From a phage: a DNA stretch of 64,000 nt. The notes under the pieces are model-generated. The model had not been told where the DNA came from. It was given only the letters and a program-made list of their open reading frames with translations, and searched no databases. The stretch lies in assembly GCA_024682255.1 (NCBI GenBank), contig GCA_024682255.1_4716.1; one strand, written 5' to 3'. This document shows positions 1 to 64,000 of the stretch, piece after piece (within the stretch, counting starts at the first letter, position 1; every line of letters begins with the position of its first letter). A program made the position numbers and the translations under genes.

Positions 1-1212
1 CGGCTGCGATACCGTAATCTCCACCCGATCGACATCGGTACGTTTAACGATGATAAGGCTACGTTCATCACCGAATGGTTCTGAGACCTTACAAGCCTCT
101 TTAAGATTTTCGAGAATCGTGCCATGGGGTTCAAACACCGCAAAACCGGAACTAGCATCGATTCTTATTAGACTTACACGCGTGCCGTTTACGGTGATGG
201 TGTCATCCGTCTTGAATTCACAACAGGAGGGTAGGCGGAACTGACCATTAACGCAATTAGCTAAGTATGCCTCACCACCAAACATTTCTATTAATGTCAC
301 CGGTTTGAATGTTTTCTCTGGGAAAGCATTATTAAGAATATCGTTTCCATTCACGAACCAGATCGTTACTTTATCTTCGGAATACGCTAGTCTGTACGGT
401 TGGGTTGCGGACGCTTGCGCTTTATGCTGGTTAAATAACTTTGATTTTGTCGCAATCGCAGCACGACCTTCGGCGTCGAAGTACAGAACTTCATATCCTA
501 CACATCCGATAAACACGCGACGGTTATTAAGTTCCGGAATTCTGACTAATAATGCTTCACCGTTGTATCCAGTAGGAACAATACCACGTAGGATGATAGA
601 TTCATTGTTCAATACCGAATTTTTCATGGTGATGCTTCGCATTATCGCTGGCGTCACTATTTTATCTTCGACAGGTTCAAGCTGCTCTGCTGTTACAGTC
701 ATGGATCTGTCTTCGTTTTCAACCGACCGATTAAAGACTATTTTATTAAGACAAACAATCGGTAGAATCCGGTCTACACACACGGTCTCATCGAAATGTG
801 CAGGAAAGCGAAAAATATACGGAACAAAAACATCAATATCGTCGGTTGCTTTTTCAAGCATATTAGCATATTCAACTGCTTTAGAACGACCGTTGAGAAG
901 AATAACCGCATAGATAACACTATCTTCCAACCATGCGCGGGTCGTACGCCCGATAATACGATTGGTGTCTATTTCAGCGCGCTGAGACTCCGGCGACCAC
1001 TTTACTGAGTTGACACCATCTACAACCACGTCGGCACCATCATCACACAAACTTCGTATGAACCGACTGACGGTCGCTGCATCGATCTGAATCCCAGCAA
1101 CCTCAATTTTCATCAATGGGATAACAAACTCATTATTACCGCACTTCTTTGCTCCGCGAATAATAGGAGTACTCTTCTTGTTTTCACCCGACCCCCAGAT
1201 AACTTTAGTCAT
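1..1212 (-). CDS. hypothetical protein, N-terminal ~400 codons only (gene continues beyond window start)
   Basis: Minus-strand frame open from window edge to an ATG at ~1210-1212 preceded by an AGGAAACAG RBS-like sequence; absent from ORF track because truncated; N-terminus MTKVIWGSGENKK...; no motif recognised. Confidence 0.45.
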   Translation of the reverse strand, partial: MTKVIWGSGENKKSTPIIRGAKKCGNNEFVIPLMKIEVAGIQIDAATVSRFIRSLCDDGADVVVDGVNSVKWSPESQRAEIDTNRIIGRTTRAWLEDSVIYAVILLNGRSKAVEYANMLEKATDDIDVFVPYIFRFPAHFDETVCVDRILPIVCLNKIVFNRSVENEDRSMTVTAEQLEPVEDKIVTPAIMRSITMKNSVLNNESIILRGIVPTGYNGEALLVRIPELNNRRVFIGCVGYEVLYFDAEGRAAIATKSKLFNQHKAQASATQPYRLAYSEDKVTIWFVNGNDILNNAFPEKTFKPVTLIEMFGGEAYLANCVNGQFRLPSCCEFKTDDTITVNGTRVSLIRIDASSGFAVFEPHGTILENLKEACKVSEPFGDERSLIIVKRTDVDRVEITVSQP

Positions 1213-1253
1213 TTTCTGTTTCCTTCTGAGTTTTGTACTAAGCTCTGACGACA

Positions 1254-1868
1254 TCATCGACGTTTCGTACCGACCTTCCCGTTTCGATGGTCATCAAGAA
1301 TACGCCATTCTTCGAACAGGAGTTCAGCAGCGAAATAACCTACGGCGATGCTGTCTATTGCATGCTCATCAAGATTCGCTAACACAACACCGTTCTTGGG
1401 TGTGATGTTCATGAGGTTCAATACTTTCTGGCGAACATCGTCCTTACCAACACGGGACGTCATAATCCCAACAGCGCGCTTTGCGCTTCGGTTATCAACC
1501 CCTAAGAAAGACACCGTAGGATCAAAATCGATAACCGTTGTCTGAATCGCTGAAAACAGCTCGCTGAGCGCCATACCGCTTTGCTTGAAACGACCGATGA
1601 ACGGTGTCTCACAAGCGACCGCTTGCGGCTGGTACTCTTGCAATAACGTTGTCAGCGAACGACGGTGTTCTTGGATACGTGCGGCACGATTACCGTATCC
1701 AAGCGCAATATCGCCATCGGGATCATATCGACGTGAAGCGTGCCATGTCCCCGCATACAGCAGTTCAATATCTTCGACACGCACGTCCAAACGTAGTAAC
1801 GACGCACCGAGCGTATCGGTGCCAGGGTCGATTGCCAGAATATCGTAAGCGTATTCTGGTGGGATCAT
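1254..1868 (-). CDS. RuvC-like Holliday junction resolvase (RNase H-fold nuclease)
   Basis: N-terminal YAYDILAIDPGTDTLG (RuvC motif with catalytic Asp), central ACETPF (Glu), C-terminal DEHAIDSIAVGYF (acidic pair); start moved from ORF-track 1895 to the ATG that overlaps the upstream TGA (ATGA). Confidence 0.55.
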   Translation of the reverse strand: MIPPEYAYDILAIDPGTDTLGASLLRLDVRVEDIELLYAGTWHASRRYDPDGDIALGYGNRAARIQEHRRSLTTLLQEYQPQAVACETPFIGRFKQSGMALSELFSAIQTTVIDFDPTVSFLGVDNRSAKRAVGIMTSRVGKDDVRQKVLNLMNITPKNGVVLANLDEHAIDSIAVGYFAAELLFEEWRILDDHRNGKVGTKRR

Positions 1869-2677
1869 GGTGTTACAACAGCCTCTACTGACCATGGGAA
1901 GGTTTTCGCAATAACGCCTTCCAGGAAGCGTTCAACTTCGGCTTGCTCATACACCGAAAGCTTTTCAAACGGTGTTTGGTCTTCGGTTAAACCTACCGCA
2001 TGAATAGGACCCAGGTCTTTAACCAGGGTAACTTCGCCTTTAACGCCTTCGCGTTTAACGATGATCGCGTGGTCATTAACCTTAGGATCATACAACACAC
2101 GCATCATGGTTACCGCGTCATCCGGTTCATAACCGAAATCGATAGCGACACGAGCATTCGTCCCTTCATCGTCCAGAAGCTTGCTTAGCGCTTTACAACG
2201 GTCTTCAATCCAATCCAACGCAACCACGGTTTCTTGGCGTAGCTGAACCTCAACTTCTTTTCCTTGTTCGTCGATACGTTTCACGGTAACAAAATCGTGT
2301 AATAAACGGTCAGGGAGGAGGGAAGCGATAAGCTCAACGTTGGGTTCAGGTTTTTCGTTTTCCAGAATGATGGTCGCTTGTGCGTCCAAATGTTCTTTAA
2401 AACGGATGTAACGTGTTAATCGAAGAACTTCGTCTTGGGATTTTGCGTCTTCAGGAATAATCTCCGTCATGACGTTATAGATCTTTTCAGCGAACGTCGG
2501 AATGACGGTGATTGTAATTCGTGCTGGCGTACCACGCTCTTGGTACTCATCGGCTAACTTCTTCGCCATCCCGTTAAAATAAGTCTGGAGAAACGGTTGC
2601 TGTGTTAAAAACATTTTCTCCAGATCGGAATAGCGATGCTTGCGTGCGTGGCCTAGCTTCTTCATGGGCTTTTTCAT
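1865..2677 (-). CDS. hypothetical protein
   Basis: 271-aa ORF; ATG at ~2677 with AAGGA RBS ~10 nt upstream (ORF track began at an adjacent TTG); sits between the Rad50-like and RuvC-like genes; no metallophosphatase (Mre11) motifs seen. Confidence 0.5.
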   Translation of the reverse strand: MKKPMKKLGHARKHRYSDLEKMFLTQQPFLQTYFNGMAKKLADEYQERGTPARITITVIPTFAEKIYNVMTEIIPEDAKSQDEVLRLTRYIRFKEHLDAQATIILENEKPEPNVELIASLLPDRLLHDFVTVKRIDEQGKEVEVQLRQETVVALDWIEDRCKALSKLLDDEGTNARVAIDFGYEPDDAVTMMRVLYDPKVNDHAIIVKREGVKGEVTLVKDLGPIHAVGLTEDQTPFEKLSVYEQAEVERFLEGVIAKTFPWSVEAVVTP

Positions 2678-2698
2678 CAACAGAAATCCTTATTTGTC

Positions 2699-5218
2699 TT
2701 AAATAATCGTGACGTGTTCGTTATATGTTTCAGGGAGAATGATGTTCGTTTTATCAAGAACCATACACTCGGCTTTACGGAATGACGCATGGTTGATTAC
2801 ATAGTGGCTGATGAACCACACTTGGCTTACACGGTGACCATCAACCAGACGACGAACAAAATCCATGGCATTAGATTGGTGCTGAGGATCAAATGTTGAT
2901 GCAAATTCATCTAACATCAACGGATAATCCGTGAACCCTTTGTAGTGCATCATCGCGATGATGAACGCGATGTTGATAATTTCCTTTTGTCCCTTACTCC
3001 CACAAACAATATCTTTTCGCGGTGTCGGATACTTCTCAGTTAAAAGCGGAAAACGATAGTTCAATCCTTGCGCGTCGATAGCACACGGAAGTATCTGAAG
3101 TTGGTATTCCCAAATACTCGCAATGATACCGTTCATGTACTCAACGAACGCGTTGATGGGACCCGCAATTGTTTCGGCAATCAGTCCGTTAGATGGACTT
3201 AACTCATCCAGAACAAGTTGTGCATAACCGAGTTGTTCTTCCACCTCTTTTTGTGTCGTTTCCAGCTGAGCCAGAAGCTGTTGGTCGGTTTTAGCTTCTT
3301 GTAGTTGCTGTTCGACATGACTTATTCGACGAACCGTATCAGACATCGCAGCACGTAACGATTTCGTGTAGAGGTGTTGCAGATACTCTAACCACAGTTG
3401 GGTTAACGCTTTATCGCTGTTATCAGAACGCACTTGATCTTCCATAATCGCCGTAATGGTTTCCAATCTACCTTCCGTAGCTGTAATGGCTTGTGTTAAC
3501 CGCTCAACGGTTGTTAACAACTCTGTCCTGTTCTTATAAAGCAATTCCCGACGTTGCTGTAACGGTTCAACATCAACTGCTTGTACACGTTCGAGCATGC
3601 CTTGAAGATGCTTCCGTTCTTGCTCGGCTTGTGTGTAACGCGCAAGTTTCTCGAACGCAAGCAACCAATCGTTAATGATTCCAATACTGCGGAATCCTAA
3701 ACCGTTTTTACGTCCTTCTTCCAGCAGATTATCCCACATGGGTTTAATGGCGTAATAATCCTTCGTCCAACGCGTTAACTGACGATGCTGTTCCATCCAG
3801 AGCGTATAGCGCTGAACCTTCTCGCTAAGCTCAGCTAACGATTTTTCTTGCTCTTCAACCCAAGCACGGCCCTTCTGAATACGCTGTTCAATACCCGCTT
3901 TGCTGGTCTTTTCTGTTTCACCAACATGAAAGCGATAGTTGCATTTTGGACAGCTGGTCTGGGGTTGATGGTTAAGGTGGTCGAGATGCGCTTCCAAATC
4001 GGCTAACGCATGTTTCGCGTTACGCAAACGCATTCTTGCCGCCTCTTCCTCCTTGATGTAAGCTTCAGCATCGTAGACGTGATAGGTGTTGTCGGTATCA
4101 ATCCATTCTTGGAGTAATTCCGTTAATGGAGCCTGAACTTGCGTGAGCTGCTGTAAACAAACCGCAGCGTCCAGATTCATCGTTAAAAGCTCACCTGGAT
4201 GATCATGCTGGAGTTGTTCGTCCAAACGTGCAAGGCGGGCTTTAATCTGATCGATATCACCTTCTCCAGACTGTTTCAACTGGTCAAGGATATTATCGAT
4301 GCCCAACAGCTCGTCAACCTGACTTTCGAGTTTCGCGTTCGCATTCGCGAGTTGTTCTCTTAGTTCTGCCAGATTCTGCTGTTCTTGTTGCGATGTTCCT
4401 CCTTGGTAACGAACAACCGCACGAAGAAGCTCGCGATTAAAATGATGGGCACGTTGTGCGGATTCCAGAAGCTGTCGTTGATCAACATCGCTGTCAAATA
4501 ACGGCAATCCCATCATCGCTTCGAGCGCTGAGCGTTGCTGTTTTAACTCTGCTTCCAATCCCTGGTGGTCGGTGCCCGTGTATTTCGCTTCAATGCGTTG
4601 TGATGTTTCAACCAACTTATTCAGTGTATGTTCGTTCACCGCTTTCAGTGAACGTACTTGTTGCTTAACAACCTGAAACAACTCGAGCGCGTAATCGACG
4701 TTAACCGGACATATCTGCGTTAATCGTTCACGACGTTTCATCGGCCCCATTTCGGTGAACTGGTAAGCTGTTTCGTAACCTAACAACAAACGAATGGTAT
4801 CGTCATTAAGTTCGAAATGTTCTTCAATCAGTTTCCATTGGGCCGGTTGTGTGCCACCACCGTTCAGGTTCTCGCTGTCGTTAACGTAGAACTCATGCTT
4901 AAACCCTTTTTCTAAACGACTGATAAGACGGTATTGTTTATTACGGTGTTCACAGCGGTACTCGTAATACCCGTCTTTATCAAAATCGGCACGCTCAGGA
5001 ACGGTCGGATACAGCAAAGGCAATAGACTACTCTTACCGGAACCATTACTGCCTAAAATGAGTTGTACGGGATTATCTGGCCGGATGACCAGCTCCCGAA
5101 TCATCCCGGTATCAAAACGATTGAATCCACGTAAGTGGAGATAGGTGCATCGCATGCTATGATAATCCTTCTTCGATACCTTCTGAACCACGGGTTCAGA
5201 ATGCGAAGCTGAAGACAT
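2699..5218 (-). CDS. Rad50/SbcC-like SMC-family ATPase (recombination/repair)
   Basis: N-terminal Walker A LILGSNGSGKSS; long central region rich in E/Q/L/R heptad-like sequence (coiled coil); central CPKCNYRF (CxxC zinc-hook-like); C-terminal Walker B/D-loop PLMLDEFASTFD and VWFISH. Confidence 0.7.
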   Translation of the reverse strand: MSSASHSEPVVQKVSKKDYHSMRCTYLHLRGFNRFDTGMIRELVIRPDNPVQLILGSNGSGKSSLLPLLYPTVPERADFDKDGYYEYRCEHRNKQYRLISRLEKGFKHEFYVNDSENLNGGGTQPAQWKLIEEHFELNDDTIRLLLGYETAYQFTEMGPMKRRERLTQICPVNVDYALELFQVVKQQVRSLKAVNEHTLNKLVETSQRIEAKYTGTDHQGLEAELKQQRSALEAMMGLPLFDSDVDQRQLLESAQRAHHFNRELLRAVVRYQGGTSQQEQQNLAELREQLANANAKLESQVDELLGIDNILDQLKQSGEGDIDQIKARLARLDEQLQHDHPGELLTMNLDAAVCLQQLTQVQAPLTELLQEWIDTDNTYHVYDAEAYIKEEEAARMRLRNAKHALADLEAHLDHLNHQPQTSCPKCNYRFHVGETEKTSKAGIEQRIQKGRAWVEEQEKSLAELSEKVQRYTLWMEQHRQLTRWTKDYYAIKPMWDNLLEEGRKNGLGFRSIGIINDWLLAFEKLARYTQAEQERKHLQGMLERVQAVDVEPLQQRRELLYKNRTELLTTVERLTQAITATEGRLETITAIMEDQVRSDNSDKALTQLWLEYLQHLYTKSLRAAMSDTVRRISHVEQQLQEAKTDQQLLAQLETTQKEVEEQLGYAQLVLDELSPSNGLIAETIAGPINAFVEYMNGIIASIWEYQLQILPCAIDAQGLNYRFPLLTEKYPTPRKDIVCGSKGQKEIINIAFIIAMMHYKGFTDYPLMLDEFASTFDPQHQSNAMDFVRRLVDGHRVSQVWFISHYVINHASFRKAECMVLDKTNIILPETYNEHVTII

Positions 5219-5269
5219 ACTTCAGCGTTATTTTCTATATCGTTATTTAAATCAGTAGGAGATTACAGC

Positions 5270-6358
5270 ATGAGCGACCTGGCAACAGACAATCGCACAA
5301 AAGGGAGTCAGCTAGCTCCAGACAACAACGTAAGCGTTTTCCGTATCTATGCCTTGGGTACTGTTGCTGCCGACTTTTCCAATAAAAGTCTGGAGGAAGA
5401 TCCTAACCAAACGCTGGAGGTCTTTCTTGATGAGATGATGTCAGGCGCTGATGGGAAAGTTGAAGCGGCGGGAAGCGTTAAAGAAGTCAGTGCAACAGAC
5501 GCTCAAGGGAACAGCTATACGGCGAAAGCGGCAACAACAACCAGCGTACAGTGTTACTGGTTACCTTTCGGCAGTAACCGGATGACAGCACCTAACTTGA
5601 GGAAAGGTCAGCGTGTGGTGGTTTGGCGAACCGCGGATGAAGAACAACTCTACTGGCAACCCAAAGGTGGGGATAGTGAGCTGATGACCATGGAATCGGT
5701 TATCCTCACCGTCAGCGCACGTCCTAGCGCTAAGAAGGACCGTAAATCGATTTCAACGGAAGACTGCTATTACCTAATGGTTGATACCTTTCTTAAGAAA
5801 GCGGTTATCGGTACCAGCGCACAGCTTGGTGAAGTTACCCAAGTTTACATGGAACTTAATCTGGACGAGGGTTACCTACAGGTTGCGGACAGCGTTCATC
5901 AAAATCTGCTGTTACTCCATTTCGTTGAACATATGCTGCGTTATCAAAACCAGGACGACAGCATCATCGACGTGACAAAAAAGAACATCACATTCCAATG
6001 CGAGGATACGCTCAAAGCAATTGCTAAGAACGATATCCGAATGAAAGCAAAAAACATTTATACCGAATGTGAGAACTTCGAGCGTACCAGCAAAACAGAA
6101 AGCGTTACGAGTCAGAATGTTTCTTTGAAGTGTGATCGTTACACCGCGCAAGTATCAGGACAGACCACGTTTAAATGTCCGAATACGGTATTCACTGGAG
6201 CTGTAAGCTTCACAGGTGAAGACGGAAACACGATGACGTTGAATGGGAACTTCATACACATCGCAGGCTCTTGGCGTTCACCAACCGGAACAAACGTATA
6301 CACTCACGACCACGGTGGCGTTAAATCCGGTAGTAGTAGAACCGACCCGTTCCAATAA
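5270..6358 (+). CDS. putative baseplate central spike / cell-puncturing protein (gp5/gpV-like)
   Basis: AGGAG RBS before ATG; OB-fold-like segment CYWLPFGSNRMTAPNLRKGQRVVVWRTADEEQLYWQP resembling gpV/gp5 N-domains; repetitive beta-strand-like C-terminal half ending in an HDH (HxH) motif as at metal-binding spike apexes. Confidence 0.45.
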   Translation: MSDLATDNRTKGSQLAPDNNVSVFRIYALGTVAADFSNKSLEEDPNQTLEVFLDEMMSGADGKVEAAGSVKEVSATDAQGNSYTAKAATTTSVQCYWLPFGSNRMTAPNLRKGQRVVVWRTADEEQLYWQPKGGDSELMTMESVILTVSARPSAKKDRKSISTEDCYYLMVDTFLKKAVIGTSAQLGEVTQVYMELNLDEGYLQVADSVHQNLLLLHFVEHMLRYQNQDDSIIDVTKKNITFQCEDTLKAIAKNDIRMKAKNIYTECENFERTSKTESVTSQNVSLKCDRYTAQVSGQTTFKCPNTVFTGAVSFTGEDGNTMTLNGNFIHIAGSWRSPTGTNVYTHDHGGVKSGSSRTDPFQ

Positions 6359-6378
6359 AAAAAAAGAAATGCTATACA

Positions 6379-6414
6379 ACCTCCTTCCCTAGCCATCAAG
6401 GCCGGGGAAGGAGG
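6379..6414. terminator. CT-rich/GA-rich hairpin between convergent genes (same stem class, different loop)
   Basis: CCTCCTTCCC-TAGCCATCAAGGCCG-GGGAAGGAGG; A8 tract upstream and TTATAGTTTATTTATT downstream. Confidence 0.5.
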
Positions 6415-6429
6415 ATTATAGTTTATTTA

Positions 6430-6819
6430 TTAACGCGTTGCGTTCTGGATGATTTCTTTTCCGATCTTAACCAAAGCGGGTATCTGCACAGCGGTTGCGC
6501 CTCGATGACGAAACGCGGTCGTTAACGCAGTATCGATACTCACCGCACGTCCATGAAGACGATCGAAATAGACTTGAGTGATTGCGGTAGCGTAATCCTT
6601 TCGCTGTTTCTTGGTTTGGCTCAACAGCGCCGCACTACGACTAACGATGAAGTAAGCGATTAAGAAGAACGCCGCTGACCGCGAACCAGGTAGAAAACCT
6701 TGTCGCTTAGGAAGCATCTCACAATCGCGAACAGAATTATCGTTCGCGAGCTCTTCCATGTCAACACGGCATAATTTTGCATAGGTGTGGAGATAGTGGG
6801 TAAAAGTTGAATTTAACAT
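6430..6819 (-). CDS. hypothetical protein
   Basis: 129-aa ORF with GAGGAAAG RBS before ATG; no motif recognised. Confidence 0.5.
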   Translation of the reverse strand: MLNSTFTHYLHTYAKLCRVDMEELANDNSVRDCEMLPKRQGFLPGSRSAAFFLIAYFIVSRSAALLSQTKKQRKDYATAITQVYFDRLHGRAVSIDTALTTAFRHRGATAVQIPALVKIGKEIIQNATR

Positions 6820-6924
6820 TTTCTTTCCTCGATTACAATGAGTTCAATGTATAGCTTAAACGTCACAGAACGACGTATAACGGTTTGTTTTAATTTCTAA
6901 GGGGTTTCCTTATCTACGATTGAA

Positions 6925-7287
6925 TTAAAGCGTTCTGAAGAGTTCTGTAGCGTTCTCGTCACGTAAACAGGCTTCGTTCAACAATTCAGCTAACAGCTTC
7001 GACCGAACTTCAACAAATGTCCTGAGGCGATGCTCCCATTCTAAACGGATAGTGTAAGTATTATCCAGGTTTTTGTAGTCAACGACAGATACCGAGCAGC
7101 GGGGTTCACGTTTGTTCACAGCATCCCAAACATCACGGATAACCGTCACGCCTTTCTTGGTACACGTAAACGTTAAAATAAAGCGATTATTCGCTGCTTC
7201 TTCACGGACATGACTAAATTCACTTCGTAACGATGAGACTTTGATAAGTCGGTCAATAGCTAACGATAAACCGATACGTTGTTGCAT
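6925..7287 (-). CDS. hypothetical protein
   Basis: 120-aa ORF with AGAGGGGA RBS; abuts the next gene. Confidence 0.5.
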   Translation of the reverse strand: MQQRIGLSLAIDRLIKVSSLRSEFSHVREEAANNRFILTFTCTKKGVTVIRDVWDAVNKREPRCSVSVVDYKNLDNTYTIRLEWEHRLRTFVEVRSKLLAELLNEACLRDENATELFRTL

Positions 7288-7288
7288 A

Positions 7289-7714
7289 TCAAATCCCCTC
7301 TTTCAGAATCTCATTAAGACCGTCAGTAATCCAGTCGAACTTCGTCTTAATCATGGCTGGGTTCAATCCATATACTTCCCACACAAGCTGGGGTTTATGT
7401 GTTCCATCGTCCAAACAAAGCACATCGATTGAGAGTACCATACCACCCGTCAATTTCATGTTCTCGCAACTACGAAGATATGCGGATTCTAGCAATACTT
7501 TCCCTAACGCAGTGCAAGCAAATGTTAACCGGGAAGAGTACAGGTACGATGACGTTTTACAGTAGGTTGCTGATATCGGTTGAATATGTTTGCGGAGTTT
7601 GGCGTCTTCACGTAAAAGCAATAACGTGTGATGTAACCGCGTATGCTCGGTAACCGATGAGCTATACTCACCGATACACTCTTCGGCGACTGATTTAGGC
7701 CATTTAATTTTCAT
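7289..7714 (-). CDS. hypothetical protein (paralog of 7730..8173)
   Basis: 141-aa ORF, GAGGA RBS; N-terminus MKIKWPKS and HHTLLLL resemble MEIKFCKS and QHTLERL of the neighbouring ORF. Confidence 0.5.
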   Translation of the reverse strand: MKIKWPKSVAEECIGEYSSSVTEHTRLHHTLLLLREDAKLRKHIQPISATYCKTSSYLYSSRLTFACTALGKVLLESAYLRSCENMKLTGGMVLSIDVLCLDDGTHKPQLVWEVYGLNPAMIKTKFDWITDGLNEILKEGI

Positions 7715-7729
7715 GTTCGATTCCTCGTA

Positions 7730-8173
7730 TTAACACTGTGTTCCATTCGATAAGCGGGTGGTATCAAAACGATCCAGTTGGTGTACAATGCTATCAGCAA
7801 CACGATGCAAATAGTGTATTTTGTCCATTCGTGAAATCGCAGAAATCGTCCAGCAAGCCTCTGACGTCCAATAGGTGCCGTCTTCACTAAGGCTAACGTT
7901 ATAAACTAACTTCGTCATCACATTTCTCGCCTTATGCTCAGCAGACCAGAATATGTTTTCTAACACATCCTTCCCCGTTTGTGAAAACACGAACCCAAGC
8001 TTCACGTCGAAGTCGGATGCTTCAAGATTAACGCAGTGAAGATGATTCTCTAACGGCGCAAAAGAGGCTAAACGTTCCAGCGTATGTTGCAGTGTGGGAT
8101 GATCGAGCTTTTCGAGATCATCCACAGGTCGTTCAGGTACAATCGCGATCGATTTACAGAATTTAATTTCCAT
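7730..8173 (-). CDS. hypothetical protein (paralog of 7289..7714)
   Basis: 147-aa ORF, AGAGGA RBS; shared N-terminal signature with 7289..7714. Confidence 0.5.
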   Translation of the reverse strand: MEIKFCKSIAIVPERPVDDLEKLDHPTLQHTLERLASFAPLENHLHCVNLEASDFDVKLGFVFSQTGKDVLENIFWSAEHKARNVMTKLVYNVSLSEDGTYWTSEACWTISAISRMDKIHYLHRVADSIVHQLDRFDTTRLSNGTQC

Positions 8174-8285
8174 GGTAGGTTCCTCTTGATAGTGGTTGAT
8201 GATAGTAACGGGGACGGCGATGTCCCCTTGGTTTCTTATTGCCCCGCCCGAACCCGATGGGGTACAGGCGGGTGATGTTGATGCG

Positions 8286-8693
8286 TTATAGCGGCATCAG
8301 ACGTTCTTTAAGTTGGGTTAACTTATTCGCAACGATGGTCTCAACATCGATCATCTTGTTCATGTTGTCGAGGGTATCCTGCCAGATGAAAATATCCACG
8401 GAACCGGTTCCGACTAACGCGTTCTCAGGACGATGGTCGCGGGTCACGTAGCGTGGTCTCTGCGGGCAGGTTTGTAACTCGATCCAAAGCGCATCTAACG
8501 GACCGTGGTCCGTGACACCTAAGGCGAAGAATTCACCTCTTACGACCAGAACATCATCAGCCGTCCTGACACGGGTTGATCCTTCGTACACCAATTCCAT
8601 CTTTGCTCGGCAGGCCGGGTTCCCGTTCCACGCCTGGACGGCATCGGCAAGGGCTATTGACGTTGCGGTGGTGTTCGTTTGATCATGTTGCAT
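8286..8693 (-). CDS. hypothetical protein
   Basis: 135-aa ORF with GAGGAG RBS. Confidence 0.5.
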   Translation of the reverse strand: MQHDQTNTTATSIALADAVQAWNGNPACRAKMELVYEGSTRVRTADDVLVVRGEFFALGVTDHGPLDALWIELQTCPQRPRYVTRDHRPENALVGTGSVDIFIWQDTLDNMNKMIDVETIVANKLTQLKERLMPL

Positions 8694-8771
8694 TCTAAGC
8701 TCCTCAATCGTTCTACAACGAACTTTTAATGGAAGGGAATATGTTTCCCTTCTTTGGATTCGTTTATTGCG

Positions 8772-9047
8772 TTATACGGCTTTTCTGTGCGCGTAGAACG
8801 CCTTCGTTCCGTTGTTGATTGCTTCAACCACATCCCGGGTTAACACAACGGCGTTATCGCTTCGAGACGACGGTGCGTAATACCCTTCACCGTTCTCGGT
8901 AATCAGGCGATAACGGACTAAGCCTATGCTCGGTTCAACACGTAGCACCTTTTCAAGTTTGTATTTGATGATCTTCGTCAGGCTGACTGTGTCTGACGCG
9001 TAGATTGCTTTATAAACCTTGTTCTTTGTTGTCGGTTTCATCAACAT
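8772..9047 (-). CDS. hypothetical small protein
   Basis: 91-aa ORF in operon context; weak RBS. Confidence 0.4.
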   Translation of the reverse strand: MLMKPTTKNKVYKAIYASDTVSLTKIIKYKLEKVLRVEPSIGLVRYRLITENGEGYYAPSSRSDNAVVLTRDVVEAINNGTKAFYAHRKAV

Positions 9048-9087
9048 GATTTCTGTTGTATTTTCCTTTTCGCTTGTTGGTGTTGGA

Positions 9088-9387
9088 TTAAGGTTTAGGT
9101 TCCGTTTTGTGTTGTGCGAGTAGTATGTTGATCTGCTCCCGTTGTTCTTTTAAGCATGCGGGAAGCTGGTCTTCCCGTACCGTTCCGATTTCCAACGTGA
9201 TGTACCAGCGTTGTTCGGAAGCCTGCCATTGAAAACTGCTCTGTAAACGAAGGATGCTAGGATCACGTACCTTGTTTGCGCTGTAGCGGTTGAACCAAAC
9301 CAGGTAAGCGGCTTTTCCTTCCTCGTCGGCAACGTAACGCTGCACGCTGTTCTTGCCTTTGTTCTCGTATCCTGTTGTACGTATCAT
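9088..9387 (-). CDS. hypothetical protein
   Basis: Start re-assigned to the ATG (MIRTTGYENKG...) that overlaps the upstream TGA as ATGA; ORF track started earlier at 9441 inside the upstream gene. Confidence 0.45.
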   Translation of the reverse strand: MIRTTGYENKGKNSVQRYVADEEGKAAYLVWFNRYSANKVRDPSILRLQSSFQWQASEQRWYITLEIGTVREDQLPACLKEQREQINILLAQHKTEPKP

Positions 9388-10166
9388 GCGAACGTTTCTC
9401 CTGCAGCGTGTTGCGGATGGCGTAGCATGGTAGCATCCCATTGTACGAACCGGCTCCGGCTTACCCGCATCATGATGGATTCATCGTCAAGCCCTGGTTG
9501 CACAACCGGTAACCAACGTTCGTTAAGCACCTTCGCTTCAACGCGTTTCTTGCGTGGGTTGTAACGCACCCCGCTAACCCAAGCGAATCCAAGTGGATGC
9601 ACAACCCGTGGATAATACATGCGAAGCAATTGATGCATCCGATCCGTTGCCTCCAAGCTCGCATCCGCCATGTAAGGTTTCACCATGGTAAGCTTTTTGG
9701 TATAATACGTACCAACGGTATGGTTACGCCAACTTGGCAAGGCATGATCCCCTTCTCTCAGTTTGCTATCCGGGTTCATCGGCCAGACCTGCTGTTTACC
9801 GGCCAGCATCGCGTACTGCCGATCAACGCAACGAACCTGATCGGCGAACAATGGATCCAGGATATCATCCACCGCACCCTTATTGCGATAACCGTGATGT
9901 ACCACCAACCTGCTTGCGCTCATCCGTTGCGGATGCTGGCTCTTATGCGCATACAGTCCTCCGTCACCGCGAGCGTCGTAAAGATAACCGCATGCGCCAC
10001 GCCATATCACCTTGCCTACGGTTCTCTCGTCTTCAAGCAGCATCGTCGGTCCATCAAGCAAATTGGTGAACCATTGCACCTTCACGCATTCCGCTTGAAC
10101 GCACTCAGGTAATGCCTGATACTCTTTTTGGGTGTATAAGGTATCAAAAATGATTTCATCGTTCAT
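9384..10166 (-). CDS. hypothetical protein, first gene of a minus-strand operon
   Basis: 260-aa ORF with AGAGGA RBS; lies immediately downstream of the 0.9 kb non-coding region. Confidence 0.55.
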   Translation of the reverse strand: MNDEIIFDTLYTQKEYQALPECVQAECVKVQWFTNLLDGPTMLLEDERTVGKVIWRGACGYLYDARGDGGLYAHKSQHPQRMSASRLVVHHGYRNKGAVDDILDPLFADQVRCVDRQYAMLAGKQQVWPMNPDSKLREGDHALPSWRNHTVGTYYTKKLTMVKPYMADASLEATDRMHQLLRMYYPRVVHPLGFAWVSGVRYNPRKKRVEAKVLNERWLPVVQPGLDDESIMMRVSRSRFVQWDATMLRHPQHAAGETFA

Positions 10167-11093
10167 CTAAAAAGTTCCTCTGTTTCACGTTAATTAAACA
10201 ACGTATTGATTTCTGGTAACGATAACAATCCTAGTGATGTTATCAAAAAGGTAACGCTTACGCGTCGCGTTCATGATGCCATGCATCATGAAGGTAATAT
10301 AGCCGTGAAAGGATTTGTGTTACAGAAAGGGTTTTGTTGTTTTTAAGAAGAGATGGATTTAGAAGAGGTGTTGCAAGCAAGGAAGGTAAACGAGGATAGG
10401 TATTTTGATTTAAGTAAGTAAGATGTTATCTGTATTCGTTAAAAATGTATTGTCTAAGTTATCTTGTTTATCTTAGGTTATGTCTTATTGTTTAATCGTT
10501 TAATATTTTTATCTAAGTAGGTTTAACTCTATCTTGTTTGTATATTTAAATTAATTTAAAGTAGATCAATAAGCTTATCTTCAAAACAATGGATAACATG
10601 TGTTTACTACCTTAACGGTAACACATGTCATCTGTGCATTCACTCCGTTATCACTTCGTTACATGCTTATCAACGTTTTGTCTTCACAAAACGTTCAACT
10701 CAAAAAACCATTTGTGATACTCTTCTTCACGTTGTTCATCAGAGTATCTCGTCTATACTCATTGCATTCGTATACGACATAACCGTTATACGCTAACGCT
10801 ACGCTTATAGCTTGATAACTCTAAGGATAAAAACATAAACTCGCTTCGCTCGTTTAGTTTTTCTTTTTCTTAGAGTTATCCTGTTGCTCGTCTCTAAAGG
10901 ACTTCGCTCCTCCCCCGTCCCCCGAAGGGGCCGAGGTCGTGGAAATTTTACTTTCCAAATACATTTACAACATCTGTAAACTTTTACTCCAGGTACTTAA
11001 TCTTATCATTAGAAATTATAAAAGAGAAGAATAAACACAAACATAAACCTTCCTCCAACCCAACAGGGAAGGAGGAAGGGGGATTAATTAAAA
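10167..11093. other. long AT-rich non-coding region with reiterated TTATCT-type motifs and inverted repeats (regulatory hub, origin or ncRNA candidate)
   Basis: No ORF with RBS support in ~0.9 kb; repeated TTATCTTGTTT / TTATCTAAG motifs around 10.42-10.56 kb; 12-bp inverted repeat GATAACTCTAAG...CTTAGAGTTATC around 10.81-10.88 kb. Confidence 0.5.
11048..11079 (-). terminator. conserved hairpin element, AACCC-N4-GGGAA core (copy), downstream of 11094..11993
   Basis: CCTTCCTCCAACCCAACAGGGAAGGAGGAAGG; on minus strand followed by TTTATGTTTGTGTTTATT; identical 32-mer recurs at ~58629. Confidence 0.55.
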
Positions 11094-11993
11094 TTATACG
11101 GGAGCGTTAACGTTATAACCGAATACTGCTTTACCGTAGGTGTGAGTACCGTCAGCTAACGACAGCACCAGCACATTGCCGTACGTAGCGTTAACGCCCT
11201 TGTCGGTAGACTCGAGGGTATCACCGTTATAGACAAAGGTAGCTGTTTGCAGATTGGCTTTCAGTTCATTGATGATCTCATCACTTACACCGGTCTGCTC
11301 TTTGATCAGGGTGGTCAGGTTACCTGCCAGGCTTTCATCGATCTTGGTTTCGTTACTGGTAATCGCCTGTAAACCTACGCCGTAGATGCTGAAGTCTAAC
11401 GGATAGGTTAACAGACGCGCTGACGTTTTGGTACCATCGCCTTCATCAACGTAGGTTAAGTTACCCAGGTTGGTAACCTTGATGATGTTAGCCAGATCCA
11501 GCGTGGTGTTATAAACTTTAACTTGAACCGAGCCATACCACGCCAACGAATCTTCTTTGGCTTCCAGGGTGATCGTCTGGATACCATGCTGGTCGAAGGT
11601 AACCGGCGTAGCTAACGTTTCGGCTTTGATGTCTTTCGCTTTATCCAGGAACTTCTCACCGGAAGGCGTGATCATACCGTAGCGTTGAGCTACAAGGTCA
11701 ACCACGTCACCAATAGTGGTGTTCGCATTAACGTTAACACGTACAGCGATTTTCTGGAACCACTTAGCCAGATCCAGACGATGGTAGGTAACATCGCGTT
11801 CATTGAAGTAAGGGGTACCTTCACCTGGGCTAAGCGTTAAAGTTGCTTCTGGAGCAGAAGGATTCTTTTCTTTAAGAACGTATTTAAGGTCGGTGTATTT
11901 GAAGCTGGCACCAGTGTCGGCGTTGAGTTTGTTAATCTCATCAACGATAAGTTGCCAAGGTGTTTTTAAAGTAAGCGATACTTGAGCTGTCAT
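11094..11993 (-). CDS. putative virion structural protein, member of YYDR...LAWxGSV paralog family
   Basis: 299-aa ORF with AGAGG RBS; motifs TYHRLDL, AQRYGM, SLAWYGSVQV shared with 12135..12677, 23050..23955, 24872..25723, 25734..26681; monocistronic with hairpin terminator. Confidence 0.6.
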   Translation of the reverse strand: MTAQVSLTLKTPWQLIVDEINKLNADTGASFKYTDLKYVLKEKNPSAPEATLTLSPGEGTPYFNERDVTYHRLDLAKWFQKIAVRVNVNANTTIGDVVDLVAQRYGMITPSGEKFLDKAKDIKAETLATPVTFDQHGIQTITLEAKEDSLAWYGSVQVKVYNTTLDLANIIKVTNLGNLTYVDEGDGTKTSARLLTYPLDFSIYGVGLQAITSNETKIDESLAGNLTTLIKEQTGVSDEIINELKANLQTATFVYNGDTLESTDKGVNATYGNVLVLSLADGTHTYGKAVFGYNVNAPV

Positions 11994-12134
11994 TTTCTAC
12001 CTCTATGGTTGTTACATCACTCTCAAAAGATGTAAGTGTTTACAGAAATTAATATATTTTATATTAGTGTGAATAGTATGGAGAACGACTCCGAATCTCC
12101 TTTTCGACCATCAAAAATCAGAGGACACATAATC

Positions 12135-12677
12135 ATGGACTTAAACTTTAACAAAGCAGCGAAATCCCTTCTGCTTGATCTTATCAACACCAAAGCAACC
12201 CGCACACTGTCTGAAGAAGAACTGCAGTTCGGTACTCCGGCGACATCTTCCGAACATGGAAAGAACACCGTTATTCAGCTGGACGCTGCGCCTGAAGCAG
12301 CTAACCTGCAGGGTAGTCAGCAGTTCTACTACGATCGTCTGGCTCTGTCCGAAGTTTTCGCTGAAGTAACCGGCGATGTTACTTTCGAACTGCCGCACGG
12401 CACTGACAGCATTAAGGCTTCTGAACTGGTAAGCAAGCTGGTCACCAAATTCGGCCTGGCTTCCCTGACCGGTGAAATCAAAGAAGAAACCTTCCAGCTG
12501 TCTGCAGGTACTGTTGGTCGGGTAACCCTGACTGCGATCGAGGGTGGCCTGGTATATACCGGCACTCTGCAGGTTGCACTGACCTACGCAGCTGCACCGA
12601 AAGACCAACTGGCAACCGTTCTGGCGAATAACGTAGCTGATGGCTTCGTGAAACCGACCGTTAGCGCTGTTGGCTAA
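12135..12677 (+). CDS. putative structural protein, short member of YYDR paralog family
   Basis: Start re-assigned to ATG (MDLNFNK...) with AGAGGA RBS; contains FYYDRLAL, VTKFGL, LVYTGTLQV. Confidence 0.5.
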   Translation: MDLNFNKAAKSLLLDLINTKATRTLSEEELQFGTPATSSEHGKNTVIQLDAAPEAANLQGSQQFYYDRLALSEVFAEVTGDVTFELPHGTDSIKASELVSKLVTKFGLASLTGEIKEETFQLSAGTVGRVTLTAIEGGLVYTGTLQVALTYAAAPKDQLATVLANNVADGFVKPTVSAVG

Positions 12678-12685
12678 TAAGCGTG

Positions 12686-12727
12686 TAGAGCAATAGTATG
12701 GGTTTTGTACAGCTCGGCTATTGCTCT
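12686..12727 (+). terminator. stem-loop just after stop of 12135..12677
   Basis: 10-bp inverted repeat AGAGCAATAG...CTATTGCTCT with ~21-nt loop, followed by TCTACAATTTGG. Confidence 0.4.
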
Positions 12728-12876
12728 TCTACAATTTGGTTGTAACAATCTGCGTGGTTGCACGCTTATCTTTCTCATTGAGCGCTTCGTATGAAGCGTG
12801 GTGTTGAAAGGGTTGTGGATCTCCTCAAGCGGCCAGGGACCCAGACCAACCCGAATAAACACGAACACCTGTTAAG

Positions 12877-12908
12877 CCCCTCCTCATCCGTTATTGGGTG
12901 GGGAGGGG
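12877..12908. terminator. C-rich/G-rich hairpin between convergent genes (variant of the conserved class)
   Basis: CCCCTCCTCATCCGTTATTGGGTGGGGAGGGG, followed by TCTTATACGTCTTTATACG. Confidence 0.45.
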
Positions 12909-12971
12909 TCTTATACGTCTTTATACGTTCCGTTCGTTCTGGAGCGTTTTAGGACGGTTTACGGCGGGGTT

Positions 12972-13607
12972 TTACTCAACACTGAACCCGTTCAAACGAA
13001 TAGCTTCATAACGCTTACGTTCACGACGTTTACGTGCCTGCCAACCGTAAATGAACTTCTCGTCTTTCTCACGACGTTCAGCTAATTCGATGTAGTAAGT
13101 GCTCTGCATATCCAGCATCGCGTCGATGAGATAATCTTTACCGGTTTCTCCGCGTTTAGCGATGTAAGCATCAATAGCTGCCAGTGATTTGGGACCCATT
13201 GCACCATCAGCGTCAATATCTTTCCAGTAAGTTTGACGGTTGTTCATGACGTTGAGATAACGCTGGAGGTTCTTAACCGCAACGGTTTTGCCTGCGTTGA
13301 TACCCAGGTCAAAGAGACGGTCAGCTAAAAACACAGAACGTTTCATGACTTCGTCAAGCTTCATCTTATCCCAGAAGTGGGTCTTGTAAATAAAGAACGC
13401 CATGTCGTAAGTAAGGTCACGCATGTTACCGTTCCAGCCGAATTTCGTTTTCAGCGTGGTTTTGTACTGATCGGCGAGTGCTTTCGTGATCCCCATCATG
13501 GTTTCATTTCCACTATCGTCAGGATCGTTAACATATCCTGCTTCGATACTGGTTTTGTCACGAATGATGAATTCGCAGGTAAAATCTTTTTCAGTAATCT
13601 TAGCCAT
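12972..13607 (-). CDS. GH108-family lysozyme-like muramidase with C-terminal peptidoglycan-binding domain (endolysin or virion lysin)
   Basis: N-terminal IEAGYVNDPDDSGNETMMGIT matches the GH108 catalytic signature (E-G-G-Y-x-N-D-P...G-I-T); C-terminal DADGAMGPKSLAAIDAY matches the PG-binding DG-x-x-GP-x-T/S motif; GAGGAG RBS. Confidence 0.7.
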   Translation of the reverse strand: MAKITEKDFTCEFIIRDKTSIEAGYVNDPDDSGNETMMGITKALADQYKTTLKTKFGWNGNMRDLTYDMAFFIYKTHFWDKMKLDEVMKRSVFLADRLFDLGINAGKTVAVKNLQRYLNVMNNRQTYWKDIDADGAMGPKSLAAIDAYIAKRGETGKDYLIDAMLDMQSTYYIELAERREKDEKFIYGWQARKRRERKRYEAIRLNGFSVE

Positions 13608-13650
13608 TAGAACTCCTCGTTGGAATAACGATTTAGAGGAACAGGAAGGG

Positions 13651-13725
13651 TCTAGAACGCGATAAACGATTTAAACCAGGTAAACCCCAGGTTAAACTTT
13701 TCGAAGCGTTACAACGCGTTCTAGA
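13651..13725. promoter_or_regulatory. 11-bp inverted repeat pair (TCTAGAACGCG...CGCGTTCTAGA) between tail fiber stop and lysin start
   Basis: Two copies of the palindromic core GTTCTAGAAC about 60 nt apart in the 126-bp intergenic region. Confidence 0.4.
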
Positions 13726-13733
13726 ACGTTGAA

Positions 13734-15782
13734 TTACATACCCTTGGTTCCTTTCACGTGATGTGCAATTTCTTCAACCATTGCACGCAGAGCACGAAGC
13801 TGTTGATCATGTTCGTACCAACCGCCTAACAGAACCCCACTATACACCATGGTGTCAAGACTTAACAGCCCTTTATCTGATACGTTGATCATTTCAGGGA
13901 ACTGTTCTTGAACACGCTGTGCAATAACACCGATCTTCTCGACATCAGGATCGTAGTTGTGACGGAAACGGGCAAGCCCGCTGCGCGCCATTTCACGTAA
14001 ACGTTCACTGAGAGATTCCGGATGGTCTTTCAGATAACGGATGTCGTGTTTACTACGCTCATCTGAACGGATGTATGCGTTAGGAACATCGATGTTGCTG
14101 TTGAAGTACAGCGCACTACCACCACCTGCAGAGTTCCCCCAATAGAAGCGTGTGATCTCACCGCCACCATTTTCCGTGATGATAACATGTTTACCTAAAC
14201 GTGTACCACCATTACCATCAACGAAGACCAGTTTGTTTCCGCTGTAAGAACCCCAGAACAAACGCGTATCGATGATGTGCGTTGCGGCGAGGCGGGCGTT
14301 ACGTGGTGTAGAATACACGGTGTTAACATCTTGCTGCGCATGCGCATCGGAAGCGATACCATAGTTCTGTACGTTACCCAACCCAACCTGCGCTTTCGTA
14401 ACAGCGTGAGGGTTGTCTCGACGGTTAGCGTGAGCGTTAACCAGATCACCCGCTAATTTCTGAATTGCCCAGTTGGTAGACTGTGGCGTCATGTAACGGT
14501 TAGTTGCAGAACCACCTTGCGCTTCAGCTTGGTTAGCGGTTGGGTAGTTCTCAACACTTCCTAACCCTACTTGTGCTTTAGACACTTGGTGCGGGTTATT
14601 CTTGTCGGCTTTATGCGCATTAAGCGGAACTAACGCAAAGGTCTCAATGGACGCTTTGGTTGTGTTCGGTGCCATTAATCGGTTAGCTGCAACACCGGCA
14701 CGCGCTTCTTCTTCAGAAGCCATCGGATAGTCTTGCACATTACCTAATCCCACCTGCGCCTTGGTCACTCTGTGTGGGTTGTTATAATCGGCTTTGTGCG
14801 CATTAAGTGGAATCAATGCGAATTGTTCAATCGCGGCAACGGTACGTAGCGGTGTCATGAAACGGTTGTTCGCTGTTCCGGCTTTCGCCTCATCATCCGA
14901 AGCGGTCGGGAAGTTATCAACGTTCCCAAGGTTAACCTGTGCTTTGGTGACGCTGTGTGGGTTATCCCGGCGGTTAGCGTGAGCATCGACTAGATCGCCC
15001 GCCAGTTTAGCAATTGCCCATCCAACCGTTTGTGCGGTCATGTATCGGTCAGGTGCGGTACCGGCTTCTGCCTCCGCCTTGTTTGCAGTAGGATAGTTCT
15101 GTACGTTACCTAGTCCGACTTGGGCTTTTGTTACTTCGTGCGGGTTATCGGTACGGTTAGCGTGTGCGTAATGCAGATCGGTCAGATCTTTATCCGCTGC
15201 TTGCATGTCTTTGCGTAGCTGATCGATTGCCGCCCAGAGACGGTTATCGGATGCAGCATCACCGATAAGTATTGCGGCTTTCAGTGAATAGATCGCTAAG
15301 CAAAGATGTTCGGTACCGTAAATAGCACTAACGTGGTGGATGTGTGGTTCAGGCGGATAAAGTTCCGGTTTGTTCTTGATGTCGTCCCAGTTGATCGGAC
15401 GATCGTCAAGTTTGAGTTCTTCGATAGCCTGATACAACGCGTCAATAAGACTTACGTAAACACCACCGATGATACGATAGTCGTTAACTAATGTCCCCTC
15501 GATATCATCGTTGATGATGGCGATGGCTGCACAGATTTCTTTACCTGCGTAAAGCGTCGCATCCTGATACAAGAAAATGGGTTTATAATCCACGCCTCGT
15601 ACCAGTGTCTTACCGGTAAGCTTTTCAGTGATGACCAGACTTTCGGTGAAGAACGGTCCGCCATCAAGGGCGTAACATTTATTCTCGGTTCGTGGAACGG
15701 TATGCTCTTCACCAACGATGTGGTTGCTGGCGAGTGTACCGGTCCAGTCCTCGGGGTACTTCAGGGTAATTGGTGTCGACAT
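13734..15782 (-). CDS. tail fiber protein with five ~60-aa repeats and C-terminal intramolecular chaperone (peptidase S74-like, self-cleaving) domain
   Basis: Five repeats of H-A-N-R-x-D-N-P-H-x-V-T-K-A-Q-V-G-L-G-N-V-x-N-Y; C-terminal YIRSDERSKHDIRYL...GVIAQRVQEQFPEMI matches the S-D-x-R-x-K-x-x-I chaperone-domain signature. Confidence 0.8.
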   Translation of the reverse strand: MSTPITLKYPEDWTGTLASNHIVGEEHTVPRTENKCYALDGGPFFTESLVITEKLTGKTLVRGVDYKPIFLYQDATLYAGKEICAAIAIINDDIEGTLVNDYRIIGGVYVSLIDALYQAIEELKLDDRPINWDDIKNKPELYPPEPHIHHVSAIYGTEHLCLAIYSLKAAILIGDAASDNRLWAAIDQLRKDMQAADKDLTDLHYAHANRTDNPHEVTKAQVGLGNVQNYPTANKAEAEAGTAPDRYMTAQTVGWAIAKLAGDLVDAHANRRDNPHSVTKAQVNLGNVDNFPTASDDEAKAGTANNRFMTPLRTVAAIEQFALIPLNAHKADYNNPHRVTKAQVGLGNVQDYPMASEEEARAGVAANRLMAPNTTKASIETFALVPLNAHKADKNNPHQVSKAQVGLGSVENYPTANQAEAQGGSATNRYMTPQSTNWAIQKLAGDLVNAHANRRDNPHAVTKAQVGLGNVQNYGIASDAHAQQDVNTVYSTPRNARLAATHIIDTRLFWGSYSGNKLVFVDGNGGTRLGKHVIITENGGGEITRFYWGNSAGGGSALYFNSNIDVPNAYIRSDERSKHDIRYLKDHPESLSERLREMARSGLARFRHNYDPDVEKIGVIAQRVQEQFPEMINVSDKGLLSLDTMVYSGVLLGGWYEHDQQLRALRAMVEEIAHHVKGTKGM

Positions 15783-15795
15783 AACCTGGAGGTCC

Positions 15796-18390
15796 TTATA
15801 ACGTGACTGTACCTAATTTGGTTGTCTTATTGAGATTAATGACAGAGATCTGGGTATCGCTGGTCGTAATCGTTCCGATATTAACGCGCTGTCCTTTATC
15901 ATCTTCTTGCTTGTAGATGGTTAACTCCAGTTCTAACTGGTCGCCATTAGGAACAACGGAAACGTACCATGTTTTATTACCTGGTGAGCTATTATAGTCT
16001 TTTAGGTTATAATGGCCTTTAGGTAAGGTCATGACCTTACCGGCAAACAAGCAAGTGATGTCTTCGTTGATGTAGATATCGTAACCGGAAGCAGCAACGA
16101 CCGTAGAAACCATGTAGACATGTTTGACGGTACCTGCGAGGTATTCGGCTACGCTTGGCCCATATGCTCTGAATACCTGTCCGCCATTGGATAAACGGTA
16201 CGCTTCCCCAAGGTCAACGTACCCCAGACCCCATACCGGATGGACGTTGTAACGACGTCCGCTGCTGGCCAAATACTCATAAAGCTCATCTACCGATAAC
16301 CCAACCCACGCACCACTGGCGTTCTTAGCACCACGGAATTGAAAATCGTTTGCGTTTCCTGGAGTAGCAACGCGCACGGACATCGCCCCGGCGATTAACC
16401 AGCCATCAGCGCATTTACGATACCCTAATGGTCCCCACGCCCCCAGAGTGTTATCAATGTTATTGATTTGGTCCCGAGGCGTGTAAGTTACCGTTGTGAC
16501 GACCCCCGTTACGGTAATGTTCCCTTCCCGAGCGCTAGTCGTTACTTCAGACGTCATGATAGCCGCCTTCCTGGAGACAGGATCGTACACCGATATGAAC
16601 ATCAAGCAGGGGGCCCCTGTGGACGCTGGAGGAACCACGATAGAGCCGCGTATAACGGAGTATCTCTCAAGCTTCGGCGACGTGTAGGTATCCCAACAAA
16701 GTTTGGCCGCTCTGTCGAGTTCTGCCTGCGTGATGCTTATCGATGCCCCCTTTAAGGCTAACGTATCAGGGTCGACCTCAACCCTGCTGCTTAATCTCCC
16801 TTCCTGTAACCAGCTACCAGTCACTATCGTCTGGTCGTCGCTCATGTGAATTGTCGCGAAACGTTCGCTCACTGAACCGCCTACGTGGACGCGACTGGTT
16901 GGCGGGAATCCCGTCACATCGACCACGCTGTTCTTATAGCGATAACTCAAATCCCAATCAGTGGTTATTAACCGCTTTTCGAAATTGCTCTGACCCCCTG
17001 GGATGCGGGATAAGACATAGACCTTGTTCTTCGCCGTGAAGCCAACGAAGCCGTGTGGACCACAGGACCCAACAACGCGGTCCATGATGTTAATCCAGTT
17101 CCCCACCTCGTACGCGGATATTGGGGTGAGTTTCGCAAGTTCGTCGAAGACATTACCAGCGTAGTCACCAATGCGATACGATCGAACCATCGGCGAGGCC
17201 AGGTTATCATTCACACAGCTGGTAACCAGACCGTCCTCGCGAATGACCATGTTCCCGGTAAGGTTGCCCCCACCCCATGCCCAGAATCCGTCTTTATAAT
17301 CACGGTCACGAGTTGACATCGTACAAGGGCCACGAAAGGACACCGAACCATCGGAGTTCACTTGTAATGACGGCGTTCCAGCATTGGGACTTAATGTCCA
17401 TTGCTTCGTATCCAGGTTCAAATCGACGTACCAGATCGTTGTCCCCTGGTCGGCGATATTCACGGTACTGTTAGTGTACCATGCCGTCGTGCAGTAGATT
17501 CGCGCAATGTTACCTCTTACAACAGCGTAATTTCGAACACCCGCACGAATAGGGATAAACGTCGTTAATTGACTAGGGTACGCTGTATGGTTTAACACTT
17601 CCCAGAAAAGAATGTGGTCGAGGTTGGTTTTCGTCGTTCCCTCAAAAATCTTTCCACTAAACCCGGTTTCTTTGGTGAACTGTACAGCCGCACCATTTTT
17701 AATGTCCGATAACATACAGGTATGTACATCGAGCCCGTGTTTCCCTTCATATTCCCACCAGACTAACAGGTACACTTTGTTTTTGTAGACGAACGTACTA
17801 CAGCGCGCCATGCTGTTGGTAATACCCTCTACCGACCCGGTACACATAGCGGCGACATGCATCTCTACGTTGAATGTGCCGTTAGTCAGAACGATGTAGG
17901 GCTGTGTGTTCTCGTCGTTTGCGTCCATCGCGATACCCATCATCACGCCGTGGTTATGACACCAGACCGATTGTGGGATTTTAGGTAGTGCTGTAGGGTT
18001 GTACTGGCGACTGGTACCTATGGCGGTATCGAGCAACCCTTCACCATTGTTTTTACAGATAGCGTAATACACCCCGTTTTTCATGCTGTTGGATGCAGAG
18101 CGAAGGATGGAAACACTCCCGTCTGCTTCCTGACAGATTCCGTAGGTACGACGTTCGGTCATGGCTATCGCGCCATCAGCTGACCCTTCGATGGCGAGAG
18201 GGAAGTAACTTTGATCGCCAATTTGTTCGATATCGGTTACGTCAATATCAATGTACTTTTCCATCTCGGTGTTGAACTCTGCAGTGCTGTACGCGCCGAG
18301 ATCGCCAGCCTTTAACCCTGTTGGATTGCTTCTGCTAGCGATGCGCTCGGTAACACTGGTCACCAGTTCGCTAAATTTTTTCATTGCCAT
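15796..18390 (-). CDS. large tail-associated structural protein (putative fiber, spike or baseplate component)
   Basis: 864-aa ORF between two tail fiber genes; G/S/T/N-rich composition; no catalytic motif recognised. Confidence 0.5.
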   Translation of the reverse strand: MAMKKFSELVTSVTERIASRSNPTGLKAGDLGAYSTAEFNTEMEKYIDIDVTDIEQIGDQSYFPLAIEGSADGAIAMTERRTYGICQEADGSVSILRSASNSMKNGVYYAICKNNGEGLLDTAIGTSRQYNPTALPKIPQSVWCHNHGVMMGIAMDANDENTQPYIVLTNGTFNVEMHVAAMCTGSVEGITNSMARCSTFVYKNKVYLLVWWEYEGKHGLDVHTCMLSDIKNGAAVQFTKETGFSGKIFEGTTKTNLDHILFWEVLNHTAYPSQLTTFIPIRAGVRNYAVVRGNIARIYCTTAWYTNSTVNIADQGTTIWYVDLNLDTKQWTLSPNAGTPSLQVNSDGSVSFRGPCTMSTRDRDYKDGFWAWGGGNLTGNMVIREDGLVTSCVNDNLASPMVRSYRIGDYAGNVFDELAKLTPISAYEVGNWINIMDRVVGSCGPHGFVGFTAKNKVYVLSRIPGGQSNFEKRLITTDWDLSYRYKNSVVDVTGFPPTSRVHVGGSVSERFATIHMSDDQTIVTGSWLQEGRLSSRVEVDPDTLALKGASISITQAELDRAAKLCWDTYTSPKLERYSVIRGSIVVPPASTGAPCLMFISVYDPVSRKAAIMTSEVTTSAREGNITVTGVVTTVTYTPRDQINNIDNTLGAWGPLGYRKCADGWLIAGAMSVRVATPGNANDFQFRGAKNASGAWVGLSVDELYEYLASSGRRYNVHPVWGLGYVDLGEAYRLSNGGQVFRAYGPSVAEYLAGTVKHVYMVSTVVAASGYDIYINEDITCLFAGKVMTLPKGHYNLKDYNSSPGNKTWYVSVVPNGDQLELELTIYKQEDDKGQRVNIGTITTSDTQISVINLNKTTKLGTVTL

Positions 18391-18402
18391 TATTCACCTC
18401 AG

Positions 18403-18888
18403 TTAAATCGGCGAATCAGGTAATTGACCATCGACAATCTCGATAGTGGCCACTTTACGTGTCGCAGCAAGATGTGCTGTGCCCTGAACTTTGTTCCAGG
18501 TACCGATACGCATCACGTTTTTATAGCTGCTGTTACTGTCGCTCAATGTGTAAACAAAACCGTTATCCGTGACAGCAAGATAGATCCAACCGGTTGATGC
18601 GCTAACACCAGAAACATCCAACGTGGTCGCGGGAACCGTTCCTGTTATCGTGTTGTATTCCGCTTCACCTTGGCCGATGCTGATCCTCCCGTTGTTGTAG
18701 CTGGCTGCTGGAATTATTTTATTTCGGCTGAAGAAAAGGAACGGAAGATAACGTTGTGTAACAAGAGGCGTAAGTTTAGGAGCCACTTCTGTCTTAGCGT
18801 ACACGTTTGTCTGTGTCGTTGTTACTGAATGAGGATTCTTCTTGGCCAGGTAGGCTCCCCATTCAGAAAGCAATGTCGATAACTTCAT
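18403..18888 (-). CDS. short tail-fiber-like protein (paralog of 18893..19408)
   Basis: 161 aa; N-terminus MKLSTLLSEWGAYLAKKNPHSVTTTQ carries a degenerate fiber repeat motif (NPHxVT). Confidence 0.5.
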   Translation of the reverse strand: MKLSTLLSEWGAYLAKKNPHSVTTTQTNVYAKTEVAPKLTPLVTQRYLPFLFFSRNKIIPAASYNNGRISIGQGEAEYNTITGTVPATTLDVSGVSASTGWIYLAVTDNGFVYTLSDSNSSYKNVMRIGTWNKVQGTAHLAATRKVATIEIVDGQLPDSPI

Positions 18889-18892
18889 ACGG

Positions 18893-19408
18893 CTACCCCA
18901 TGTAACGTTTTTGGCCGAGGATGAAGACCTTGTTAAGGACCACCGAGGTAATGCCTGACGCGTTGCAACTCACCTGCCCAACACGAATCGCTGTTGATGA
19001 ATCAGCCCCAGCACTACTGTTCCAACTCCAGCCGACCGACCCACCTTTCTGATGAATGAAAAGATAACCGGTTCTGTTCGCCCAGTCGGAAGTAAGATTT
19101 TTGATGTCTAGCGTTCCTTTCGCCAGAATATAGTCGGTACCGGAGATCATGACGGGGATTTCAGGATACGAGATTACCGTACCGCTAGCGGTAACGTTGC
19201 TGATGCGATCACTACGGATATCAGTGCAATCACCGAAATACGCTACAGGGAGTATCCCCTTAGGTAGCTTTTTGTCGATTTTTGTATCGACCGTGCTTTT
19301 ATCGGGTGCGTCGATTTGCGCTGCAGTGACTTGGTTAGGGTTATCCTTCCTTGTGTACCATGTCGTCATGCGAGCACCCAATTCACTCATTTTTGTGCCC
19401 ATTTTCAC
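18893..19408 (-). CDS. short tail-fiber-like protein (paralog of 18403..18888)
   Basis: 171 aa; N-terminus MKMGTKMSELGARMTTWYTRKDNPNQVTAAQ carries a degenerate fiber repeat motif. Confidence 0.5.
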   Translation of the reverse strand: MKMGTKMSELGARMTTWYTRKDNPNQVTAAQIDAPDKSTVDTKIDKKLPKGILPVAYFGDCTDIRSDRISNVTASGTVISYPEIPVMISGTDYILAKGTLDIKNLTSDWANRTGYLFIHQKGGSVGWSWNSSAGADSSTAIRVGQVSCNASGITSVVLNKVFILGQKRYMG

Positions 19409-19459
19409 ATCCTATCGAAAAATAAAAAGAAGGAAAGGTGGGTAGAACCCACCCATCCG

Positions 19460-21613
19460 TTATAACGTTTCGAAGTCGGTTGCTTTGATAACCGCGTTGA
19501 AGTTAGCAAGGAATTCCTTAAGCAGTGCTTGGAAGACATCACGAAACGCTGTGTTCGTCTGCAAGCTGGTTAAATAATCGTTCTTAAGGTAATCGCTCAG
19601 CTTACCGATCTTCTGCATCTTCTCGCCGTCTTGGTTCTCTCCAGGTTCTTGGCTGTTGATGTTAACCCATTTGATCCCTTCGAGATCGCCATCGGCAAGG
19701 AAGTTAGCAGGTGTCTCATCGTCGTTCAGGATTTTAATTGTGTCGCTGGATTCAATGCCACCGTAAGCTTCCAGAAGCTGGTTGATGGTCAACTTATTGA
19801 CGTTGATTGAACCATTGACACCATCAATACCGATGCCTGCACCTGTGATGGATGTCGCCGAAAGATCGATCGGTCCGGTTAACTTACCACCGTTGATCGG
19901 TAACGCACCAACTTGCTCAGCGGTGTGTGTATGGTCGGCTAACGCCGCAAACGCCACGATAGACTTATACGTCGAATACGGCGTCATATACGCTGAATGG
20001 TTGGTGTTGTCAACCGCTTCGGTATCGGTAGCGACATTAAAGTTCTGCACGTTGCTGAGACCGACCTGCACCTTCGTTACTTCATGCGGGTTGCTCTTAT
20101 TGACAACGTGTGCTGCAAAACCGTCACCAGCTAAAGCAGTGATTGCCGCTTTTGTCGCAGCCGGTGTCATATAGCGGTTGGTTGCTTCACCCGTTTGCGC
20201 CTCTTCGTCGGAAGCAACAGGATAGTTCTCAACGCTCCCCAAACCGACCTGAGATTTTGTTACTTGGTGTGGGTTTTCGGTATTCGCGATGTGACTACTG
20301 AACCCTTGACCAGCCAGTTGCTCGATTGCGTAACGAACAAGTATTGGTGTCATGTACTTGTTGTTAACTTGACCATCGATAGCTTCTTGGGTGGTAGCAA
20401 CCCCGAAGTTTTGCACGCTCCCCAACCCAACCTGCGCTTTCGTAACGGCGTGAGGGTTATTGGTGTTACCGATGTGATCGGTAACCGTTGGCGTGATTAA
20501 TGCTGCGATAGCGGCTGCCGTGGTCGCAGGGGTCATGTATTTATCGTTAGCAACACCCGCACCAGCTTCTACGTTAGATGCTACACTGTAGTTCGATACA
20601 TTTCCCAACCCAACTTGAGCTTTGGTTACCCCATGAGGGTTATTGGTGTTACCGGTATGGGTTGTCAACGTAGCGTCGACATGATCGATACGCGTGCTTA
20701 AGCCATCGGTGATCGCTCTGATTGCGGCTCGTACACCCGCTGGAGTCGTGTACAGATTTGTGGCCGTACCGGTAATGGTTGCATTACTATCGGCTGTACC
20801 GTAGTTCTCAACGTTTCCGAGTCCCACCTGGGCTTTAGTTACCTTGTGTGGGTTGTTGCGGTTACTGATGTGTGCAGCGGCACTATCACCACTAAGGTTA
20901 GCGATCATCTTACGTGTCATCGCCAACGTCATGTACAGATTTTCACCGACAGTTTCCAGATCGCTCTCGGTCGCTGTTGTGAAGTTCTGCACATTCCCCA
21001 ACCCAACCTGCGCTTTCGTAACGCCATGGGGATTATCGCGACGATTCTCGTGCTGCAGCAATGCGGTCATTGCTTTATTGAACCCTTCTTCAAGCGGTTC
21101 TTTCAATGATTCGATTGCCGCCACCACATCGTCCCACGTCATTGTGTCGGTTTCGACATTATGTTGGTGGTTGATTGGCGGGAATACGGAAGGAACGTCG
21201 GCAACCTTTTCCCAGAACGTAACGCGAGGATCGTAAAGGTTGTTGGCTAAAACGTTAAGAATTTGTTGTTGATCAAGTGTAAACTCACCCCCCAGTGAAT
21301 AGTAGTTCAGTTGCAACTGTCCACTGAATGCGGTGTCCAACAGCATGATGGAACCGTATAATTCCAGGCCGGTCAGCGCAGCCATGGCACGGAAGGGGTG
21401 AGTGCATAAAAAGTCAACGCCTTCTTCCAGATACGCGTTTGTTTCAGGGTTGTAGATCTTTAACCCATTACGAAAATATGGCGCGTATTTAGGAACGAGA
21501 AAGTTAAATCCGGTCCCCGTGGAAGGACGGACAGTGACGAGTTCTTCTGGAACCCATGCGCCATCCAAATTCCCCTGCGGGTTATACGGAAGGCGTTTAA
21601 TTTCATCTGTCAT
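19460..21613 (-). CDS. tail fiber protein with six ~60-aa repeats and HTHT...GG...TG distal domain
   Basis: Six repeats of N-P-H-x-V-T-K-A/S-Q-V-G-L-G-N/S-V-x-N-F/Y; after the last repeat HTHTAEQVGALPINGGKLTG, a signature common in distal tail fiber domains; N-terminus related to 13734..15782. Confidence 0.8.
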   Translation of the reverse strand: MTDEIKRLPYNPQGNLDGAWVPEELVTVRPSTGTGFNFLVPKYAPYFRNGLKIYNPETNAYLEEGVDFLCTHPFRAMAALTGLELYGSIMLLDTAFSGQLQLNYYSLGGEFTLDQQQILNVLANNLYDPRVTFWEKVADVPSVFPPINHQHNVETDTMTWDDVVAAIESLKEPLEEGFNKAMTALLQHENRRDNPHGVTKAQVGLGNVQNFTTATESDLETVGENLYMTLAMTRKMIANLSGDSAAAHISNRNNPHKVTKAQVGLGNVENYGTADSNATITGTATNLYTTPAGVRAAIRAITDGLSTRIDHVDATLTTHTGNTNNPHGVTKAQVGLGNVSNYSVASNVEAGAGVANDKYMTPATTAAAIAALITPTVTDHIGNTNNPHAVTKAQVGLGSVQNFGVATTQEAIDGQVNNKYMTPILVRYAIEQLAGQGFSSHIANTENPHQVTKSQVGLGSVENYPVASDEEAQTGEATNRYMTPAATKAAITALAGDGFAAHVVNKSNPHEVTKVQVGLSNVQNFNVATDTEAVDNTNHSAYMTPYSTYKSIVAFAALADHTHTAEQVGALPINGGKLTGPIDLSATSITGAGIGIDGVNGSINVNKLTINQLLEAYGGIESSDTIKILNDDETPANFLADGDLEGIKWVNINSQEPGENQDGEKMQKIGKLSDYLKNDYLTSLQTNTAFRDVFQALLKEFLANFNAVIKATDFETL

Positions 21614-21644
21614 GATGCGCCCTTTACAAGTTGTTAGTAAGTAT

Positions 21645-21663
21645 GGGATACCCTGGGGTATCC
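21645..21663. promoter_or_regulatory. near-perfect palindrome GGATACCC-t-GGGGTATCC in divergent intergenic region
   Basis: 8-bp inverted repeat between divergent starts at 21613 (-) and 21718 (+). Confidence 0.4.
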
Positions 21664-21717
21664 TGTGTTAACAGCGGTAAAATATTACTGTAACTATAAA
21701 ATAAGGGGGCCTCTCCC

Positions 21718-22998
21718 ATGTATACATTGGTAAAAACTTACGGGTTACCCGTAGGTTCTGGCACGGCCTGGACAGCGCTTGAGGCGGGTGAAAGTGTCCT
21801 GAGTACGTTGTTCTCAACGTATCAAAAACTCAAGATCCAGGTCCATGAAAGCTACGCTGACCAGCAACAAGTTATTGATCTGTACACATTTCAATCCGAG
21901 CTTCAAAACAGCAGTGATACGCTCAATGCGTGGTTGAAAGCGAAATCGGATGCACATACCAACCTTCGAGGACAGCCTGGTGAGCTGTCGATTAAAACCC
22001 ACAAGCTTTATTGTCATGACGCTATTACGGTAGGCTTTCTCCCTAAAGTCGGTAATAGCGGTTATCATCCGAGCAATGCGATCCCTGAGTCGGAACGCAC
22101 TGATATCCTGTTGACGAAAGCGAATACGAATTACGAAAATATCGGCAAACACTGCTTGTTCACCGTAGGCGGTTATGTTCATCCTCACGTCTACGGTAAA
22201 GACGTTGGTGTCTATATCCTGGGTGGGTTCGAGACAGCACAGCGTAGCCAAGAAAACGATATCGGCATGATTGATTTTAGCCGTATCGGGAGTTTGGAAA
22301 TTCATGCTATCACAGAAGAGATGATTGCTGATTCCACGAAGCTCTTGCCGTATAAGGACGAGATGTACTTGCGGTTACCGCGCAAGGTCGCCGAAGATGA
22401 AACCGTTGCGCTGGTGTTCGGGGGATATTTACATCTTCTTGACGATTGTTACACGATCGTTAGCGACACGACAGCAAAAATAAACTGCATTAACATGTTT
22501 CTCTATGAAAGATACTTCCGTTCCCGCAAATACCTTGATCTAACATCTCTTGGTATTCTGTTGAACGAAGAAGACCCACAGTCCGACATTGTTGCCAATC
22601 GTTTATTGTCGGATAAAGCATTAAAAGCGTGGGTGACGCATCCTTGCAGTTTCTGGGTGTATATCAAAGCAACATCGATTCGGGTTACGCAAGAACCTTT
22701 ACCACGAAGTGGTGTACCAGGACAGTATTTCTTAGGTAAGAAACCGGAAGGATTGATTCGGGCCGATCTTGGTGAGTTACCGGCTTACGTGCAGACCTAT
22801 GAAAAACCGTTATGGGTACTTCACTCGCGCTGGGGACTTCGTAAGAACATGTTGTTTGAAAATACGTTGTACAAACATACCCGCGTTAAGCGGCTTAACG
22901 ATACGCCTTATCTTCACCAGGTCTGGTTGGAAACGCATGCGACGTTGCAGACAGTACACAAGCTCGAATTGATCGATTCCAGTCAGAAAAACAAATAA
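21718..22998 (+). CDS. hypothetical protein
   Basis: 426-aa ORF with AAGGGGG RBS; convergent with downstream minus genes; followed by conserved hairpin. Confidence 0.55.
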   Translation: MYTLVKTYGLPVGSGTAWTALEAGESVLSTLFSTYQKLKIQVHESYADQQQVIDLYTFQSELQNSSDTLNAWLKAKSDAHTNLRGQPGELSIKTHKLYCHDAITVGFLPKVGNSGYHPSNAIPESERTDILLTKANTNYENIGKHCLFTVGGYVHPHVYGKDVGVYILGGFETAQRSQENDIGMIDFSRIGSLEIHAITEEMIADSTKLLPYKDEMYLRLPRKVAEDETVALVFGGYLHLLDDCYTIVSDTTAKINCINMFLYERYFRSRKYLDLTSLGILLNEEDPQSDIVANRLLSDKALKAWVTHPCSFWVYIKATSIRVTQEPLPRSGVPGQYFLGKKPEGLIRADLGELPAYVQTYEKPLWVLHSRWGLRKNMLFENTLYKHTRVKRLNDTPYLHQVWLETHATLQTVHKLELIDSSQKNK

Positions 22999-23008
22999 CC
23001 AAACATAA

Positions 23009-23040
23009 CCCTCCTCCAACCCAACAGGGAAGGAGGAGGG
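23009..23040. terminator. conserved hairpin element (AACCC-N4-GGGAA core) between convergent genes
   Basis: CCCTCCTCCAACCCAACAGGGAAGGAGGAGGG flanked by AAACATAA upstream and AATATG downstream. Confidence 0.55.
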
Positions 23041-23049
23041 AATATGCTG

Positions 23050-23955
23050 TTATGCTACATATAGCGTTAGATAACCATCGATGAGCGTATTCATCACACT
23101 GAGTTGGAGTACGACAGCTTTACTAACATCTGTGCGTACACCGAACGGTAGTGTTTTGAATTGCTCTGGATCGGCTATTACTCTCGCATTCTGCAAGTTG
23201 AGTGGTCCAGGCATTGCTGACAGTACCCAGCGATCGTTGACCGTAAGACCGTCGATCTCTTCAGAGAGACCCAATTGCAGCATGTTCATTTCTGCAATTA
23301 GTGCCTCCGATTGCGTATCACCTGAGGTTAACGTATACCCATCGGTAAGTGATGCCAGAACACCAGCAGATACGAACCAGTTGTACGAAACAATAGCGCC
23401 AGGGAGTTTATCACTATCTCGATCGATGAGATAATTCAACCCAGCCAACATATTGTTGCGAATGAGGTTGTTGAGGTCATTATGTCCTGAGGTTAACTCA
23501 ATGAGTAATTGACCAACCCATACTTGGTTACCGGGTTTAGGTGTTATCACAACCTGTATCGGTGACTTGGACTTATCCAGATCCGCGTCGACAATCTCGG
23601 TTTTGTTGAGAAGGATACCGTACGTCGATGCTAAGACAGGTAGGATCTCAGAGACCTTGGTTAGCGCATCTAAGGTTTCGATCTCGATGGGCCAGTGGTG
23701 CTGTCCGCCAGACCAAGTACCTAGTTTACCAAGATCGATACGGTTATAATAGATGTCGACAGAGTTCACCAGCCCTGAACCCGGTTGGGGATGCACGGTT
23801 AACTTGCTGTTACGCTTGTACCCGGTGCTTTCAGAAGCCTCACCGATAACCAGTTTATCCAGCGTTACGCCTCGAGCATCGAAATCGCTATGCTTTCGAA
23901 TCAGCCGAAAGAGGATTTCTTTCGATTCTAACCCCAGGATTTCACTGTACTCCAT
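23050..23955 (-). CDS. putative structural protein, YYDR paralog family member
   Basis: 301 aa; IYYNRIDLG, ASTYGIL, NQVWVGQLLIEL. Confidence 0.55.
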   Translation of the reverse strand: MEYSEILGLESKEILFRLIRKHSDFDARGVTLDKLVIGEASESTGYKRNSKLTVHPQPGSGLVNSVDIYYNRIDLGKLGTWSGGQHHWPIEIETLDALTKVSEILPVLASTYGILLNKTEIVDADLDKSKSPIQVVITPKPGNQVWVGQLLIELTSGHNDLNNLIRNNMLAGLNYLIDRDSDKLPGAIVSYNWFVSAGVLASLTDGYTLTSGDTQSEALIAEMNMLQLGLSEEIDGLTVNDRWVLSAMPGPLNLQNARVIADPEQFKTLPFGVRTDVSKAVVLQLSVMNTLIDGYLTLYVA

Positions 23956-23970
23956 TTAACACCCCTTAGG

Positions 23971-24855
23971 TTACGGTAGGATTTCTGCGCCCGTCGGGCC
24001 TGCCTTACGAGCTTCCAACGCACCAAGGTCGTATTTCAGTGTCAGCGTATCGTTGGTAGTATAAAGGTTGTGGTAAGTCGAAATCAGATCGGTAACCTGC
24101 GCGCCGACGATTTCGTTCATGTCGAAGGTAGAACCTTGACCATCATCAGCACGAACGATTTTGTCACCAGCAGAGACCATCCCAATTTCAGAAATAACCG
24201 CGTACTCTTCACCACCTTCGGTGAGTTTAGCCACATTGAGATATTCGTTAATATCCCACGGCGTCCAAACCAAAGAGACTTTACAGCTATAGTCGTAGTA
24301 CTCCCCGGTCGCTACCAGAATTCCGGTTGTTGGAATATCTGGTCGGGTGGGGTTGAGGTTCGCGTCGGTTGGATGCCATTCGATGGTCTGAGCGACGCCG
24401 TCGACGTATTTGGTATAACGCATGGAGCGGACAACGTTATCGAAATCGATGCGACGACCGTAATAACAGATATACTTTTTACCGCTTTCCAGTGTCTCAA
24501 TACGACGTAACCCAAATCTAGCGCGTTCGTCCGTGGTCAAATCGTTACCAACTTCACGCATCACGAAAGGCTTGATTTTCCACGGTGATAGATCGCTTGC
24601 TTCGTGAGCGATCGGCATCGAGGAAGGGATACCGTTAGCGTTGCGGATGAATTCATGACCTTGGTTGCCGATACAGAAGTAACGTACAGCAGGATTACCC
24701 TCGGGGTAAACCTTTGATTGAATCTGAAGCTTTTCATTCAAGGTGCTGTGTTCTTCCCACGCATGAGGAAGACCGAGCGTAAGATTAGTTTGTACTTGAC
24801 CGCCGATAATCGTACGGACGATACGATCGGTAGCACGGATTTGTGTAGAAGCCAT
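23971..24855 (-). CDS. hypothetical protein (possible divergent member of the same family)
   Basis: 294 aa; CYYGRRIDF and SLVWTPW loosely resemble the family motifs. Confidence 0.5.
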   Translation of the reverse strand: MASTQIRATDRIVRTIIGGQVQTNLTLGLPHAWEEHSTLNEKLQIQSKVYPEGNPAVRYFCIGNQGHEFIRNANGIPSSMPIAHEASDLSPWKIKPFVMREVGNDLTTDERARFGLRRIETLESGKKYICYYGRRIDFDNVVRSMRYTKYVDGVAQTIEWHPTDANLNPTRPDIPTTGILVATGEYYDYSCKVSLVWTPWDINEYLNVAKLTEGGEEYAVISEIGMVSAGDKIVRADDGQGSTFDMNEIVGAQVTDLISTYHNLYTTNDTLTLKYDLGALEARKAGPTGAEILP

Positions 24856-24871
24856 GTCTTTTCCTATTTAA

Positions 24872-25723
24872 TCAGTTATATTGCATCAACAGGATACCGC
24901 CGTAGTTCGTGCAGTAATCTTGGCTAAGCGTAACGATAACAGCGTTAGCGAACGCTGGGTTAACAGGATAACCCTGTGCGATAAGTTCTGTTGTTTTACC
25001 GGTCGCGAGCACGGTGGCTCCGTAAAGGTTGTTTTCATCTTCACGGCCGTTATACACCCACGGGGTTGGCGCAACGTTGTTGAATAAGCTAACCAATGCG
25101 CTTAAGTTACCACCAACTTTTAACCCAGCAAGATCGGAACGGATCGCTGTACAGTCTATAGCGTAACTGTAGACCAGTGCTTGGATACGATTTGCGGTGT
25201 AGTACGGGAAATTGAGACCGGTCATCACCGTGGTCTTCATCATCCCCGCAATATCGTGGGCGCTATCGAGGAGATAGAACGTAACACTTCCTGTCCAAGC
25301 CAATCCGGTTGTTTTCAATTCTACGGTGTGAGGGAACGGATATTCATCACCTCGTACAATCGGAGAATCGACGCAGCTATCCTGATCGATAACGATACCG
25401 TACGTTGATTGGATCAGAGGGATAAGATCGTGCGTCGTTTTAACCCCGGCATCGATAGCAAGCTTCGGTTCCATTCCCAAGAAGAAGTCTTGAATAGGGA
25501 TACGATCGTACCACACGTAGCTGCTTTCACGGTATTGTGCTGGTGTTACTGTTGCCGAAGGCGATACTTTCGCGCGCGTGTTCCGTTTATACGCGTGGTT
25601 TCCGTTTTCAGCAACATCCGTGATATCAATTGCATCGAAGTTAAAGTCGAAGTCAGGATTGGCTGCCTGAATAAGTTCAGCGACCAGTACTTTAGGACTT
25701 TTGTTTAACAATTTCTGACTCAT
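24872..25723 (-). CDS. putative structural protein, YYDR paralog family member
   Basis: 283 aa; VWYDRIPI, QSTYGIV, GLAWTGSVTFYL, C-terminal YCTNYGG. Confidence 0.55.
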   Translation of the reverse strand: MSQKLLNKSPKVLVAELIQAANPDFDFNFDAIDITDVAENGNHAYKRNTRAKVSPSATVTPAQYRESSYVWYDRIPIQDFFLGMEPKLAIDAGVKTTHDLIPLIQSTYGIVIDQDSCVDSPIVRGDEYPFPHTVELKTTGLAWTGSVTFYLLDSAHDIAGMMKTTVMTGLNFPYYTANRIQALVYSYAIDCTAIRSDLAGLKVGGNLSALVSLFNNVAPTPWVYNGREDENNLYGATVLATGKTTELIAQGYPVNPAFANAVIVTLSQDYCTNYGGILLMQYN

Positions 25724-25733
25724 TGTTTATTCC

Positions 25734-26681
25734 TTAGCCTTGTTCTTCTGGAGAACGACCCTGGAGGCTTGCGGTATGTCCGTCGACATTGTAATAGAAA
25801 ATCAATGGACCGCCAACGGCAGTACAGTAGTTTTCATCCAGACTGATCTCGATACCGTATTGGTAACCTGCTCTTGCTGGAATACGTCCGCCTAACTCAC
25901 CGTTGAAAGCCACTTTAGCATTATACAGGTTATACGGTGCGGCGTTGTCGTCTAATACCCAACGATCGGTAGTCATTTCAGCCAGAAGATCGGCGACCAC
26001 CACATCGCTAATAACGGTACCTGTTACCAGCGAAGCCAGCAGTTCACCGTAATCAGAAGTATCACGACTGTAACTGTAGATCTCGCCGCTAGCGCGTACG
26101 CCTTGACCGAAGAACTTAAGACCATCCAGCTCTTTGATCGCGATAATATCATCAAGATTCGGTACACGCGACTTCATCAAGATACGAACGCTCCCCGTCC
26201 AAGCCAGGCAGCTAGATGAAACACGAAGCAATTGTCCGTTAACGGTATCCCAGCTAAGTTCGTCGTTGACGATTTCTTCCGCGGTAAGGCCAAGACCGAA
26301 ACGTTCTTTGATGATAGGCCAGATATCACGCATCTTGGTAGCGTCTGGCGCATCGATAAGAATAGGCGCTACGTTACGCAGATACGCACCGATGTTAATA
26401 CGATCGTAATACAGCGTCGTCGAACCTTCATAATCGTCTAACTCGGTAAGCTTAGCGGTTGCCGTTGCCGTAATCTGGGTGTCGCGCTCATAGGCGCTTT
26501 GGTTGGTGGTTGGTGTTCCTAAAACCAATAATTCAGGGGTTAGAACATGCTCTCCGTTCTGAGGTGGGTTATCGTGGTTGATAAGACCATACACGAGATC
26601 GGATGAGGGTAAAGAGACGTCGACCGGGTAAAGTTCGGTGTCGTCAATAATTGTTACCGTATCACTCACGGTGACCTCCAC
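25734..26681 (-). CDS. putative structural protein, YYDR paralog family member
   Basis: 315 aa; LYYDRINIG, KERFGLGL, CLAWTGSVRILM, C-terminal YCTAVGG. Confidence 0.55.
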   Translation of the reverse strand: MEVTVSDTVTIIDDTELYPVDVSLPSSDLVYGLINHDNPPQNGEHVLTPELLVLGTPTTNQSAYERDTQITATATAKLTELDDYEGSTTLYYDRINIGAYLRNVAPILIDAPDATKMRDIWPIIKERFGLGLTAEEIVNDELSWDTVNGQLLRVSSSCLAWTGSVRILMKSRVPNLDDIIAIKELDGLKFFGQGVRASGEIYSYSRDTSDYGELLASLVTGTVISDVVVADLLAEMTTDRWVLDDNAAPYNLYNAKVAFNGELGGRIPARAGYQYGIEISLDENYCTAVGGPLIFYYNVDGHTASLQGRSPEEQG

Positions 26682-26728
26682 GCCAGGAATTAATTAAAAA
26701 AGACTTTACGATTTGCTGCACTATCACG

Positions 26729-29140
26729 TTAAGCGTCCTCGATAGGCAAAGGTTTAACAATCAAACGATTGAGCGGATTCGATAGACGCATACTGACAGG
26801 CTTATACGCAACATGATTCGTCTCACTTAGAGCCACCGATCTGAAACGACCGTTCAACTGTTTGTAGATTGGTTCTATCCAAAGACCTCGAAGGTCGTGT
26901 TTGCGGAAACGTTGTTCGAACGGTTTGATCGGGTTTATAGTCAGCCCATGCAACGACTCCGACAGTAAACGCTCACGAAGGTCGCGCGGTGCCCGACCTG
27001 GGAATGGTGCAAGCCACAAACCATCAAGTGGGTTTTTACGGAAACGTAACGAGATAGGATCACTGATGACTTGTACCCAATATTGCGTACTGAATCGAAC
27101 GGTTTGAGTATTCTCGTAACCGCTACAATCACACCAGGTTGGTTTCGGAGGCGCTTCCAAACTTTCAACCGCCGATTCACGCCAGTTCGTCATCGGGTTG
27201 TTATCATGCACGAATTTGATAACTTCCGTAGCCTGGTTATCCGTATCATGAACGTTTGCCTGTGCCCAGTCTTCCCACAGTTCTTCACTACCGCTTACTA
27301 AACTCGAACCGAGACGAACGGCGATTTTGTTTAGTGGTTTGATTGGATCGCTGTTGATTGTCTGGATAAAATGGATGGTGTAACTGCTCAATGTCTTAAG
27401 CAGCTGCAACATTCCGTATTGAATATCCTTAAGACTGGTGACATCTTCCAAATCTTGGCCGGTGGCCTTTGTGAAGATATCGAGAGCCAGAATTCCCGCC
27501 TCTTCTTGACTGATTGCGTCAAGCTCCCAATCCATCGCTAAGAACCATTCCTTGTAAAGCTGCCCAATACCGAAGTCGACGCCAACATCCATGTAGAAGT
27601 TTTCAACGATTGCTTCAGCCATACCTCGAGCTTGATAATGCTCTTGGAGCTGGTACATGAACTGATGACGACGCCAACCCTGGTAAATCTCGGTAACGGC
27701 GGTCAGAAACTCTTCAGTACTGACGACAGCACGCAGCGTCACTTGCTTATCCAAACACCACCAGATCAGTTTATCGGGAATGATAGCCGGATCGGTAATG
27801 CTACGGAGATGGTCGAATGTCGGTAGCGTTAACACCCTGACGTGGTTAGCATGGATCTTAGGTACTTCAATCAGCGTCATACCCATCGAATAGTTCAGCA
27901 AGTACAAGAACAGCTTGTATGCATCTTTCATCGACATCGTCATGGTATCACCCGTCACCGGGTTGGTTGTCGTTAACCGTGACTGATACATGCCTATTGC
28001 GCTAAGATGAATCCATTCGTTCAGCAGGAAATCATACTTAGGATACAATTCACTGTCTGTAAGGTCTTCGGCTTCACTTTCCAACACCTTGGTCGTTAAG
28101 GTATTGTTGTCGTGCATTGACATCTTCTCTATCGTGCGGTTAAGCTCGGTATAATACTCCGCTTCGTTATCCCGCGCTAGAGGGAACTGTTGCTGCATCA
28201 CGGTAGTGACCTTACGTCTTACCGTGCCATTACCGACGATCTCTTGAAGGTTAAGCGGTTTACGCTCCATGTAAACTGCGGGTTTTAACGTCTGGGGTAT
28301 CTCGGAAGCGTCTTGTTTGATCGAGAACGCCCCGATTGGAATTCCACGATCGGTTAATACCTTTTGAATGAGCTTATCGTAGTTTTCCGTTCTGCCCATG
28401 TTTCTTTCAACGTAAGCGATGTTACGATAGAACCAGAGCATTTGGGATTCGGTCATGTACCGCTTGAATCGATCAAGGCCTTGATGGCTTGCCAGATAAC
28501 TCCAGATATGGAAGCTATGGGCATAATGGGTATGACAGTTTTCCCAACGAATACCTTTTATCATCTCAGGTATTTGTGTGAATAGGATGGCGTATAGCGC
28601 AGGCCAATGAAGCATATCGACGCTCTCATATGCCGGATGTTCCCAGCGTCTGAAGTAATCGTCGATTTCTTGCTGTAAACGCGGAATAAGATTGGCCTCG
28701 CGTGACTCAACCTCTTGTGTATCGTACCAGAGAATCTCATGATTGCGTGCCGCAATTGCTTTCTCGATATCGATGGGGTTAAGGATACCCAAGATCAACA
28801 TACGTTGTTCCGGGTACCGCGCAATTAAACGATTGAAATAATCTCCACCATACGCGTATTCCCTTGCTGTCATGCGATGCCGTAACATGTTTTCCTTGGT
28901 GAACTCGATCTCTTCGAGCGTATCCAGGGAATTTACGGTCATCATTGTCTGACAAGGATGATACTCGCCAGCGAGATTCATGTAGTATAACCACGTGCGT
29001 GGGTCGTCCCCGACGGCCATCTGGTAGACTTCGGAAACCTTGAGGTTTAACCGTTCTGCCGTGATGTCGCTTTTAATAATCAGGGTGTCCGTTAGACGCT
29101 GCACGCTTTCCGAATAAAGCTGATAGTCAGTGTTGGACAC
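26729..29140 (-). CDS. large hypothetical protein (virion-type); start uncertain
   Basis: ORF track 26729..29209 begins at a TTG; a GTG ~23 codons in is preceded by GGAGGA at 6 nt and is used here; first ATG is at ~29020; C-terminal region has repeated RFR/RFRK motifs. Confidence 0.5.
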   Translation of the reverse strand: MSNTDYQLYSESVQRLTDTLIIKSDITAERLNLKVSEVYQMAVGDDPRTWLYYMNLAGEYHPCQTMMTVNSLDTLEEIEFTKENMLRHRMTAREYAYGGDYFNRLIARYPEQRMLILGILNPIDIEKAIAARNHEILWYDTQEVESREANLIPRLQQEIDDYFRRWEHPAYESVDMLHWPALYAILFTQIPEMIKGIRWENCHTHYAHSFHIWSYLASHQGLDRFKRYMTESQMLWFYRNIAYVERNMGRTENYDKLIQKVLTDRGIPIGAFSIKQDASEIPQTLKPAVYMERKPLNLQEIVGNGTVRRKVTTVMQQQFPLARDNEAEYYTELNRTIEKMSMHDNNTLTTKVLESEAEDLTDSELYPKYDFLLNEWIHLSAIGMYQSRLTTTNPVTGDTMTMSMKDAYKLFLYLLNYSMGMTLIEVPKIHANHVRVLTLPTFDHLRSITDPAIIPDKLIWWCLDKQVTLRAVVSTEEFLTAVTEIYQGWRRHQFMYQLQEHYQARGMAEAIVENFYMDVGVDFGIGQLYKEWFLAMDWELDAISQEEAGILALDIFTKATGQDLEDVTSLKDIQYGMLQLLKTLSSYTIHFIQTINSDPIKPLNKIAVRLGSSLVSGSEELWEDWAQANVHDTDNQATEVIKFVHDNNPMTNWRESAVESLEAPPKPTWCDCSGYENTQTVRFSTQYWVQVISDPISLRFRKNPLDGLWLAPFPGRAPRDLRERLLSESLHGLTINPIKPFEQRFRKHDLRGLWIEPIYKQLNGRFRSVALSETNHVAYKPVSMRLSNPLNRLIVKPLPIEDA

Positions 29141-29167
29141 GATCGGTCCTCCAAGGAGCCAGTGTAA

Positions 29168-32077
29168 ATGAACGATATAAATAAAGGGCGCGTCGCCCTC
29201 GAACGTCAAATGAGCAATAATGACGTTGCGAAGGCACTCATGAACAAATTTGTCGCTCCTGCTCCGCAGTCACGTCTTTATAACACACGTGATGCGGAAG
29301 GAGCGAGCGGTCGTTTCGGGTTAGTTGTTCCCGACCAAATGACGATGAACACGGTTACGCGTGCGACCGCGACAAACATCGAGGATAATAAAAACATCCT
29401 CGAGCTGTTCCCTGAACTTAAACGCGTGATGCAGATCTATGTTGCCGCGTTGACGAACCCTAACGATCTTAAGACGGTCGAGATGTTTATCGACAGCGAA
29501 GATTTCCCCGGCAGAGTCGCAGAAATCGTTCAGCCGATGATCGATACCATCGACACGCATTTTAAGAATATCTATAAAATAAAGACGCTTATCCCTCGTA
29601 TCATCGAAGACGTCTTCTTTATCAAGGGCAGTTATAACTTCGTTGTTCTGCCAGAAAGCACACTCGACCGCGCGATTAATGGTAACGGTCAACTGAAACT
29701 TGAAGAATACGGATTTAAAGACAACCATTTTGCAAGTTGGGGGCTTCTAGGTAACGACAGTCGCAAACGCCACGAAAATCAATTACCTGCGACGGTTTCG
29801 ATGGAAGATTATTTCTCAGGCGTTAATGAAACCATACCGTACGATCCTGTTGTTCGCATAGACAGTATCAAGTTTACCAATACCCTGCTTCGCGATAAGG
29901 ACGGTAAATTCATTGAAGCGAAGATCGATATTCCGGATATGGTTACGGTGGTCGATAACCCAGATATCCTCCGCATGCCCATTCTGCATCAGCGTCGAGC
30001 GGCGACAGCGGTACAACGTGCGTTACGTGCAAACACGTTAGGTGGTAGTGGTTTGGTAACACTGTCAGGTGACCCAACCCTAACCGCTAACCGACGTGAG
30101 CTGACGCAAGAACAGGTTAACGAGATCTGGAATAAGCTCAACATCCAGCGCCACACCAAGGTATCTCCCGTTTACGCGCTGGCAACCCCAGATACGCTCG
30201 ATCGTCAAAGCGTCGGTCATCCTGGCGTGATGCACGTACCACCTGAGGCATTAGAACCCGTACATGCGCCTGGTGATCCGGAGAACCATATCGGATATTT
30301 GGTTCAGTTGGATGAGTTTGGTTATCCGGTACGTTTGGTTGAAGATGCAGCGTATTACAAGCAGTTGGAAGGTCGGTTGTCGAAGATCACCGCAGATATC
30401 GCAGGTACGTCAAGCAACGGCATGGCGAGCGAGATGATCGGCGCGGCCAAGAACATGATCCAAGGTACGTCATGTAATCAGGTAGACATGTCGGCCTTCG
30501 TATCGTCGTACGAATCGCTGATGCAACGTTACATCGTTGAACGTATCGTTAACGGTTATCTCGGCAGTGCTGTGGAAATCGGCGCGACATCATCGTTTTA
30601 TCTGTCGATGCTTGCCCGTAGCCTCGCTCACAAGCAGACCCGTGTTTTGTTTATTCCTCGAGAGATGGTGACTTACATCGCCTATGAATACAACAAATAC
30701 GGTATCGGTCGTTCGCTGCTTGAAAGTACGAAGATGATCTCGTCGCAACGAGCCATGCTCATGGTTCAAGAACTGATGGCGAAAATCAAAAGTTCGTTGA
30801 ACTATACGACGCTAAGCGTAATGCTTGAAGACACCGACAGAAACCCGGTCGATACCGTCGAACAAGCACTGCATAGTTTCGCTCGTGTCTACCAGTCTGG
30901 TTTCCCGTTGGGTGAAACTAACCCGATGGATATCATCAATGCGTACGAACGAAGCTCGATTCGATTGAAGGTCGAGGGGAATAACCCACGCTTCCCGAAA
31001 TTGAACACAGACGTCAGTGTTGAGCAGCGTAACTATCAGTCTCCTGATAATGAGCTGATGGATCGTTACCGTCGTGACCATTTCATGGGCTTGGGCGTTT
31101 CTCCGGAGATTATCGATACTTCCTACCAATCTGAATTCGCAGCTTCTGTGATTACAGCTAACGCGATGCAAGAGAAACAGTTCACGGTTTGTCGTGAGGT
31201 GATCACGAATGGATTAACCGATCACATCAAGAAGTACACGGCATACAGTCCTGTGTTGTTGACGTCGTTACGAAACACGGTTCGTGCGAACATGTCTAAG
31301 CTCTCCCAAGCGCAATTGAAGCAACTTTTTGGTAGCGATTTCGAAAACGGTGTTATCCGTAACGTTAACGCTTATCAGGAGATTGACGATCAATCAGCAA
31401 CAATGGATCTGGATTACACTAAACCAGAAGTCCAGGAAGTTATTGCCGATGCTTATGTGTCCATGTTCTTAAACAGCCTGTGTGTGCGTTTACCGGATAG
31501 CAATGCTCGTCGCCTTGAAGATCAGGTACGTGAATATAATCAGTACAAGGAAGCGATTACTGCGCAACTTGATGATTATTTAACGCCTGATTACGTCATG
31601 GGTCTGGGTGGGGTTGATGAAACAACGCTGCAGATGATCCGCGCATGCATTATTGGTACCGCGATGCGTACGTGGGCAAAAGAGAACAACTTCAATCAGG
31701 AGCTGGCTGATCTCTTCAGTCTTGACGATAAGAAGAATGCCGTGCAAGATTGGAAACGTATGTCCATGGAACATATTGAAGTCATGGGTAAATGCATGGG
31801 TGATTTTGCATTGTATATTCAGAATCTGACGAAGAAGATTGAAGAGAAGATGGGAGCTCAAGCACAGGACGGCAGCGTTTCATCTGACGGTTCGTGGTCA
31901 TCCGATTCAAGTAGCGATACCGGTTCTTCTGATGACTTCGGTGGCGGTGACGATTTCGGAGATACCGATTTCGATACCGAAACGATGGAGGAAACCTCAA
32001 CAGAAGAAACAACCACATCTGAGGAAACGACGACCAACACAACGTCAGAAGACGACACTTCAGGTGACATTGTTTAA
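29168..32077 (+). CDS. large hypothetical protein with acidic Ser/Thr/Asp/Glu-rich C-terminal tail
   Basis: 969-aa ORF; ATG with AAGGAG RBS ~10 nt upstream; C-terminus SSDGSWSSDSSSDTGSSDDFGGGDDFGDTDFDTETMEETSTEETTTSEETTT; followed by conserved hairpin. Confidence 0.55.
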   Translation: MNDINKGRVALERQMSNNDVAKALMNKFVAPAPQSRLYNTRDAEGASGRFGLVVPDQMTMNTVTRATATNIEDNKNILELFPELKRVMQIYVAALTNPNDLKTVEMFIDSEDFPGRVAEIVQPMIDTIDTHFKNIYKIKTLIPRIIEDVFFIKGSYNFVVLPESTLDRAINGNGQLKLEEYGFKDNHFASWGLLGNDSRKRHENQLPATVSMEDYFSGVNETIPYDPVVRIDSIKFTNTLLRDKDGKFIEAKIDIPDMVTVVDNPDILRMPILHQRRAATAVQRALRANTLGGSGLVTLSGDPTLTANRRELTQEQVNEIWNKLNIQRHTKVSPVYALATPDTLDRQSVGHPGVMHVPPEALEPVHAPGDPENHIGYLVQLDEFGYPVRLVEDAAYYKQLEGRLSKITADIAGTSSNGMASEMIGAAKNMIQGTSCNQVDMSAFVSSYESLMQRYIVERIVNGYLGSAVEIGATSSFYLSMLARSLAHKQTRVLFIPREMVTYIAYEYNKYGIGRSLLESTKMISSQRAMLMVQELMAKIKSSLNYTTLSVMLEDTDRNPVDTVEQALHSFARVYQSGFPLGETNPMDIINAYERSSIRLKVEGNNPRFPKLNTDVSVEQRNYQSPDNELMDRYRRDHFMGLGVSPEIIDTSYQSEFAASVITANAMQEKQFTVCREVITNGLTDHIKKYTAYSPVLLTSLRNTVRANMSKLSQAQLKQLFGSDFENGVIRNVNAYQEIDDQSATMDLDYTKPEVQEVIADAYVSMFLNSLCVRLPDSNARRLEDQVREYNQYKEAITAQLDDYLTPDYVMGLGGVDETTLQMIRACIIGTAMRTWAKENNFNQELADLFSLDDKKNAVQDWKRMSMEHIEVMGKCMGDFALYIQNLTKKIEEKMGAQAQDGSVSSDGSWSSDSSSDTGSSDDFGGGDDFGDTDFDTETMEETSTEETTTSEETTTNTTSEDDTSGDIV

Positions 32078-32109
32078 ACGGATGTAAAAAAAAAATAACA
32101 CATAGTTAA

Positions 32110-32144
32110 CCTTCTCCCCAACCCGATGAGGGAAGGGGAGAAGG
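32110..32144. terminator. conserved hairpin element (AACCC-GATGA-GGGAA) between convergent genes
   Basis: CCTTCTCCCCAACCCGATGAGGGAAGGGGAGAAGG; A10 tract upstream (T-tract on minus strand); GCTATG downstream. Confidence 0.55.
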
Positions 32145-32161
32145 GCTATGCGCTATTTAAT

Positions 32162-32437
32162 TTATTTCGAGGTTAACCACGATTCAATTGTGGTGAGTTT
32201 GCTTCTCAGTACGCGCCAACTAGGGTGTGGTGGGATCACAGCGCCTTTGTCGATTACGGTTAGCTGAACCTGGTACTTCTGTTGCATACGTGCTACCGTG
32301 TCGCTTATCGAGAGGAAAAGCTGGTAACGTTCATATGCCGTCAGTTCACTGTCCTGTTGAACTGCGTTGGCCGCTAACGTAATTTCGCGTAAGTCCTTTG
32401 CATCCACAGAGACGGTAATGAGTTTATATTGACTCAT
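32162..32437 (-). CDS. hypothetical small protein
   Basis: 91-aa ORF downstream of the 852-aa gene. Confidence 0.4.
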   Translation of the reverse strand: MSQYKLITVSVDAKDLREITLAANAVQQDSELTAYERYQLFLSISDTVARMQQKYQVQLTVIDKGAVIPPHPSWRVLRSKLTTIESWLTSK

Positions 32438-32498
32438 ACGGTTTCCTTATCAACTAGGGTATTGCAAATACAATACCCGTCGTCGGACGATAAGTTAA

Positions 32499-35057
32499 TT
32501 ACTGCTCATCACGTTCCAGCAGATACTCGGAAGCGGTAATACCGTTTACCGTACGTACTGCTTTCAGACGAGTATCATCACTCAGAATCACAGTAACAGA
32601 TTGTAGACCTTTTACTTTGGTTTCGAAGGTCTTGAATACCTGATCCAGCATACGAGCAATGCTTGGGTTGGTTGCAGCCGATGCGTGAGTGTAACCGCTC
32701 TGGTTCAGCTTCAGAATCTTGGCGTTGGTCGGTACGCGAACAACAACATGCGGACGCATCGCGAACACGCTGTGATTAAACCAGTAAGCATCGTTGCTAT
32801 CTTCGTCGGTAACGATGTCCGGATTAACACGCATATCCTCGATAGCCGCATCCGCCAAACGACGTTCGATTTCGTCAGCATCCAGAGAGCCATCTTTCTC
32901 CAGTTCTGCACGATACTCGCTCATGGCAACCAGATGACGTTCACGATTCGCTGCGGATTTTTCGTGAGCTGCTTTCAGGTAGTCATGCATGTTGTACAGT
33001 TCAGCCATGGAAAGACGAATGTTCCACTGACCTTCGCCATCACGATTGCAGTAGAGACACTTCAGCATGTTGACCCAGGTGTAGTAGCAATTGGAGAATT
33101 CATCTTCAATGAACTTCTGGTCCATTTTAAGATCGTGAATCAGCCAACCGGACAGTTCTCCGATATCATCAACGAAGCTAGAGATGGTGGTTTCAGAGAA
33201 GTTCTTCGGTACGATACGTTTGATCAGCTTATTGACGTCTTTGGTCATGCTATCGTTCAGGAAATGCCAAATACGCAGAGGAATGACATCTCGATACTGT
33301 TGCATGATCTGACGATAAGCTTTGATATCGTCGCTACGACCTTTATCAATAGACAACGCATCCAGGAATTCATGGATTGCATCCAGCTCTTTGTCGGTAT
33401 AGGTTCCCAGATAGGAATTGACGGTGGCCAGGAATGCTAATGCGTCGTTTTGGTTAACGTCGGTGTTGGTCTGCTGAATGATCGCCACTGCAGCTTTAGT
33501 TTCAGCATCCTCAACGCTTGACGCTGCGATTGCATCGGTGACGGTAAACAGTTTCATTTCGCGCTGCTCACCGACAACGATTGGCTCACGCTGAACCGGC
33601 TTGTTAAGACTAACACGAACAACTTCTGCTTGCGCGATACGATCCAGTTTTGCCATTTCCTGCTCTGCCATACGACGAGCGGTTGGATCTGATTCAAGTT
33701 CGATGTATTCCACTTCTTCCTCCGTGAGGGATGTAATGTCAACAATGGTTTCATGAAGAATTCCGTTTTCGTCGATACGTGCTCGACGAGCGAAGTGCCT
33801 GAAGTCATACAACGTCGGCCAACGACTATTAGGTGCGTAGTCTTTGGCTTTCAGACGCATCTGCATAAATTCATCATGTTGAACAACACGACCGTAACGC
33901 TTAGCATCTTCGGTCGCATCAATTGGATTAACGGTCTTTGTTGCCGTAGCGGAACGAGCCGTACGAACCGGTTCCGGTTTCACCTGCGCCGGTTCAGGTT
34001 GAACGGGTTTCTGCTGTCCAGCCTTAACATGCCATTCTGGCTCTTCGTACTGTTCAGCAAATTGCTCAGCCGCTGCAAAGATATCGTTGATACCACCAAT
34101 ATCTCCTTCAGGATTTGTCGAGTAAATCCGTGGTTGTGGTGCCTCGTAACGCGGCGCTGTAGCAGCAGGTGCATCATCAACGATAGGATCGTCATCACCA
34201 ACATCATACAAACGGTTGAACGCACAATCCTTCGAATCGATGTACGATGGCGCTTGTGGTTGAACAACCGTCGGCCGAGGTTGTGCGCCGTATCCTGGCG
34301 TTGTTGGAGCCATACCACGCATAACTGCCGGATTAGGCCGGTATTGCGGTTGCGGATAGGTTCCACCATACATGGCGTACGCTGGCTGTTGTGGTTGACC
34401 GTACCCGCCACTAACCATCGCGCTTGCTTGCGGACCACGATAAGTCATCCCCATCTGCATCACCTGCTGCTTCAAACCACGTGACTTCTGAGCGATTTGC
34501 GCCAGGCTCCCACTTTTATTCAGCTGCGTGTACTTATTCGCGGCTTCCGGGTTAATGCGTGATAATTCAATCGCGCGATAATATTCCGGGTACTGATTCG
34601 GTTCAAAGAGCCACGTTACAAGATGATACAGCGCAACTGTGCTCACGGCAGCAGAGACGATCTGGTCGTCGGACGCGTTCTGTGGCATCGGGTTGATGTA
34701 AGAGAACACGTTCCAACAACAGTCTTCAACAAGCGATTCCATCATCATGTCGTTATTGGTATAACGTGCGACGAACTCGGTTTGTATTTTGTCTTGCTGA
34801 GCGAAGTCTTTCAGGACATTAAAGATGGCTTGACGGATTTTGACGATCGTCGCTTCTTGGGTGATGAAGTTATAGTTCTGCTGATATGAGGGTTGTTGGT
34901 ATTGTGGTGGTTGATAGGCGTTATTCGGGTATGCGCCGTACGGCGATTGCTGATACTGTTGCTGACGAACCTGTTCAGCCGTATAATTAACCGTGCTCGT
35001 ATAAGGGTTTTCGCTATAGCCCATTTGTTGATACATGTTGTTACTGCCGTTATACAT
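32499..35057 (-). CDS. large hypothetical protein with Q/Y/N/P-rich low-complexity (prion-like) segments
   Basis: 852 aa; N-terminus MYNGSNNMYQQMGYSENPYTS...QQQYQQSPYGAYPNNAYQPPQYQQPSYQQNYNF and an internal GGYGQPQQPAYAMYGGTYPQPQYRPNP stretch; remainder looks globular. Confidence 0.6.
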   Translation of the reverse strand: MYNGSNNMYQQMGYSENPYTSTVNYTAEQVRQQQYQQSPYGAYPNNAYQPPQYQQPSYQQNYNFITQEATIVKIRQAIFNVLKDFAQQDKIQTEFVARYTNNDMMMESLVEDCCWNVFSYINPMPQNASDDQIVSAAVSTVALYHLVTWLFEPNQYPEYYRAIELSRINPEAANKYTQLNKSGSLAQIAQKSRGLKQQVMQMGMTYRGPQASAMVSGGYGQPQQPAYAMYGGTYPQPQYRPNPAVMRGMAPTTPGYGAQPRPTVVQPQAPSYIDSKDCAFNRLYDVGDDDPIVDDAPAATAPRYEAPQPRIYSTNPEGDIGGINDIFAAAEQFAEQYEEPEWHVKAGQQKPVQPEPAQVKPEPVRTARSATATKTVNPIDATEDAKRYGRVVQHDEFMQMRLKAKDYAPNSRWPTLYDFRHFARRARIDENGILHETIVDITSLTEEEVEYIELESDPTARRMAEQEMAKLDRIAQAEVVRVSLNKPVQREPIVVGEQREMKLFTVTDAIAASSVEDAETKAAVAIIQQTNTDVNQNDALAFLATVNSYLGTYTDKELDAIHEFLDALSIDKGRSDDIKAYRQIMQQYRDVIPLRIWHFLNDSMTKDVNKLIKRIVPKNFSETTISSFVDDIGELSGWLIHDLKMDQKFIEDEFSNCYYTWVNMLKCLYCNRDGEGQWNIRLSMAELYNMHDYLKAAHEKSAANRERHLVAMSEYRAELEKDGSLDADEIERRLADAAIEDMRVNPDIVTDEDSNDAYWFNHSVFAMRPHVVVRVPTNAKILKLNQSGYTHASAATNPSIARMLDQVFKTFETKVKGLQSVTVILSDDTRLKAVRTVNGITASEYLLERDEQ

Positions 35058-35091
35058 TTCTTACGATCCTTTTTATTTATTCGGTTAGGTG

Positions 35092-36891
35092 TCAATCGAT
35101 TATGTCGTGATCGTTAATTTCTACAATTTCTTCATCGAATCGACCGACGTCTTTCTTCAAGCCTGCATTGGTTGCTGCAACGTCATTTGCGATTTGTGGG
35201 GTAATGATTAACCGACCGCGTTCGTCGATAGGTGCGTACATACTGAACTTCTGACGTCCGGTTGGTTCGGAGTGTGGAAGATTCAGATAGCTTGCGCAGA
35301 ACGGGATGGAACCACTAACCAAACGACTCTCGTCAGCCAATGCAGCACCGCCTGCGTTTTGGCTCTGGAGAACAACATGCGTGCTCACTTTGAACAGCAT
35401 GCAATCACCAGGTGACTGAATCGATGTTGCCACTTTCTCACGTTTATCACGATTGCTCTGGATATTGAGAATCGCTTCCGTTGCAACTTGATTTCGCAAC
35501 GCTTTCTGTACATCGCGATTGGTCATCTCTTTACGGTTGTTCTGTCGTTTACCACGTTCTGTGGTTTTAAGATGGAACCCCAGTTTAAAGATGCTCTTAC
35601 GCACATCCTCCATGACATATTCCAACACCATCAATTCCTTACCGAACATCGTCGTGGTATCAACACGACTCATTTCGATAGTAACATTGTCGATCAGATA
35701 CGCCATAAATTCGTAGAAGTCGTCGCAAGGAATATTTTCCTGTTTGAACTTCTTCTGCTGAATCTCGTCAACGTAAAGATCGAGACTGTCGATGTGGTGG
35801 TTTACATCACGCAACAAACGCGCATCCGCATTGTTGTTATTAAAGATAATCAAACCGAGTAATGTACGCCAATGGTCTGGCGCATTCGCGAACTCTTCAA
35901 CCGGATAATCTTCCGGAAAACGATCGTAATAACGGTCGATGAGATACAAGAATGCACCGACAAGGCCAAGAACAATACGTTCCGTGCCTCCGCGTCTTAC
36001 AGCAATTTGAATATCAGGATGTTTGTAACGTACAGCGCTAGCGCTACGACTTTTACCGCTTTTGCTGATACTAAAGCCTTTAGGAATAACCCCCATGGTG
36101 CGATAGATTACCCATTGGTCACGCGGAAAATCGCGTTCAGCAAGGTTCCGTCCGGTTACGGCTTCGACACCCGCAAAACGTCGGAAACACTCACCCACCC
36201 CATACTTCGCAAAGAGATAGTGACCCAGTGTGGTTACGCTGGTGTGGTTGATGTTGTCACCGTTCACTTTACTTTGTTTGGTAAGATGATAGATTTGCGA
36301 CCAGGGTAATGACAGGTAATGACGATAATCGATACCGGTCGGTGTATCATTGCTCAGGAACTGATACGGTGTACGTTTAACCGTGATTTTGTCACGCGGA
36401 AGCATGATGAATGCCATGTCTTTCGTGTAACTGATTACAGGGTCAGCGAGCACCGCGCTGAGAATGAAGTTCGCACCACGTAGACGCATTTTACCACCCT
36501 GACCTACCGCGGGTAATAGGAGAGGATGTCGGATAATGCAGTAGTCCTTTCCGGGTTCACGACGGTCACCTGATTCCATCGCGCCGTACCAGCGGAATTC
36601 TAGCATCACCATAAACACATCGGAAGGCGCAAGGTCGAAGGTCAGCTTACCGCTATCCTTCCCTTTGGTTTTCTTTCCTCCGCTTAAGTAGTGGAACTGT
36701 TCGCGGGCCATACAGCGACGCAGGCCATGATACACCAGATCCTTAGGTAAACTATCTTTGCTGTTCCGCCAAAGACGATCAACATAGGACTCAACATCTT
36801 GCATCTTATCGACGACGATGTTGCGTGCTATCTTCTCGTTCATCTTCGGTGCAAGCTCAGCGACAGCTTTGCAGAATCTAGGATCCATCAC
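35092..36891 (-). CDS. large hypothetical protein
   Basis: 599-aa ORF starting MMDPRF; no motif recognised. Confidence 0.55.
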   Translation of the reverse strand: MMDPRFCKAVAELAPKMNEKIARNIVVDKMQDVESYVDRLWRNSKDSLPKDLVYHGLRRCMAREQFHYLSGGKKTKGKDSGKLTFDLAPSDVFMVMLEFRWYGAMESGDRREPGKDYCIIRHPLLLPAVGQGGKMRLRGANFILSAVLADPVISYTKDMAFIMLPRDKITVKRTPYQFLSNDTPTGIDYRHYLSLPWSQIYHLTKQSKVNGDNINHTSVTTLGHYLFAKYGVGECFRRFAGVEAVTGRNLAERDFPRDQWVIYRTMGVIPKGFSISKSGKSRSASAVRYKHPDIQIAVRRGGTERIVLGLVGAFLYLIDRYYDRFPEDYPVEEFANAPDHWRTLLGLIIFNNNNADARLLRDVNHHIDSLDLYVDEIQQKKFKQENIPCDDFYEFMAYLIDNVTIEMSRVDTTTMFGKELMVLEYVMEDVRKSIFKLGFHLKTTERGKRQNNRKEMTNRDVQKALRNQVATEAILNIQSNRDKREKVATSIQSPGDCMLFKVSTHVVLQSQNAGGAALADESRLVSGSIPFCASYLNLPHSEPTGRQKFSMYAPIDERGRLIITPQIANDVAATNAGLKKDVGRFDEEIVEINDHDIID

Positions 36892-36927
36892 ACACTCCTT
36901 TCAGAAAGTTGCTTAAGCAGATTAAAG

Positions 36928-38364
36928 TTACTTTTTCGATGCCGCTTTCTCAAGAATCTTGAAAAAGGTCATACCTATACCGACAACGGCCGCAGTTATA
37001 CTCGCAGCGGCTTTCCAAACATCGACGTTACGTTGACGTCGCGCTTCTTCCGCCTCACGTTGTCTTTTTGCCTCTTCATCTCGACGACGTAGCTCGGCCG
37101 TGAATTCATCATGCTTACGTTTCGCGTCCTCATCTCGGCGACGCATTTCAGCGATAAATTCATCGTGCTTTCGTTTTGCTTCCTCATCACGACGTTTTAA
37201 ATCAGCTTGATAATCTTCGTGTATTTGTCTACGTAGATCATCTTGACGTTTCATTTCGGCTTGGTGTTGTTCCATCCTACGTTTTTGTTCGTCTTTAAGC
37301 TGATCGAGTTCGGCTTTATGTTGTTCATCACGCAGCTTTGCGTCGGCGCGATGCGCCTCGTGCATCTGTGCGATAACTGCCTTGTGTTCATCCGCCATAC
37401 GTCGCATTTCAGCCATCACCCCTTTAAGGGTTTCTTCTGATGCCTTACGTTCGTAGCTACGTTGGTCGAAATCATTTTTGTAGGCTTCTTTTTGGACGGG
37501 GTCGCGCCAATGCAATGCCGATTCACGTGTCGGAAAAACATTGTACTTCCACATCTCTTTTTCCAAATCTTCGACCGGTACGAAGATGGAGTCATTATTC
37601 CCGAAGGTAACCAACATACCTGGCGCGCCTGCTCCATTCGTTGGTTTTATTTCGAACGCTTTCCCCAGCACGTTAACCCATAAGCTATACGGATTATGAA
37701 AGTCGGGTGGCGTCCAATGGATAGTGAGTTGTGTTCCGAGAATCCGGAAACCCTCTGTTTTTCCCGTCAAGCTCCGCGCGCACGTTGCGATGTAGGGGTG
37801 ATCAATCCCTTTCGTAACGTGGTCTGCGCTTTTGTATTCTCCTTTAACTTTTACGATTGCCACGTTGATTTGCGCGACATAAGCGGGTTGATTAAAGTTC
37901 AACGTGTTGAGGTCAATTTGACATATCTCATCCAGCGTATCGTACCAGTCTTGCTGGTCTAATAGACGCGGCATTTTCTCTGTGTTAACAATACGACGGA
38001 TATGCGGTTTCCTTATCGCGTAACCTGTGCCGTTTTTAACACGGAGTATATCCCGACGTCTACCCGCGTAGACGAAGTTTCTGAATGCACCATTCGCATT
38101 AGATACGTCATGGCTGTCAACTATTACAGGACTACGAAATTTTGAACGTCGTACGATCCTGAATGTATTGCCGTCCTCAACCCTACCAGGAATGTACTGG
38201 AACATATTGTCGGAGGTGATAACCAACACGGTATGGCCAGATTCATTAATACATGCCCATCCTAATTCCAGGTCATATAACGGTTCAGCATAACCGTCAA
38301 TGCGATAAGCGTGCGTACCATCCCACGGTTCGAACGCGGTATCACATATTGGCATGGAGGGCAT
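36928..38364 (-). CDS. hypothetical tail-anchored membrane protein with charged E/R/K repeat helix
   Basis: Start re-assigned to ATG with GGAGG RBS (ORF track began at TTG 38370); globular N-domain, then tandem RRRDEEAKRKHDEF(I/T)AE(M/L) repeats in a ~130-aa E/R/K/Q-rich segment, then C-terminal hydrophobic AAASITAAVVGIGMTFFKIL. Confidence 0.6.
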   Translation of the reverse strand: MPSMPICDTAFEPWDGTHAYRIDGYAEPLYDLELGWACINESGHTVLVITSDNMFQYIPGRVEDGNTFRIVRRSKFRSPVIVDSHDVSNANGAFRNFVYAGRRRDILRVKNGTGYAIRKPHIRRIVNTEKMPRLLDQQDWYDTLDEICQIDLNTLNFNQPAYVAQINVAIVKVKGEYKSADHVTKGIDHPYIATCARSLTGKTEGFRILGTQLTIHWTPPDFHNPYSLWVNVLGKAFEIKPTNGAGAPGMLVTFGNNDSIFVPVEDLEKEMWKYNVFPTRESALHWRDPVQKEAYKNDFDQRSYERKASEETLKGVMAEMRRMADEHKAVIAQMHEAHRADAKLRDEQHKAELDQLKDEQKRRMEQHQAEMKRQDDLRRQIHEDYQADLKRRDEEAKRKHDEFIAEMRRRDEDAKRKHDEFTAELRRRDEEAKRQREAEEARRQRNVDVWKAAASITAAVVGIGMTFFKILEKAASKK

Positions 38365-38572
38365 CGTCAACCTCCATCTGATTGAAAACTATCACGCATA
38401 ACGCATTTCCCTTTTCTTGTTCTTATCAATCCGACAGCCGACGGTTTCAGCATCGTTCCTAGCGCGAGAACGACCTTACGTGTTGTCTATGCCTTATTCA
38501 TCGCAGGCGTCTGTCACCTAGGTAATGTAAGCGTCAAATTTTTTCTATTCGCAACGATAAACGGCATAGAAA

Positions 38573-38602
38573 CCTCCCCCAACCCTTACGGGCTGAGGGA
38601 GG
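38573..38602 (-). terminator. divergent copy of the conserved hairpin, downstream of the putative capsid gene
   Basis: CCTCCCCCAACCCTTACGGGCTGAGGGAGG; upstream flank GGCATAGAAA, downstream CTGACTTATG; a second small hairpin CCGGATGAATGTCCGG lies between it and the capsid stop. Confidence 0.5.
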
Positions 38603-38701
38603 CTGACTTATGTATCACGGTGCCGGATGAATGTCCGGTGCAATGAAACCATCCGCAACGTTGTCGTCAAGAATATCATCCAACGAAGCAGCTACGGTAG
38701 T

Positions 38702-40924
38702 TCAGTTGGTCTGAACCGGCAGCTTGATGTTTTCAGTGTAGACCTTACGCAGGTTCACAACGTTAATCAGACCCAGCAGCGGGCAGTTGTTAACGAAGCG
38801 GCAGCGCGGCTGAACCATGGTTTCTTTAGAAACCTGACCGTTACGGGTAACCTGAGCAACAGATACCAGTTCCGGTACATACAGGAACATACCGAAGGTC
38901 AGCGGATCCGGAGAACCCTGGATACCACGAGACAGGGTCACGAAGATCTTATCGCGCAGCATGACGTTCGGGTTATCTACAACCACGAAGTTGAAGCTTA
39001 CACCAACGGTACGGAAATCACCATCGGTCTGCAGGAACTGCGGGATGTAGTTGTCAGTTGCTACTACGCAACGCGGTTTCTCATCAGCGTTGGAAGACAG
39101 CAGCTGCAGAGCTGGCTGATAACCAGACTCGGAGTACATGCGGTATGCCATTTCACGAATCACGTTCATGATCGCAGCAGACACTTCAGCACGACGTTCT
39201 GCAGTGGTGGTACCCTGAACAGATTTCTCCAGGTCCAGATTGATTTCTTCGAACCACGGACGGATCAGGTAACGACCGAAACCTTCGATCTGGATGTCGC
39301 CGAACTGACGGAAGCGAGAGGTCGCAACCGCTTTCAGTGCGTCTTTGTAGCTGAACAGTTTCTCAACCATCAGGTTGTCGAAACGTGCGTTAGCAGCTTG
39401 GATCAGAACGTCCAGGTCAGCAGCGTTTTCTTCCCAATCCAGCGGACGAGGAATGGAGAACGGAGCCAGCAGGCCGATTGCGTAACGTTCTTGCTTCATG
39501 TTGAAGTCAAGGTGCTTACCACGCTCACGACGGTTGCTGTTGTTACGGCGGATACGCAGTTCGTAACCAACCAGTTTGAAGCTCAGGTCTTCAGCCAGTT
39601 GTTTGAACTCTTCGCTCTTACGCGGTTGTTCGATGTTGTCCTGATCAACCAGGCGATACAGTTCAGCGTTAGCGCCGTTAACACGCAGACCGGCTTTCTC
39701 TACGTTGGAAGAACCGTAAACTTCGATTGCCAGCTGAGCAGCGGATTTCGCATCGATGATGTCCTGCAGCGCTTCGGCTTTCGCGCCTTTAACGTCAACG
39801 GTGTTCTCATCAACGAAGATGGAGTGGGTGTCGAACGCCAGGGTCATTTTGCGGAAGTCGCCTTCCAGGGATTTCTGGAAACCGTTGGTGATCAGACCAG
39901 ATACGTCGAACGGTACGTAAGAGGTTTTGCTGTGCTTGGTAGATTTGATTTCCACCAGGATTTTGGTCAGCGTGATCTGGGCGTCCAGTGCGTCGGTGTT
40001 GTCGCTGTAACCGTTAGCCAGGATGCTATCGTCTTCAGCAATACCGATCATGTCGATCAGTTTATCAACAGCCAGGTAAGACGTTTTATAAGTTACGCCT
40101 TTAATTTCGATGTCACGCGGAGCAACGATAGTTTTGTCAACGAAGTACTGTGCGTTAGCATCGTCAGCACGATAGATCGGATGCAGATCGGTCACGTCGT
40201 TGGACAGAACGTCGTTGTACATGAACGCATCCAGCAGCGGACGACGTACCCAATCAGCCGGAGTACCGTCAGCGTTACGACGCAGGTGGTTGAACACCAG
40301 CGGACGACGGAAAGATACGTCGTAACCGATCTGGTTCGGAGCCAGAACGATGGTGTTATACAGTTCGTTACCCATGCGGCTCAGACGAGAAGCCTTCACG
40401 TTGAACACAACGGAGTACGGCATCATGTCACGCAGTTCTTTCTGGTCGTAGGACAGCTGAACCAGTTCTTCAGATTCGCAACCGCAGGAATCAGCAGCCA
40501 TCATGACGAAGTTAGAGCTGTCAACTTCACGGCCAGACGGAGTGGTGCTGATGTTCATGGAACGTGCTTGTTTAGCATATTCCACCGGGTTACCATGAGC
40601 CAGCATGATCAGTGCTGCTGCACGAGCCTGCTGTGCGTTCATGGTGAACAGCTGTTCTTCAATACGCTGCTTCTCTTCCGGAGTGGTGGTTTCGAAGCCC
40701 AGCATGGACAGAACCGGTTCTTCGGCTTTACGGATGTCGCTGCTGAAGCTCTTAACATCCATTTCGTTAACCAGTTTGTCCATGGATTTGAAATCAACCT
40801 TAGAAGCAGATTCCATAGACAGGAAGGTGTTCTCCAGACCTTTGTCTGCTGGTTTGCTACCATTAGCGGTCAGGAACTGGCGAGTGGCCGCGACCTGTTG
40901 GCTAAGAAGGGTTTTATCATTCAT
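38702..40924 (-). CDS. putative major capsid protein (jumbo-phage type, ~740 aa)
   Basis: 740-aa ORF with conspicuous high-expression codon usage (CTG, CGT, CCG, GGT, AAC, TTC dominate) unlike neighbours; tandem hairpins downstream; size fits phiKZ-like major capsid proteins; no sequence search possible. Confidence 0.5.
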   Translation of the reverse strand: MNDKTLLSQQVAATRQFLTANGSKPADKGLENTFLSMESASKVDFKSMDKLVNEMDVKSFSSDIRKAEEPVLSMLGFETTTPEEKQRIEEQLFTMNAQQARAAALIMLAHGNPVEYAKQARSMNISTTPSGREVDSSNFVMMAADSCGCESEELVQLSYDQKELRDMMPYSVVFNVKASRLSRMGNELYNTIVLAPNQIGYDVSFRRPLVFNHLRRNADGTPADWVRRPLLDAFMYNDVLSNDVTDLHPIYRADDANAQYFVDKTIVAPRDIEIKGVTYKTSYLAVDKLIDMIGIAEDDSILANGYSDNTDALDAQITLTKILVEIKSTKHSKTSYVPFDVSGLITNGFQKSLEGDFRKMTLAFDTHSIFVDENTVDVKGAKAEALQDIIDAKSAAQLAIEVYGSSNVEKAGLRVNGANAELYRLVDQDNIEQPRKSEEFKQLAEDLSFKLVGYELRIRRNNSNRRERGKHLDFNMKQERYAIGLLAPFSIPRPLDWEENAADLDVLIQAANARFDNLMVEKLFSYKDALKAVATSRFRQFGDIQIEGFGRYLIRPWFEEINLDLEKSVQGTTTAERRAEVSAAIMNVIREMAYRMYSESGYQPALQLLSSNADEKPRCVVATDNYIPQFLQTDGDFRTVGVSFNFVVVDNPNVMLRDKIFVTLSRGIQGSPDPLTFGMFLYVPELVSVAQVTRNGQVSKETMVQPRCRFVNNCPLLGLINVVNLRKVYTENIKLPVQTN

Positions 40925-41073
40925 TGAAAGTATCCTTTACAGAATTAACTTATATAAGTCGGTCGATAGACCATAGCGTACACGCGTGCATGCGCCACTA
41001 TAGTATCAGTAAACACTTACCGTTATTGAGGTCGTGATACAACACTAAAAATGCCGCATAACTTTTCCCTACG

Positions 41074-41694
41074 TCACAAACGACGCAGGCGATAATGGAT
41101 GGAACGATTGGTGCAATATGAACGGAACAGCGGCAATTGCGCAACTTCCGCAAGACTCATATTAATTCGCAGGTGTTCAATAACGGCGCTGTAGTTATCA
41201 GCAATACGATCGCTCAATAACTCTTCTGCCAATAAAGGAAGACAATCGACAACAATCGCGATCACATCCTCATTAACATAACGCACCCGAACACTCAACG
41301 GACGTTTGTCTGGGCTGTAAGTTGGATCCGCCAAACGACGTTCAATATCACGCGGATAGCTCGTCAGTAAATGGTAATAACCATTGTCATAACGATTGAT
41401 GTACTCACACAGCACATCAACATTCTTCTCTGGCGGCAAACCTGTTTCGTCATAGTGATACGCAAACATACCACCAAGCAGGTTGTTAAGATGAACCGCA
41501 GGGTTCGCTTGTTCGTGTTCTTTCGTGATGAAGAAAGGCACGTTCTGGGCTGCGAAATAAAAACCTACATCATTGGGCGATAGTATGCCGAAAAGACTTT
41601 TAGGATCCAATAACACCTGTAAGTCGTCACGCGCATTTCGAATAATCGCGTGTTCTACCCAATTCGGAACGACGAGATATCGGAGTTCCTTCAT
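41074..41694 (-). CDS. hypothetical protein
   Basis: 206-aa ORF with AGAGG RBS; divergent from 41734..43344. Confidence 0.5.
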   Translation of the reverse strand: MKELRYLVVPNWVEHAIIRNARDDLQVLLDPKSLFGILSPNDVGFYFAAQNVPFFITKEHEQANPAVHLNNLLGGMFAYHYDETGLPPEKNVDVLCEYINRYDNGYYHLLTSYPRDIERRLADPTYSPDKRPLSVRVRYVNEDVIAIVVDCLPLLAEELLSDRIADNYSAVIEHLRINMSLAEVAQLPLFRSYCTNRSIHYRLRRL

Positions 41695-41733
41695 TATGAT
41701 TACCTCTTTGCAAGTATCGAAAGGATTGAGTCG

Positions 41734-43344
41734 ATGGACCCAAAACAGATAGCCATTAAGATTATTACGTTACTGTTTCGTAATGCACAATTGAACCATC
41801 CCGATCCCAGTACGATCGAACATGTTAAATCCGTCTTAGATAAAGTCGAACCCCCGAAAAACCATCTCGCTACAGACGTAGATAGAGAGGTTTTCAACAA
41901 CCTGATGAATACCATTCATTGGATGTTGGAACAACCATTATCGGAACCTTTCGATAAACAACAGTTGTTACAAAGGATACGTTTAGATTGCCTTGAACAA
42001 AGCAACCTTTACGAGATTCTTGCCGACGGACTGTACGATATCGAAGACGACGCTCATATCAGTAAGGTCTGTTCACTCTATTACAACGAATTACGTAATC
42101 TGATTACCCGTCGTCGTGTTTTCGAAACCTTTAGAAACACGTACATGGATATCAGTAACGGGCGACTTGGGGATAAAGAATTTTTCGATGCGATGGCGAA
42201 TTTGAAATTATCGCTAGACAGTATCGAAATGGATACCGAAAATCCCGAAGAGATGTCGTGTATGATTGACGGCTTTATCGCTGACAGTGAAGACGATATC
42301 GAGAAAGTTGAACGTATGTTCGTCAAAGCGATGGAACGTAACAGTCCTGAAGGTGGGTTTGTAACCGGCTGGCAAGGTTTTAATAAAATGTTGGGGTCGG
42401 TCGGCGTTTTACGTCGCGGTACCTTAGGACTGATTGGTGCAATGCAGCACCGGAACAAGTCAGGCGTGTTGTTAAAACTGTTCACACATCTGGCATTGTA
42501 CAATAAACCCCATTTCTTTTTTCCGGAGCGAGCAAAGAAAGCATTACTGATTCATTTGTCGACAGAAAACGAAGTGGAAGAAAACACGCTTCAGATATAC
42601 AAGAACATGCGAGAACAGGAAACGGGCGAATATGTCGATATTCGTAAGATTGACCCTCGCGAGGCATCACGTTATGTGTTGAAGGTGTTCAACGATGCGG
42701 GTTTCTCTGTTTGTATGCGTCGTGTTGATGGGATGAGTTATAAACAACTCGCTAATCTCATCGACCATTTCGAACGCATGGGTTATGAAGTCATGGCGTT
42801 GTTCATTGACTATCTGAAAATGTTCTCATCGGAAGGGTTGGATAGAAATGGGCCGACCGGCGCATGGCTCCAAGAACTCTTCAACAAAGTCCGTAACCTC
42901 TGCAGCGTTAAACGTATTTTAGGTATGACCGTACACCAGCTGTCATCCGATGCGAAGATGCGTGCACGTGATGGTAACGATGAAGAGTTCGTTGACCAGG
43001 TCGCAGGCTTAAGTTACTGGGATGGCTGTAAAGGGATTGACCGTGAGATTGACCTTGAAGTGATTGTTGATATCGTTAAGGAACCCGGCAAACGTCAAAG
43101 CTGGCAGGTCTTTGCATTAGGGAAAGACCGTCAACCGGATAACGGTTCAACGAAACCTGAAGACAAACATTTCGCGATGCCATTCCAAACCATCGGGATG
43201 CTTCCTGATGATTACGGTAAGAAAGCGGTATATTGCCGCAAGGTTGGCGGACAACCTGTCTCCGAGGGAGGTAAAGGTCCGTGGAACAAGTTCGATGAAA
43301 ACGCAGCACCGAGTAATGAATTACAATTTGATTTAGAATTTTAA
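41734..43344 (+). CDS. hypothetical protein with RecA/DnaB-like NTPase-type motifs (degenerate P-loop)
   Basis: Start re-assigned to ATG (MDPKQIAIKI) with AAGGA RBS because the ORF-track start overlaps the divergent gene; GTLGLIGAMQHRNKSG (P-loop-like but lacks the GK[ST] glycine), MALFIDYL (Walker-B-like), ILGMTVHQLSSDAK (helicase H3/H4-like). Confidence 0.45.
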   Translation: MDPKQIAIKIITLLFRNAQLNHPDPSTIEHVKSVLDKVEPPKNHLATDVDREVFNNLMNTIHWMLEQPLSEPFDKQQLLQRIRLDCLEQSNLYEILADGLYDIEDDAHISKVCSLYYNELRNLITRRRVFETFRNTYMDISNGRLGDKEFFDAMANLKLSLDSIEMDTENPEEMSCMIDGFIADSEDDIEKVERMFVKAMERNSPEGGFVTGWQGFNKMLGSVGVLRRGTLGLIGAMQHRNKSGVLLKLFTHLALYNKPHFFFPERAKKALLIHLSTENEVEENTLQIYKNMREQETGEYVDIRKIDPREASRYVLKVFNDAGFSVCMRRVDGMSYKQLANLIDHFERMGYEVMALFIDYLKMFSSEGLDRNGPTGAWLQELFNKVRNLCSVKRILGMTVHQLSSDAKMRARDGNDEEFVDQVAGLSYWDGCKGIDREIDLEVIVDIVKEPGKRQSWQVFALGKDRQPDNGSTKPEDKHFAMPFQTIGMLPDDYGKKAVYCRKVGGQPVSEGGKGPWNKFDENAAPSNELQFDLEF

Positions 43345-43371
43345 ACGCAAAAAAAAAAAGATTGTACGGTT

Positions 43372-43403
43372 CCCTCCTCCAACCCGTAAGGGAAGGAGGA
43401 GGG
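43372..43403. terminator. conserved hairpin element (AACCC-GTAA-GGGAA) between convergent genes
   Basis: CCCTCCTCCAACCCGTAAGGGAAGGAGGAGGG; A11 tract upstream (T11 on minus strand); GTTATG downstream. Confidence 0.55.
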
Positions 43404-43419
43404 GTTATGACCGCTTTGA

Positions 43420-43746
43420 TTAACTTATTGTCATGAATTCATTAGGTGAAAATTTCCAGCCGTTCTCAGTGAGAAGCGTGTTGAGTTTCGCTGCAACGAT
43501 AAGCCATGCGTGCATGGCTGTTACATCGTATTGGCGGTTCACTCGACGTTGGTTTTCGATATTGATTTGCTCCTGTTCAGTGATGTTTGGATAAAGTGCG
43601 ATAGCGCTAGGTTTACCCAGCGCGCTAGTCATCACCGCCGTACATTCACTGATAATGTTGTTTAAGTGGTAGTTATACACCGTTCCACGCATGACGCGAT
43701 GACGGCATTCGATAATAGCGTCGTAAATGATTTCTCGAGTAATCAT
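43420..43746 (-). CDS. hypothetical protein
   Basis: 108-aa ORF. Confidence 0.45.
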   Translation of the reverse strand: MITREIIYDAIIECRHRVMRGTVYNYHLNNIISECTAVMTSALGKPSAIALYPNITEQEQINIENQRRVNRQYDVTAMHAWLIVAAKLNTLLTENGWKFSPNEFMTIS

Positions 43747-43752
43747 GATAAT

Positions 43753-44154
43753 TTAAAACATACGGTCGTTTTTAGCACGGGCGTTCATTACCAGATCGTA
43801 GATGCCTGCGGTTCGTAAGCACTCTTCGTAGTAACGATGTGCGCCTTCATCAGCCATCCATGATAACCCTCGGCTATCCGCAACAATAACCAGTTTATTA
43901 TTGTTGAACGCACACACCACACGGTAGGTCGCGTTGTTATTCGGATCGCGAGTGATAAGTTCGTAGACGCCGTTAACAGGTTTACTGAATTCACCGTTTA
44001 ACGGGATGAGTTCTGTAGTACCTTCAGCAAACGTTACGTTGATCGGTGATGGATCTTTGGCGATAACAGTATATTCCACATTGTGTTCTTCACTGGTCAT
44101 GATACCGAAGTAAGAACTCACAGGGGAACGTGGTACACTAAGAATATTAAACAT
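43753..44154 (-). CDS. hypothetical protein
   Basis: 133-aa ORF with AAGAGGA RBS; begins MFN like the upstream gene. Confidence 0.45.
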   Translation of the reverse strand: MFNILSVPRSPVSSYFGIMTSEEHNVEYTVIAKDPSPINVTFAEGTTELIPLNGEFSKPVNGVYELITRDPNNNATYRVVCAFNNNKLVIVADSRGLSWMADEGAHRYYEECLRTAGIYDLVMNARAKNDRMF

Positions 44155-44223
44155 AGATGTTGTCCTCTTAATTGGATTTAGATTGTTGAGTATGTGATTG
44201 GAAATGAAAACGTTGTTTCGGTT

Positions 44224-44793
44224 TTAGACGATGAGTGACCAGGTGGTAAGCACCCCGCTTGCGAATTCGAGCTTAAGACGTTTACCGATAAGTTGTTGTT
44301 GGATCATCTTCTCGGTGATACGTCGATCATGCTGAACCGCTTTATCAAACGCTTCTTTCGCTTCAGCTTGGTAGAAGTTCGTTTCTTCGTTTTCGTCGAT
44401 CTCTTCGAGAGCATCATCGTCGATGTCAGCAAGTTTCACTCGACCGTTTTCATCAGGTTGTTCTGCAGGTTCATTGTCATACGGCGTGTCTTTTGTTGGT
44501 GCGACACGATGTTGCAACTCGACCTGTGTTAACATGATCTCCATCTCACCATCGATAGGAATGATTTCATCGGCGCTGCCGTTTTCGGTCAGCTCTCGAC
44601 TTTCCAGTAATGTCGTCGTAACAGAGAACACCTCTTCAACAGGAACCTCATCATCGTCGATGGTGTTAACCGTGTTGCTGGTAACTTCGGCAACGACCAT
44701 CAAATCAAATGCGTGAGGATCGCCTGGCATTTTGATTCCTGGAAGTTTGTTGAGGTACCAAGGATCAAGAATCATGATTTCTGGATTAAACAT
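44224..44793 (-). CDS. hypothetical acidic protein
   Basis: 189-aa ORF, D/E-rich. Confidence 0.45.
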   Translation of the reverse strand: MFNPEIMILDPWYLNKLPGIKMPGDPHAFDLMVVAEVTSNTVNTIDDDEVPVEEVFSVTTTLLESRELTENGSADEIIPIDGEMEIMLTQVELQHRVAPTKDTPYDNEPAEQPDENGRVKLADIDDDALEEIDENEETNFYQAEAKEAFDKAVQHDRRITEKMIQQQLIGKRLKLEFASGVLTTWSLIV

Positions 44794-44869
44794 CGTATTT
44801 TACCTTTCTATGTTAGGTGGATTGCGGATAGAAGAATCAATGCATAAACTAATTTAAGTTTGTTAAGGT

Positions 44870-45772
44870 TTACTTAGTCTTCGAGTTACAAGGACTGACA
44901 TGTTGTTGTACTCGTTGAATTGTATCGTAGTACGGGTTAGATTGGTTGAACATGTTGTTGTGTGGATGATAGCCGTATGGTGCATTTTGCCTTGTTGATG
45001 AGAAACCTTGTTGAGAAGGACGATTTGAATTAACCGCGAGTACGTAGTAAACCAAATTTTGACGGTCGAACGTTCCTTCGTTTTTGAAGGTGTCGGCGTA
45101 GGCTTTTACCGCTGGAGCGAGCCTATCACCATCAGCGGTAATAATTGTACCGTCTGGGTAAACTTCACGAACGACGCACCATGTTCCGATAAGAACGTCT
45201 TTGGGTGGCGTATTGCCGTATCCGGTTGTAACGGTAAGGTAAGTATCGAACCCTTCAGAACAACAAGGATGACGATAGATAGGTCCTGTCATTTCCGTTC
45301 TATCGGTATCATCGCATTTCTCTATTGAGAACGATGATGTGTCGGTTTTGAAATTGTCAAATTCTTTCTTTAAGTCGATTACAGGTTCTTTCGTATAGTA
45401 CTTCTTGATTGCTTTGACGTAAAGATCAGGAACGGTTGTCAGCATTCCGTTATACCTGATTCTCAGGTTTTCGAGTAATCCAAAGATGCTCGCGCATGCC
45501 TGTTCGCGAGGTTTTGTAAGATAAGAGATCCCCCCAGGAACGCTGGGATCTTTGAGAAAGAAGATTGCGTTATTGTCGTTGTGTGACACATTAAAGAAAA
45601 CGATTGATTCGATATATACGGAGCATAGGCTATCGTTGGCGTCGTCAGATAACACCCAGATGCACTCATCGGTCGTCTTGTTTAAAAGTTCTGTTTTGTC
45701 CACCAAACGTTGTTTCATTGCGAGGAAATGTGCCTGTTGTTCAGCGGATAATTCACGATAAATAGTGGTCAT
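44870..45772 (-). CDS. hypothetical protein (paralog of 45858..46632)
   Basis: 300 aa with AAGGAG RBS; shared segment PIYRHPCCSEGFDTYLTVTTG...REVYPDGTIIT vs PIYIHPECHTTYDRYLTITGG...REIYPDGRIVT. Confidence 0.5.
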   Translation of the reverse strand: MTTIYRELSAEQQAHFLAMKQRLVDKTELLNKTTDECIWVLSDDANDSLCSVYIESIVFFNVSHNDNNAIFFLKDPSVPGGISYLTKPREQACASIFGLLENLRIRYNGMLTTVPDLYVKAIKKYYTKEPVIDLKKEFDNFKTDTSSFSIEKCDDTDRTEMTGPIYRHPCCSEGFDTYLTVTTGYGNTPPKDVLIGTWCVVREVYPDGTIITADGDRLAPAVKAYADTFKNEGTFDRQNLVYYVLAVNSNRPSQQGFSSTRQNAPYGYHPHNNMFNQSNPYYDTIQRVQQHVSPCNSKTK

Positions 45773-45857
45773 GCTCGGCTCCTTGATTACGATAAGGATG
45801 ATTGTGGTTTTGTGATGCTGGTAGGGCTCCTTTGTTTAGGGCCCTACCAATATTGGG

Positions 45858-46632
45858 TTACTCAGGATCGGCGTAGAAATGATGGGGATAGCCGGAGTAC
45901 GATCCTGCGTTACCAGTTATGAATTCTTTCTGGGAATCGACGACGAGTGCGTAGAACTGTCGGGAATTTGTTAGCGTTGAGAAATAAGCGGAAAGGACTT
46001 TTTCATTCAACGCATCGCAAGGTAGACAGGTGCGCCCGCAAAACGTAACGATACGGCCGTCAGGATAGATCTCACGAATCATTCTCCACTCACCGATATC
46101 CACTGGTGATGGCGCTGCTACACCACCTGTTATCGTTAAGTAACGATCGTACGTGGTATGGCATTCAGGATGAATATAGATCGGCTTGTTCGTTTCGACA
46201 GGTTCCGAAGTATCTCGACGACTAAGGAGTTCAACAACTTCAAGATAAATCGTTGGTAGATCGCGGAGAATACCGGTGTTACGACGTTTCTTTGTGATTC
46301 GCGGACGAATCTCGTTAAGAGCGTATTCGAGCTTACGTTCAGCTTCGTACGCATCGAGTTTTATTAGGTGGCCCGGTTCATCGGAATGATCCTGAGTTAT
46401 GTAAACGAAATACGTGTTGTCTTTTGCAGCGCGAAAGATTCGAGCGACCTTAAATGTTTCTACAGTGCGATAACCAAGGCGCGATTGATTTTCCACAGGA
46501 GAAAATATCCAATGTCGTCCTTCGTCCGCCCCAACAATTTCGTTGAAACTATCCGTTTGTTCTGGGACCTGGTAGTCAGCCATTAATGTATCAAGAGCGT
46601 CGTCAGCCAGTTTGGTGTAAATATCTGTCATG
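45858..46632 (-). CDS. hypothetical protein (paralog of 44870..45772)
   Basis: Start re-assigned to ATG (MTDIYTKL) with GAGGATAC RBS; the ORF-track N-terminus would read through the conserved hairpin. Confidence 0.5.
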
Positions 46633-46735
46633 TTTGTATCCTCGGTTGTTAAGAGAAATTTACAATGATAACAGTAACCGTTGTTATCACCTAGGTAATG
46701 TAGTCGCGAAATAAACTGGATTAGACAGCATAGAA

Positions 46736-46767
46736 CCCTCTCCCAACCCGTAAGGGAAGGGAGAGGG
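46736..46767 (-). terminator. conserved hairpin element (AACCC-GTAA-GGGAA)
   Basis: CCCTCTCCCAACCCGTAAGGGAAGGGAGAGGG flanked by GCATAGAA and AATATAT; 16-nt motif TCACCTAGGTAATGTA lies ~35 nt away. Confidence 0.55.
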
Positions 46768-46773
46768 AATATA

Positions 46774-47406
46774 TCACCAATGATCGAAGGAACCAGGAGT
46801 GTTACGAACGATCTCAACTTGGAAGGTTATTGGTGTTGATGGCAATGAAACATATTCGCGTTGCGATAGCGGGACGTTGTCTTCTCGCTCATCGATGCGA
46901 GCGGAACCTGTCAGAAATTGGAACATAGCGACTTGAAGCTCATCGGTGAAACGGAGGTACTCACCGATGTGTGGTGTTGCATCATATCGAATAAGTACGT
47001 TGCCAAACCGTCGTGCGATATTTGGAGTATCTGTGAACGAAACAGGGAAATCCAAAGTCATTCCCATCGTTTCACCCGGCTTCATTTTCCGAATCGACGC
47101 AATTGGCACGTCGAAGATATTCCATTCTTCTTTCATCGTGTCTGGAAACACACCGCGATACAAGATGGTCTTTTGATGACGATGAACGGGTTGTAAACGG
47201 TCAACCAATATTTTCAAAGGTTTAAGTTCTTCAGCCAACTCATAATCTGCTTGGATGTTCCACTTTGCCGCAAGTTCCATTAGGTTGGGATACGCGCTAT
47301 ATTTATTGACGATAGTCCAGTTAACATTACGCAAATCAATAGGAAGGAATTTGATAATTTCCTTGTTGAATATCCATTGGTTTAATTTCTTAATCTCCGA
47401 AAGCAT
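46774..47406 (-). CDS. hypothetical protein
   Basis: Start re-assigned to the first ATG after the upstream stop (MLSEIKK); ORF-track start overlapped the upstream gene by ~170 nt; weak RBS. Confidence 0.4.
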   Translation of the reverse strand: MLSEIKKLNQWIFNKEIIKFLPIDLRNVNWTIVNKYSAYPNLMELAAKWNIQADYELAEELKPLKILVDRLQPVHRHQKTILYRGVFPDTMKEEWNIFDVPIASIRKMKPGETMGMTLDFPVSFTDTPNIARRFGNVLIRYDATPHIGEYLRFTDELQVAMFQFLTGSARIDEREDNVPLSQREYVSLPSTPITFQVEIVRNTPGSFDHW

Positions 47407-47422
47407 GACGTACTCACTACAG

Positions 47423-48790
47423 CTAAACGGTTGGACGAACGGTGTTGTCTTTTTCTGGTGCAAGCCATAACGTGACCGTACCATGGCATGTCCACTGTGG
47501 TTCACGTACAGAAGAACCTGCCATCGTAACAGCACAATCGGTACGCATGATAACCCCGTATGCTTCGCAGAGATTGTTATCCTGCATCCACACAACTTTA
47601 GCAGGCATGCCGGGATACAACAAATCCATGTTTGCGTATTCCCACACCAACTGCATTGTTCTACCGCGTAATCCAGCAGTATTACTTAATTCACGCCATC
47701 GGTTATCGGTTACGCGTCCCATCCCTTTCGCCACCTTCACGTTATCGCTACGTTCTTCAGTTACGTACTCGCTAACGTTTACGGTACGACTGATTATCGT
47801 ATCACCCCCTTTTGATAATGTCATTCCCTGACTCATCTGACTTGCCGAAACAAAACGCCCGCCCGCATTACCTAACAACGAAGCCGCGTTATTGATGTCG
47901 CTTACCGACGCCCCTCTCGTACAGGCAATTTCCACGTATTTGTCACGATTGATCCAGGTCTTGTCCATGCCCGGAAACATATCGGCAGGATAGTTGTAAA
48001 AGATAGCCGTGCGCCGACCGTCAGAGAAACGGGTTTCGTCATAGAGAGGATAAATATACAGATACGGAGATTGGTAATAACAACCGACGTCCGCTGAATA
48101 AATACCGACCTGGTTCTGGATTTTATCTACGAGATCCATTGCGTTGGTACCATGCGGAAGAATAAGCAACTTGAACAGGTTGTCGTTATTCGGTGCAACA
48201 ATATCCACACCCTGCATTTTGAATCCGGTGTCGGCTTCAACCGCAGAAAGTATCTTGCTGAATTCGAGTCGTAACACATCCAGAACTTTCGACCCAGTAT
48301 AGTTTTCACCGGTTTCTGATTGCATGAAGCTTTCAAGAACAGGATCGAACAGTTGAAATTGAAGATCGACCATTTGTTCGTAGTCTTTCTTCGAAGAATC
48401 GGTTGCGGTACGTTCGTCGTTAGCAGACATACGACTGTCTACGGTTGTTAAACAAACCGCTCGGTAGACGTAAGCTTGCGCAGCATCGTCTACGGTTTGG
48501 CGTTGTCCACGCATCAGACTGTACGCCTGCACGATGATGCGCATTTTAAGTTGTTGTTGGTACGGTAGAATGTATTTTCCGTAACTGCCTGGCGGGAACT
48601 TTACAGAGATATAAAGTTCATCTCCTGCGTTACGTTCATAGTCTCGATACGTGTGGACTTGAGTCACTAAAGGAACAGACACCGTCATTGACGGCGTGAT
48701 TAATTCCGCGGTGACTTTATACGCAACAGCAACTGCTTCCTGCGCAAATGTACCGATATACCGTCCTAACGGCGTCTGTTTGTAATCCAT
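47423..48790 (-). CDS. hypothetical virion-type protein
   Basis: 455-aa ORF in long co-directional structural block. Confidence 0.55.
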   Translation of the reverse strand: MDYKQTPLGRYIGTFAQEAVAVAYKVTAELITPSMTVSVPLVTQVHTYRDYERNAGDELYISVKFPPGSYGKYILPYQQQLKMRIIVQAYSLMRGQRQTVDDAAQAYVYRAVCLTTVDSRMSANDERTATDSSKKDYEQMVDLQFQLFDPVLESFMQSETGENYTGSKVLDVLRLEFSKILSAVEADTGFKMQGVDIVAPNNDNLFKLLILPHGTNAMDLVDKIQNQVGIYSADVGCYYQSPYLYIYPLYDETRFSDGRRTAIFYNYPADMFPGMDKTWINRDKYVEIACTRGASVSDINNAASLLGNAGGRFVSASQMSQGMTLSKGGDTIISRTVNVSEYVTEERSDNVKVAKGMGRVTDNRWRELSNTAGLRGRTMQLVWEYANMDLLYPGMPAKVVWMQDNNLCEAYGVIMRTDCAVTMAGSSVREPQWTCHGTVTLWLAPEKDNTVRPTV

Positions 48791-48792
48791 GT

Positions 48793-49398
48793 TTAACGAC
48801 CCCGTTGCTGTTGTTGAATGATGAATTCTTCGATCTTCGTACCACGGAATTCACTGTGACGAACCGCCTGCAGTTGCTCTTCAACGGTTGGGCCTGCATT
48901 GAGACCACCACGACGTGCGCGGTTGATGCCGATTTTACGACGCTGACCGATTTCACGTAAACGTGAAGATAATCCGCTCATTTCGGTTGGGTCTTTAATG
49001 CGACCGCGTGCAACGTTCCACAGACCACCCATGAACTCTTCGAGGATACGGCTGGCTTCGAGAGACGGTACGCGTGCGTTAGGATCGTTTTCGAGATTGT
49101 ATTTAACGTATTCCGTGTGTTCCAGAAGAAGCATGAACATCTTCATGGCGTTCACGTCAGGATTTGCAATACGCATAGGGACACCGCGAGAATGTTTTTC
49201 AGCAGCCTGCGGTACAGTGAGCTGTGCGGGCACCTCTTCGTTCATGGCCATATCGTCGATTTCTGCGACCCCTGAAGAGTAGACACCGCTGACTTCGTTG
49301 GTGTAGTTATCCACCATGAATTTACGGGGAATCCAGAATTCGAATTTACGTTCAAATAGACGTTTGGTTGGGGTATCTTTAACGTGTTGTAGACTCAT
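48793..49398 (-). CDS. hypothetical protein
   Basis: 201-aa ORF; start ATG overlaps upstream stop as ATGA. Confidence 0.5.
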   Translation of the reverse strand: MSLQHVKDTPTKRLFERKFEFWIPRKFMVDNYTNEVSGVYSSGVAEIDDMAMNEEVPAQLTVPQAAEKHSRGVPMRIANPDVNAMKMFMLLLEHTEYVKYNLENDPNARVPSLEASRILEEFMGGLWNVARGRIKDPTEMSGLSSRLREIGQRRKIGINRARRGGLNAGPTVEEQLQAVRHSEFRGTKIEEFIIQQQQRGR

Positions 49399-50711
49399 GG
49401 TTCAATAGCTCCTGCTCGTAACAGCATAATAACGAACGGTGTGAAATAATAACGATCTAGCGGAGAAAGCAACGGTATTGCGTCAACCATCTGTTTCAGT
49501 GCTGGATGGCTGATCGCTTTCTCATCGACCATATCACGTACCATACTCTCAATAATCGTCATTGGGGCTTGATTGCGGTAGAAAGCCTCTGTGAAAACAT
49601 AGTACGGATCGTCCGCTACCGATGGAAACAACGGAACGCCATCATACTCCATCGATGTAAGGTTGGTCACCAACGGGTTTGTCGGTGGTGTGTTTTCAGG
49701 TACAGCCAACTCTTTACCGACGTCTTCACCGAGCGACGTGGTCGCAGGCCACATACAGAACCGCGCACCACTAAAACGAATCCCACCTGCAGCTGGGTAT
49801 TGATAGAAACGCTTCGTTGACAACAGTGTGAATTTCACCGTTAGCCGTGCTTCGTCTTCCTGACGTCCGTCCATGACCCATTCAAAGACAGAAATCGCAT
49901 TCGCTTCCTGGCTGTCGTCTACGTTAAGGCGTCCGAAGTTCCATGATGGTTTTCCTTCAAGCGACGACCATAATTTCGTAAACGCGTTAACGCACCAGGG
50001 GTCGTAGGTTGCAGCATCTTGACCAGGAACAAGCAGTGTGTTTAATTCACGGCTGTAGAATTCATGGTAATACGCGTGACAAAGTCCTAGTGCACGACGG
50101 AGATAATCATACTTACGATTGTATTTCTCCGTTGCCATTACGGGATGTTTTCCGTGCTTTAACTGGTCTTGGTCGTACAGCGTATCCTCAACGATTTTCG
50201 CTTCCAGTTCGATAAGCTGTTTTTCGTCAAGAATACGCTGGAAGGAAATATCGCATTCGTAAGCCGGTGCTAAGCTGATGTTCTTCGGCGTGATTCGGGT
50301 GATCGTGTAAACCGCAATACGATGATCGAGACCGGAGATTAACAGCATGTTACCTAAAAGAGGAACCGATACCGCCGGAAGTATACATGTACCCTCTGAT
50401 TGAAAACGTGCGGTACCGTTGTCGTACGACGGCGTCAATGACGACATTAACTTGATAGGGTAATGTCTGATGCGACGGTACTGCTGTTCAGCGATGTCGC
50501 GGTTAGCCTGAAAACTGCTTTGTTCATCGTCGCGACCGAGAATCTGTTCGTAATAATCGCATTCTACGGAATAACCGGATGCGTAATTCACTAACCCGAT
50601 TTGACTATTGTATTGCTCATCCACCACCGCAGAACGATAAACATCGTCGCGAGCCTTCGCGGGTTGTTGGGGGTTGATGATGGGTTTCGCGGGCTTCTTA
50701 GCGAGCGCCAT
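49395..50711 (-). CDS. hypothetical virion-type protein
   Basis: 438-aa ORF with AGGAGTG RBS. Confidence 0.55.
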   Translation of the reverse strand: MALAKKPAKPIINPQQPAKARDDVYRSAVVDEQYNSQIGLVNYASGYSVECDYYEQILGRDDEQSSFQANRDIAEQQYRRIRHYPIKLMSSLTPSYDNGTARFQSEGTCILPAVSVPLLGNMLLISGLDHRIAVYTITRITPKNISLAPAYECDISFQRILDEKQLIELEAKIVEDTLYDQDQLKHGKHPVMATEKYNRKYDYLRRALGLCHAYYHEFYSRELNTLLVPGQDAATYDPWCVNAFTKLWSSLEGKPSWNFGRLNVDDSQEANAISVFEWVMDGRQEDEARLTVKFTLLSTKRFYQYPAAGGIRFSGARFCMWPATTSLGEDVGKELAVPENTPPTNPLVTNLTSMEYDGVPLFPSVADDPYYVFTEAFYRNQAPMTIIESMVRDMVDEKAISHPALKQMVDAIPLLSPLDRYYFTPFVIMLLRAGAIEP

Positions 50712-52263
50712 AGCGTTTCACTCCTACGATGGTACCGACAAGAATTCTCGGTACGAATAAACTACGATGTTTGAACCATGAAGCGGTTGTTGGGATACGT
50801 TTGATGGCTTCGATAAGCCCGATTAGCGTATAGCACCCCCGACTGTTCTTCTTAGGCCAGTACTTTTTATCTAAACCTAATACCGCAAACAGTTCATCCA
50901 CCAGATTGGGATAACAACACAACGCTTCAAGTGTTTCAACCTGTAACTGACTTAAATCTAACAGTATTGCTAGACGAACGTGGTAATCACTCCGTAAGTC
51001 TAACGGATCTTTCGCTTCAAGATCACCAACGTCGGTTAATGCCCACGCGTCTCTTGCGTAGCGGTATTTACCCTTCCAAACCTCAAGGAAAAAAGGAGAC
51101 TGGTAGTGGCATTTTGACCATTCAGGGTACTCACGGAACCACCGAACAAGATCGGGATGGAATTCACCTTCTTCAGCTAACGAGTCCAACGTCACCAACA
51201 GGTTAGGTTGTTCAGGATCGATAGCAAGCAGCGCGGTGAAAAGCGTGCTTGATGGAAGTTCGGTTTCCATGCTCGATGGAGGCAACCATTCATCCAAATC
51301 GGGATACCGATACGCTTGAAGCGATGCACCTTGTTCCGGCAAGAACGAATCACGAAGAATGTCCTGATACTGCACCACCATACCACCACGACGTGCACGG
51401 GATTTATCGCGCACCGAGAGGCTTGGTTTGTAAAGGTACTCTTCGGGGAGTATCTGTTGATGTACTTGAACAGGATACCGTGCTACGATGTGTGTTGGTG
51501 TGTCGTACGTGTAACGGTAAGAGAAGGTTGCGTTGTACGAAGAACTGTTCTCATTCTTCTCGGGTTTTGGTGCGTCGGTGAAATCAAATTGACCAGAGAT
51601 CTCTTCTTGCATTTCCCTGATAACCAATTTAACGCTCTTACCGTCACCGGCAACTGTCGTCATGGTGGTTGCACGGTTGTCGAACCCGTCTCTAAGGTAT
51701 TCGCTGAACTTATCCCCGTAACCCGCTAATGCTTCTCGGTGTGTGTGAATAACTTTTAACAGCATGAGAAACTGTGTTGGGATCGCATAGCTGTATTCAG
51801 CGCTAAGAAAGGCAGCGACGTGCTGGCTTGTCAGCAAACGTTTCATGTCGTACCACCAACGTTCGGCAGTGACCTGATCTTCGAACCGTTTGGTGATCTG
51901 CATGGTTGCAACCATCGTACTGTAAACAGGTACCAGCGATACGCCAAGGTTACGGTCTTCGAATACGGGAAGACTGTTTCGTTTGTAAACAGTATCGTAC
52001 ATAGACGCCTGTTCTTCAGGGACAATGTTAAGTTCAATTTGGATAAACCCGTCAGCAGGCCCTTTTACATCCTGATCAACAACTTGCGGCGGTTGCTCGT
52101 TCGCAGCGCTCATTTTAGCGTGAAGCGCTTCCCCTCGAAAAAGAATGTTCTCCCGACTATAATCCCACCCGCAAAGCTCGCTGATCTGCCGTAACACCGC
52201 GATTGCAACCGGACGTGTTACCGTCGCGTATACGTCATTGATTTTTCGATCAAGTTTAGGCAT
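50698..52263 (-). CDS. hypothetical virion-type protein
   Basis: Start re-assigned to ATG (MPKLDRK) with GAGGAC RBS; ORF track began at GTG 52290. Confidence 0.55.
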   Translation of the reverse strand: MPKLDRKINDVYATVTRPVAIAVLRQISELCGWDYSRENILFRGEALHAKMSAANEQPPQVVDQDVKGPADGFIQIELNIVPEEQASMYDTVYKRNSLPVFEDRNLGVSLVPVYSTMVATMQITKRFEDQVTAERWWYDMKRLLTSQHVAAFLSAEYSYAIPTQFLMLLKVIHTHREALAGYGDKFSEYLRDGFDNRATTMTTVAGDGKSVKLVIREMQEEISGQFDFTDAPKPEKNENSSSYNATFSYRYTYDTPTHIVARYPVQVHQQILPEEYLYKPSLSVRDKSRARRGGMVVQYQDILRDSFLPEQGASLQAYRYPDLDEWLPPSSMETELPSSTLFTALLAIDPEQPNLLVTLDSLAEEGEFHPDLVRWFREYPEWSKCHYQSPFFLEVWKGKYRYARDAWALTDVGDLEAKDPLDLRSDYHVRLAILLDLSQLQVETLEALCCYPNLVDELFAVLGLDKKYWPKKNSRGCYTLIGLIEAIKRIPTTASWFKHRSLFVPRILVGTIVGVKRYGAR

Positions 52264-52639
52264 CGGTGTCGTCCTCGCTAATTTCCTCACCTCCTTGTTG
52301 TCGATATCCGGTATAATGAATCAGACTGCTCTGTAGAAGCTCTTTAACGAGCCCTAGACGCGTTTTATCTGTTTCATTGGACGTTTCCATTAATGTTTCT
52401 ATTTCGTTGTTTAAAACAGCGTATAGCGCTTCTAACGGCAATCCTTGGATGATTGGTTTGTTGGTACCTTCCGGTAGTGCCGCAACAGGAATCTGCACGA
52501 CGGTTTCATGTGCGGTATGTGGGTTGATACGGCAAATATACATACCGGGTACTGAATGTCGCGGGCACGCCGCTACCAAGCATGTCTGTTGCTGCGCACC
52601 GTTAAGTGCGAGTGAAAGAAATTTTGCTTCACGTGTCAT
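52256..52639 (-). CDS. hypothetical protein
   Basis: 127-aa ORF with CAGGAA RBS. Confidence 0.45.
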   Translation of the reverse strand: MTREAKFLSLALNGAQQQTCLVAACPRHSVPGMYICRINPHTAHETVVQIPVAALPEGTNKPIIQGLPLEALYAVLNNEIETLMETSNETDKTRLGLVKELLQSSLIHYTGYRQQGGEEISEDDTDA

Positions 52640-52691
52640 CGCAGATTCCTGTTTGAAAGATAAGATATCACATGATGGTCGACAGCATAAA

Positions 52692-52711
52692 GCCCACCCC
52701 GAAGGGCGGGC
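52692..52711 (-). terminator. GC-rich hairpin downstream of 52728..56114
   Basis: GCCCACCCCGAAGGGCGGGC; on minus strand followed by TTTATGCTGTC. Confidence 0.45.
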
Positions 52712-52727
52712 TGTTTATGCTTACGGA

Positions 52728-55700
52728 TTACTTGTAGGCACCGCAATGGGCTTTGATGAGGAAAAGCACTGCTTGCATCGGTTTATTGAACTGTTGCCAT
52801 AACGTCAATGCAGGATGGAACAACCAATCTTCCAGGCCGAGAACAATACCGTAGTTAACGACATTATTAACGTCGTTCTCAATGTTGAGTTCGCTGTCCA
52901 GGAATTTATCGATTGAACGCAGGGTCTGCATGGCATTGTCAGCAATAAGCCAAGCTTCATGCGCTTCACGAGCCGCACGCAGCACTGCTTCCAGTTCGCT
53001 GATAGTAGCTACCGGTAATTCCTCACTGGTAAGGTCGTCAGAAACCGTAAACTGGCGATTGATACCGGTGTAGATCCACTGCATCAGTTTCGCTGCTTCC
53101 TCGTTCGGGTTGTTACGCGTTGTCGCATAAGTCGCGCTCACCTTCACGATGTGCGTTTCACCAAGATACGCTTTGGAACCAACGCCTTTACGATCGCTGT
53201 TTTTCCACGGTTGTACGGTAGCGACCATGAGCTTATCCCATTTCTGAATAGGAATACGCTTCAGACCAACAACCGATCCAGCGGATGTTTCGGACTGGTT
53301 GCTCTTCCGCACTTCGCTGAGTTCACGATCGATAGCAACGATTAATTCGCGTGTCATGTTACCAAGCATTTTGATTTCACCCAACGCAGCGATGAGCTTC
53401 TTCACGTCGGTAACAGGTTCACCACCGATGGTAAGATGACGGATGAAACGTTTCAGAATAATCCGTTCTGCTGCTGGGTTACCACGACGCGCTTTAGCCA
53501 ATGCTTGCTGCGTTTCGGCGAACAGCTTATCCCATGGAGCCGTAGCAGCAGTATAGTAACGATGATTGGTTTCGATCCAATTACCGATACGGTTGACCGC
53601 ACTCTTAACGGTATCCATGAATCCTTCCATCGCAATTTCGGTAGCTTCGACGTTACCCTGGAAGTTATCAGGACCGATCTCACGTGCCGCTACCAGAATA
53701 CCTTCCACAGCACTCACCGCATGGCGACCGATAGCCAGATTTCGCTGTGCTTCTTCAGCACGCTCAACGAATTCCACCACCGCAGGATCATCAACGATTT
53801 CCGCCTCAGCAACAACACGTGTACCGGCATCGCCTTCCAGCGTCTCGATCGTTACAACAGGATCGTTTTCACCAGCAACATCCTGGTACTCTTCCTGTTT
53901 AAGATCACCGTTATCTGCCGCAGCGATAGCGTTCATTATGCGGATGGTGACCTCACCAAGTTCTTGCGAAACGAATCCATAAACGGTGCAAGCAGTCGTT
54001 GCGAAGTTCATCAATGTGCGCGTACGCTGCGTGATGTAACGTGCGCCGGATTCGTTTTCCAGTTTATCGAGATCCCGGATTAACTGCTCGGCTGTTTCTT
54101 GAAGCTGTGTTACCGCCTTCAAGAGATCTTCGTCGAACAGTTTCTTCGATGCATCAACTAACATATCAGCATTGACGTTGGATGGTACCGTATCGCCTTG
54201 CTGTTTCATCTCGCTCAGCTCATCGCGGAACTTACGGATACCTTCTAAAGCGTCGTCAACGGAATATCCGAATGCCTTAACGCCCGCCATTCCGAGAGCT
54301 GCTTTCATATCGCCAGGATGTTGAACTTGCTCGCCTTCCTTGCTGTTCTTTAACTCATCGAAATATTGACGTGATGCGTCCGCAATACGCTTGCTGTCTT
54401 TTACTGCGTTAACGATCTTATCAACCGATTTCGAATCGTTTGCAAGTAACGTGTCAAGCTTGTTCCATGCAACATCAACTTTCTTCCCGTTGTTAGCCTC
54501 GCCCGGCGGTGGAAGCAGCTTCATCACTGGTGTTGTGCGTTGTTCTTTGGTGAGCTTACCAGCTTTCTCTTCGATTTTCTTTTTATTAACACCGAAAAGT
54601 TTTCTTAGGCGCGCCACGATGGCTTTTAAGAACTTCACAACCGCTTCGTAAACCGATTTCAGGATCTGTTTAAAGCGACCGGGTTTCTTGTCACCGTCTT
54701 CCAGATTAAGATCGCTGTTCAGTGCGACATCAAGCTGTTTGTACGATTCCATGATGTATTCGTCTTTGATTTCAGGACGAATCTCGAAGCTTTCCATCGG
54801 ACCTTCAGCCGGACGGAATTCCATTTTCAGTTCGCCTTGCAGGGTAGGGTCGACAATGGCGATCGCTTCACCCTGACCATCAGCGTTAAAGCGTTCAGCG
54901 TAACGAGTACGGCGAACAATAACACTCTTATCCCCATCAAGACGACGTACCACCATGGTACCAGGAATGTATGGTTGTTCTGTTTCAATGACGGTTACAT
55001 CTGCTTCACCTTCGCCGAGAATAACAGATGCACGCTGTTCAACAACAGGAACATCTAATACACCACGGGCTTCCAGCTCTTGATGAATTTCGAACGACTC
55101 TTGTTTCAGATCTTCATCTTCTTCGTTTTCGTCGTCTTCATCATCGTCACCTTTGGTGTTTTCATCACCTTTGGTGGCTGTGGTGTCGGTAGCATCAGCA
55201 TCAGCGTCGGTGTTGGTAGCGTCTTCGGTCGCAGGTTCGGTGGTGTTGTCCTCCGTGGACGACCCGTCAGTGTTATCGACGTCAACATCACCTTGCAGTT
55301 CTGTTTCCTGAGCAACTGCTTCGGCTTTCTGCTCGCCGGTATTACCGTCATTAGCGTCGACAACAGGTTGTTCGTCAGCGACGGTATCTTCAACCTTTTC
55401 TACTTTCTCCACGACACGTTTAATCACGGTGACTTTGATGGGTTCTTCCGTTGTTTTGGTTTCTGGCGTCACCTCGGCTGCCGCAGCCGCTGTTTCAGCA
55501 ACAGGTTCTGCTTTTTCCGGTTCGACGACATTACCTTTAACGCCTTCGGTGGTTTCTGCAGGTTGCGCTGCCTGTTCGATTTGTGCCGGATTGGTTGGAT
55601 CGATGGCGTTAGCTGCATCCTGAATCTTGTTCTTCAGGTTGTCGCGGTCGGCGTTAACGGTCGGGTCATTGGTCACTTTCGGTGCCGGTGTTTCGGTCGG

Positions 55701-56114
55701 TGCGTTTGCCGGATACGGGTTCTTCGGCTCTTCGCCAGGTGCGGTCGGTACCGCGATCAGAACGAACGGTTGAACATCGTTACCGTCTTCCATGGTCACG
55801 CCGCCGTTGCTCGGTGTGAAACGAATTCGCAAGCTACCATCAATAGGACGGGTCACAATAACAGCACGTACGACATCTTCACCGTTTTCATCCGTGCTAC
55901 GAATCACACGAACAGCGTCATCAACAGTAGCCCCTTCCTCGAGCGTATCTGATTCGATCGTCGCTTCGATGCTGTCTGGCCGTGCCGCTGTAGGTAATGC
56001 GATCACTTGCTCTTCTTTATCAGTAGAAAGCGTTGCTTTGACTTCGATAGGTGTATCGCCGCTTTCCAGGTTAAGATGCGACTTACGCATCAGATCAGCT
56101 AACGATTTTTTCAT
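52728..56114 (-). CDS. very large virion-type protein with extended acidic low-complexity region (candidate internal head or ejection protein)
   Basis: 1128 aa with AAGAGGA RBS; residues ~130-330 are E/T/D/A/P-rich (e.g. TEDNTTEPATEDATNTDADADATDTTATKGDENTKGDDDEDDENEEDEDLKQ). Confidence 0.6.
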   Translation of the reverse strand: MKKSLADLMRKSHLNLESGDTPIEVKATLSTDKEEQVIALPTAARPDSIEATIESDTLEEGATVDDAVRVIRSTDENGEDVVRAVIVTRPIDGSLRIRFTPSNGGVTMEDGNDVQPFVLIAVPTAPGEEPKNPYPANAPTETPAPKVTNDPTVNADRDNLKNKIQDAANAIDPTNPAQIEQAAQPAETTEGVKGNVVEPEKAEPVAETAAAAAEVTPETKTTEEPIKVTVIKRVVEKVEKVEDTVADEQPVVDANDGNTGEQKAEAVAQETELQGDVDVDNTDGSSTEDNTTEPATEDATNTDADADATDTTATKGDENTKGDDDEDDENEEDEDLKQESFEIHQELEARGVLDVPVVEQRASVILGEGEADVTVIETEQPYIPGTMVVRRLDGDKSVIVRRTRYAERFNADGQGEAIAIVDPTLQGELKMEFRPAEGPMESFEIRPEIKDEYIMESYKQLDVALNSDLNLEDGDKKPGRFKQILKSVYEAVVKFLKAIVARLRKLFGVNKKKIEEKAGKLTKEQRTTPVMKLLPPPGEANNGKKVDVAWNKLDTLLANDSKSVDKIVNAVKDSKRIADASRQYFDELKNSKEGEQVQHPGDMKAALGMAGVKAFGYSVDDALEGIRKFRDELSEMKQQGDTVPSNVNADMLVDASKKLFDEDLLKAVTQLQETAEQLIRDLDKLENESGARYITQRTRTLMNFATTACTVYGFVSQELGEVTIRIMNAIAAADNGDLKQEEYQDVAGENDPVVTIETLEGDAGTRVVAEAEIVDDPAVVEFVERAEEAQRNLAIGRHAVSAVEGILVAAREIGPDNFQGNVEATEIAMEGFMDTVKSAVNRIGNWIETNHRYYTAATAPWDKLFAETQQALAKARRGNPAAERIILKRFIRHLTIGGEPVTDVKKLIAALGEIKMLGNMTRELIVAIDRELSEVRKSNQSETSAGSVVGLKRIPIQKWDKLMVATVQPWKNSDRKGVGSKAYLGETHIVKVSATYATTRNNPNEEAAKLMQWIYTGINRQFTVSDDLTSEELPVATISELEAVLRAAREAHEAWLIADNAMQTLRSIDKFLDSELNIENDVNNVVNYGIVLGLEDWLFHPALTLWQQFNKPMQAVLFLIKAHCGAYK

Positions 56115-56129
56115 AAAGCGTTATTCCTC

Positions 56130-57236
56130 TTAAAAGTAATATTTCAGCGCCTCGCGAGAGACATCAAGCATAGCCGCCGTTGAATTCGTAAAGAACTCGG
56201 CATAGCCCACAAGCGGCACCTTGATCCACGCGGTATACGCTGTAAGGTATCGAGAAAGGGCTACCATAGCATCATCAGAAGCAGTAGTAACTGACAACTG
56301 ACCTTGTTGACGATAAACGTCGTTAAGTTTTGCTTGTAGATTCCCTGCGATTTCGAGTAACTCGTTGGCGTACTTTTTACGATGGTAACTAACCAGCAAA
56401 TCAACACCCGTATTTACAGACTCGAGTAGCACACCAACTTGTTCTAATGTTGGCATTGTAACCACCATATCCCGTTCAACGGACGGTACATCCTGGACTT
56501 CAAACCGTGCGGATTGAATAGCAAGGGATTGTTGAATTGGACCAGAACCTGAGGCGGTAACCTGATCGAGTCGCAGCACACGGTTGCCCAGTAACGTTAC
56601 GTTGACGAGTCTCGATTCGTTCAGCGTACTGTAGACTTTATGCAATAACGTGTACGCATCACGGTTAATCACATCGATTAATGCGGTATCCGTCTGTTTT
56701 AAGATAATGTCGAGCGCTCTATCTAACGTATTAGCGAACTGCTTGAAATCATCACGGAATGACGAAGACAAGAGATATTCAGCGATTGCTAAATTCTGCT
56801 TGTATAACGTATTCCCGGTCGTGAAATCGAACCCAAAACTGTTTCCATACCGTAGGTGCGGAGCCAGCGTTGACGAAGCTTCGAAGCTTTGCGCGATGGG
56901 TTTACGACCAACGGCTTTTGTGTAATGACGACGGATGTTACTGAGTTCAAGTTGTAGTGCGCGACTACGATCGATAAACCGTGCGATAAACGCGGTGATG
57001 TTTCGCAACGTTGTCCAGATTGCATCGATGATAGCTTTGATGATTTTCATCGCAAGCTGATCGTACGATTCCATTGTGAGGAGATCAGCACTTTCTGTGG
57101 TATAACCGGTCGTCGGAATACCGCCTGCTTGCTGATAAATAAGCTGGTGAATTTGTCGTTGCGTTGCTGTCTCTGGCACAGGTAATGTTTTTAACAAGCT
57201 TAACGCTTGAATCTGTCCATCATAGGTCTGCAGCAT
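56130..57236 (-). CDS. member 1 of tandem paralog array (inner-body/internal head protein-like)
   Basis: Start re-assigned to ATG (MLQTYDG) with GAGGAAACC RBS; segment AMKIIKAIIDAIWTTLRNITAFIARF aligns with the other four members. Confidence 0.5.
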   Translation of the reverse strand: MLQTYDGQIQALSLLKTLPVPETATQRQIHQLIYQQAGGIPTTGYTTESADLLTMESYDQLAMKIIKAIIDAIWTTLRNITAFIARFIDRSRALQLELSNIRRHYTKAVGRKPIAQSFEASSTLAPHLRYGNSFGFDFTTGNTLYKQNLAIAEYLLSSSFRDDFKQFANTLDRALDIILKQTDTALIDVINRDAYTLLHKVYSTLNESRLVNVTLLGNRVLRLDQVTASGSGPIQQSLAIQSARFEVQDVPSVERDMVVTMPTLEQVGVLLESVNTGVDLLVSYHRKKYANELLEIAGNLQAKLNDVYRQQGQLSVTTASDDAMVALSRYLTAYTAWIKVPLVGYAEFFTNSTAAMLDVSREALKYYF

Positions 57237-58521
57237 TGCTGGTTTCCTCAAGTTCGAGATGCGCATCAAGATAATCATTAAGACCATCGATGACGTCGCA
57301 GACAGTTAACAGGAATCGGGCAAAAGCGACCGCCTGGAAGCCGACGACGTTACGCGCGATACCTACACGTTGAACGATAGCGGATGCGGCGGTATCGTTG
57401 TTGTCCATCTGTTGTAGCAAACGCTCGTAAGGTTGAATCCATTCGTCCTGGTCGGCAAGGCTTGCTTCAAGACAACGCTTAAATTCTAACTGTCGCAGCG
57501 TAGACCATAACGTACTTAATGCGTTGATGATTGCGTTGGTTCCGTCGATAACATCGTTTAACGGCAAGAAACGGAATCCGTCTTTTGCTGATTGGAAAGA
57601 TACGGCTTCCCACACAACGCTGAACTGCGTTCCTGTTGCGTCTTCGATGTTGTGTAATTTAAGATAGGAAGCACCAACAGGTACGTCAACGACCAGATCG
57701 TCTGTTCCGGTAGGCGTTAACGGCTTCTCGCATAACGCATCGTTGATGACTTCGAGGATATTCTCCCAACAGGCTTCGTTTTCTGCAGCGATACCTTCTT
57801 TGTTATCCGCTGATGGTGCTTTTAGTAGCTGCATTAATAACGGATCAAGTTGACGATGCCATGCTGCGAGGATTCCTGTGTTCGTTACGATGTTTTCTGC
57901 GGTTTGTCGTAAATCAGCAATACTGCTTACCGCACCGCCTTTCGGATGAAGATACCGCCAGTTATAAGGAAAGTTCTCCCAGAATGCGTTATCTTCATTA
58001 ACGTCGTATTCGGAAATATTTTTCAACGCAGTCGCTTTCTTTAATAACGGCTTCACCTGACGAACGAATCGACGATAACAACGATTGCAGATATCGATCG
58101 CGTAGCGGTACAATTCGTTCATGTAAAGCCATAACGCTCGGGTTGCTTCTTTTGCGGTCTTGTCAAAACTTTCCATGTTCAGGCTCATTCCGCTGGAAGT
58201 TTCCTCTTCCAGACCCTCGATGATGTGGTTTGGGTCCATTCCCATTCCAGCTGCTGCGGTCGATGCGATATGTTTGATGGTGCTGATATCGCGTTCTTCA
58301 ACTTCAGCCATGTTTGGGACAATATCCAGCCTGAGTTTATTTAATGTTTGAAGGTGTTGTTCACCTTCTTTCATCACCGTGTTTGTTTCGTCGATTGAGT
58401 GAAACTGATTCTCAATATTACCGGCATCGAGAATATTGCCAGCGATACCGAACGATTCTACAGGTTCATCATCAATCCCTTGAAACAACGATGTCATGGG
58501 TTGTTGTAACACGTTTTCCAT
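57220..58521 (-). CDS. member 2 of tandem paralog array
   Basis: 433 aa with AGGAG RBS; ISTIKHIASTAAAGMGM...TAKEATRALWLYMNELYRYAID shared with members 3 and 4. Confidence 0.6.
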   Translation of the reverse strand: MENVLQQPMTSLFQGIDDEPVESFGIAGNILDAGNIENQFHSIDETNTVMKEGEQHLQTLNKLRLDIVPNMAEVEERDISTIKHIASTAAAGMGMDPNHIIEGLEEETSSGMSLNMESFDKTAKEATRALWLYMNELYRYAIDICNRCYRRFVRQVKPLLKKATALKNISEYDVNEDNAFWENFPYNWRYLHPKGGAVSSIADLRQTAENIVTNTGILAAWHRQLDPLLMQLLKAPSADNKEGIAAENEACWENILEVINDALCEKPLTPTGTDDLVVDVPVGASYLKLHNIEDATGTQFSVVWEAVSFQSAKDGFRFLPLNDVIDGTNAIINALSTLWSTLRQLEFKRCLEASLADQDEWIQPYERLLQQMDNNDTAASAIVQRVGIARNVVGFQAVAFARFLLTVCDVIDGLNDYLDAHLELEETSNAADL

Positions 58522-58628
58522 TTGGGACTCCTACGTAGGAAAATCTTGGCGGGTGATCATGTCCGCCATTTACCTTCTGAACCGTTGATTCAGAAGTCAA
58601 AAGATAACCGGATACCAACGCCATAAAA

Positions 58629-58660
58629 CCTTCCTCCAACCCAACAGGGAAGGAGGAAGG
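58629..58660 (-). terminator. conserved hairpin element (identical 32-mer to the copy at ~11048)
   Basis: CCTTCCTCCAACCCAACAGGGAAGGAGGAAGG flanked by GCCATAAAA and GATATGG; lies between paralog members 3 and 2. Confidence 0.55.
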
Positions 58661-58670
58661 GATATGGTGA

Positions 58671-59960
58671 TTATGCTTTTTCGGTTACAGCATCGAAATA
58701 TTTCGCTGCGGCAAATACAGCATCTGCATATTGACGGTTAGCAACACGGAGAATCTTAGCTGCTAATACCGCGCTCAATCGCGCCATTTCAGAAATGGCG
58801 CTTATATAAGGGCGAACGGTTTCACGATCTGCTTCCGGTAGATTGTCGAGCATACCGTCCCATTTAGTTTTAATTTTCATACCGTTTAGTTTAGCGGTAC
58901 GTTCGACAGTACTCGTTAAACTTTCTGTCTGGCGAAAATACGCGGGGTCAACGACACGAAACGCGTTAAGATACGAAGTCAGTGCGGCTTTCAATTCGTC
59001 GTCGTTATTGAAAATGTTCGCGTTTTCGATACTACCGGTCGCGGTTTCTTCAACTTCGATCTGAATATTCTTCACGAGCGCGCAGGCCTTAATGGTATCT
59101 TTCTCAGCCAAAAGAGCGTCAAGACCTTTAACAACATATCGTTTCCCACCGCTTTCTGGTATTTTGAGTCCTTTTAACGCAGGCTTGATGGCGTAAATAT
59201 AATCGTCCAGAATATCGGCAAGTGTCGTCAAATCGGTTAGTTTATTAACTTTCTTGTTAATGTCGTCAGTTTGGAGTAGTAAAAAAGCGGATGCTTGTGT
59301 GGATGCCGCTAACTGCTCAATATGTTTACGAACCTCCAACGCGTTAACCATTTTTGCGTTAGGGAACATGCTAATCATATTCCCGGTCGGTTTATTTAGT
59401 TGTTTGATGTGACGCTCGCCTTTATTTACAGCGGTTGCAACATCGGTAATTTTTTTATACGCTACCGCAAGGTTTTTGAAAAGCAGCTGAATCAGTTTAC
59501 ATAGCTGTTCAGCCATGTTCGCAATGATTACCCAAACTGCGTATAACGCTTGCGCAGCGCGTTCTTTAAAGCCTTCCAGCACAATAGCTTGCCCTTCCAC
59601 CAAACGATCGTCAGCTTGGAACATGTCTTCATCAGACATCCCCAGGTTAGCTGCTGACGTCGAAGCAATCTGACGGATAAGGGCGACGTCGCTCGCACGT
59701 GCTTCCGAGATCGTTGGTGCGATCATGTACGCTGTATCTTCCAGCGTTGCTGAGGTACGCACTGCAATTTCAGCCAGTTCGCTGGATTCATCGATCGTCT
59801 CGTCGGTGCGTCGAATCACCAACTCAACTTCGTCCTCTTCGATTTCCGCGTTAGGATCATTTTGCTCCGTCGGAATTGCCGCAAGAAGATCTTCGGCGCT
59901 GAGCAATGCGAGTTCGAATGCGTTTTTATTGACGTTATCGAAAAGAGAGATGCGGGCCAT
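58671..59960 (-). CDS. member 3 of tandem paralog array
   Basis: 429 aa with AAGGAAC RBS; APTISEARASDVALIRQIASTSAANLGM...EGFKERAAQALYAVWVII closely parallels member 4. Confidence 0.6.
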   Translation of the reverse strand: MARISLFDNVNKNAFELALLSAEDLLAAIPTEQNDPNAEIEEDEVELVIRRTDETIDESSELAEIAVRTSATLEDTAYMIAPTISEARASDVALIRQIASTSAANLGMSDEDMFQADDRLVEGQAIVLEGFKERAAQALYAVWVIIANMAEQLCKLIQLLFKNLAVAYKKITDVATAVNKGERHIKQLNKPTGNMISMFPNAKMVNALEVRKHIEQLAASTQASAFLLLQTDDINKKVNKLTDLTTLADILDDYIYAIKPALKGLKIPESGGKRYVVKGLDALLAEKDTIKACALVKNIQIEVEETATGSIENANIFNNDDELKAALTSYLNAFRVVDPAYFRQTESLTSTVERTAKLNGMKIKTKWDGMLDNLPEADRETVRPYISAISEMARLSAVLAAKILRVANRQYADAVFAAAKYFDAVTEKA

Positions 59961-59969
59961 GTTAGTTCC

Positions 59970-61287
59970 TTAACCTTTGGTATAAGCTTTAACGAGAGTG
60001 TTGATAAATGAAGTCAGTGCGCGAAGATACTGGTAAGCGAACTGGTTTTGAATACGGTTCTCTTTACCGCAAAGCAGAATCGCGCGCTTAACGAGCTTAG
60101 GATAGATCTCGATGTACGGTTGGTAGCTCGCATCAAAATTCTGCTCGTTGAAGCGTTTCATGGTGATTTCCTGGATGCGCTCCATGGTGCGAATTTTATT
60201 GCGAGAGAACATCTCAGAGAAAGCACGTCCGCGTTTTGTTACCATCAACAGATCTTTCGCGAACGTCAGTTGTCGAACGCTACGCAAATCGTCAGGTGTT
60301 GGTAGGACGTACGTTTCTGGATCGCTATCCCATTCAACATCTTCAACGACAATATCCAAGTCGAGGTAACGTTTAACCGCATCGATGATGTTGTCTTTTG
60401 ATGCGTCGAATTCTTTCAAGAAGACTGCGCCGTTGATGTAACGAATGCGTTTTCCGGAAACCGTTGGGGTGATAACGTCAGTACCTTCCACGGAACCGCG
60501 ATTTTCCAGTGTCGATTTGACAGCGTGCAAGAAAGACAGATAATCAACAGGAAGTTTTTCAACCTTATCTAAATGGAAGTCGATGATGTTTAATCCTAAC
60601 CCATCAATAACCGAATGACCATCCGATTTAAGGAACATCTGATTGAAGGTATCGATGTTGCTTTTCAGCGTGTCTACACCACCGACTTTGTTACGGTTAG
60701 GGAAAAGTGTCCGCCACTCCGCTTTAAACGCAACTTCTTTATTTTCCTCGTATTTGCCTTTAGGCATTTGTTCGAGGGCTGCAACGGCTTTCTGAAAATT
60801 GCGCGTCTCGTCGTAAACAAGACGGGTCAGCTTCTCGAAGGCTGCTGCCAAGGTCAGGGCAATATCAACAATGATATCCCAGATCTTTTTCATGGCTTTT
60901 ACAACGGTGTCCTTAAACCCTTCAACAACCAAAGCTTCTCCAACCTCAACACGATCGGTTGGCGTCAGCAATGCTTCGGAGGGTAGACCCAGAGCAATCG
61001 ACGCGGATTCTTGCACGTTACGAACTAATGCAACGTCACTGTAGTTAGCCGATTCGATAGTCGGAGCAACATCAAAACTGATTTCCCGTAATGCGGCAAC
61101 AGCAGGGAAAGCACGATCAAGTGCATCTTCATGTTCGTCGATTGTCGCCAAACGTAATTCAACGCCATCGGCATCGATGACATCGACTGTAGGCTCCACA
61201 GCAAGCGCCTCAGCAACAATAGGATCTTTTTCAAACGCCTCAAGGCTAATATCGCCTTGGGTCGCAAATAACGGTATGTGTACCATG
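59970..61287 (-). CDS. member 4 of tandem paralog array
   Basis: Start re-assigned to ATG (MVHIPLF) with GGAGA RBS (ORF track began at TTG 61310); APTIESANYSDVALVRNVQESASIALGL...EGFKDTVVKAMKKIWDII. Confidence 0.6.
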
Positions 61288-61334
61288 TGTTGTCTCCAGT
61301 AATGATTCAAAAGATAAACCTGGACGGCATAGAA

Positions 61335-61366
61335 CCCTCTCCCAACCCGTCAGGGAAGGGAGAGGG
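61335..61366 (-). terminator. conserved hairpin element (AACCC-GTCA-GGGAA)
   Basis: CCCTCTCCCAACCCGTCAGGGAAGGGAGAGGG flanked by GCATAGAA and AATATGTC; lies between paralog members 5 and 4. Confidence 0.55.
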
Positions 61367-61388
61367 AATATGTCAGTTTATTAACTGA

Positions 61389-62717
61389 TTACTGCTGTGC
61401 TGCGTCAGCCGGTTTCTCAGCCGCCTGGCCGCCGTACTCTTTCAGCATTTTAGCAACACCATCCAGGACAGCGTTACCTGCCTGAACACCGTATTTCATC
61501 AGACCAGTCTGCGGGTTCACGTAGCAGGAACGTGCGTCTTTCAGTGCAGACAGTACAGCTTGAACACGCTGTTTTTCCTGAGCGGAAACTTCGCCTTTCT
61601 TAGACAGATCGGCTTCCATATCGTCACCGAATTTAACAGCGTCTTTGAAGCCCTGGGATTTCTTACCGATGTTGCCTTTCAGCGCCAGCAGTTTGTCAGC
61701 CAGTACTTCAACACCGCTAACCGCAGCGGCCAGCTGATTCGGAGATAGAACTTTAGCCTCTTGCTGCAGCGCAGTAATGGCGTTAGCACCGCGTTCCCAG
61801 GTTACTTTCCCATCTGTGGTTTTGAATCCCCAATCGTTCGGACCTTTAACGTCAGCGATTGCTGGTGCGTTCAGTTTATCAGTGTATTCGGTGTGGGACT
61901 TAGATTTGACTAACCCAACGAATTTATCAGCACGATCGTCAGCAGCCTTCATTGCTTTCTCGAAGGTGTCAGTGATTTTAGTCGCCGCGGTAACCAGATC
62001 AAGGCCGCCGATATAACCTGTAGCGCTACCCAGTAAAACTTTATCGTTCTTCGGAGTACCTTTACGTTTGGCGATCATTTCTTTCAGTTTAGCAGCACGT
62101 GCTTTCAGTTTGGTCGCGCCGTCGAAGATACGATCCATGAACTTCACGAAGGTTTCCCAGGAAGTTTTCAGGAAGTTCTTGATGGTTGCCCACAGTTTCT
62201 GCCACCATTTTTGTTCTTCCAGGAAGATCATGTTGGTCGCATCGTAACGGGAAGCGGAACCACCGAAGCTTTCGAAGGACGGCATGGTTTCCGGCATTTT
62301 GAAACCGATAGTACCACACAGACGTTTCAGATTACGCATGTGTTCCTGAGCGGTCTGTGCAGACATACCGCCGTCTTTCAGGTAGCTTTCGGTTGCAACA
62401 ACGGTTTCCGTCAGTTCGTCCATGGCTTCATCCATGGCTTCTGCGGTTTCGTCGTCTTTTGCAATTTCGATAACAACAGCATCAACCTGCTCGATATCAC
62501 CACGAACTTCGATAGCCAGTTCGGTTTCAGCTGCGGTATCTTCAGCGATTTCAGCACGTTCGGTCAGCTCAGCCACAACGGTTTCATCCGCTGGTGCAGC
62601 ATCAGCTGCCGGTTCTGCTTCAACGGTTGCCGCTGCATCCGGATCGATCTCAGCAGCCAGTTGAACCAGCTGTGCGTTAGATGGATTTGCGACAAGACGA
62701 TCAAAAATAGAAGGCAT
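61389..62717 (-). CDS. member 5 of tandem paralog array (most divergent, acidic N-terminal region)
   Basis: 442 aa; acidic A/E/D-rich N-terminal third, same overall architecture as members 1-4; high-expression-like codon usage. Confidence 0.55.
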   Translation of the reverse strand: MPSIFDRLVANPSNAQLVQLAAEIDPDAAATVEAEPAADAAPADETVVAELTERAEIAEDTAAETELAIEVRGDIEQVDAVVIEIAKDDETAEAMDEAMDELTETVVATESYLKDGGMSAQTAQEHMRNLKRLCGTIGFKMPETMPSFESFGGSASRYDATNMIFLEEQKWWQKLWATIKNFLKTSWETFVKFMDRIFDGATKLKARAAKLKEMIAKRKGTPKNDKVLLGSATGYIGGLDLVTAATKITDTFEKAMKAADDRADKFVGLVKSKSHTEYTDKLNAPAIADVKGPNDWGFKTTDGKVTWERGANAITALQQEAKVLSPNQLAAAVSGVEVLADKLLALKGNIGKKSQGFKDAVKFGDDMEADLSKKGEVSAQEKQRVQAVLSALKDARSCYVNPQTGLMKYGVQAGNAVLDGVAKMLKEYGGQAAEKPADAAQQ

Positions 62718-62742
62718 AATTTGTTTCCTTTACAATAAATTG

Positions 62743-62758
62743 CACATTAGCTAATGTG
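62743..62758. promoter_or_regulatory. perfect 16-bp palindrome CACATTAGCTAATGTG upstream of 61389..62717
   Basis: 8+8 bp perfect inverted repeat ~25 nt upstream of the start codon, next to a TTGTAAAGGA motif also seen before the putative capsid gene. Confidence 0.4.
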
Positions 62759-62781
62759 GCTTAAGCGAACCGTTAGTCCAC

Positions 62782-63312
62782 TTAAAAGCCCTTAAAACCC
62801 GGTGCCATAGGTTGCCCAAACACCGCATTCAAAGTACATATGATGTCTTGGATGCCATTGTCCCAATGGAGCCAAGTACGCACCATCTCTTCGTCTGACA
62901 ACGTGATATAACTCATAAGTTTACCGCTGCTTTCCAGACGTTGGTGCGAACTTAACGACTGACGATCTGACCAGTTATCAATCAATTGACCCGCAATCTG
63001 AACGTTCGTGTCTCGTCTACCCGTGTGAATGAACCGTAGTGTATCACGGATAAACTCCAGACTGGTGAAGTTCAGATTTGGGTTATGGCTGTTCATTTCC
63101 ACCCAATCGGTGATAGGGTACATCAAACGATAAAGGGTAGAAAGAACCTGACGTTCATATTTCCAGTCATCGAGAGGAGTACCGTCGACCAGACGCTGAT
63201 ACAAACTAACAACGTCACGATCGTAGTTCTCCTGACGTTTTACACCGTTAACCGGGAATCCAAAGAACCCGGTACCGTATAACGTTAAAGGGACGTCACG
63301 AAGTGCATTCAT
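62782..63312 (-). CDS. hypothetical protein
   Basis: 176-aa ORF; start ATG overlaps upstream TGA as ATGA. Confidence 0.5.
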   Translation of the reverse strand: MNALRDVPLTLYGTGFFGFPVNGVKRQENYDRDVVSLYQRLVDGTPLDDWKYERQVLSTLYRLMYPITDWVEMNSHNPNLNFTSLEFIRDTLRFIHTGRRDTNVQIAGQLIDNWSDRQSLSSHQRLESSGKLMSYITLSDEEMVRTWLHWDNGIQDIICTLNAVFGQPMAPGFKGF

Positions 63313-64000
63313 ACAGCCGCCTCTTCTTGTCGTTTAATATCATAACGAAGTTTCTTCAGTCGCTCTTCGTGATATTCGATCTGCTGCTGGATTTTTGGAT
63401 CGTTGCCTGCATTCTGCTGTTTTTGCTTCAGTGACAAAATCCAATATTCCAACGCTTGGGCTTCTTCTTTGGCTGCTTGTAACGACGCTTCTTCACGTTC
63501 GCTGCGCCAGATACGGAAACGGTAAACAAGCGTGTCGGTTACATCACCGTTAGCCCACGAGCCCAGACGCATCGGGTCGGTATTACCCGCATTGTACAGT
63601 CCGTTACCAACACCGTCTTCATCAGAAACCACAACATCCGGGATTTTATCCAACCCCGCAAGGATCTGTTGTTTCTGTCCGCACAGCACTTCGGTGGCGA
63701 CAGCAAAACCGTACATGTTGGCGGTCAGGTAAGCGATCTCGTTTTTAGTGAAGAATTCACCAAGCGCTTTATCACCACCCGGCATGCTTTCGCAGATGAC
63801 TGCTGCACGAAGCAGTGTGCGAGAATAGCTAACGTAGAAGCCCAGTGCTTCAACAAGACGTACCAGAGCGGCTTCTTTGAAACTTAGACCGTCGGCAGCA
63901 ACATCGATTTCCAGGTTTTTGTTAACACGTTTAACGATTTCTGGAATCAGGTCAACAGCATTACGTAGCGCTAAGTGAACGTTTTCTACCCAGCTTCCAG
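63309..64000 (-). CDS. hypothetical protein, probably longer than ORF-track call and truncated by window end
   Basis: ORF track gives 63309..63785, but the same frame has no in-frame stop from 63786 to the window edge and translates to coherent sequence (...NVHLALRNAVDLIPEIVKRVNKNLEIDVAADGLSFKEAALVRLVEALGFYVSYSRTLLRAAVICES-MPGGDK...); weak RBS before the ATG at 63785. Confidence 0.45.
   Translation of the reverse strand, partial: GSWVENVHLALRNAVDLIPEIVKRVNKNLEIDVAADGLSFKEAALVRLVEALGFYVSYSRTLLRAAVICESMPGGDKALGEFFTKNEIAYLTANMYGFAVATEVLCGQKQQILAGLDKIPDVVVSDEDGVGNGLYNAGNTDPMRLGSWANGDVTDTLVYRFRIWRSEREEASLQAAKEEAQALEYWILSLKQKQQNAGNDPKIQQQIEYHEERLKKLRYDIKRQEEAAV

Follow-up and report, generated by a model that had tools for sequence, protein, structure and literature searches.

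What does a phage do with a protein that joins a globular head to a very long charged helix, ends in a hydrophobic segment and is encoded beside the major capsid gene? The question is raised by one gene in a 64,000-nucleotide stretch of phage DNA (the window), whose product has 97.9% amino acid identity with gp40 of Escherichia phage Goslar (Goslar_00040 / QBO63833.1 / YP_009820725.1 / HOV27_gp040). An earlier note on this DNA had described a 478-aa product whose globular head leads into a long helix and which has a single hydrophobic segment at its C-terminus, and AlphaFold2 modeling and hydropathy analysis bear this out. We describe below the gene and its family, the three parts of the protein, and the roles that they suggest.

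Gene and flanking DNA

The features of the locus are listed in Table 1. The ATG at 38364 is fixed as the start codon by a GGAGG Shine-Dalgarno sequence that sits 6 nt upstream of it; an alternative TTG at 38370 falls within that Shine-Dalgarno sequence. On its other side the gene is separated from a non-virion RNA polymerase (nvRNAP) subunit gene by a gap of 36 nt. The hairpin that follows the major capsid gene, together with the adjoining TCTATGCCGT, tentatively resembles a terminator combined with a promoter motif of the TATG type, and this composite element recurs at four more intergenic sites within the window. The 15-mer ACATTACCTAGGTGA, of which there is an exact copy at 46701, is perhaps similar to the phiKZ early-promoter core, whose consensus is TATATTAC.

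Table 1. Features of the gp40-like gene and its flanks, in window coordinates
Feature	Position	Strand	Remarks
CDS, 478 aa + stop (TAA at 36928-36930)	36928..38364	minus	ortholog of Goslar gp40
N-terminal globular domain, aa 1-289	37498..38364	minus	beta-rich; orphan fold family
Charged helical stalk, aa 290-449 (160 aa)	37018..37497	minus	Pro-free
Hendecad (11-residue) register, aa 319-385	37210..37410	minus	inside stalk
18-residue (54-nt) tandem repeats, aa 390-443	37036..37197	minus	TRF array at 37076-37194
W450-K451 motif + predicted tail-anchor helix AAASITAAVVGIGMTFF-KIL, aa 452-471	36952..37017	minus	A/G/S/T-rich
Short basic C-terminal end EKAASKK, aa 472-478	36931..36951	minus	
Shine-Dalgarno GGAGG	38371..38375	minus	6 nt 5' of ATG at 38364; sequence read directly
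GC-rich hairpin CCTCCC...GGGAGG, then TCTATGCCGT	38561..38602	minus	3' of major capsid gene
ACATTACCTAGGTGA	38514..38528	minus	~150 nt 5' of ATG of gp40-like CDS

Membership in the Chimalliviridae core genome

The earlier note considered such an architecture unusual for a phage protein, and this does not hold, since the protein belongs to the core genome of the Chimalliviridae, the jumbo phages that form a nucleus. Profile comparison and gene order place it as a member of the core orthogroup that includes phiKZ gp122 and RAY gp001. In particular, hhalign comparison of subfamily alignments gave a probability of 98.3% (E 1.2e-14, 314 columns) for A2 vs A5, 97.3% (E 2e-11) for A5 vs A6 and 92.9% (E 4e-7) for A2 vs A6, so that phiKZ gp122, 201phi2-1 gp202, YP_009217217.1 (the accession by which we identify the PhiPA3 gene-138 product) and RAY gp001 have the N-terminal domain in common with it at hhalign probabilities of 93-98%. 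PHROG families 7727, 7286 and 15024 supply further links (phrog_7727 match, E 5e-6). The same grouping is found in supplementary file 3 of Prichard et al. (2023), where HOV27_gp040/QBO63833 stands with PHIKZ122, 201phi2-1p202, YP_009217217 and BCM95160, and Table 1 of Gerovac et al. (2025) gives phiKZ 122 as 'Core genome' and uncharacterized.

Members of the orthogroup also share their position between the MCP (major capsid) and nvRNAP subunit genes. The order helicase (minus strand), gp42-like gene, MCP gene, gp40-like gene, nvRNAP subunit gene is present in metagenomic relatives and in 12 sampled phage genera, these being the sampled genera with that genome end readable; in some (phiKZ, PhiPA3, Psa21, Machina and PCH45) one or more extra small ORFs lie 3' of the MCP gene. 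Orthogroup members have in common a head, a helical linker and a C-terminal hydrophobic or amphipathic helix, and the full plan of head, stalk and hydrophobic tail is kept in most clades.

When 1.84 billion representatives were scanned in full by HMMER, the N-terminal domain as query matched only three clusters, and a related-locus search with the A2 alignment recovered Goslar-like contigs only. Word-indexed homolog searches with the N-terminal domain and with two alignments had relatives of at least 90% identity, P0016 and the SPN3US-type proteins P0017/P0018 among the matches listed. Our literature search found no account of Goslar gp40 or of any tail-anchored jumbo-phage protein, and for orthogroup members neither a function nor a tail-anchor/stalk architecture, the family still being called uncharacterised; 'gp122' in the Churi and SPN3US papers, and mentions of 'gp202', refer to other proteins.

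The N-terminal head domain

The head domain (aa 1-289) carries neither a signal peptide nor a hydrophobic segment, its Kyte-Doolittle maximum being 0.67. Residue N40 is kept in at least 90% of family alignment rows, and H189-P190, W229, G249, F277, T279 and A283 are kept in at least 90% of the rows of one or more family alignments. AlphaFold2 models of the full-length protein and of the N-terminal domain, made with 6-9 usable sequences, both gave the head low confidence (pLDDT 52-58), and for this reason its fold gives no readable binding function.

Foldseek against BFVD gave 26 matches at E<=1e-3, of which all the named ones are uncharacterised jumbo-phage proteins, including those encoded at the syntenic position in 201phi2-1, Eowyn, RP12 and Psa21, and the fold family of the domain is restricted to chimalliviruses. 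Against the PDB the best Foldseek match was no better than E 0.57, and we regard the Tudor/SH3/KOW-like small-barrel matches obtained there (E >=0.57) as noise. Pfam searches with the window protein and 10 family members returned nothing significant, and sequence searches of the PDB with Goslar-type, phiKZ-type and PhiPA3-type proteins found no match.

Composition and repeats of the charged stalk

The head is followed by a stalk that is 53% D/E/K/R over aa 290-449 and contains no Pro and one Gly (composition of aa 291-450: R 16%, E 16%, A 12%, D 11%, K 10%, Q 8%). Fully helical, its 160 aa would be ~24 nm long, and the AlphaFold2 monomer run predicts one uninterrupted helix from aa 289 to 475 at pLDDT ~70-80. 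The charged helix of the earlier note is thus real, but the ~130 residues of almost pure charged sequence given there are amended in two ways: the Pro-free segment and the extent of the predicted helix make the stretch ~160 residues, and it is also 17% LIVMFYW and 5% His.

Two kinds of periodic unit make up much of this stalk. In its hendecad part His 327, 338 and 349 are exactly 11 residues apart. Nearer the C-terminus TRF finds one array (37076-37194, period 54 nt, 2.2 copies, 78% matches), and its 18-aa units KRRDEEAKRKHDEFIAEM and RRRDEDAKRKHDEFTAEL are near-identical and accompanied by a degenerate third copy; the repeat peptide had been read correctly before, but the '~45-nt' period assigned to it was wrong, being 54 nt (18 aa). 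The two intact 18-aa copies hold 7 of the 10 differences from Goslar gp40. We can rule out an assembly artefact, which had been raised as a possible source of the repeats, because independent assemblies carry them too: altered by substitutions and by length changes that keep the frame, they are present in the Goslar reference genome, three IMG/VR contigs and dozens of independent assemblies.

A hydrophobic/His seam along the stalk

The hydrophobic residues of the stalk are not scattered around the helix. Their residue-class resultant is R = 0.61 at 3.62-3.63 residues/turn, and with His included it rises to R = 0.67-0.71 at 3.63 residues/turn, a value that 0 of 2000 shuffles reach. The resulting hydrophobic/His face is coherent along ~145 stalk residues and carries all the His residues; the same resultant test gives the same hydrophobic periodicity in the stalks of three relatives, and the autocorrelation of the stalk peaks at lags 18, 36, 4, 33, 40 and 22. 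A Fourier test on Kyte-Doolittle values alone found no significant stalk periodicity (p = 0.14), and it was the residue-class resultant that settled the matter. The seam sector comprises 40 positions, among them 16 LIVMFY, 6 His, 4 Ala and 7 Arg, and about a quarter of it is charged. One flank has 11 acidic vs 3 basic residues and the other 8 basic vs 5 acidic.

Such a His/hydrophobic stripe between an acidic and a basic-leaning flank has, as read from the sequence, the look of a non-heptad (11/18-residue) coiled coil: the stalk combines 11- and 18-residue units with a core period in the range of 3.6-3.67. The observed 3.63 residues/turn lies between 18/5 and 11/3, and the helices would therefore be nearly straight and unsupercoiled. 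As a coiled-coil seam it is weak, with just 17% canonical hydrophobics in the stalk and with ion pairs of the single-alpha-helix (SAH) type enriched.

Variation in stalk length

The earlier note suggested comparing repeat copy number among related phages; both copy number and stalk length do vary, and among close relatives (dozens of assemblies) there are four length classes alone, of 460, 478, 489 and 507 aa. The indels seen in the stalk are of 11, 18 and 18 residues, with no others, so helical phase is preserved, and they fall inside or at the edges of the hendecad part at aa 319-385. Among these close relatives the tail is 96.6-100% identical and the stalk 70-95% identical, and recombination has shuffled the stalk types independently of the head. 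Across the family the Pro-free stalk is 143-190 residues in the Goslar clade vs about 45-125 in other clades; thus the Goslar clade differs from other members of the orthogroup in having by far the longest stalk, built from 11/18-residue repeats and with a coherent His/hydrophobic stripe. We suggest that the Goslar-like stalk was lengthened by tandem duplication, and that stalks may evolve by phase-preserving 11/18-residue indels together with recombination.

These observations bear on the main alternative for the stalk, also favored in the earlier note, which is that it is a monomeric SAH acting as a stiff isolated spacer between anchor and head, without self-association. It is Pro-free and 53% charged, AlphaFold2 makes it a single unbroken helix as a monomer, its canonical hydrophobics amount to 17%, about a quarter of the seam is charged with Arg at 7 of the 40 positions, and its i/i+3 and i/i+4 ion pairs score 0.338 vs 0.088 +/- 0.035 in shuffles (z = 7.2). 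To this extent the earlier reading stands, the stalk being a charged helix rich in ion pairs. But an SAH should have no seam, and here LIVMFYW and His share one face along the whole stalk, a placement seen in 0 of 2000 shuffles; the charge biases of the two flanks are opposed, as at coiled-coil e/g positions; ion-pair density is 0.34, compared with 0.78-1.1 for model SAH sequences scored in the same way; and all the indels preserve phase, which a free-standing SAH would not need. We therefore consider a monomeric SAH unlikely and continue with the putative coiled coil.

The C-terminal hydrophobic segment

The hydropathy profile, proposed earlier as a check on the membrane helix, has a single peak for the whole protein, at aa 452-471 (Kyte-Doolittle 1.76 over the 19 aa 453-471 and 1.82 over the 17 aa 452-468, with a threshold of about 1.6). 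The apolar run there is 17 residues long and Ala/Gly/Thr-rich, with basic residues on either side. As in tail-anchored proteins, it is a single hydrophobic segment no more than about 30 residues from the C-terminus of a protein that has no signal peptide and no other candidate TM segment. A crude Hessa-scale sum gives the gp40-like tail +1.35 kcal/mol, indicating moderate hydrophobicity; on the same crude scale most family tails fall between -0.4 and +2.9 kcal/mol, and the best N-terminal domain windows are mostly at +9 to +13 kcal/mol.

This end of the protein is well conserved. In close relatives the WK motif and the tail are invariant, and the position and the WK motif are conserved across clades. 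An apolar run of 12-17 residues, 0-10 residues from the C-terminus, occurs in 11/15 sampled proteins (10/14 clades), most of these tails having a [WL]K motif directly upstream, and a hydrophobic segment at the extreme C-terminus is kept in homologs at ~30% identity and in syntenic homologs at 12-20%, which is more than chance would give. The Machina, PCH45 and SPN3US proteins stop exactly at the last hydrophobic residue. Bilayer insertion of aa 452-471 is a prediction, and of the spacer on a membrane anchor that the earlier note had proposed, the architecture is confirmed and the anchor is probable.

The Pseudomonas-phage orthologs differ from the Goslar type in lacking a TM-grade tail. The C-termini of the phiKZ, PhiPA3 and Psa21 proteins, and that of Serratia phage 2050HW, are amphipathic (muH 0.40-0.62), with Hessa sums of +3 to +7 kcal/mol (+6.7 to +7.0 for phiKZ and PhiPA3), and because of this the ancestral role of the C-terminus may be protein or peripheral-membrane binding. 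A rival reading is that the Goslar helix, instead of spanning a membrane, docks on a protein or on the membrane periphery (for example on the ChmA lattice or within its own oligomer), making the protein a soluble, shell-associated factor. The amphipathic orthologs, the labeling of the PhiPA3 ortholog by ChmA-miniTurboID and its recovery with ChmA and ChmB (see below), the shortness of the Ala/Gly/Thr-rich Goslar run at just 17 residues, and a strongly conserved juxta-helix motif that fits a specific protein contact all agree with such docking. Against it, the 11/15 sampled proteins with an unbroken apolar run have hydrophobicity within the range of real single-span anchors, three phage proteins finish at their final hydrophobic residue in the manner of tail anchors, and the richness of the tail in small residues reads as typical of membrane helix packing. 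On balance we hold a docking helix to be rather improbable and treat the segment as a predicted tail anchor.

Virion status and properties of orthologs

Goslar gp040 is not among the listed entries of the Goslar virion MS table, in which gp038, gp039 and gp042 are listed, and from these entries we infer that the gp40-like protein is non-virion, as is the phiKZ gp122 orthogroup. The 'ruler' that the earlier note had entertained is therefore not supported as a virion component, the neighbors gp38, gp39 and gp42 being listed there. A tape measure was likewise rejected, as the gene is not in the tail module and its product is not among the listed virion proteins. A scaffold, which would be a small and mostly helical protein lost on maturation, was rejected as well: the gene adjoins the MCP gene and the protein is not among the listed virion proteins, yet its head is a beta-rich domain of 289 aa and its tail is hydrophobic.

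Published work on orthologs offers functional leads. Two independent ASOs against phiKZ 122 lower plaques and ChmA (both scored '+'), at the 30-min point 'strong effects on phage transcription' follow its knock-down, and in one Tn-seq table PHIKZ121-124 have zero transposon insertions. The start of phiKZ gp123, the nvRNAP gene, lies ~10 nt past the gp122 stop, and the knock-down and Tn-seq phenotypes could reflect polarity on this downstream gene. The PhiPA3 ortholog was found in ChmA miniTurboID labeling and in ChmA and ChmB pull-downs, its pull-down signal being weak, with one peptide in one ChmA-GFP pull-down. Together, the ortholog knock-down and proximity-labeling data suggest a connection with the nuclear shell or with the early stage of infection. 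It is also established that the inner membrane is where chimallivirus capsids assemble and that the vesicle of early phage infection (EPI) is a lipid compartment from which the genome passes to the protein nucleus; no phage membrane factor has been named for either inner-membrane capsid assembly or the EPI vesicle.

A proposed membrane tether and its rivals

To what was observed (the architecture, the family and its synteny, a periodic seam, the pattern of indels and the absence from the listed virion entries) we add a model that proposes membrane insertion, oligomerisation, topology, a binding partner and expression timing. The Goslar-type version of this Chimalliviridae core protein would be a non-virion, tail-anchored coiled-coil stalk or tether that joins a membrane to a phage assembly, a proposal to which we give about an even chance. 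The protein, having no signal peptide, would be made in the cytoplasm, and its last ~20 hydrophobic residues would insert post-translationally from the cytoplasmic leaflet side of the bilayer, either that of the inner membrane or that of the topologically equivalent EPI vesicle. The 160-residue stalk would self-pair (with one or more copies) through its straight hydrophobic/His seam into a parallel non-heptad (11/18-residue) coiled coil, keeping the N-terminal domain about 21-28 nm off the membrane. There the N-terminal domain would bind a phage assembly, its preferred partner being something on, or at, the chimallin (ChmA) shell while the nucleus is set up; nascent procapsids, whose assembly is known to take place on the inner membrane, could be an alternative partner.

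If procapsids are what the protein serves, it might instead be a membrane-bound procapsid initiation or assembly factor, an analog of the T4 gp40/gp20 type that is discarded before maturation, and no tether of the nucleus or the EPI vesicle at all. Its gene always lies directly downstream of the major capsid and vertex-complex genes; chimallivirus capsids form on the inner membrane, with no known membrane factor; the protein is missing from the mature-virion proteins listed in the Goslar MS table; and ChmB, a protein that binds the portal and enriches capsid proteins, brings down the PhiPA3 ortholog in pull-downs. These points are offset by the terminator-like hairpin between the gene and the capsid gene and by the nvRNAP subunit gene just 36 nt away, by the phiKZ 122 knock-down, which alters transcription at 30 min and lowers ChmA (although gp123 polarity could explain this), and by the fact that no 24-nm gap between membrane and nascent capsid is on record. 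We think this role doubtful.

A bolder form of the tether proposal is that this is the first phage-encoded tail-anchored membrane-contact tether, in which a parallel 'histidine-zipper' coiled coil sets a gap of 21-28 nm between the bilayer (that of the EPI vesicle or of the inner membrane) and the chimallin shell, or the import/docking machinery, at the birth of the nucleus. We judge it decidedly unlikely as stated. If it were true, the tether would change length by 11/18-residue steps locked to the helical phase, the His stripe would make stalk association sensitive to pH or metal ions, and the protein would be a functional analog of VAP-, golgin- and KASH-type tethers inside a bacterium.

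Finally, a lysis protein (holin, antiholin or spanin-like) with a coiled coil and a TM segment acting at the envelope is extremely improbable and was rejected: chimallivirus holins and spanins are poorly defined, and the single TM-like helix with a long charged helix is superficially i-spanin-like, but an i-spanin must be anchored at its N-terminus and have its coiled coil in the periplasm, the anchor predicted here lies at the C-terminus of a protein lacking a signal sequence, which would leave head and stalk in the cytoplasm, the neighbors are capsid and RNA polymerase subunit genes with no endolysin or o-spanin gene, and knock-down of the phiKZ ortholog acts on transcription by 30 min and not on lysis.

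Comparison with known systems

Parallels to the proposed tether are found in eukaryotes. VAP-A/B consist of a beta-sandwich MSP domain, a coiled coil and a C-terminal TM segment, and these proteins, the golgins (including giantin and golgin-84) and the KASH proteins provide tethers that set the distance between a membrane and its partner. The gp40-like protein is like them in its cytosolic, putatively binding head, its putative coiled-coil spacer and its predicted post-translational C-terminal single-pass anchor; it differs in being phage-encoded and has no sequence or detectable fold relationship to them. Within bacteria, ElaB, YqjD and YgaM of E. coli (DUF883) are tail-anchored proteins that need no signal peptide to enter the inner membrane, and have a helical cytoplasmic part, a small-residue-rich C-terminal TM segment and a very short basic end. 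Unlike the gp40-like protein they are about 100 aa long, with no head and no long stalk, and no Pfam match links the two here.

The stalk itself has likenesses to two classes of helix. SAH/ER-K domains (myosin VI/X, caldesmon) are also long, Pro-free and E/R/K-rich with i/i+4 pairs enriched, whereas the gp40-like stalk has a continuous seam, asymmetrically charged flanks and a lower ion-pair density. Non-heptad coiled coils include the hendecads of tetrabrachion and the stalks of trimeric autotransporter adhesins, which resemble it in their 11/18-residue units and in a core period between 18/5 and 11/3; the gp40-like stalk differs from these in its unusually polar core (His, Met, Ala, Arg) and in being cytoplasmic, not on the cell surface.

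Among phages, portal/prohead initiation uses the membrane factor gp40 in T4, and p16.7 of phi29 combines a TM segment, a coiled coil and a DNA-binding domain. Both have one TM segment and localise an assembly or replication process at the cytoplasmic membrane, as the proposed tether would, and p16.7 also uses a coiled coil, although its anchor is N-terminal. They are, however, small, non-homologous proteins with no 24-nm stalk, and their phages do not form a nucleus.

Implications for chimallivirus biology

With its head on a long, rigid stalk and its hydrophobic tail, the protein is a candidate for joining a membrane to the structures that these phages build inside the cell. Its continuous His/hydrophobic stripe at 3.63 residues/turn is an unusual coiled-coil design, and the lengths that occur in nature (460/478/489/507 aa), in which heads and tails are identical and the stalk differs, offer a ready-made test of whether spacing matters. 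Because the gene is a core gene, its product is apparently non-virion, it matters for phiKZ propagation and the PhiPA3 ortholog lies near the ChmA shell, the gp40 family is a concrete candidate for a part in either of two membrane steps of chimallivirus infection, that of the EPI vesicle or that of capsid assembly on the inner membrane.

Genomic context and upstream elements

The window belongs to a phage closely related to Escherichia phage vB_EcoM_Goslar, one of the nucleus-forming jumbo phages (Chimalliviridae). The ORF under study encodes a protein 97.9% identical (tblastn) to Goslar_00040 (gp40), which is annotated "hypothetical protein" and is called the stalk protein here. Its upstream neighbor is the major capsid protein (MCP) gene gp41, and the ortholog of gp39, labelled a non-virion RNA polymerase (nvRNAP) protein in the Goslar virion study, starts 36 nt downstream. 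An unusually long stop-free ORF of 766 codons lies antisense to the whole MCP gene; it probably arises from codon usage. The gp38 ortholog has a low-complexity, prion-like, Q/Y/N/P-rich stretch in its first ~70 codons (MYNGSNNMYQQMGYSENPY...QPPQYQQPSYQQNYNF); mass spectrometry estimated ~25 copies of gp38 in the Goslar virion. Many public assemblies of isolates labelled Salmonella enterica, E. coli (O157 among them) or Shigella also contain Goslar-like genomes, as contigs of 236-248 kb (source of relatives' proteins P0019-P0047), which suggests that such phages are often co-carried with, or contaminate, clinical and food isolates.

The region 5′ of the stalk protein gene contains a GC hairpin, then TCTATGCCGT, then ACATTACCTAGGTGA. 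The hairpin with TCTATGCCGT resembles a terminator plus the phiKZ late-promoter motif TATG, and ACATTACCTAGGTGA resembles the phiKZ early-promoter core, TATATTAC. The same composite, a GC-rich hairpin (CCTCCC...GGGAGG type) followed directly by T[CT]TATG[CG][CT]GT, occurs at five intergenic sites in the window and has the look of a terminator joined to a promoter motif of the TATG type (phiKZ late/nvRNAP-like); one additional motif match lies inside the gp39 gene. In two of these intergenic regions an identical 15-mer, ACATTACCTAGGTGA, sits ~30 nt downstream of the hairpin-TATG element. If it is an early promoter, both the stalk protein gene and the one at 45858-46631 would be served by two promoters. 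Given these elements, expression of the stalk protein gene may be coupled to the nvRNAP subunit and not to the capsid gene.

Features of the window and of sampled loci in other phages
Feature	Position	Strand	Remark
Stalk protein gene	36928-38364	minus	478 aa; ATG at 38364, stop 36928-36930; GGAGG 6 nt 5′ of ATG
N-domain	37498-38364	minus	aa 1-289
54-nt repeat array	37076-37194		in stalk
MCP gene (gp41)	38702-40924	minus	
Antisense ORF	38627-40927	plus	766 codons
gp38 ortholog	32499-35057	minus	852 aa
Composite element	38561-38602	minus	intergenic
Composite element	46725-46770	minus	intergenic
Composite element	~52682-52720	minus	intergenic
Composite element	~58618-58660	minus	intergenic
Composite element	~61324-61370	minus	intergenic
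Additional motif match	35709		inside gp39 gene
15-mer ACATTACCTAGGTGA	38514-38528	minus	intergenic
15-mer ACATTACCTAGGTGA	46687-46701	minus	intergenic
Related 9-mer	57188	minus	
Related 9-mer	10300	minus	
11-residue units	within L018 7584-8672		Machina; RKDSFDERSTL/RKDHYDERSTV
11-residue units	within L008 9483-10415		PCH45; SLARKDFYEER/SLARKDSSDGW
11-residue units	within L010 7031-8032		SPN3US; before tail
11-residue units	within L020 6842-7987		FLC6; before tail
Extra small ORF	L007 7288-7821		PhiPA3 gene 137
Extra small ORF	L009 6952-7404		PHIKZ121
Extra small ORF	L021 6457-7074		Psa21
Extra small ORF	L018 6724-7476		Machina gp87

Architecture of the stalk protein

All three elements that the earlier note had described, an N-terminal domain, a charged repeat stretch and a hydrophobic end, are present. 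Composition is ordinary over the N-terminal ~289 residues, and a Kyte-Doolittle (KD) scan found no hydrophobic segment in this domain (maximum 0.67). The charged stretch is real, although its extent had to be corrected to aa 290-449, which contain no proline, one glycine and 53% D/E/K/R; AlphaFold2 models aa 289-475 as a single unbroken helix (pLDDT ~70-80), and at 0.15 nm per residue the stalk would measure ~24 nm. Tandem Repeats Finder detects a single array of 2.2 copies (78% matches) with a 54-nt period, so the period of ~45 nt given previously was wrong; the array encodes the 18-residue unit RRRDEEAKRKHDEF[IT]AE[ML]. The repeats are no assembly artefact: they recur, with substitutions and in-frame variants of length, in the Goslar reference, in three IMG/VR contigs and in dozens of independent assemblies. 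The sole hydrophobic peak is AAASITAAVVGIGMTFFKIL (aa 452-471, KD 1.76-1.82), followed by EKAASKK.

The stalk helix carries a hydrophobic seam

The earlier reading of this region as a long single alpha helix (SAH) is partly supported, in that one helix is modelled and residues of opposite charge are paired at i/i+3 and i/i+4 more often than in shuffles (z = 7.2); however, such pairs are less than half as dense as in model SAH sequences scored equally, and the stalk has the hydrophobic seam that a plain SAH should lack. In a helical-wheel test (hydrophobic residues as unit vectors, 2000 shuffles) the resultant is largest at 3.62-3.64 residues per turn over 145 residues, with R = 0.61 (0.67 with His), a value equalled by none of the shuffles, and three relatives with other stalk lengths behave alike. 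The eight histidines (327, 335, 338, 349, 367, 382, 400 and 418) are nearly perfectly in phase (R = 0.92) and lie on the hydrophobic face, the two mean angles being 55 and 30 degrees. Of the two flanks of the seam, one is acidic (11 D/E versus 3 K/R) and the other leans basic (8 K/R versus 5 D/E). With its period of 3.63, between 18/5 and 11/3, and charge-complementary flanks, the stalk looks like a parallel, nearly unsupercoiled non-heptad coiled coil. The seam is weak, its 40 positions including 7 Arg beside 16 apolar residues, 6 His and 4 Ala, and for this reason a monomeric SAH spacer is retained as a live rival.

Residues 319-385 follow a hendecad (11-residue) register in which positions 2 and 5 are M/I/L and position 9 is His; beyond them the unit is 18 residues. 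Tandem 11-residue units also directly precede the hydrophobic tail in several other clades (table), so anchor-adjacent hendecads are an old family feature and no Goslar novelty.

Comparison among relatives, as had been proposed, shows that lengths do vary: full-length proteins fall into only four classes (460, 478, 489 and 507 aa), and the alignment has three indels (11, 18 and 18 residues), each within the stalk. At 99.25 degrees per residue these turn the seam by just +12 or -14 degrees, and thus it is unbroken from head to anchor in every variant. The N-domains form two clades, ~90% identical to one another, and stalk types are shuffled independently of them: relatives' proteins P0007 and P0010 have identical heads and stalks 78.8% identical with an 18-residue gap, and for Goslar and P0010 the identities are 91% (heads) and 95% (stalks). 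Between the window and Goslar, 7 of 10 differences lie within the two 18-residue repeats. The stalk is thus the fast-evolving and recombining module, yet one under phase constraint. In the rest of the family the proline-free charged stretch before the tail spans ~45-125 residues, making the Goslar clade the extreme.

The C-terminal tail

An uninterrupted apolar run of 12-17 residues ends 0-10 residues before the C-terminus in 11 of 15 sampled proteins (10 of 14 clades), most of which have a conserved [WL]K directly upstream; in Machina, PCH45 and SPN3US the last hydrophobic residue is the C-terminus itself. Summed crudely on the Hessa biological hydrophobicity scale, most apolar tails come to -0.4 to +2.9 kcal/mol (stalk protein, +1.35), versus mostly +9 to +13 kcal/mol for the best windows in the remainder of these proteins. 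Tail identity among close relatives is 96.6-100%, versus 70-95% for the stalk. Its many small residues (A, G, S, T) are, we infer, the usual composition of helices that pack together in membranes. A C-terminal tail anchor is predicted and rated as probable. The rival reading, a non-membrane docking helix, draws on the exceptions, Pseudomonas phages phiKZ, PhiPA3 and Psa21 and Serratia phage 2050HW, whose C-termini are amphipathic (Hessa sums ~+3 to +7, muH 0.40-0.62), but the apolar run in the other 11 proteins speaks against it.

Family membership and conservation

When 1.84 billion representative proteins were scanned in full by HMMER with the N-domain as query, just two more clusters (~31% identity) emerged, both metagenomic and with the same head-helix-hydrophobic-tail plan. 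Their gene order is DnaB-like helicase (opposite strand), ~200-aa protein, PhiKZ-type MCP, family gene and ~600-aa protein, and the family gene has the equivalent position in 12 further phage genera sampled (Xoo-sp14, RP12, FLC6, Eowyn, a Vibrio phage, Machina, PCH45, SPN3US, 2050HW, Psa21, PhiPA3 and phiKZ-like fnug). Some clades have an extra small ORF between the MCP and family genes (table), which in PhiPA3 and phiKZ overlaps the family gene start by ~30-45 nt. Profile-profile comparison joins three subfamilies (probabilities 98.3%, 97.3% and 92.9%), with PHROG families 7727, 7286 and 15024 as bridges. Foldseek with a low-confidence N-domain model gave 26 BFVD hits (E<=1e-3), every named one an uncharacterised jumbo-phage protein, including syntenic proteins of 201phi2-1, Eowyn, RP12 and Psa21; no Pfam family or solved structure matched any sampled member. 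The core-genome table of Prichard et al. groups Goslar gp040 with PHIKZ122, 201phi2-1 gp202, PhiPA3 YP_009217217 and FLC6 BCM95160 under RAY gp001, and in Gerovac et al. phiKZ 122 is entered as "core genome, uncharacterized". The stalk protein gene is a core gene of nucleus-forming phages, and its product belongs to the uncharacterised phiKZ gp122/RAY gp001 orthogroup.

A few N-domain positions stay conserved across the family alignments (identity 12-30%). N40, which is part of an N-E-S-x-H motif, does not vary in any of them (A2, A3 and A4); P190 and G249 are nearly invariant in A3 (10 sequences), as are G249 and A283 in A4 (18 sequences), and H189, W229, F277 and T279 are invariant solely in A2 (Goslar-like sequences and their two ~30% relatives). 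Two conserved histidines, neighboring in sequence space, could form a binding or metal site.

Possible function

In the model that we propose, the stalk protein would be tail-anchored and self-associating, its C-terminal helix inserted in the cytoplasmic face of a bilayer (inner membrane or early-phage-infection (EPI) vesicle) and its coiled-coil stalk holding the conserved cytoplasmic head 21-28 nm from the membrane, where the head would bind a phage assembly. We give the structural core of this model (anchor, oligomeric stalk and cytoplasmic head) an even chance. Tentatively, we favor a partner that belongs to the chimallin (ChmA) shell or acts in establishing the nucleus; the reasons are the knock-down and proximity-labelling data and the operon context. 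Each of two independent antisense oligomers against phiKZ gene 122 caused a mild plaque defect and less ChmA, and this knock-down belongs to the small number that had "strong effects on phage transcription" at 30 min; knock-down of phiKZ gp124, the gp38 counterpart, likewise perturbs phage transcription. A phiKZ transposon table has 0 insertions in genes 121-124. The gene 122 knock-down and transposon phenotypes could both be polar effects on the adjacent downstream nvRNAP gene 123. The PhiPA3 ortholog (YP_009217217.1) was found through ChmA-miniTurboID labelling and ChmA and ChmB pull-downs; its signal was weak (one peptide in one ChmA pull-down), and the authors of that work assigned it no role. 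PhiPA3 gp137 is likewise on the ChmA miniTurboID list.

The invariant linkage to the capsid gene supports an alternative, a membrane platform for procapsid initiation, which we consider somewhat less likely. A 2025 review describes capsids assembling on the inner membrane and infection beginning in a lipid EPI vesicle, and names no phage membrane protein for either. In the Goslar virion mass-spectrometry table, read in truncated form, gp040 is not among the proteins, whereas gp038, gp039 and gp042 are. A lysis role is very unlikely, and the protein lacks the features of a spanin, scaffold or tape measure. Its architecture is like that of eukaryotic tail-anchored tethers (VAP, golgins, KASH) and, distantly, of E. 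coli tail-anchored ElaB/YqjD, none of them homologous.

The earlier observation is thus confirmed, with repeat period and stalk length corrected; its interpretation as a whole has partial support, and the mechanism is one that we infer. In the literature searched we found no description of this feature, which is real and conserved across a virus family.

Follow-up and report, generated by a model that had tools for sequence, protein, structure and literature searches.

The minus-strand gene at 38702..40924 uses a much narrower set of codons than the genes around it, and the question that this raises is what the gene encodes, what has shaped its codons, and how it would be transcribed. The preliminary description of this DNA picked the gene as the best capsid candidate, compared its codons with those of highly expressed enterobacterial genes, noted a long open frame on the opposite strand, and drew attention to hairpins downstream and to a shared motif upstream. 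The codon island is real, and its underlying biology is already known. Taken as a whole, the locus can be read with high confidence as a capsid transcription unit that combines a major capsid protein (MCP) gene, translational codon selection, an antisense by-product and a terminator of the phiKZ type.

Identity of the gene and its relatives

The window (the whole stretch of 64,000 nucleotides that was analysed) belongs to a close relative of Escherichia phage Goslar, with about 95–99% nucleotide identity overall and 98.8% in the capsid region. The reading frame is present as described, and encodes 740 residues. Its product matches the Pfam family PhiKZ_MCP (PF25620) over profile positions 2–635 of 635, with E=1.6e-217 and 724 bits where the curated cut-off is 27 bits, and it also matches PHROG 3231, 'major head protein' (E=9e-164). 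Chains deposited in the PDB as 'Major capsid protein' (11bt and others) are approximately 99.5% identical to it, with residues 1–740 aligned and a score of 1637 bits. Of the four visible mismatches to these chains, three coincide exactly with residues at which the window and Goslar differ; at the fourth site, residue 74, the two also differ, but with another residue. Comparison with the phiKZ-like capsid proteins, proposed in the preliminary description as a check, gives a match to phiKZ gp120 (8y6v) with E=2e-55. The choice of this gene as the capsid candidate was thus a good one.

One PDB chain contains residues 158–740 only, which is compatible with removal of a propeptide. Two candidate S/A/G-X-E sites, G148-C-E150 and S151-E-E153, precede residue 158; we take S/A/G-X-E to be the motif of the phiKZ gp175 protease, and name these putative cleavage sites on that basis. 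The phiKZ gp120 protein is itself trimmed.

The order of genes at the locus is also conserved. A divergent DnaB-like helicase, a small gene, the MCP, a long gap and a gp123-like RNA polymerase subunit follow one another in SPN3US, Eowyn, SPLA10 and one phiKZ-like phage. The cryo-EM paper on Goslar identifies gp41 as the MCP of a T=27 capsid, present in 1,615 copies per virion, and superposes gp41 on 8Y6V. On the evidence of these matches, 38702..40924 encodes the HK97-type major capsid protein and is orthologous to gp41 of Goslar and gp120 of phiKZ. The phage that carries it is a Goslar-like chimallivirus, a jumbo phage that forms a nucleus, and its presumed host is E. coli, the host of Goslar.

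The closest known relative is gp41 of Goslar itself (vB_EcoM_Goslar, YP_009820726), which has the same length, the same flanking genes, and an identical 149-nt leader and terminator, and differs at 4 amino acids and 30 nucleotides, with 24 of the changes synonymous. The two genomes are about 3–5% diverged overall, and the present one carries segments absent from Goslar. Three reading frames absent from Goslar gave no Pfam matches, nor did the homologs of gp39, gp40 and gp42. The product resembles phiKZ gp120 (PhiKZ_MCP; PDB 8Y6V, with the HK97 fold of T=27 jumbo phages) in its full-length profile match and its gene neighbourhood, and differs from it in having only about 25% identity and in being adapted in its codons to E. 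coli and not Pseudomonas. As for relatives of intermediate distance, a search of INPHARED for MCPs of more than 35% identity returned Goslar only, and IMG/VR contributed Goslar and two further loci that are 99% identical. Counts of conservation given below rest on four Goslar-like genomes, a number that does not permit deep footprinting.

Codon usage and the antisense frame

The codon set is narrow for a number of amino acids. Leucine is encoded by CTG in 64 of 67 cases, arginine by CGT in 36 of 46, proline by CCG in 25 of 28 and glycine by GGT in 26 of 34; the corresponding figures are 43/46 for AAC (Asn), 35/35 for TTC (Phe) and 38/48 for GAA (Glu). The effective number of codons (Nc) is 30.1, compared to 42.8–61 in all other plausible genes of the window except 61389..62717 (32.0). 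The codon adaptation index (CAI), calculated with E. coli ribosomal-protein and elongation-factor genes as reference and weights from E. coli K-12 (the host being that of Goslar), is 0.80; the median for the window is 0.37 (sd 0.106), and tufA and fusA reach 0.84 and 0.79. When the same protein is back-translated with the codon usage of the neighbouring genes, the CAI is 0.395 ± 0.017, which places the real gene at z = 24.5. The relative synonymous codon usage (RSCU) correlates with that of the E. coli reference genes at 0.964, compared to 0.65 for the neighbours. The likeness to highly expressed enterobacterial genes that had been proposed from the codons is therefore borne out.

The gene also differs from its surroundings in composition, with a GC content of 0.514 and a GC3 of 0.59, against 0.44–0.49 and about 0.45–0.50 in the neighbours. 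This is what would be expected of a horizontally acquired gene that has kept the composition of its donor. We regard this explanation as extremely improbable. The preferences differ from one codon family to another and match E. coli high-expression genes (r=0.96), the synteny of the MCP is conserved across genera, and the gene is the part of the window least diverged from Goslar. In addition, high-copy genes at other, unlinked places of the genome have the bias too, and distant orthologs of the MCP show the same island independently.

As a second alternative, transcription-associated mutation or strand asymmetry could have produced the bias. The gene is presumably one of the most transcribed, and its third positions are depleted in A (0.14 against 0.22) and enriched in C (0.34 against 0.25). 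However, one mutational pressure cannot drive third bases in opposite directions from one codon family to the next, and here the preferred codons end in T (GGT, CGT, GCT, GTT, TCT), in C (TTC, AAC, ATC), in G (CTG, CCG, CAG) or in A (GAA, AAA) according to the family. It would also leave the near-perfect fit to the optimal codons of the host unexplained. The distribution along the gene points the same way: codons 2–15 are unadapted (CAI 0.38), while in a sliding analysis each later window of 50 codons has a CAI of at least 0.74, a pattern typical of selection on initiation and elongation. A mutational origin is thus very unlikely, and the codon bias is the result of translational selection on a phage that has no tRNA genes of its own.

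Comparison with other genes supports this conclusion. In Goslar, gp41 ranks first of 237 reading frames by CAI (0.80), followed by gp58, gp214, gp23 and chimallin, and CAI rises with the virion copy numbers that have been published (Spearman 0.87, p=0.001, n=10). The two further genes singled out in the preliminary description as highly expressed are homologous to gp22 and gp58 of Goslar, for which published virion mass spectrometry of Goslar gives ~580 and ~2,150 copies. Among the PF12699 paralogs gp53–gp58, a strong codon bias is seen in the 2,150-copy gp58 only. The relation is imperfect, as the tail sheath and tube reach merely 0.53–0.55. The MCP orthologs of SPN3US, Eowyn and SPLA10, which are 25–31% identical, have the highest or second highest CAI of their own loci (0.77, 0.73 and 0.78), and in the phiKZ-like phage no neighbouring gene has a lower Nc or a higher GC3 than the MCP. 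The high abundance of the capsid protein in the present phage is transferred from Goslar, and the codon adaptation is consistent with it.

On the basis of these observations, we propose the following explanation. Capsid protein is required in very large amounts, as indicated by the 1,615 copies per Goslar virion. Its mRNA presumably depends on host ribosomes and on the host tRNA pool, since no tRNA genes were found in the window and none are present in the feature tables of Goslar. Such a demand, together with such a reliance, has therefore generated selection for fast and cheap translation, which has pushed nearly all codons past the first 15 or so to the preferences of highly expressed E. 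coli genes. A bias of phage head and tail genes towards host-preferred codons has been described (Lucks et al., 2008; PMC2266997). Compared to that description, the present case is unusually sharp, with a CAI equal to that of host elongation factors, and it occurs in a phage whose nucleus separates transcription from translation.

The antisense frame at 38627..40927 (plus strand) does exist, is free of stops over 766 codons, and is in codon register with the capsid gene. Under the codon usage of the neighbours, the probability that this frame would be open is only about 4e-11, and this improbability is what could be said for a real overlapping gene that has shaped the codon choice of the capsid gene. 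The absence of TTA, CTA and TCA codons (0 of each in the capsid gene) nevertheless follows directly from the optimal codons of E. coli: the antisense frame has no stops because the preferred codons exclude these three. In Goslar, codon 130 of gp41 is TCA, which closes the frame. Moreover, the differences between the window and Goslar that comprise 24 synonymous and 4 non-synonymous changes in the sense frame would produce 26 amino-acid changes in the antisense frame. The same artefact is seen in SPN3US and SPLA10, whose MCP genes, with proteins only about 25% identical, also have open antisense frames of 767 residues, and Pfam and PHROG searches with the 766-residue translation returned no significant match. 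The probability of an overlapping gene is, in our view, next to nil. The antisense frame is a meaningless by-product of the codon bias, as the preliminary description had supposed.

Hairpins downstream of the capsid gene

The gene had been described as followed by tandem terminator hairpins. One strong hairpin is indeed present on the coding (minus) strand at 38561..38602, consisting of the stem-loop CCUCCCUCAGCCC-GUAA-GGGUUGGGGGAGG (38573–38602) and the tail UUUCUAUGCCGU (38561–38572). It has a stem of ~14 bp, a GUAA loop and a predicted energy of −29.7 kcal/mol (z = −6), and is invariant in the four Goslar-like genomes. The record for Goslar carries no terminator annotation at this position. 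Two other hairpins on the same strand are weak, and the idea of a tandem pair does not hold. The first, CCGGA-CAUUCA-UCCGG at 38623..38638 in the 3'UTR, has a 5-bp stem and an energy of −7.2 kcal/mol; it is conserved, and is too weak to be called a terminator. The second, at 38648..38701 directly after the stop codon, is long and imperfect (−17.1 kcal/mol), with three positions variable among the four genomes, one of which breaks a pair.

A generic scan for intrinsic terminators between 38300 and 41200 found none, and passed over the strong hairpin because its tail is UUUCUAUG and not a run of U. A generic sigma-70 promoter scan of the same region gave only one weak promoter-like site, inside the gene. 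Such scans are uninformative here, since these phages are transcribed by polymerases of their own and have terminator tails poor in U. Rfam gave no matches, either in the region at E<=1 or in the whole window at gathering thresholds.

The strong hairpin belongs to a family. The window contains 8 copies, each of them between genes and on the coding strand; the homologs of gp22 and gp58 are both directly followed by one. Goslar has ~19, of which almost all lie on the coding strand as well. Pairing is retained, through compensatory changes, in the outer-stem variants CCCTCTCCC/GGGAGAGGG, CCTTCCTCC/GGAGGAAGG and CATCCTCCC/GGGAGGATG. For phiKZ, the mapping of 3' ends has yielded the terminator motif BCCYCCCCHWWDGGGRRGGBYTTATKYYGT (Putzeys et al., 2024; PMC10914365). 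The capsid hairpin, in the form GGGAGGTTTCTATGCCGT, fits the 3' half of this motif with 2 mismatches, and that half has 6 matches in the window against 2.3 expected, all in intergenic gaps. TATGC[CT]G occurs 13 times in the sense direction and 3 times in antisense, with 2.4 expected; a comparison of TATG with permuted 4-mers after hairpins was not discriminating under a loose hairpin rule. A suggestion that the GGGTTGGGRGAGG hairpin subfamily marks highly expressed genes only was rejected, as copies also follow genes of low CAI.

The family shares with the phiKZ motif (PMC10914365) the CCYCCC/GGGRRGG stem-loop, the (Y)TTATG-YYGT tail, the position after genes, on their coding strand, and the presence of many copies per genome. 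It differs in that the stem of most Goslar-type copies is longer and has two tiers, separated by a 2x2 U.U internal loop (CCCTCYYCC-TT-CCC...GGG-TT-GGRRGAGGG); the capsid copy is the fully paired variant. The tail, TTCTATGCCGT, is a further difference. From its sequence, the hairpin at 38573–38602 fits a conserved family of phiKZ-type intrinsic terminators, and capsid transcription would thus end at this strong stem-loop, approximately 135 nt past the stop codon.

A terminator followed by an early promoter is found downstream of the MCP in phiKZ also, and the same arrangement of hairpin, TTTATGTTGT and TATATTAC follows the MCP of the phiKZ-like phage. Here a phiKZ-type early promoter box (for the virion RNA polymerase), TACATTACCTAGGTGA, lies at 38514..38529 on the minus strand, with TTTGACGCT ahead of it. 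The core of phiKZ-group early promoters is TATATTAC (consensus table in PMC7058600); the present copy has C for T at core position 3. The longer sequence TTTGACGCTTACATTACCTAGGTGA at 38514–38538 contains a TATATTAC-type core with an upstream TTT-R-rich element and a downstream GTG element, and TTTGACGCT-TACATTAC-CTAG-GTGA fits the 201phi2-1 consensus TTTRARR_BTATATTACDWHDGTG. TATATTAC is the most enriched class of 8-mers in Goslar upstream regions (24-fold), with 12 copies, all of them intergenic, on the coding strand and 24–204 nt upstream of genes that include chimallin and an RNA polymerase subunit. Judged by its motif and position, the box serves the next operon (the homologs of gp40 and of phiKZ gp123) and not the capsid gene; lying ~30 nt beyond the terminator, it would drive that operon. 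The gp123 protein of phiKZ is a subunit of the non-virion RNA polymerase.

The leader, and what the locus means

The intergenic region upstream of the capsid gene (40925..41073, minus strand), which contains promoter and leader, is 149 nt long and is 100% identical to that of Goslar. It has 1 variable column among the four genomes, compared to 3.8 per 100 nt in the coding sequence of the gene; given the low local divergence of 1.1–1.4%, this conservation is merely marginally significant. A Shine-Dalgarno sequence, AAGGA, is read at 40933..40937 on the minus strand, 8 nt before the ATG, and forms the core of the string TGTAAAGGA noted previously. 

The preliminary description pointed to a motif upstream of the gene that is partly shared with the other two highly expressed genes. 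The strings do exist, and one could suppose that TATATAAG...TTAATTCTGTAAAGGA is a promoter shared by the most highly expressed late genes: TGTAAAGGA occurs at −17 of both genes of highest CAI (the gp41 and gp58 homologs), TTCTGTAAA is also found upstream of the gp22 homolog, and the whole leader is conserved. However, Goslar has 8 occurrences of TGTAAAGG where ~7 would be expected, and those at −17 of gp41 and gp58 are made up of the Shine-Dalgarno sequence AAGGA and 4 further bases. No second gene has TATATAAG upstream of it, and TTCTGTAAA lies at −54 near gp22, in a different context, with a TTAATT part that differs between the window and Goslar. The known promoter classes of chimalliviruses look otherwise, with TATATTAC in early and TATG in late promoters. 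A shared promoter is therefore unlikely, and the motif largely reduces to a ribosome-binding site.

Better candidates for the capsid promoter are two TATG elements in the leader. In phiKZ the late promoter is TATG, with G at +1, which is necessary but not sufficient. The first candidate for a late (non-virion RNA polymerase) promoter or start element, ACGCTATGG, is at 40972..40975 on the minus strand, with a predicted +1 G at 40972, and shares GCTATG with p119L of phiKZ (TTGCTATGTAG; compare TTGCTATGT). The second putative element (GTTATGCGGCA) is at 41057..41060 on the same strand, 13 nt past the stop codon of the upstream gene. They stand at −51 and −136 respectively, and as TATG is a mere 4-mer, the matches cannot be decisive. 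Capsid transcription would most likely start at one or both of them. We infer the transcript ends and the expression level in this particular phage, as a search of the literature found no transcriptome of a Goslar-like phage.

It is conceivable, though doubtful, that the invariant TATGCYGT tail of the Goslar-type terminators also provides the non-virion RNA polymerase with a TATG start element. The hairpin-TATG units, including that downstream of the capsid gene, would then be 'stop-and-restart' insulators between late transcription units, and the context within the conserved 149-nt leader would make its own TATG elements exceptionally strong.

The locus provides a clean positive control, in that codon usage alone picked out the capsid gene and the genes of two very high-copy virion proteins in a jumbo phage. 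CAI can thus rank protein demand in chimalliviruses; gp214, gp23 and chimallin are further Goslar genes that stand out by it. Long antisense frames over strongly codon-biased genes should not be annotated as genes. Finally, the terminator and early-promoter grammar of phiKZ extends to the chimalliviruses of E. coli, in which most of these elements are unannotated, and this helps to delimit transcription units for the engineering of Goslar-like phages.

Identity of the capsid gene and its Goslar-like setting

ORF 38702..40924 (minus strand) encodes a protein of 740 residues, which the preliminary description had proposed as the capsid protein. It matches PF25620 of Pfam (PhiKZ major capsid protein gp120) with 724 bits, the entire profile being covered, and PHROG 3231 (major head protein), and its Goslar ortholog is labelled gp41, major head protein, in the RefSeq record. 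Solved 740-residue chains named Major capsid protein align with it end to end, and a 583-residue PDB chain corresponding to residues 158–740 also matches. Three of the four displayed mismatches to the PDB chains are exactly the differences between the window and Goslar; the fourth is residue 74, where the PDB chains carry another residue than Goslar. phiKZ gp120 (8y6v) is matched at E=2e-55. The gene order, namely a divergent DnaB-like helicase, a small gene, the major capsid protein (MCP) gene, a long gap, a gene and a phiKZ gp123 homolog, is kept in SPN3US, Eowyn, SPLA10 and a phiKZ-like phage. The capsid reading is thus correct, and it is already established for the sister phage Goslar, where, according to a cryo-EM preprint, the MCP is gp41, present in 1,615 copies in a T=27 capsid and superimposable on phiKZ gp120.

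Escherichia phage vB_EcoM_Goslar is a chimallivirus, a nucleus-forming jumbo phage infecting E. coli. It has 98.8% nucleotide identity to 38400-41300, and in the INPHARED collection no other phage matches this region at the DNA level. Over the whole window the identity is ~89–97% per aligned block and several segments are unaligned, which marks the window as a Goslar-like genome of its own. Two further Goslar-like contigs from IMG/VR also differ from it.

The capsid region is the part least diverged from Goslar (1.1–1.4%). It contrasts with segments that are unaligned or strongly diverged (688-1257, 9731-10074, 16117-18166 inside ORF 15796-18390, and 54001-56000), which are mosaic hot spots within large virion genes conserved elsewhere; at 54–56 kb, inside the gp53 homolog, the divergence reaches an unusually high 11%. 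Goslar also lacks ~2.4 kb of the window (44847-46626 and 46773-47423) and has the small gp047 in that place. The segment holds three minus-strand ORFs of 236–300 residues (44870-45772, 45858-46631 and 46774-47484), none with a match in Pfam, is bounded by a terminator/early-promoter cassette, and is possibly an accessory (moron-like) insertion. A further stretch of 927 nt (10167-11093) contains no ORF of at least 120 residues and is likewise unannotated in the corresponding Goslar interval. It is bordered by a terminator hairpin (~11061) and an early promoter box (10286-10301), and nothing in it was matched by Rfam.

Codon usage and protein demand

The capsid gene was noted earlier for a narrow codon set like that of highly expressed enterobacterial genes, and this codon island is real and highly significant. 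Leucine is encoded by CTG in 64 of 67 cases, phenylalanine by TTC (35/35), asparagine by AAC (43/46) and proline by CCG (25/28), with only CGT and CGC for arginine and only GGT and GGC for glycine. The breadth of codon usage (Nc) is 30.1, followed by 32.0 for 61389..62717, all remaining plausible genes of the window lying at 42.8–61. Codon adaptation (CAI) was calculated with weights taken from E. coli MG1655 (29 genes for ribosomal proteins and elongation factors); these weights correlate at 0.975 with the Sharp–Li table. The capsid gene has a CAI of 0.80, at the level of host fusA (0.79) and near tufA (0.84), compared to a window median of 0.37. The same protein back-translated with its neighbours' codon frequencies gives 0.395 +/- 0.017 (z = 24.5), and the correlation of RSCU with the E. 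coli high-expression set is 0.964, against 0.65 for the neighbours.

A simple compositional or mutational cause is excluded, since each codon family has its own preferred third base: Gly, Arg, Ala, Val and Ser favour T; Phe, Asn and Ile favour C; Leu, Pro and Gln favour G; and Glu and Lys favour A. In 50-codon windows past codon 15 the CAI never falls below 0.74. Codons 2–15 are unadapted (CAI 0.38; AAT GAT AAA ACC CTT CTT AGC CAA ...), which would fit selection to keep the initiation region A/T-rich and free of structure.

That the bias stems from translational selection is supported in four ways. When the 237 ORFs of the assembled Goslar genome are ranked by CAI, gp41 comes first, and gp58, gp214, gp23 and chimallin, the protein of the nuclear shell, come next in that order. 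By published label-free mass spectrometry, a Goslar virion contains ~2,150 copies of gp58, ~2,140 of gp23, ~580 of gp22, ~330 of gp53 and 50–140 each of gp54–57 and gp60, and these copy numbers correlate with CAI (Spearman 0.87, p=0.001). In the window, the homologs of gp58 (a PF12699 internal head protein; 61389-62717, minus strand), gp23 (12078-12677, plus strand) and gp22 (11094-11993, minus strand) have CAI values of 0.73, 0.62 and 0.54. The gp58 and gp22 homologs are the two other genes that had been flagged as highly expressed, as their virion copies in Goslar bear out. The PF12699 paralogs gp53–gp58 share one fold and one gene cluster, and the bias is strong in the dominant gp58 alone; they are a natural control for demand-linked codon bias. 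MCP orthologs of 25–31% identity have CAI values of 0.77 (SPN3US), 0.73 (Eowyn) and 0.78 (SPLA10), ranking first or second in their own loci, and around the MCP gene of a phiKZ-like phage no other gene has a lower Nc or a higher GC3. A search for tRNA genes found none in the window, and the Goslar feature tables examined list none. A bias towards host-preferred codons is established for phage head and tail genes (Lucks et al. 2008, PMC2266997), and host-adapted codon usage in structural genes is already described as a general phenomenon.

The long plus-strand ORF opposite the capsid gene (38627..40927) had been put down to this codon usage, and rightly so. The two share a codon register, so that stops in the antisense frame can arise only from TTA, CTA or TCA; the frame is open because the capsid gene contains none of these. 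If synonymous codons were used as in the neighbours, such an absence would have a probability of ~4e-11. The alternative, that the ORF is a real gene, is rejected on several grounds: codon 130 in Goslar is TCA, which places a stop in the antisense frame; in the sense frame, 24 of the codon changes between the window and Goslar (30 substitutions) are synonymous and 4 are not, while the antisense frame shows 26 amino-acid changes; the antisense frames of SPN3US and SPLA10 are also open for 767 residues, with unrelated proteins in that frame; and Pfam and PHROG profile searches gave no significant match. The ORF is an artefact.

Predicted terminators and promoters around the capsid gene

Past the capsid stop codon there is a gap of 337 nt, the first 166 nt of which fold more stably than shuffled sequences (z = -4.7). 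Of the tandem terminator hairpins originally proposed here, one stands: only CCUCCCUCAGCCC-GUAA-GGGUUGGGGGAGG at 38573-38602 (-29.7 kcal/mol), followed by the tail UUUCUAUGCCGU, is convincing as a predicted terminator. The second does not, the hairpin at 38623-38638 being weak (5 bp) and the imperfect one at 38648-38701 varying among four Goslar-like genomes, with one change breaking a pair. A generic terminator scan called no hairpin downstream of the capsid gene, because the tail is U-poor.

The strong hairpin appears to belong to a phiKZ-type terminator family with many copies. Three copies of the 22-mer GGGTTGGGRGAGGNTTCTATGC are present in the window (0 expected), and a BLAST search with a 76-nt copy found 11 matches in Goslar and 0 in other phages. 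A structure-aware listing gives eight copies in the window (near 11061, 23022, 32124, 43385, 38585, 46749, 58642 and 61348) and ~19 in Goslar, most of the latter carrying no terminator annotation in the record. All eight are intergenic and on the minus strand, which is the coding strand, and the gp22 and gp58 homologs are each directly followed by one. A typical copy is two-tiered, CCCTCYYCC-TT-CCC-loop-GGG-TT-GGRRGAGGG, usually with CATAT upstream and TTATG downstream, and compensatory changes preserve pairing among the outer-stem variants. A simpler hairpin lies at 52682-52710 (minus strand). The family fits the conserved phiKZ terminator motif obtained from mapped 3' ends, 5'-BCCYCCCCHWWDGGGRRGGBYTTATKYYGT-3' (PMC10914365), whose 3' half has six matches in the window where 2.3 are expected, each of them in an intergenic gap and in the orientation of the gene upstream. 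Strong tetraloop hairpins likewise follow the MCP genes of SPN3US, Eowyn, SPLA10 and a phiKZ-like phage.

About 30 nt past the terminator tail, at 38514-38538, is the element TTTGACGCT-TACATTAC-CTAGGTGA, a predicted early promoter for the virion RNA polymerase, of the kind listed for phiKZ, 201phi2-1, EL, OBP and N1M2 (PMC7058600). It goes with the next operon (the gp40 homolog and a gp123-like subunit of the non-virion polymerase) rather than with the capsid gene. The identical 16-mer recurs at 46687-46702 (minus strand, TACATTACCTAGGTGA), ~30 nt past a terminator hairpin, forming the same terminator–promoter cassette, and a further box is found at 10286-10301 (minus strand, TATATTACCTTCATGA). 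In Goslar upstream regions no 8-mers are more enriched than words of the TATATTAC type, and all 12 approximate 16-mer copies in Goslar are intergenic, on the coding strand and 24–204 nt upstream of genes, among them the genes for chimallin and for a subunit of RNA polymerase. In the phiKZ-like phage the MCP gene is likewise followed by a hairpin, TTTATGTTGT and TCTATATTACAG, in this order.

The 149-nt intergenic region upstream of the capsid gene is identical in Goslar, and has one variable column among the four Goslar-like genomes, the number per 100 nt being 3.8 in the coding sequence and 6.2 in the 3' gap. This suggests constraint, though local divergence is low. The upstream motif reportedly shared with other highly expressed genes finds little support, and is mostly ribosome-binding site. 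No other gene has TATATAAG upstream; TGTAAAGG is no more common in the genome than chance predicts and, lying at -15 to -17 at gp41, gp58 and gp29, is there the Shine–Dalgarno AAGGA plus four bases; and the TTCTGTAAA copy at gp22 is at -54 in another context. Better promoter candidates would be two minus-strand TATG elements, at 40975-40972 (ACGCTATGG) and 41060-41057. In phiKZ the defining element of a late promoter is TATG, its G being +1, and the best studied of these promoters, p119L, reads TTGCTATGTAG and lies just upstream of the capsid operon; three promoters precede the MCP genes of phiKZ and 201phi2-1.

In Goslar upstream regions TATGC[CT]G occurs 13 times in sense and 3 in antisense (2.4 expected), nearly always directly past a hairpin. 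We consider it rather unlikely that the invariant TATG of the terminator tails doubles as a late start site. Earlier work on Goslar or phiKZ has already described the gene, its structure and copy number, and the grammar of terminators and promoters. A T-tract-(A)TGCCGCCACTTT follows the MCP terminator in both Eowyn (~21920-21950) and SPLA10 (~22190-22215), two phages of different genera. Since it is similar to the tails of Goslar (TATGCCGT) and phiKZ (TTATKYYGT), the post-hairpin tail is conserved across chimallivirus genera.

Follow-up and report, generated by a model that had tools for sequence, protein, structure and literature searches.

The gp53–gp58 locus of a Goslar-like phage

The window, by which we mean the whole 64,000-nucleotide stretch of phage DNA analysed, shares 95.6% nucleotide identity with Escherichia phage Goslar across positions 56000–63000. 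It belongs to a Goslar-like chimallivirus, closely related to Goslar, a jumbo phage of E. coli, but a separate isolate or strain. As the first-pass annotation reported, five consecutive open reading frames on the minus strand fill positions 56130–62717. These are gene E (61389..62717 (−), 442 aa), gene D (59970..61286 (−), 438 aa), gene C (58671..59960 (−), 429 aa), gene B (57220..58521 (−), 433 aa) and gene A (56130..57236 (−), 368 aa), so that the size of about 430 aa given to all five suits the first four but not gene A. The starts of A (moved from 57287) and D (moved from 61310) were set by comparison with six relatives and are not those of the longest ORFs; A and the end of B share 17 nt. 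Gene F (52728..56114 (−), 1128 aa) adjoins the array. Genes A–E are the orthologues of Goslar gp54–gp58 and gene F that of gp53, with a 1:1 correspondence, identical order and 91–98% amino acid identity (91–93% for gene E and gp58).

The internal head/ejection gene cluster of Goslar has already been described in a 2026 preprint, in which all six proteins have either a PF12699 domain (gp53 and gp58) or a predicted, AlphaFold3-based PF12699 fold (gp54–gp57) (bioRxiv 10.64898/2026.04.21.720040). The window therefore offers no new kind of system, as it holds the same gp53–gp58 locus in a close Goslar relative. PF12699 proteins are among the most abundant head components of chimalliviruses, and a subset is delivered into the host together with the DNA; groups in the field regard the function of PF12699 proteins as a key unsolved question (bioRxiv 10.64898/2026.04.21.720040). 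Our additions are modest: a candidate maturation site common to Goslar-like, SPN3US and phiKZ proteins, an acidic N-terminal part joined to a basic core, a possible second module in gp53, and the identification of gp56 and gp57 as the array’s fast-changing members. The motif at the candidate site, the second module, the variability of gp56 and gp57 and the hairpin elements are points that the preprint does not discuss.

The array sits in a head-gene block, and its placement there is syntenic with phiKZ gp87–gp101. Next to gene E is gene G (62782..63312 (−), 176 aa), a homologue of the phiKZ vertex-binding protein gp91 that matches Pfam PF25618 (PhiKZ_gp91, E 1e-46) and anchors the synteny; it corresponds to Goslar gp59, which has been modelled within the vertex-binding complex (Goslar cryoEM paper). 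Homologues of phiKZ gp87–gp90 lie upstream and those of gp98–gp101 downstream. In both phages five proteins are followed by one long one, the 368-aa gene A being the positional counterpart of phiKZ gp96 and the long member lying opposite gp97. The array was kept in all relatives examined.

Two hairpins lie inside the array. Copy 1 (61328..61372 (−)) begins 16 nt past the gene E stop codon, has the form CATA-TT-CCCTCTCCC-TT-CCC-TGAC-GGG-TT-GGGAGAGGG-TTC-TATG and folds as RNA at −28.2 kcal/mol (z −4.6); its position is kept in relatives L002–L006 and in Goslar. Copy 2 (58621..58667 (−); −29.4 kcal/mol, z −5.0) begins 3 nt past the gene C stop codon, and its stem carries compensated changes relative to copy 1 (CCTTCCTCC/GGAGGAAGG in place of CCCTCTCCC/GGGAGAGGG). 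Both elements are real and near-identical, as had been noted, but they are not specific to the array: the window contains six copies of the family, against a chance expectation of 0.26, and the Goslar genome contains 11; their stems (−27 to −31 kcal/mol, z −4.3 to −6.8) are placed 3–25 nt past stop codons. Their tail is just UUUUAU or UUCUAU, part of which pairs with the upstream CAUA. A consensus terminator scan did not call the two array hairpins, and no Rfam family matches them. We regard them as a dispersed, terminator-like family placed after late-gene stop codons. A weaker, unrelated stem-loop in the gap between C and B (58547..58568 (−); −9.8 kcal/mol, z −2.1) is the feature labelled putative terminator in the Goslar record.

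Membership of the array in the PF12699 family

Gene E matches Pfam PF12699 with an E value of 2.3e-19 (70.3 bits against a curated cut-off of 27 bits; profile positions 6–385 of 387) and also matches PHROG ‘internal head protein’ families. Scores below the cut-off were obtained for gene D (24.4 bits, E 2e-5), gene A (20.1 bits, E 4e-4) and residues 740–1128 of gene F (26.6 bits, E 4.4e-6), the gene A match spanning profile positions 89–384 of 387, as does that of phiKZ gp96. Direct searches with genes B and C found no Pfam PF12699 match. As a yardstick, phiKZ gp96, a genuine member, reaches just 31.8 bits, and the PF12699 profile does not match gp97 at all.

Similarity within the array is far beyond chance for three of the genes (BLASTP E values of 8e-18 for C–D, 1.6e-9 for B–D and 5e-9 for B–C). 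The sequence blocks that the first-pass annotation saw in all five genes are clear in C (APTISEARASDVALIRQIASTSAANLGM and EGFKERAAQALYAVWVII) and D (APTIESANYSDVALVRNVQESASIALGL and EGFKDTVVKAMKKIWDIIV) and degenerate in B, but neither A nor E has significant BLASTP similarity to other array members, and hhalign with thin profiles did not link them to the array either. These two genes join the family solely through profile methods; hhalign of gene A to a joint family alignment gave 94% probability (E 1.3e-7), compared with 0.1–0.2% for the unrelated neighbours phiKZ gp89, gp90 and gp98, used as negative controls.

A profile built from B, C and D had only 18 matches among 1.84 billion (1.84e9) sequences. 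Ten remote matches were scanned, and six exceeded the PF12699 cut-off. In five of them the match spans almost the entire profile (P0072, P0073, P0075, P0076 and P0077, full-length PF12699 proteins with E values of 7e-42 to 1e-13), and in the sixth, P0068, a part. The fold was examined in gene B, whose AlphaFold2 model is elongated and mainly alpha-helical (pLDDT 73, pTM 0.75), like the AlphaFold3 fold that the Goslar preprint reports for gp53–gp58. Foldseek returned 104 matches to this model among viral structures at E ≤ 1e-3. The best 50 of the 104 are from jumbo phages, and the named ones among them are labelled ‘internal head protein’ or ‘virion structural protein’; the model matched internal head proteins of jumbo phages along its entire length (TM 0.5–0.64). 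Genes B and C thus belong to the family on the strength of their tie through D, the path from the B/C/D profile to PF12699 proteins and the predicted fold of B. That unrelated helical, acidic proteins merely lie side by side and resemble one another by chance or composition would accord with the BLASTP and thin-profile results for A and E, yet this reading is refuted, to the point of near certainty, by the BLASTP values among B, C and D, the gene E Pfam match, the hhalign match of A set against its controls, the full-length fold matches of B and the retention of the array among relatives.

Gene F had been proposed to fit the same pattern; the PF12699 score of its C-terminal third lies just below threshold. 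The protein is laid out as an N-terminal domain, an acidic low-complexity stretch (121–340), a possible internal-head-like module (about 456–739), an acidic linker (740–830) and a PF12699 module (831–1128). A local family HMM matches gene F at two places in the same profile register in 7/7 orthologues, and hhalign to the family alignment gave 89% for the C-terminal module and 21% for the middle one, which hints that the latter may be a second module of this kind; the model of gene F was too poor for use (pLDDT 46).

Together, the PF12699 and PHROG matches, the B/C/D profile, the fold of B and a gene order like that of phiKZ gp91–gp101 bear out the kinship to phiKZ-type internal head proteins that had been proposed from architecture. 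In our judgement the array very probably consists of five diverged PF12699 (phiKZ_IP) internal head/ejection paralogues together with a sixth, longer member that carries additional fused domains. This set corresponds to phiKZ gp92–gp97, the internal head or ‘inner body’ proteins (five of about 370–550 aa and one long) that occupy the same place after gp91, although pairwise sequence identity between the two sets is undetectable without profiles. It is likewise the counterpart of gp53/gp54 of Salmonella phage SPN3US, abundant head proteins (ejection proteins) of the same family that number only two paralogues. The T4 internal proteins IPI, IPII and IPIII are a working analogue and not relatives: they reach the prohead core by targeting, undergo trimming by the prohead protease and are delivered into the host along with the DNA (PMC10052503). 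They are much smaller, and no sequence or fold relationship to the array was found, nor was one expected.

Acidic N-terminal parts and a candidate prohead-protease site

A typical member has a short conserved N-terminus (xLF), an acidic N-terminal part (N-part) of about 55–165 residues and an elongated, mostly alpha-helical core. Acidic N-terminal regions had been ascribed to all five proteins; we found them in E, D, C and B (pI about 4.05–4.2, net charge −17 to −27) but not in A, whose short N-part has a net charge of −3. Basic cores occur in E, D, C and F. Since B is acidic along its whole length and A has no acidic N-part, the scheme of acidic N-part and basic core is not universal. Residues 61–170 are the most constrained (dN/dS 0.03–0.07).

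The ‘EGFK’ block marks where the acidic N-part gives way to the basic helical core. This block aligns with the mapped cleavage site of SPN3US gp53, AQE125|GWKETL (PMC10052503; PMC5694885), the mature SPN3US N-terminus GWKETL corresponding to GFKER and GFKDT in the array. The propeptides of SPN3US gp53/gp54, 125–137 residues long, are cut off by the prohead protease (PMC10052503). Cleavage after A-x-E is experimentally proven in SPN3US, whereas the array site is a candidate by alignment. The conserved glutamate column also coincides with the S-x-E of phiKZ gp92, 93, 94, 95 and 97, which likewise lies at the junction of N-part and core. The S/A/G reported for the phiKZ and SPN3US proteases at the third residue before the cut is replaced in 5/6 proteins (by V, V, N, T or F), so that the S-x-E of the phiKZ junction is mostly missing from Goslar-like proteins.

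The phiKZ gp175 protease has a homologue in Goslar (E 9e-25), and 157 N-terminal residues of the Goslar major capsid protein are absent from the cryoEM model. Public Goslar virion peptides include some from the N-parts of gp58 (55–72 and 115–128), gp55 (52–62) and gp53 (84–96 and 182–220), and one low-scoring peptide (809–834) crosses the proposed site in F/gp53; gp57 alone lacked its three testable N-part peptides among those listed. The presence of such peptides in virions means that the N-parts are not simply removed. From the conserved motif we infer that N-terminal processing by the prohead protease may extend to the Goslar-like lineage. The protease (Goslar gp212, encoded outside the window) would cut after the conserved glutamate, E|GFK, freeing a basic core able to lie against packaged DNA, and the N-terminal pieces may remain bound to the capsid wall, like those of phiKZ gp93.

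Virion content, copy number and variable members

The Goslar orthologues have been found by mass spectrometry of purified virions, consistent with the proposed presence of these proteins in particles. LC-MS/MS gave about 2150 copies of gp58 and 330 of gp53 per virion, and about 70, 50, 60 and 50 of gp54, gp55, gp56 and gp57, all with an error of about 50%, and gp58 was injected into the host (bioRxiv 10.64898/2026.04.21.720040). Gene E is thus the orthologue of the dominant PF12699 protein of Goslar, whereas phiKZ has several members at about 100–200 copies. Several phiKZ family members have likewise been reported to be ejected with DNA.

The first-pass annotation cast the array as inner-body proteins. 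Family membership stands, but Goslar micrographs, the C1 asymmetric map and symmetry expansion showed no inner body, though one has been reported for phiKZ (bioRxiv 10.64898/2026.04.21.720040), so that ‘inner body’ is here a family name and not a demonstrated structure. That the proteins nonetheless build a classical phiKZ-type inner body, an ordered spool for DNA winding with a mainly structural role in packaging and ejection, would suit their family membership, their synteny with phiKZ proteins to which such a body has been attributed, and the thousands of gp58 copies per virion. We consider it unlikely given the Goslar maps, the similar lack of such a body in recent asymmetric maps of phiKZ and the injection of several members, gp58 included, that accompany the DNA in the host.

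Somewhat more doubtful is the proposal that A–D are stoichiometric minor capsid proteins, roughly one per icosahedral asymmetric unit, on the inner wall near the vertex-binding complex, with cargo limited to E and perhaps F. The copies of gp54–gp57 lie near 55–60 per capsid, albeit with the above error, and the array follows immediately downstream of gp59, which encodes the vertex-binding protein. Density of helical bundles seen around the vertex-binding complex has been called ‘reminiscent of the PF12699 fold’ (Goslar cryoEM paper), but it is unassigned. The phiKZ PF12699 proteins gp93 and gp162 do supply capsid-bound pieces; against this, C and D are far more variable than the capsid proteins that they would contact.

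Gene C is the most variable member among relatives, with 65–98% amino acid identity, followed by D with 73–98%, compared with 94–100% for flanking head genes; synonymous divergence of C and D reaches 1.7–2.7 and is 0.26 next door. We would give a low probability to a divided family in Goslar-like phages, in which gp58 serves as bulk cargo for ejection, the unassigned helical density at the vertex consists of the four paralogues of low copy number (about 50–70 each) as distant structural relatives of the vertex protein phiKZ gp86, and C and D are exchangeable variable cassettes. If this were true, the variability of C and D could mean contact with a variable host factor after injection.

In our preferred reading as internal head/ejection paralogues, the proteins are made late, become part of the prohead and stay in the DNA-filled head, where E (gp58) numbers thousands of copies and each of the others tens to hundreds; on infection E, at least, exits the capsid together with the DNA. 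By position the two hairpins mark off three units: E, then D with C, then B with A and F. They may act on expression, and if the first hairpin caused attenuation, this would be in keeping with gp58 being roughly 40-fold more abundant than gp57–gp54.

Identity and synteny of the locus

Over positions 56000-63000 the window shares 95.6% DNA identity with Escherichia phage vB_EcoM_Goslar, a nucleus-forming jumbo phage of the Chimalliviridae with a 237 kb genome, in whose record the matching genes, gp053-gp058, are hypothetical proteins. An ORF check showed that the five-ORF minus-strand array is present and contiguous, running from E (61389-62717, 442 aa, Goslar gp58) through D (59970-61286, 438 aa, gp57), C (58671-59960, 429 aa, gp56) and B (57220-58521, 433 aa, gp55) to A (56130-57236, 368 aa, gp54), with F (52728-56114, 1128 aa, gp53) adjoining on the same strand. 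The starts of A and D were shifted downstream of the longest ORFs because an internal ATG is the start in six of six relatives. Upstream of E is a clear homologue of the phiKZ vertex-binding protein gp91 (62782-63312, minus; Pfam E 1e-46), and the surrounding gene order matches that of phiKZ: phiKZ gp87/88/89/90/91 correspond to Goslar gp63/62/61/60/59, gp92-97 to gp58-53, and gp98-101 to gp51-48. The short members face each other (phiKZ gp96, 371 aa, and A, 368 aa), as do the long last members (phiKZ gp97, 816 aa, and F, 1128 aa). The array layout is identical in five more Goslar-like genomes from metagenomes and bacterial assemblies.

The same region of Goslar has been described as syntenic with phiKZ gp92-97, with gp53 and gp58 carrying PF12699 (phiKZ_IP), the Pfam family of jumbo-phage internal head proteins, and gp54-gp57 sharing the fold by AlphaFold3 (bioRxiv 10.64898/2026.04.21.720040, April 2026). 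Purified Goslar virions contain all six products, at ~2150 copies of gp58, ~330 of gp53, ~70 of gp54, ~50 of gp55, ~60 of gp56 and ~50 of gp57; inner-body density was sought and none was found, and the role of the PF12699 proteins was called 'a key unsolved mystery' (bioRxiv 10.64898/2026.04.21.720040).

Many NCBI assemblies labelled Salmonella enterica, E. coli, Shigella or Enterobacter also include contigs that are Goslar-like genomes of ~235-250 kb (proteins from such contigs include P0017, P0029, P0049, P0083 and P0150). This suggests that enterobacterial cultures or samples commonly contain Goslar-like phages, either in a carrier state or as contaminants.

Paralogy and membership in the PF12699 family

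The first-pass annotation had described all five array genes as paralogues sharing sequence blocks and acidic N-terminal regions. The blocks are complete in C and D and weakened in B. In an all-against-all BLASTP, similarity was found for C-D (8e-18), B-D (1.6e-9) and B-C (5e-9), in each case within the first 125-180 residues, while A and E had no significant match to other array genes; at the level visible in sequence there are therefore three paralogues, not five. E, D, C and B have acidic N-terminal regions, with a pI of ~4.05-4.2 and a net charge of −17 to −27; A does not, its region before the proposed cut (N-part) carrying a net charge of −3. The observation was thus confirmed in part: B, C and D are clear paralogues, and A and E, together with F, join them via profile and fold.

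Against PF12699, E scored 70.3 bits (cut-off 27) over the whole profile, and two 'internal head protein' families in PHROG matched it as well. The PF12699 matches of D (24.4 bits), A (20.1) and a C-terminal fragment of F (26.6) lay just below the cut-off. Such scores are nothing out of the ordinary for this family: phiKZ gp96, an undisputed member, reaches 31.8 bits, and phiKZ gp97 has no match. Since B and C had no match in the Pfam search, we built a profile from B, C, D and C orthologues and searched it against 1.84 billion representative proteins. This returned 18 matches; six of the ten remote matches tested exceeded the PF12699 cut-off, five of them spanning nearly the whole profile (E 7e-42 to 1e-13) and one a part of it. 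A family alignment of 26 sequences from these profile matches, with A left out, linked A by hhalign at 94% probability (E 1.3e-7) and the C-terminal module of F at 89%, compared with 0.1-0.2% for the unrelated neighbours phiKZ gp89, gp90 and gp98. An AlphaFold2 model of B (pLDDT 73, pTM 0.75) had 104 matches at E<=1e-3 among viral predicted structures; the top ones listed came from jumbo phages (201phi2-1, PhiPA3, PhiEaH1 and others), the named ones being internal head or virion structural proteins, with ~430 aligned columns and TM 0.5-0.64. Taken together, the Pfam, profile, hhalign and fold evidence therefore places A-E and at least one module of F in the PF12699 family. With synteny and the Goslar virion data, this supports the reading of the array as internal head proteins, which is correct and already published for Goslar.

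Other searches contributed less. Hhalign of thin seven-sequence orthologue profiles against single phiKZ proteins connected no genes other than B, C and D; since it left known phiKZ paralogues unlinked too, it lacked the sensitivity to settle the question. When C and E were run by tblastn against 50,697 phage records, nothing useful came up beyond Goslar, and sequence searches of the PDB, one with E and one with the family profile, returned no relatives.

F appears composite, with acidic stretches (121-340, 341-455 and 740-830) alternating with basic helical ones (456-739 and 831-1128). The family HMM gave a second match in F at ~480-590, in the same profile register and in seven of seven orthologues; as this match is weak (hhalign 21%), a second internal-head-like module is only suggested. 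Orthologues of F hardly differ in the alignment, so the AlphaFold2 model of F(441-1128) came out too poor (pLDDT 46) for a structure search. Across relatives, the C-terminal module of F is almost invariant and the middle module variable.

C and D are also variable. Among Goslar-like phages (the window and six relatives) amino acid identity is 65-98% for C and 73-98% for D, against 94-100% for flanking head genes; synonymous divergence is as high as 1.7-2.7, where the adjacent gp91-like gene has 0.26, which points to mosaic allele exchange. The dN/dS of C and D is 0.10-0.12, against 0.01-0.03 in flanking genes. The N-terminal 170 residues are conserved and the variation lies past residue 170.

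A candidate maturation site at the start of the helical core

In phiKZ, whose prohead protease motif is S-x-E (PMC5694885), the protease gp175 cuts gp93 between its N-terminal region and the helical domain, and gp93 residues 14-84 stay behind on the inside of the capsid wall, where they form a staple (PMC11297242). In SPN3US, cleavage after A-x-E removes a propeptide of 125 residues from the family member gp53 and one of 137 from gp54, leaving mature N-termini GWKETLKDLFER and SLWDDIK, respectively (PMC10052503). We aligned the array, SPN3US and phiKZ proteins to the family HMM. The column of the mapped SPN3US gp53 site (AQE125|GWKETL) is occupied by VLE129|GFKER in C, VVE122|GFKDT in D, NME117|SFDK in B, TME56|SYDQ in A, AME830|GFMD in F and FLE167|EQKW in E, and by SLE|D, SLE|D, SQE|E, STE|D and SLE|S in phiKZ gp92, 93, 94, 95 and 97. 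Because it shares this column with a mapped site and the phiKZ S-x-E, the EGFK block noted in the first-pass annotation is most likely the site of maturation, where the helical core begins. Ahead of the junction the sequence is strongly acidic, and past it the sequence turns basic, with a pI of 8.8-9.5, in E, D, C and both F modules. This charge pattern fits a model in which a cut by the prohead protease would set free a DNA-compatible core. The junction segment is also the most constrained part of the genes (dN/dS 0.03-0.07). Goslar gp212, encoded outside the window, is a homologue of phiKZ gp175 (30% identity, E 9e-25); a prohead protease gene was absent from the window.

We infer prohead-protease cleavage in the Goslar lineage from these sequence features. 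Three residues ahead of the proposed cut, where S, A or G is expected, the array proteins have V, V, N, T or F (phenylalanine), and A occurs in gene F only. In the public Goslar peptide listing, searched over peptide starts A to 'ELK', N-part peptides were listed for gp58 (55-72, 115-128), gp55 (52-62) and gp53 (84-96, 182-193, 202-220), and one low-scoring peptide bridges the proposed gp53 site; for gp57, none of three N-part peptides was among those listed. This leaves three readings: partial cleavage, retention of the N-parts inside the head as seen for phiKZ gp93, or a lack of cleavage in some members.

Related motifs occur elsewhere. F has xME|(S/G)(F/Y) at 441 (PME|SFEI), 456 (IME|SYKQ) and 830, and an extra xME|DG at 109 (TME|DGND). 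The extreme N-termini of C, D, B and E share an xLF/xIF motif (ISLF, IPLF, TSLF and PSIF), followed within ~25 residues by (S/A)-x-E in C (AFE16), D (SLE16) and E (AAE23); these recall SPN3US gp53/54 and phiKZ gp93 (SLE-13), with their conserved N-termini and early sites of cleavage. The major capsid protein gene (38702-40924, minus) encodes CESEE|LVQLS around residues 150-158. The first 157 residues of the Goslar capsid protein are missing from the map, and S-E-E153 is a candidate S-x-E-type site just before the first modelled residue (158).

A hairpin family past stop codons

The two conserved hairpins reported within the array, at 58621-58667 and 61328-61372, were borne out by sequence and folding. 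Both are imperfect palindromes of 45-47 nt, CATA-TT-(9 pyrimidines)-TT-CCC-NNNN-GGG-TT-(9 purines)-TT(C)-TATG, and belong to a dispersed family of nearly identical hairpins in which the 5' arm is made of pyrimidines only and the 3' arm of purines only, the T-T mismatches are conserved and the tip reads CCC-N4-GGG (folding energies −27 to −31 kcal/mol, z −4.3 to −6.8). Six copies occur in the window, where chance predicts 0.26; without exception they are on the minus strand and just past a stop codon (11055-11070, 23016-23031, 43379-43394, 46743-46758, 58636-58651 and 61342-61357). Goslar has 11 (15778, 27746, 48106, 49776, 61009, 63715, 71990, 93445, 134585, 224383 and 237245), most of them unannotated in its record, 5-20 nt past the stop codons of mostly virion-structural genes and with constant strand polarity relative to the gene; two other Goslar-like contigs have at least 10 matches each. 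Overall, copies lie 3-25 nt past a stop codon, stem differences among them are compensated on both arms, and the sites after E and after C are kept in all relatives examined. The hairpins appear to behave as late-gene terminator-like or 3'-end elements, not array-specific insertions, and the location of one of them behind E would be consistent with gp58 far outnumbering the downstream products. A simple terminator scan does not call them, and an Rfam scan of 52000-64000 gave no family match, only a chance microRNA hit. The motif GTTWATCTTTTGA, found 3' of both hairpins, is not enriched in the window, with 5 matches where 4.5 are expected, and was dropped as a candidate for a general promoter motif.

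In two relatives, L003 (8614 and 11323) and L006 (11323), at copies orthologous to 61342-61357 and 58636-58651 of the window, the inner 14 nt (TT-CCC-loop-GGG-TT) are flipped between the stem arms. On the gene strand the flipped segment reads AA...AA, and the flanks outside it are unchanged in orientation, which looks like a small inversion inside the palindrome.
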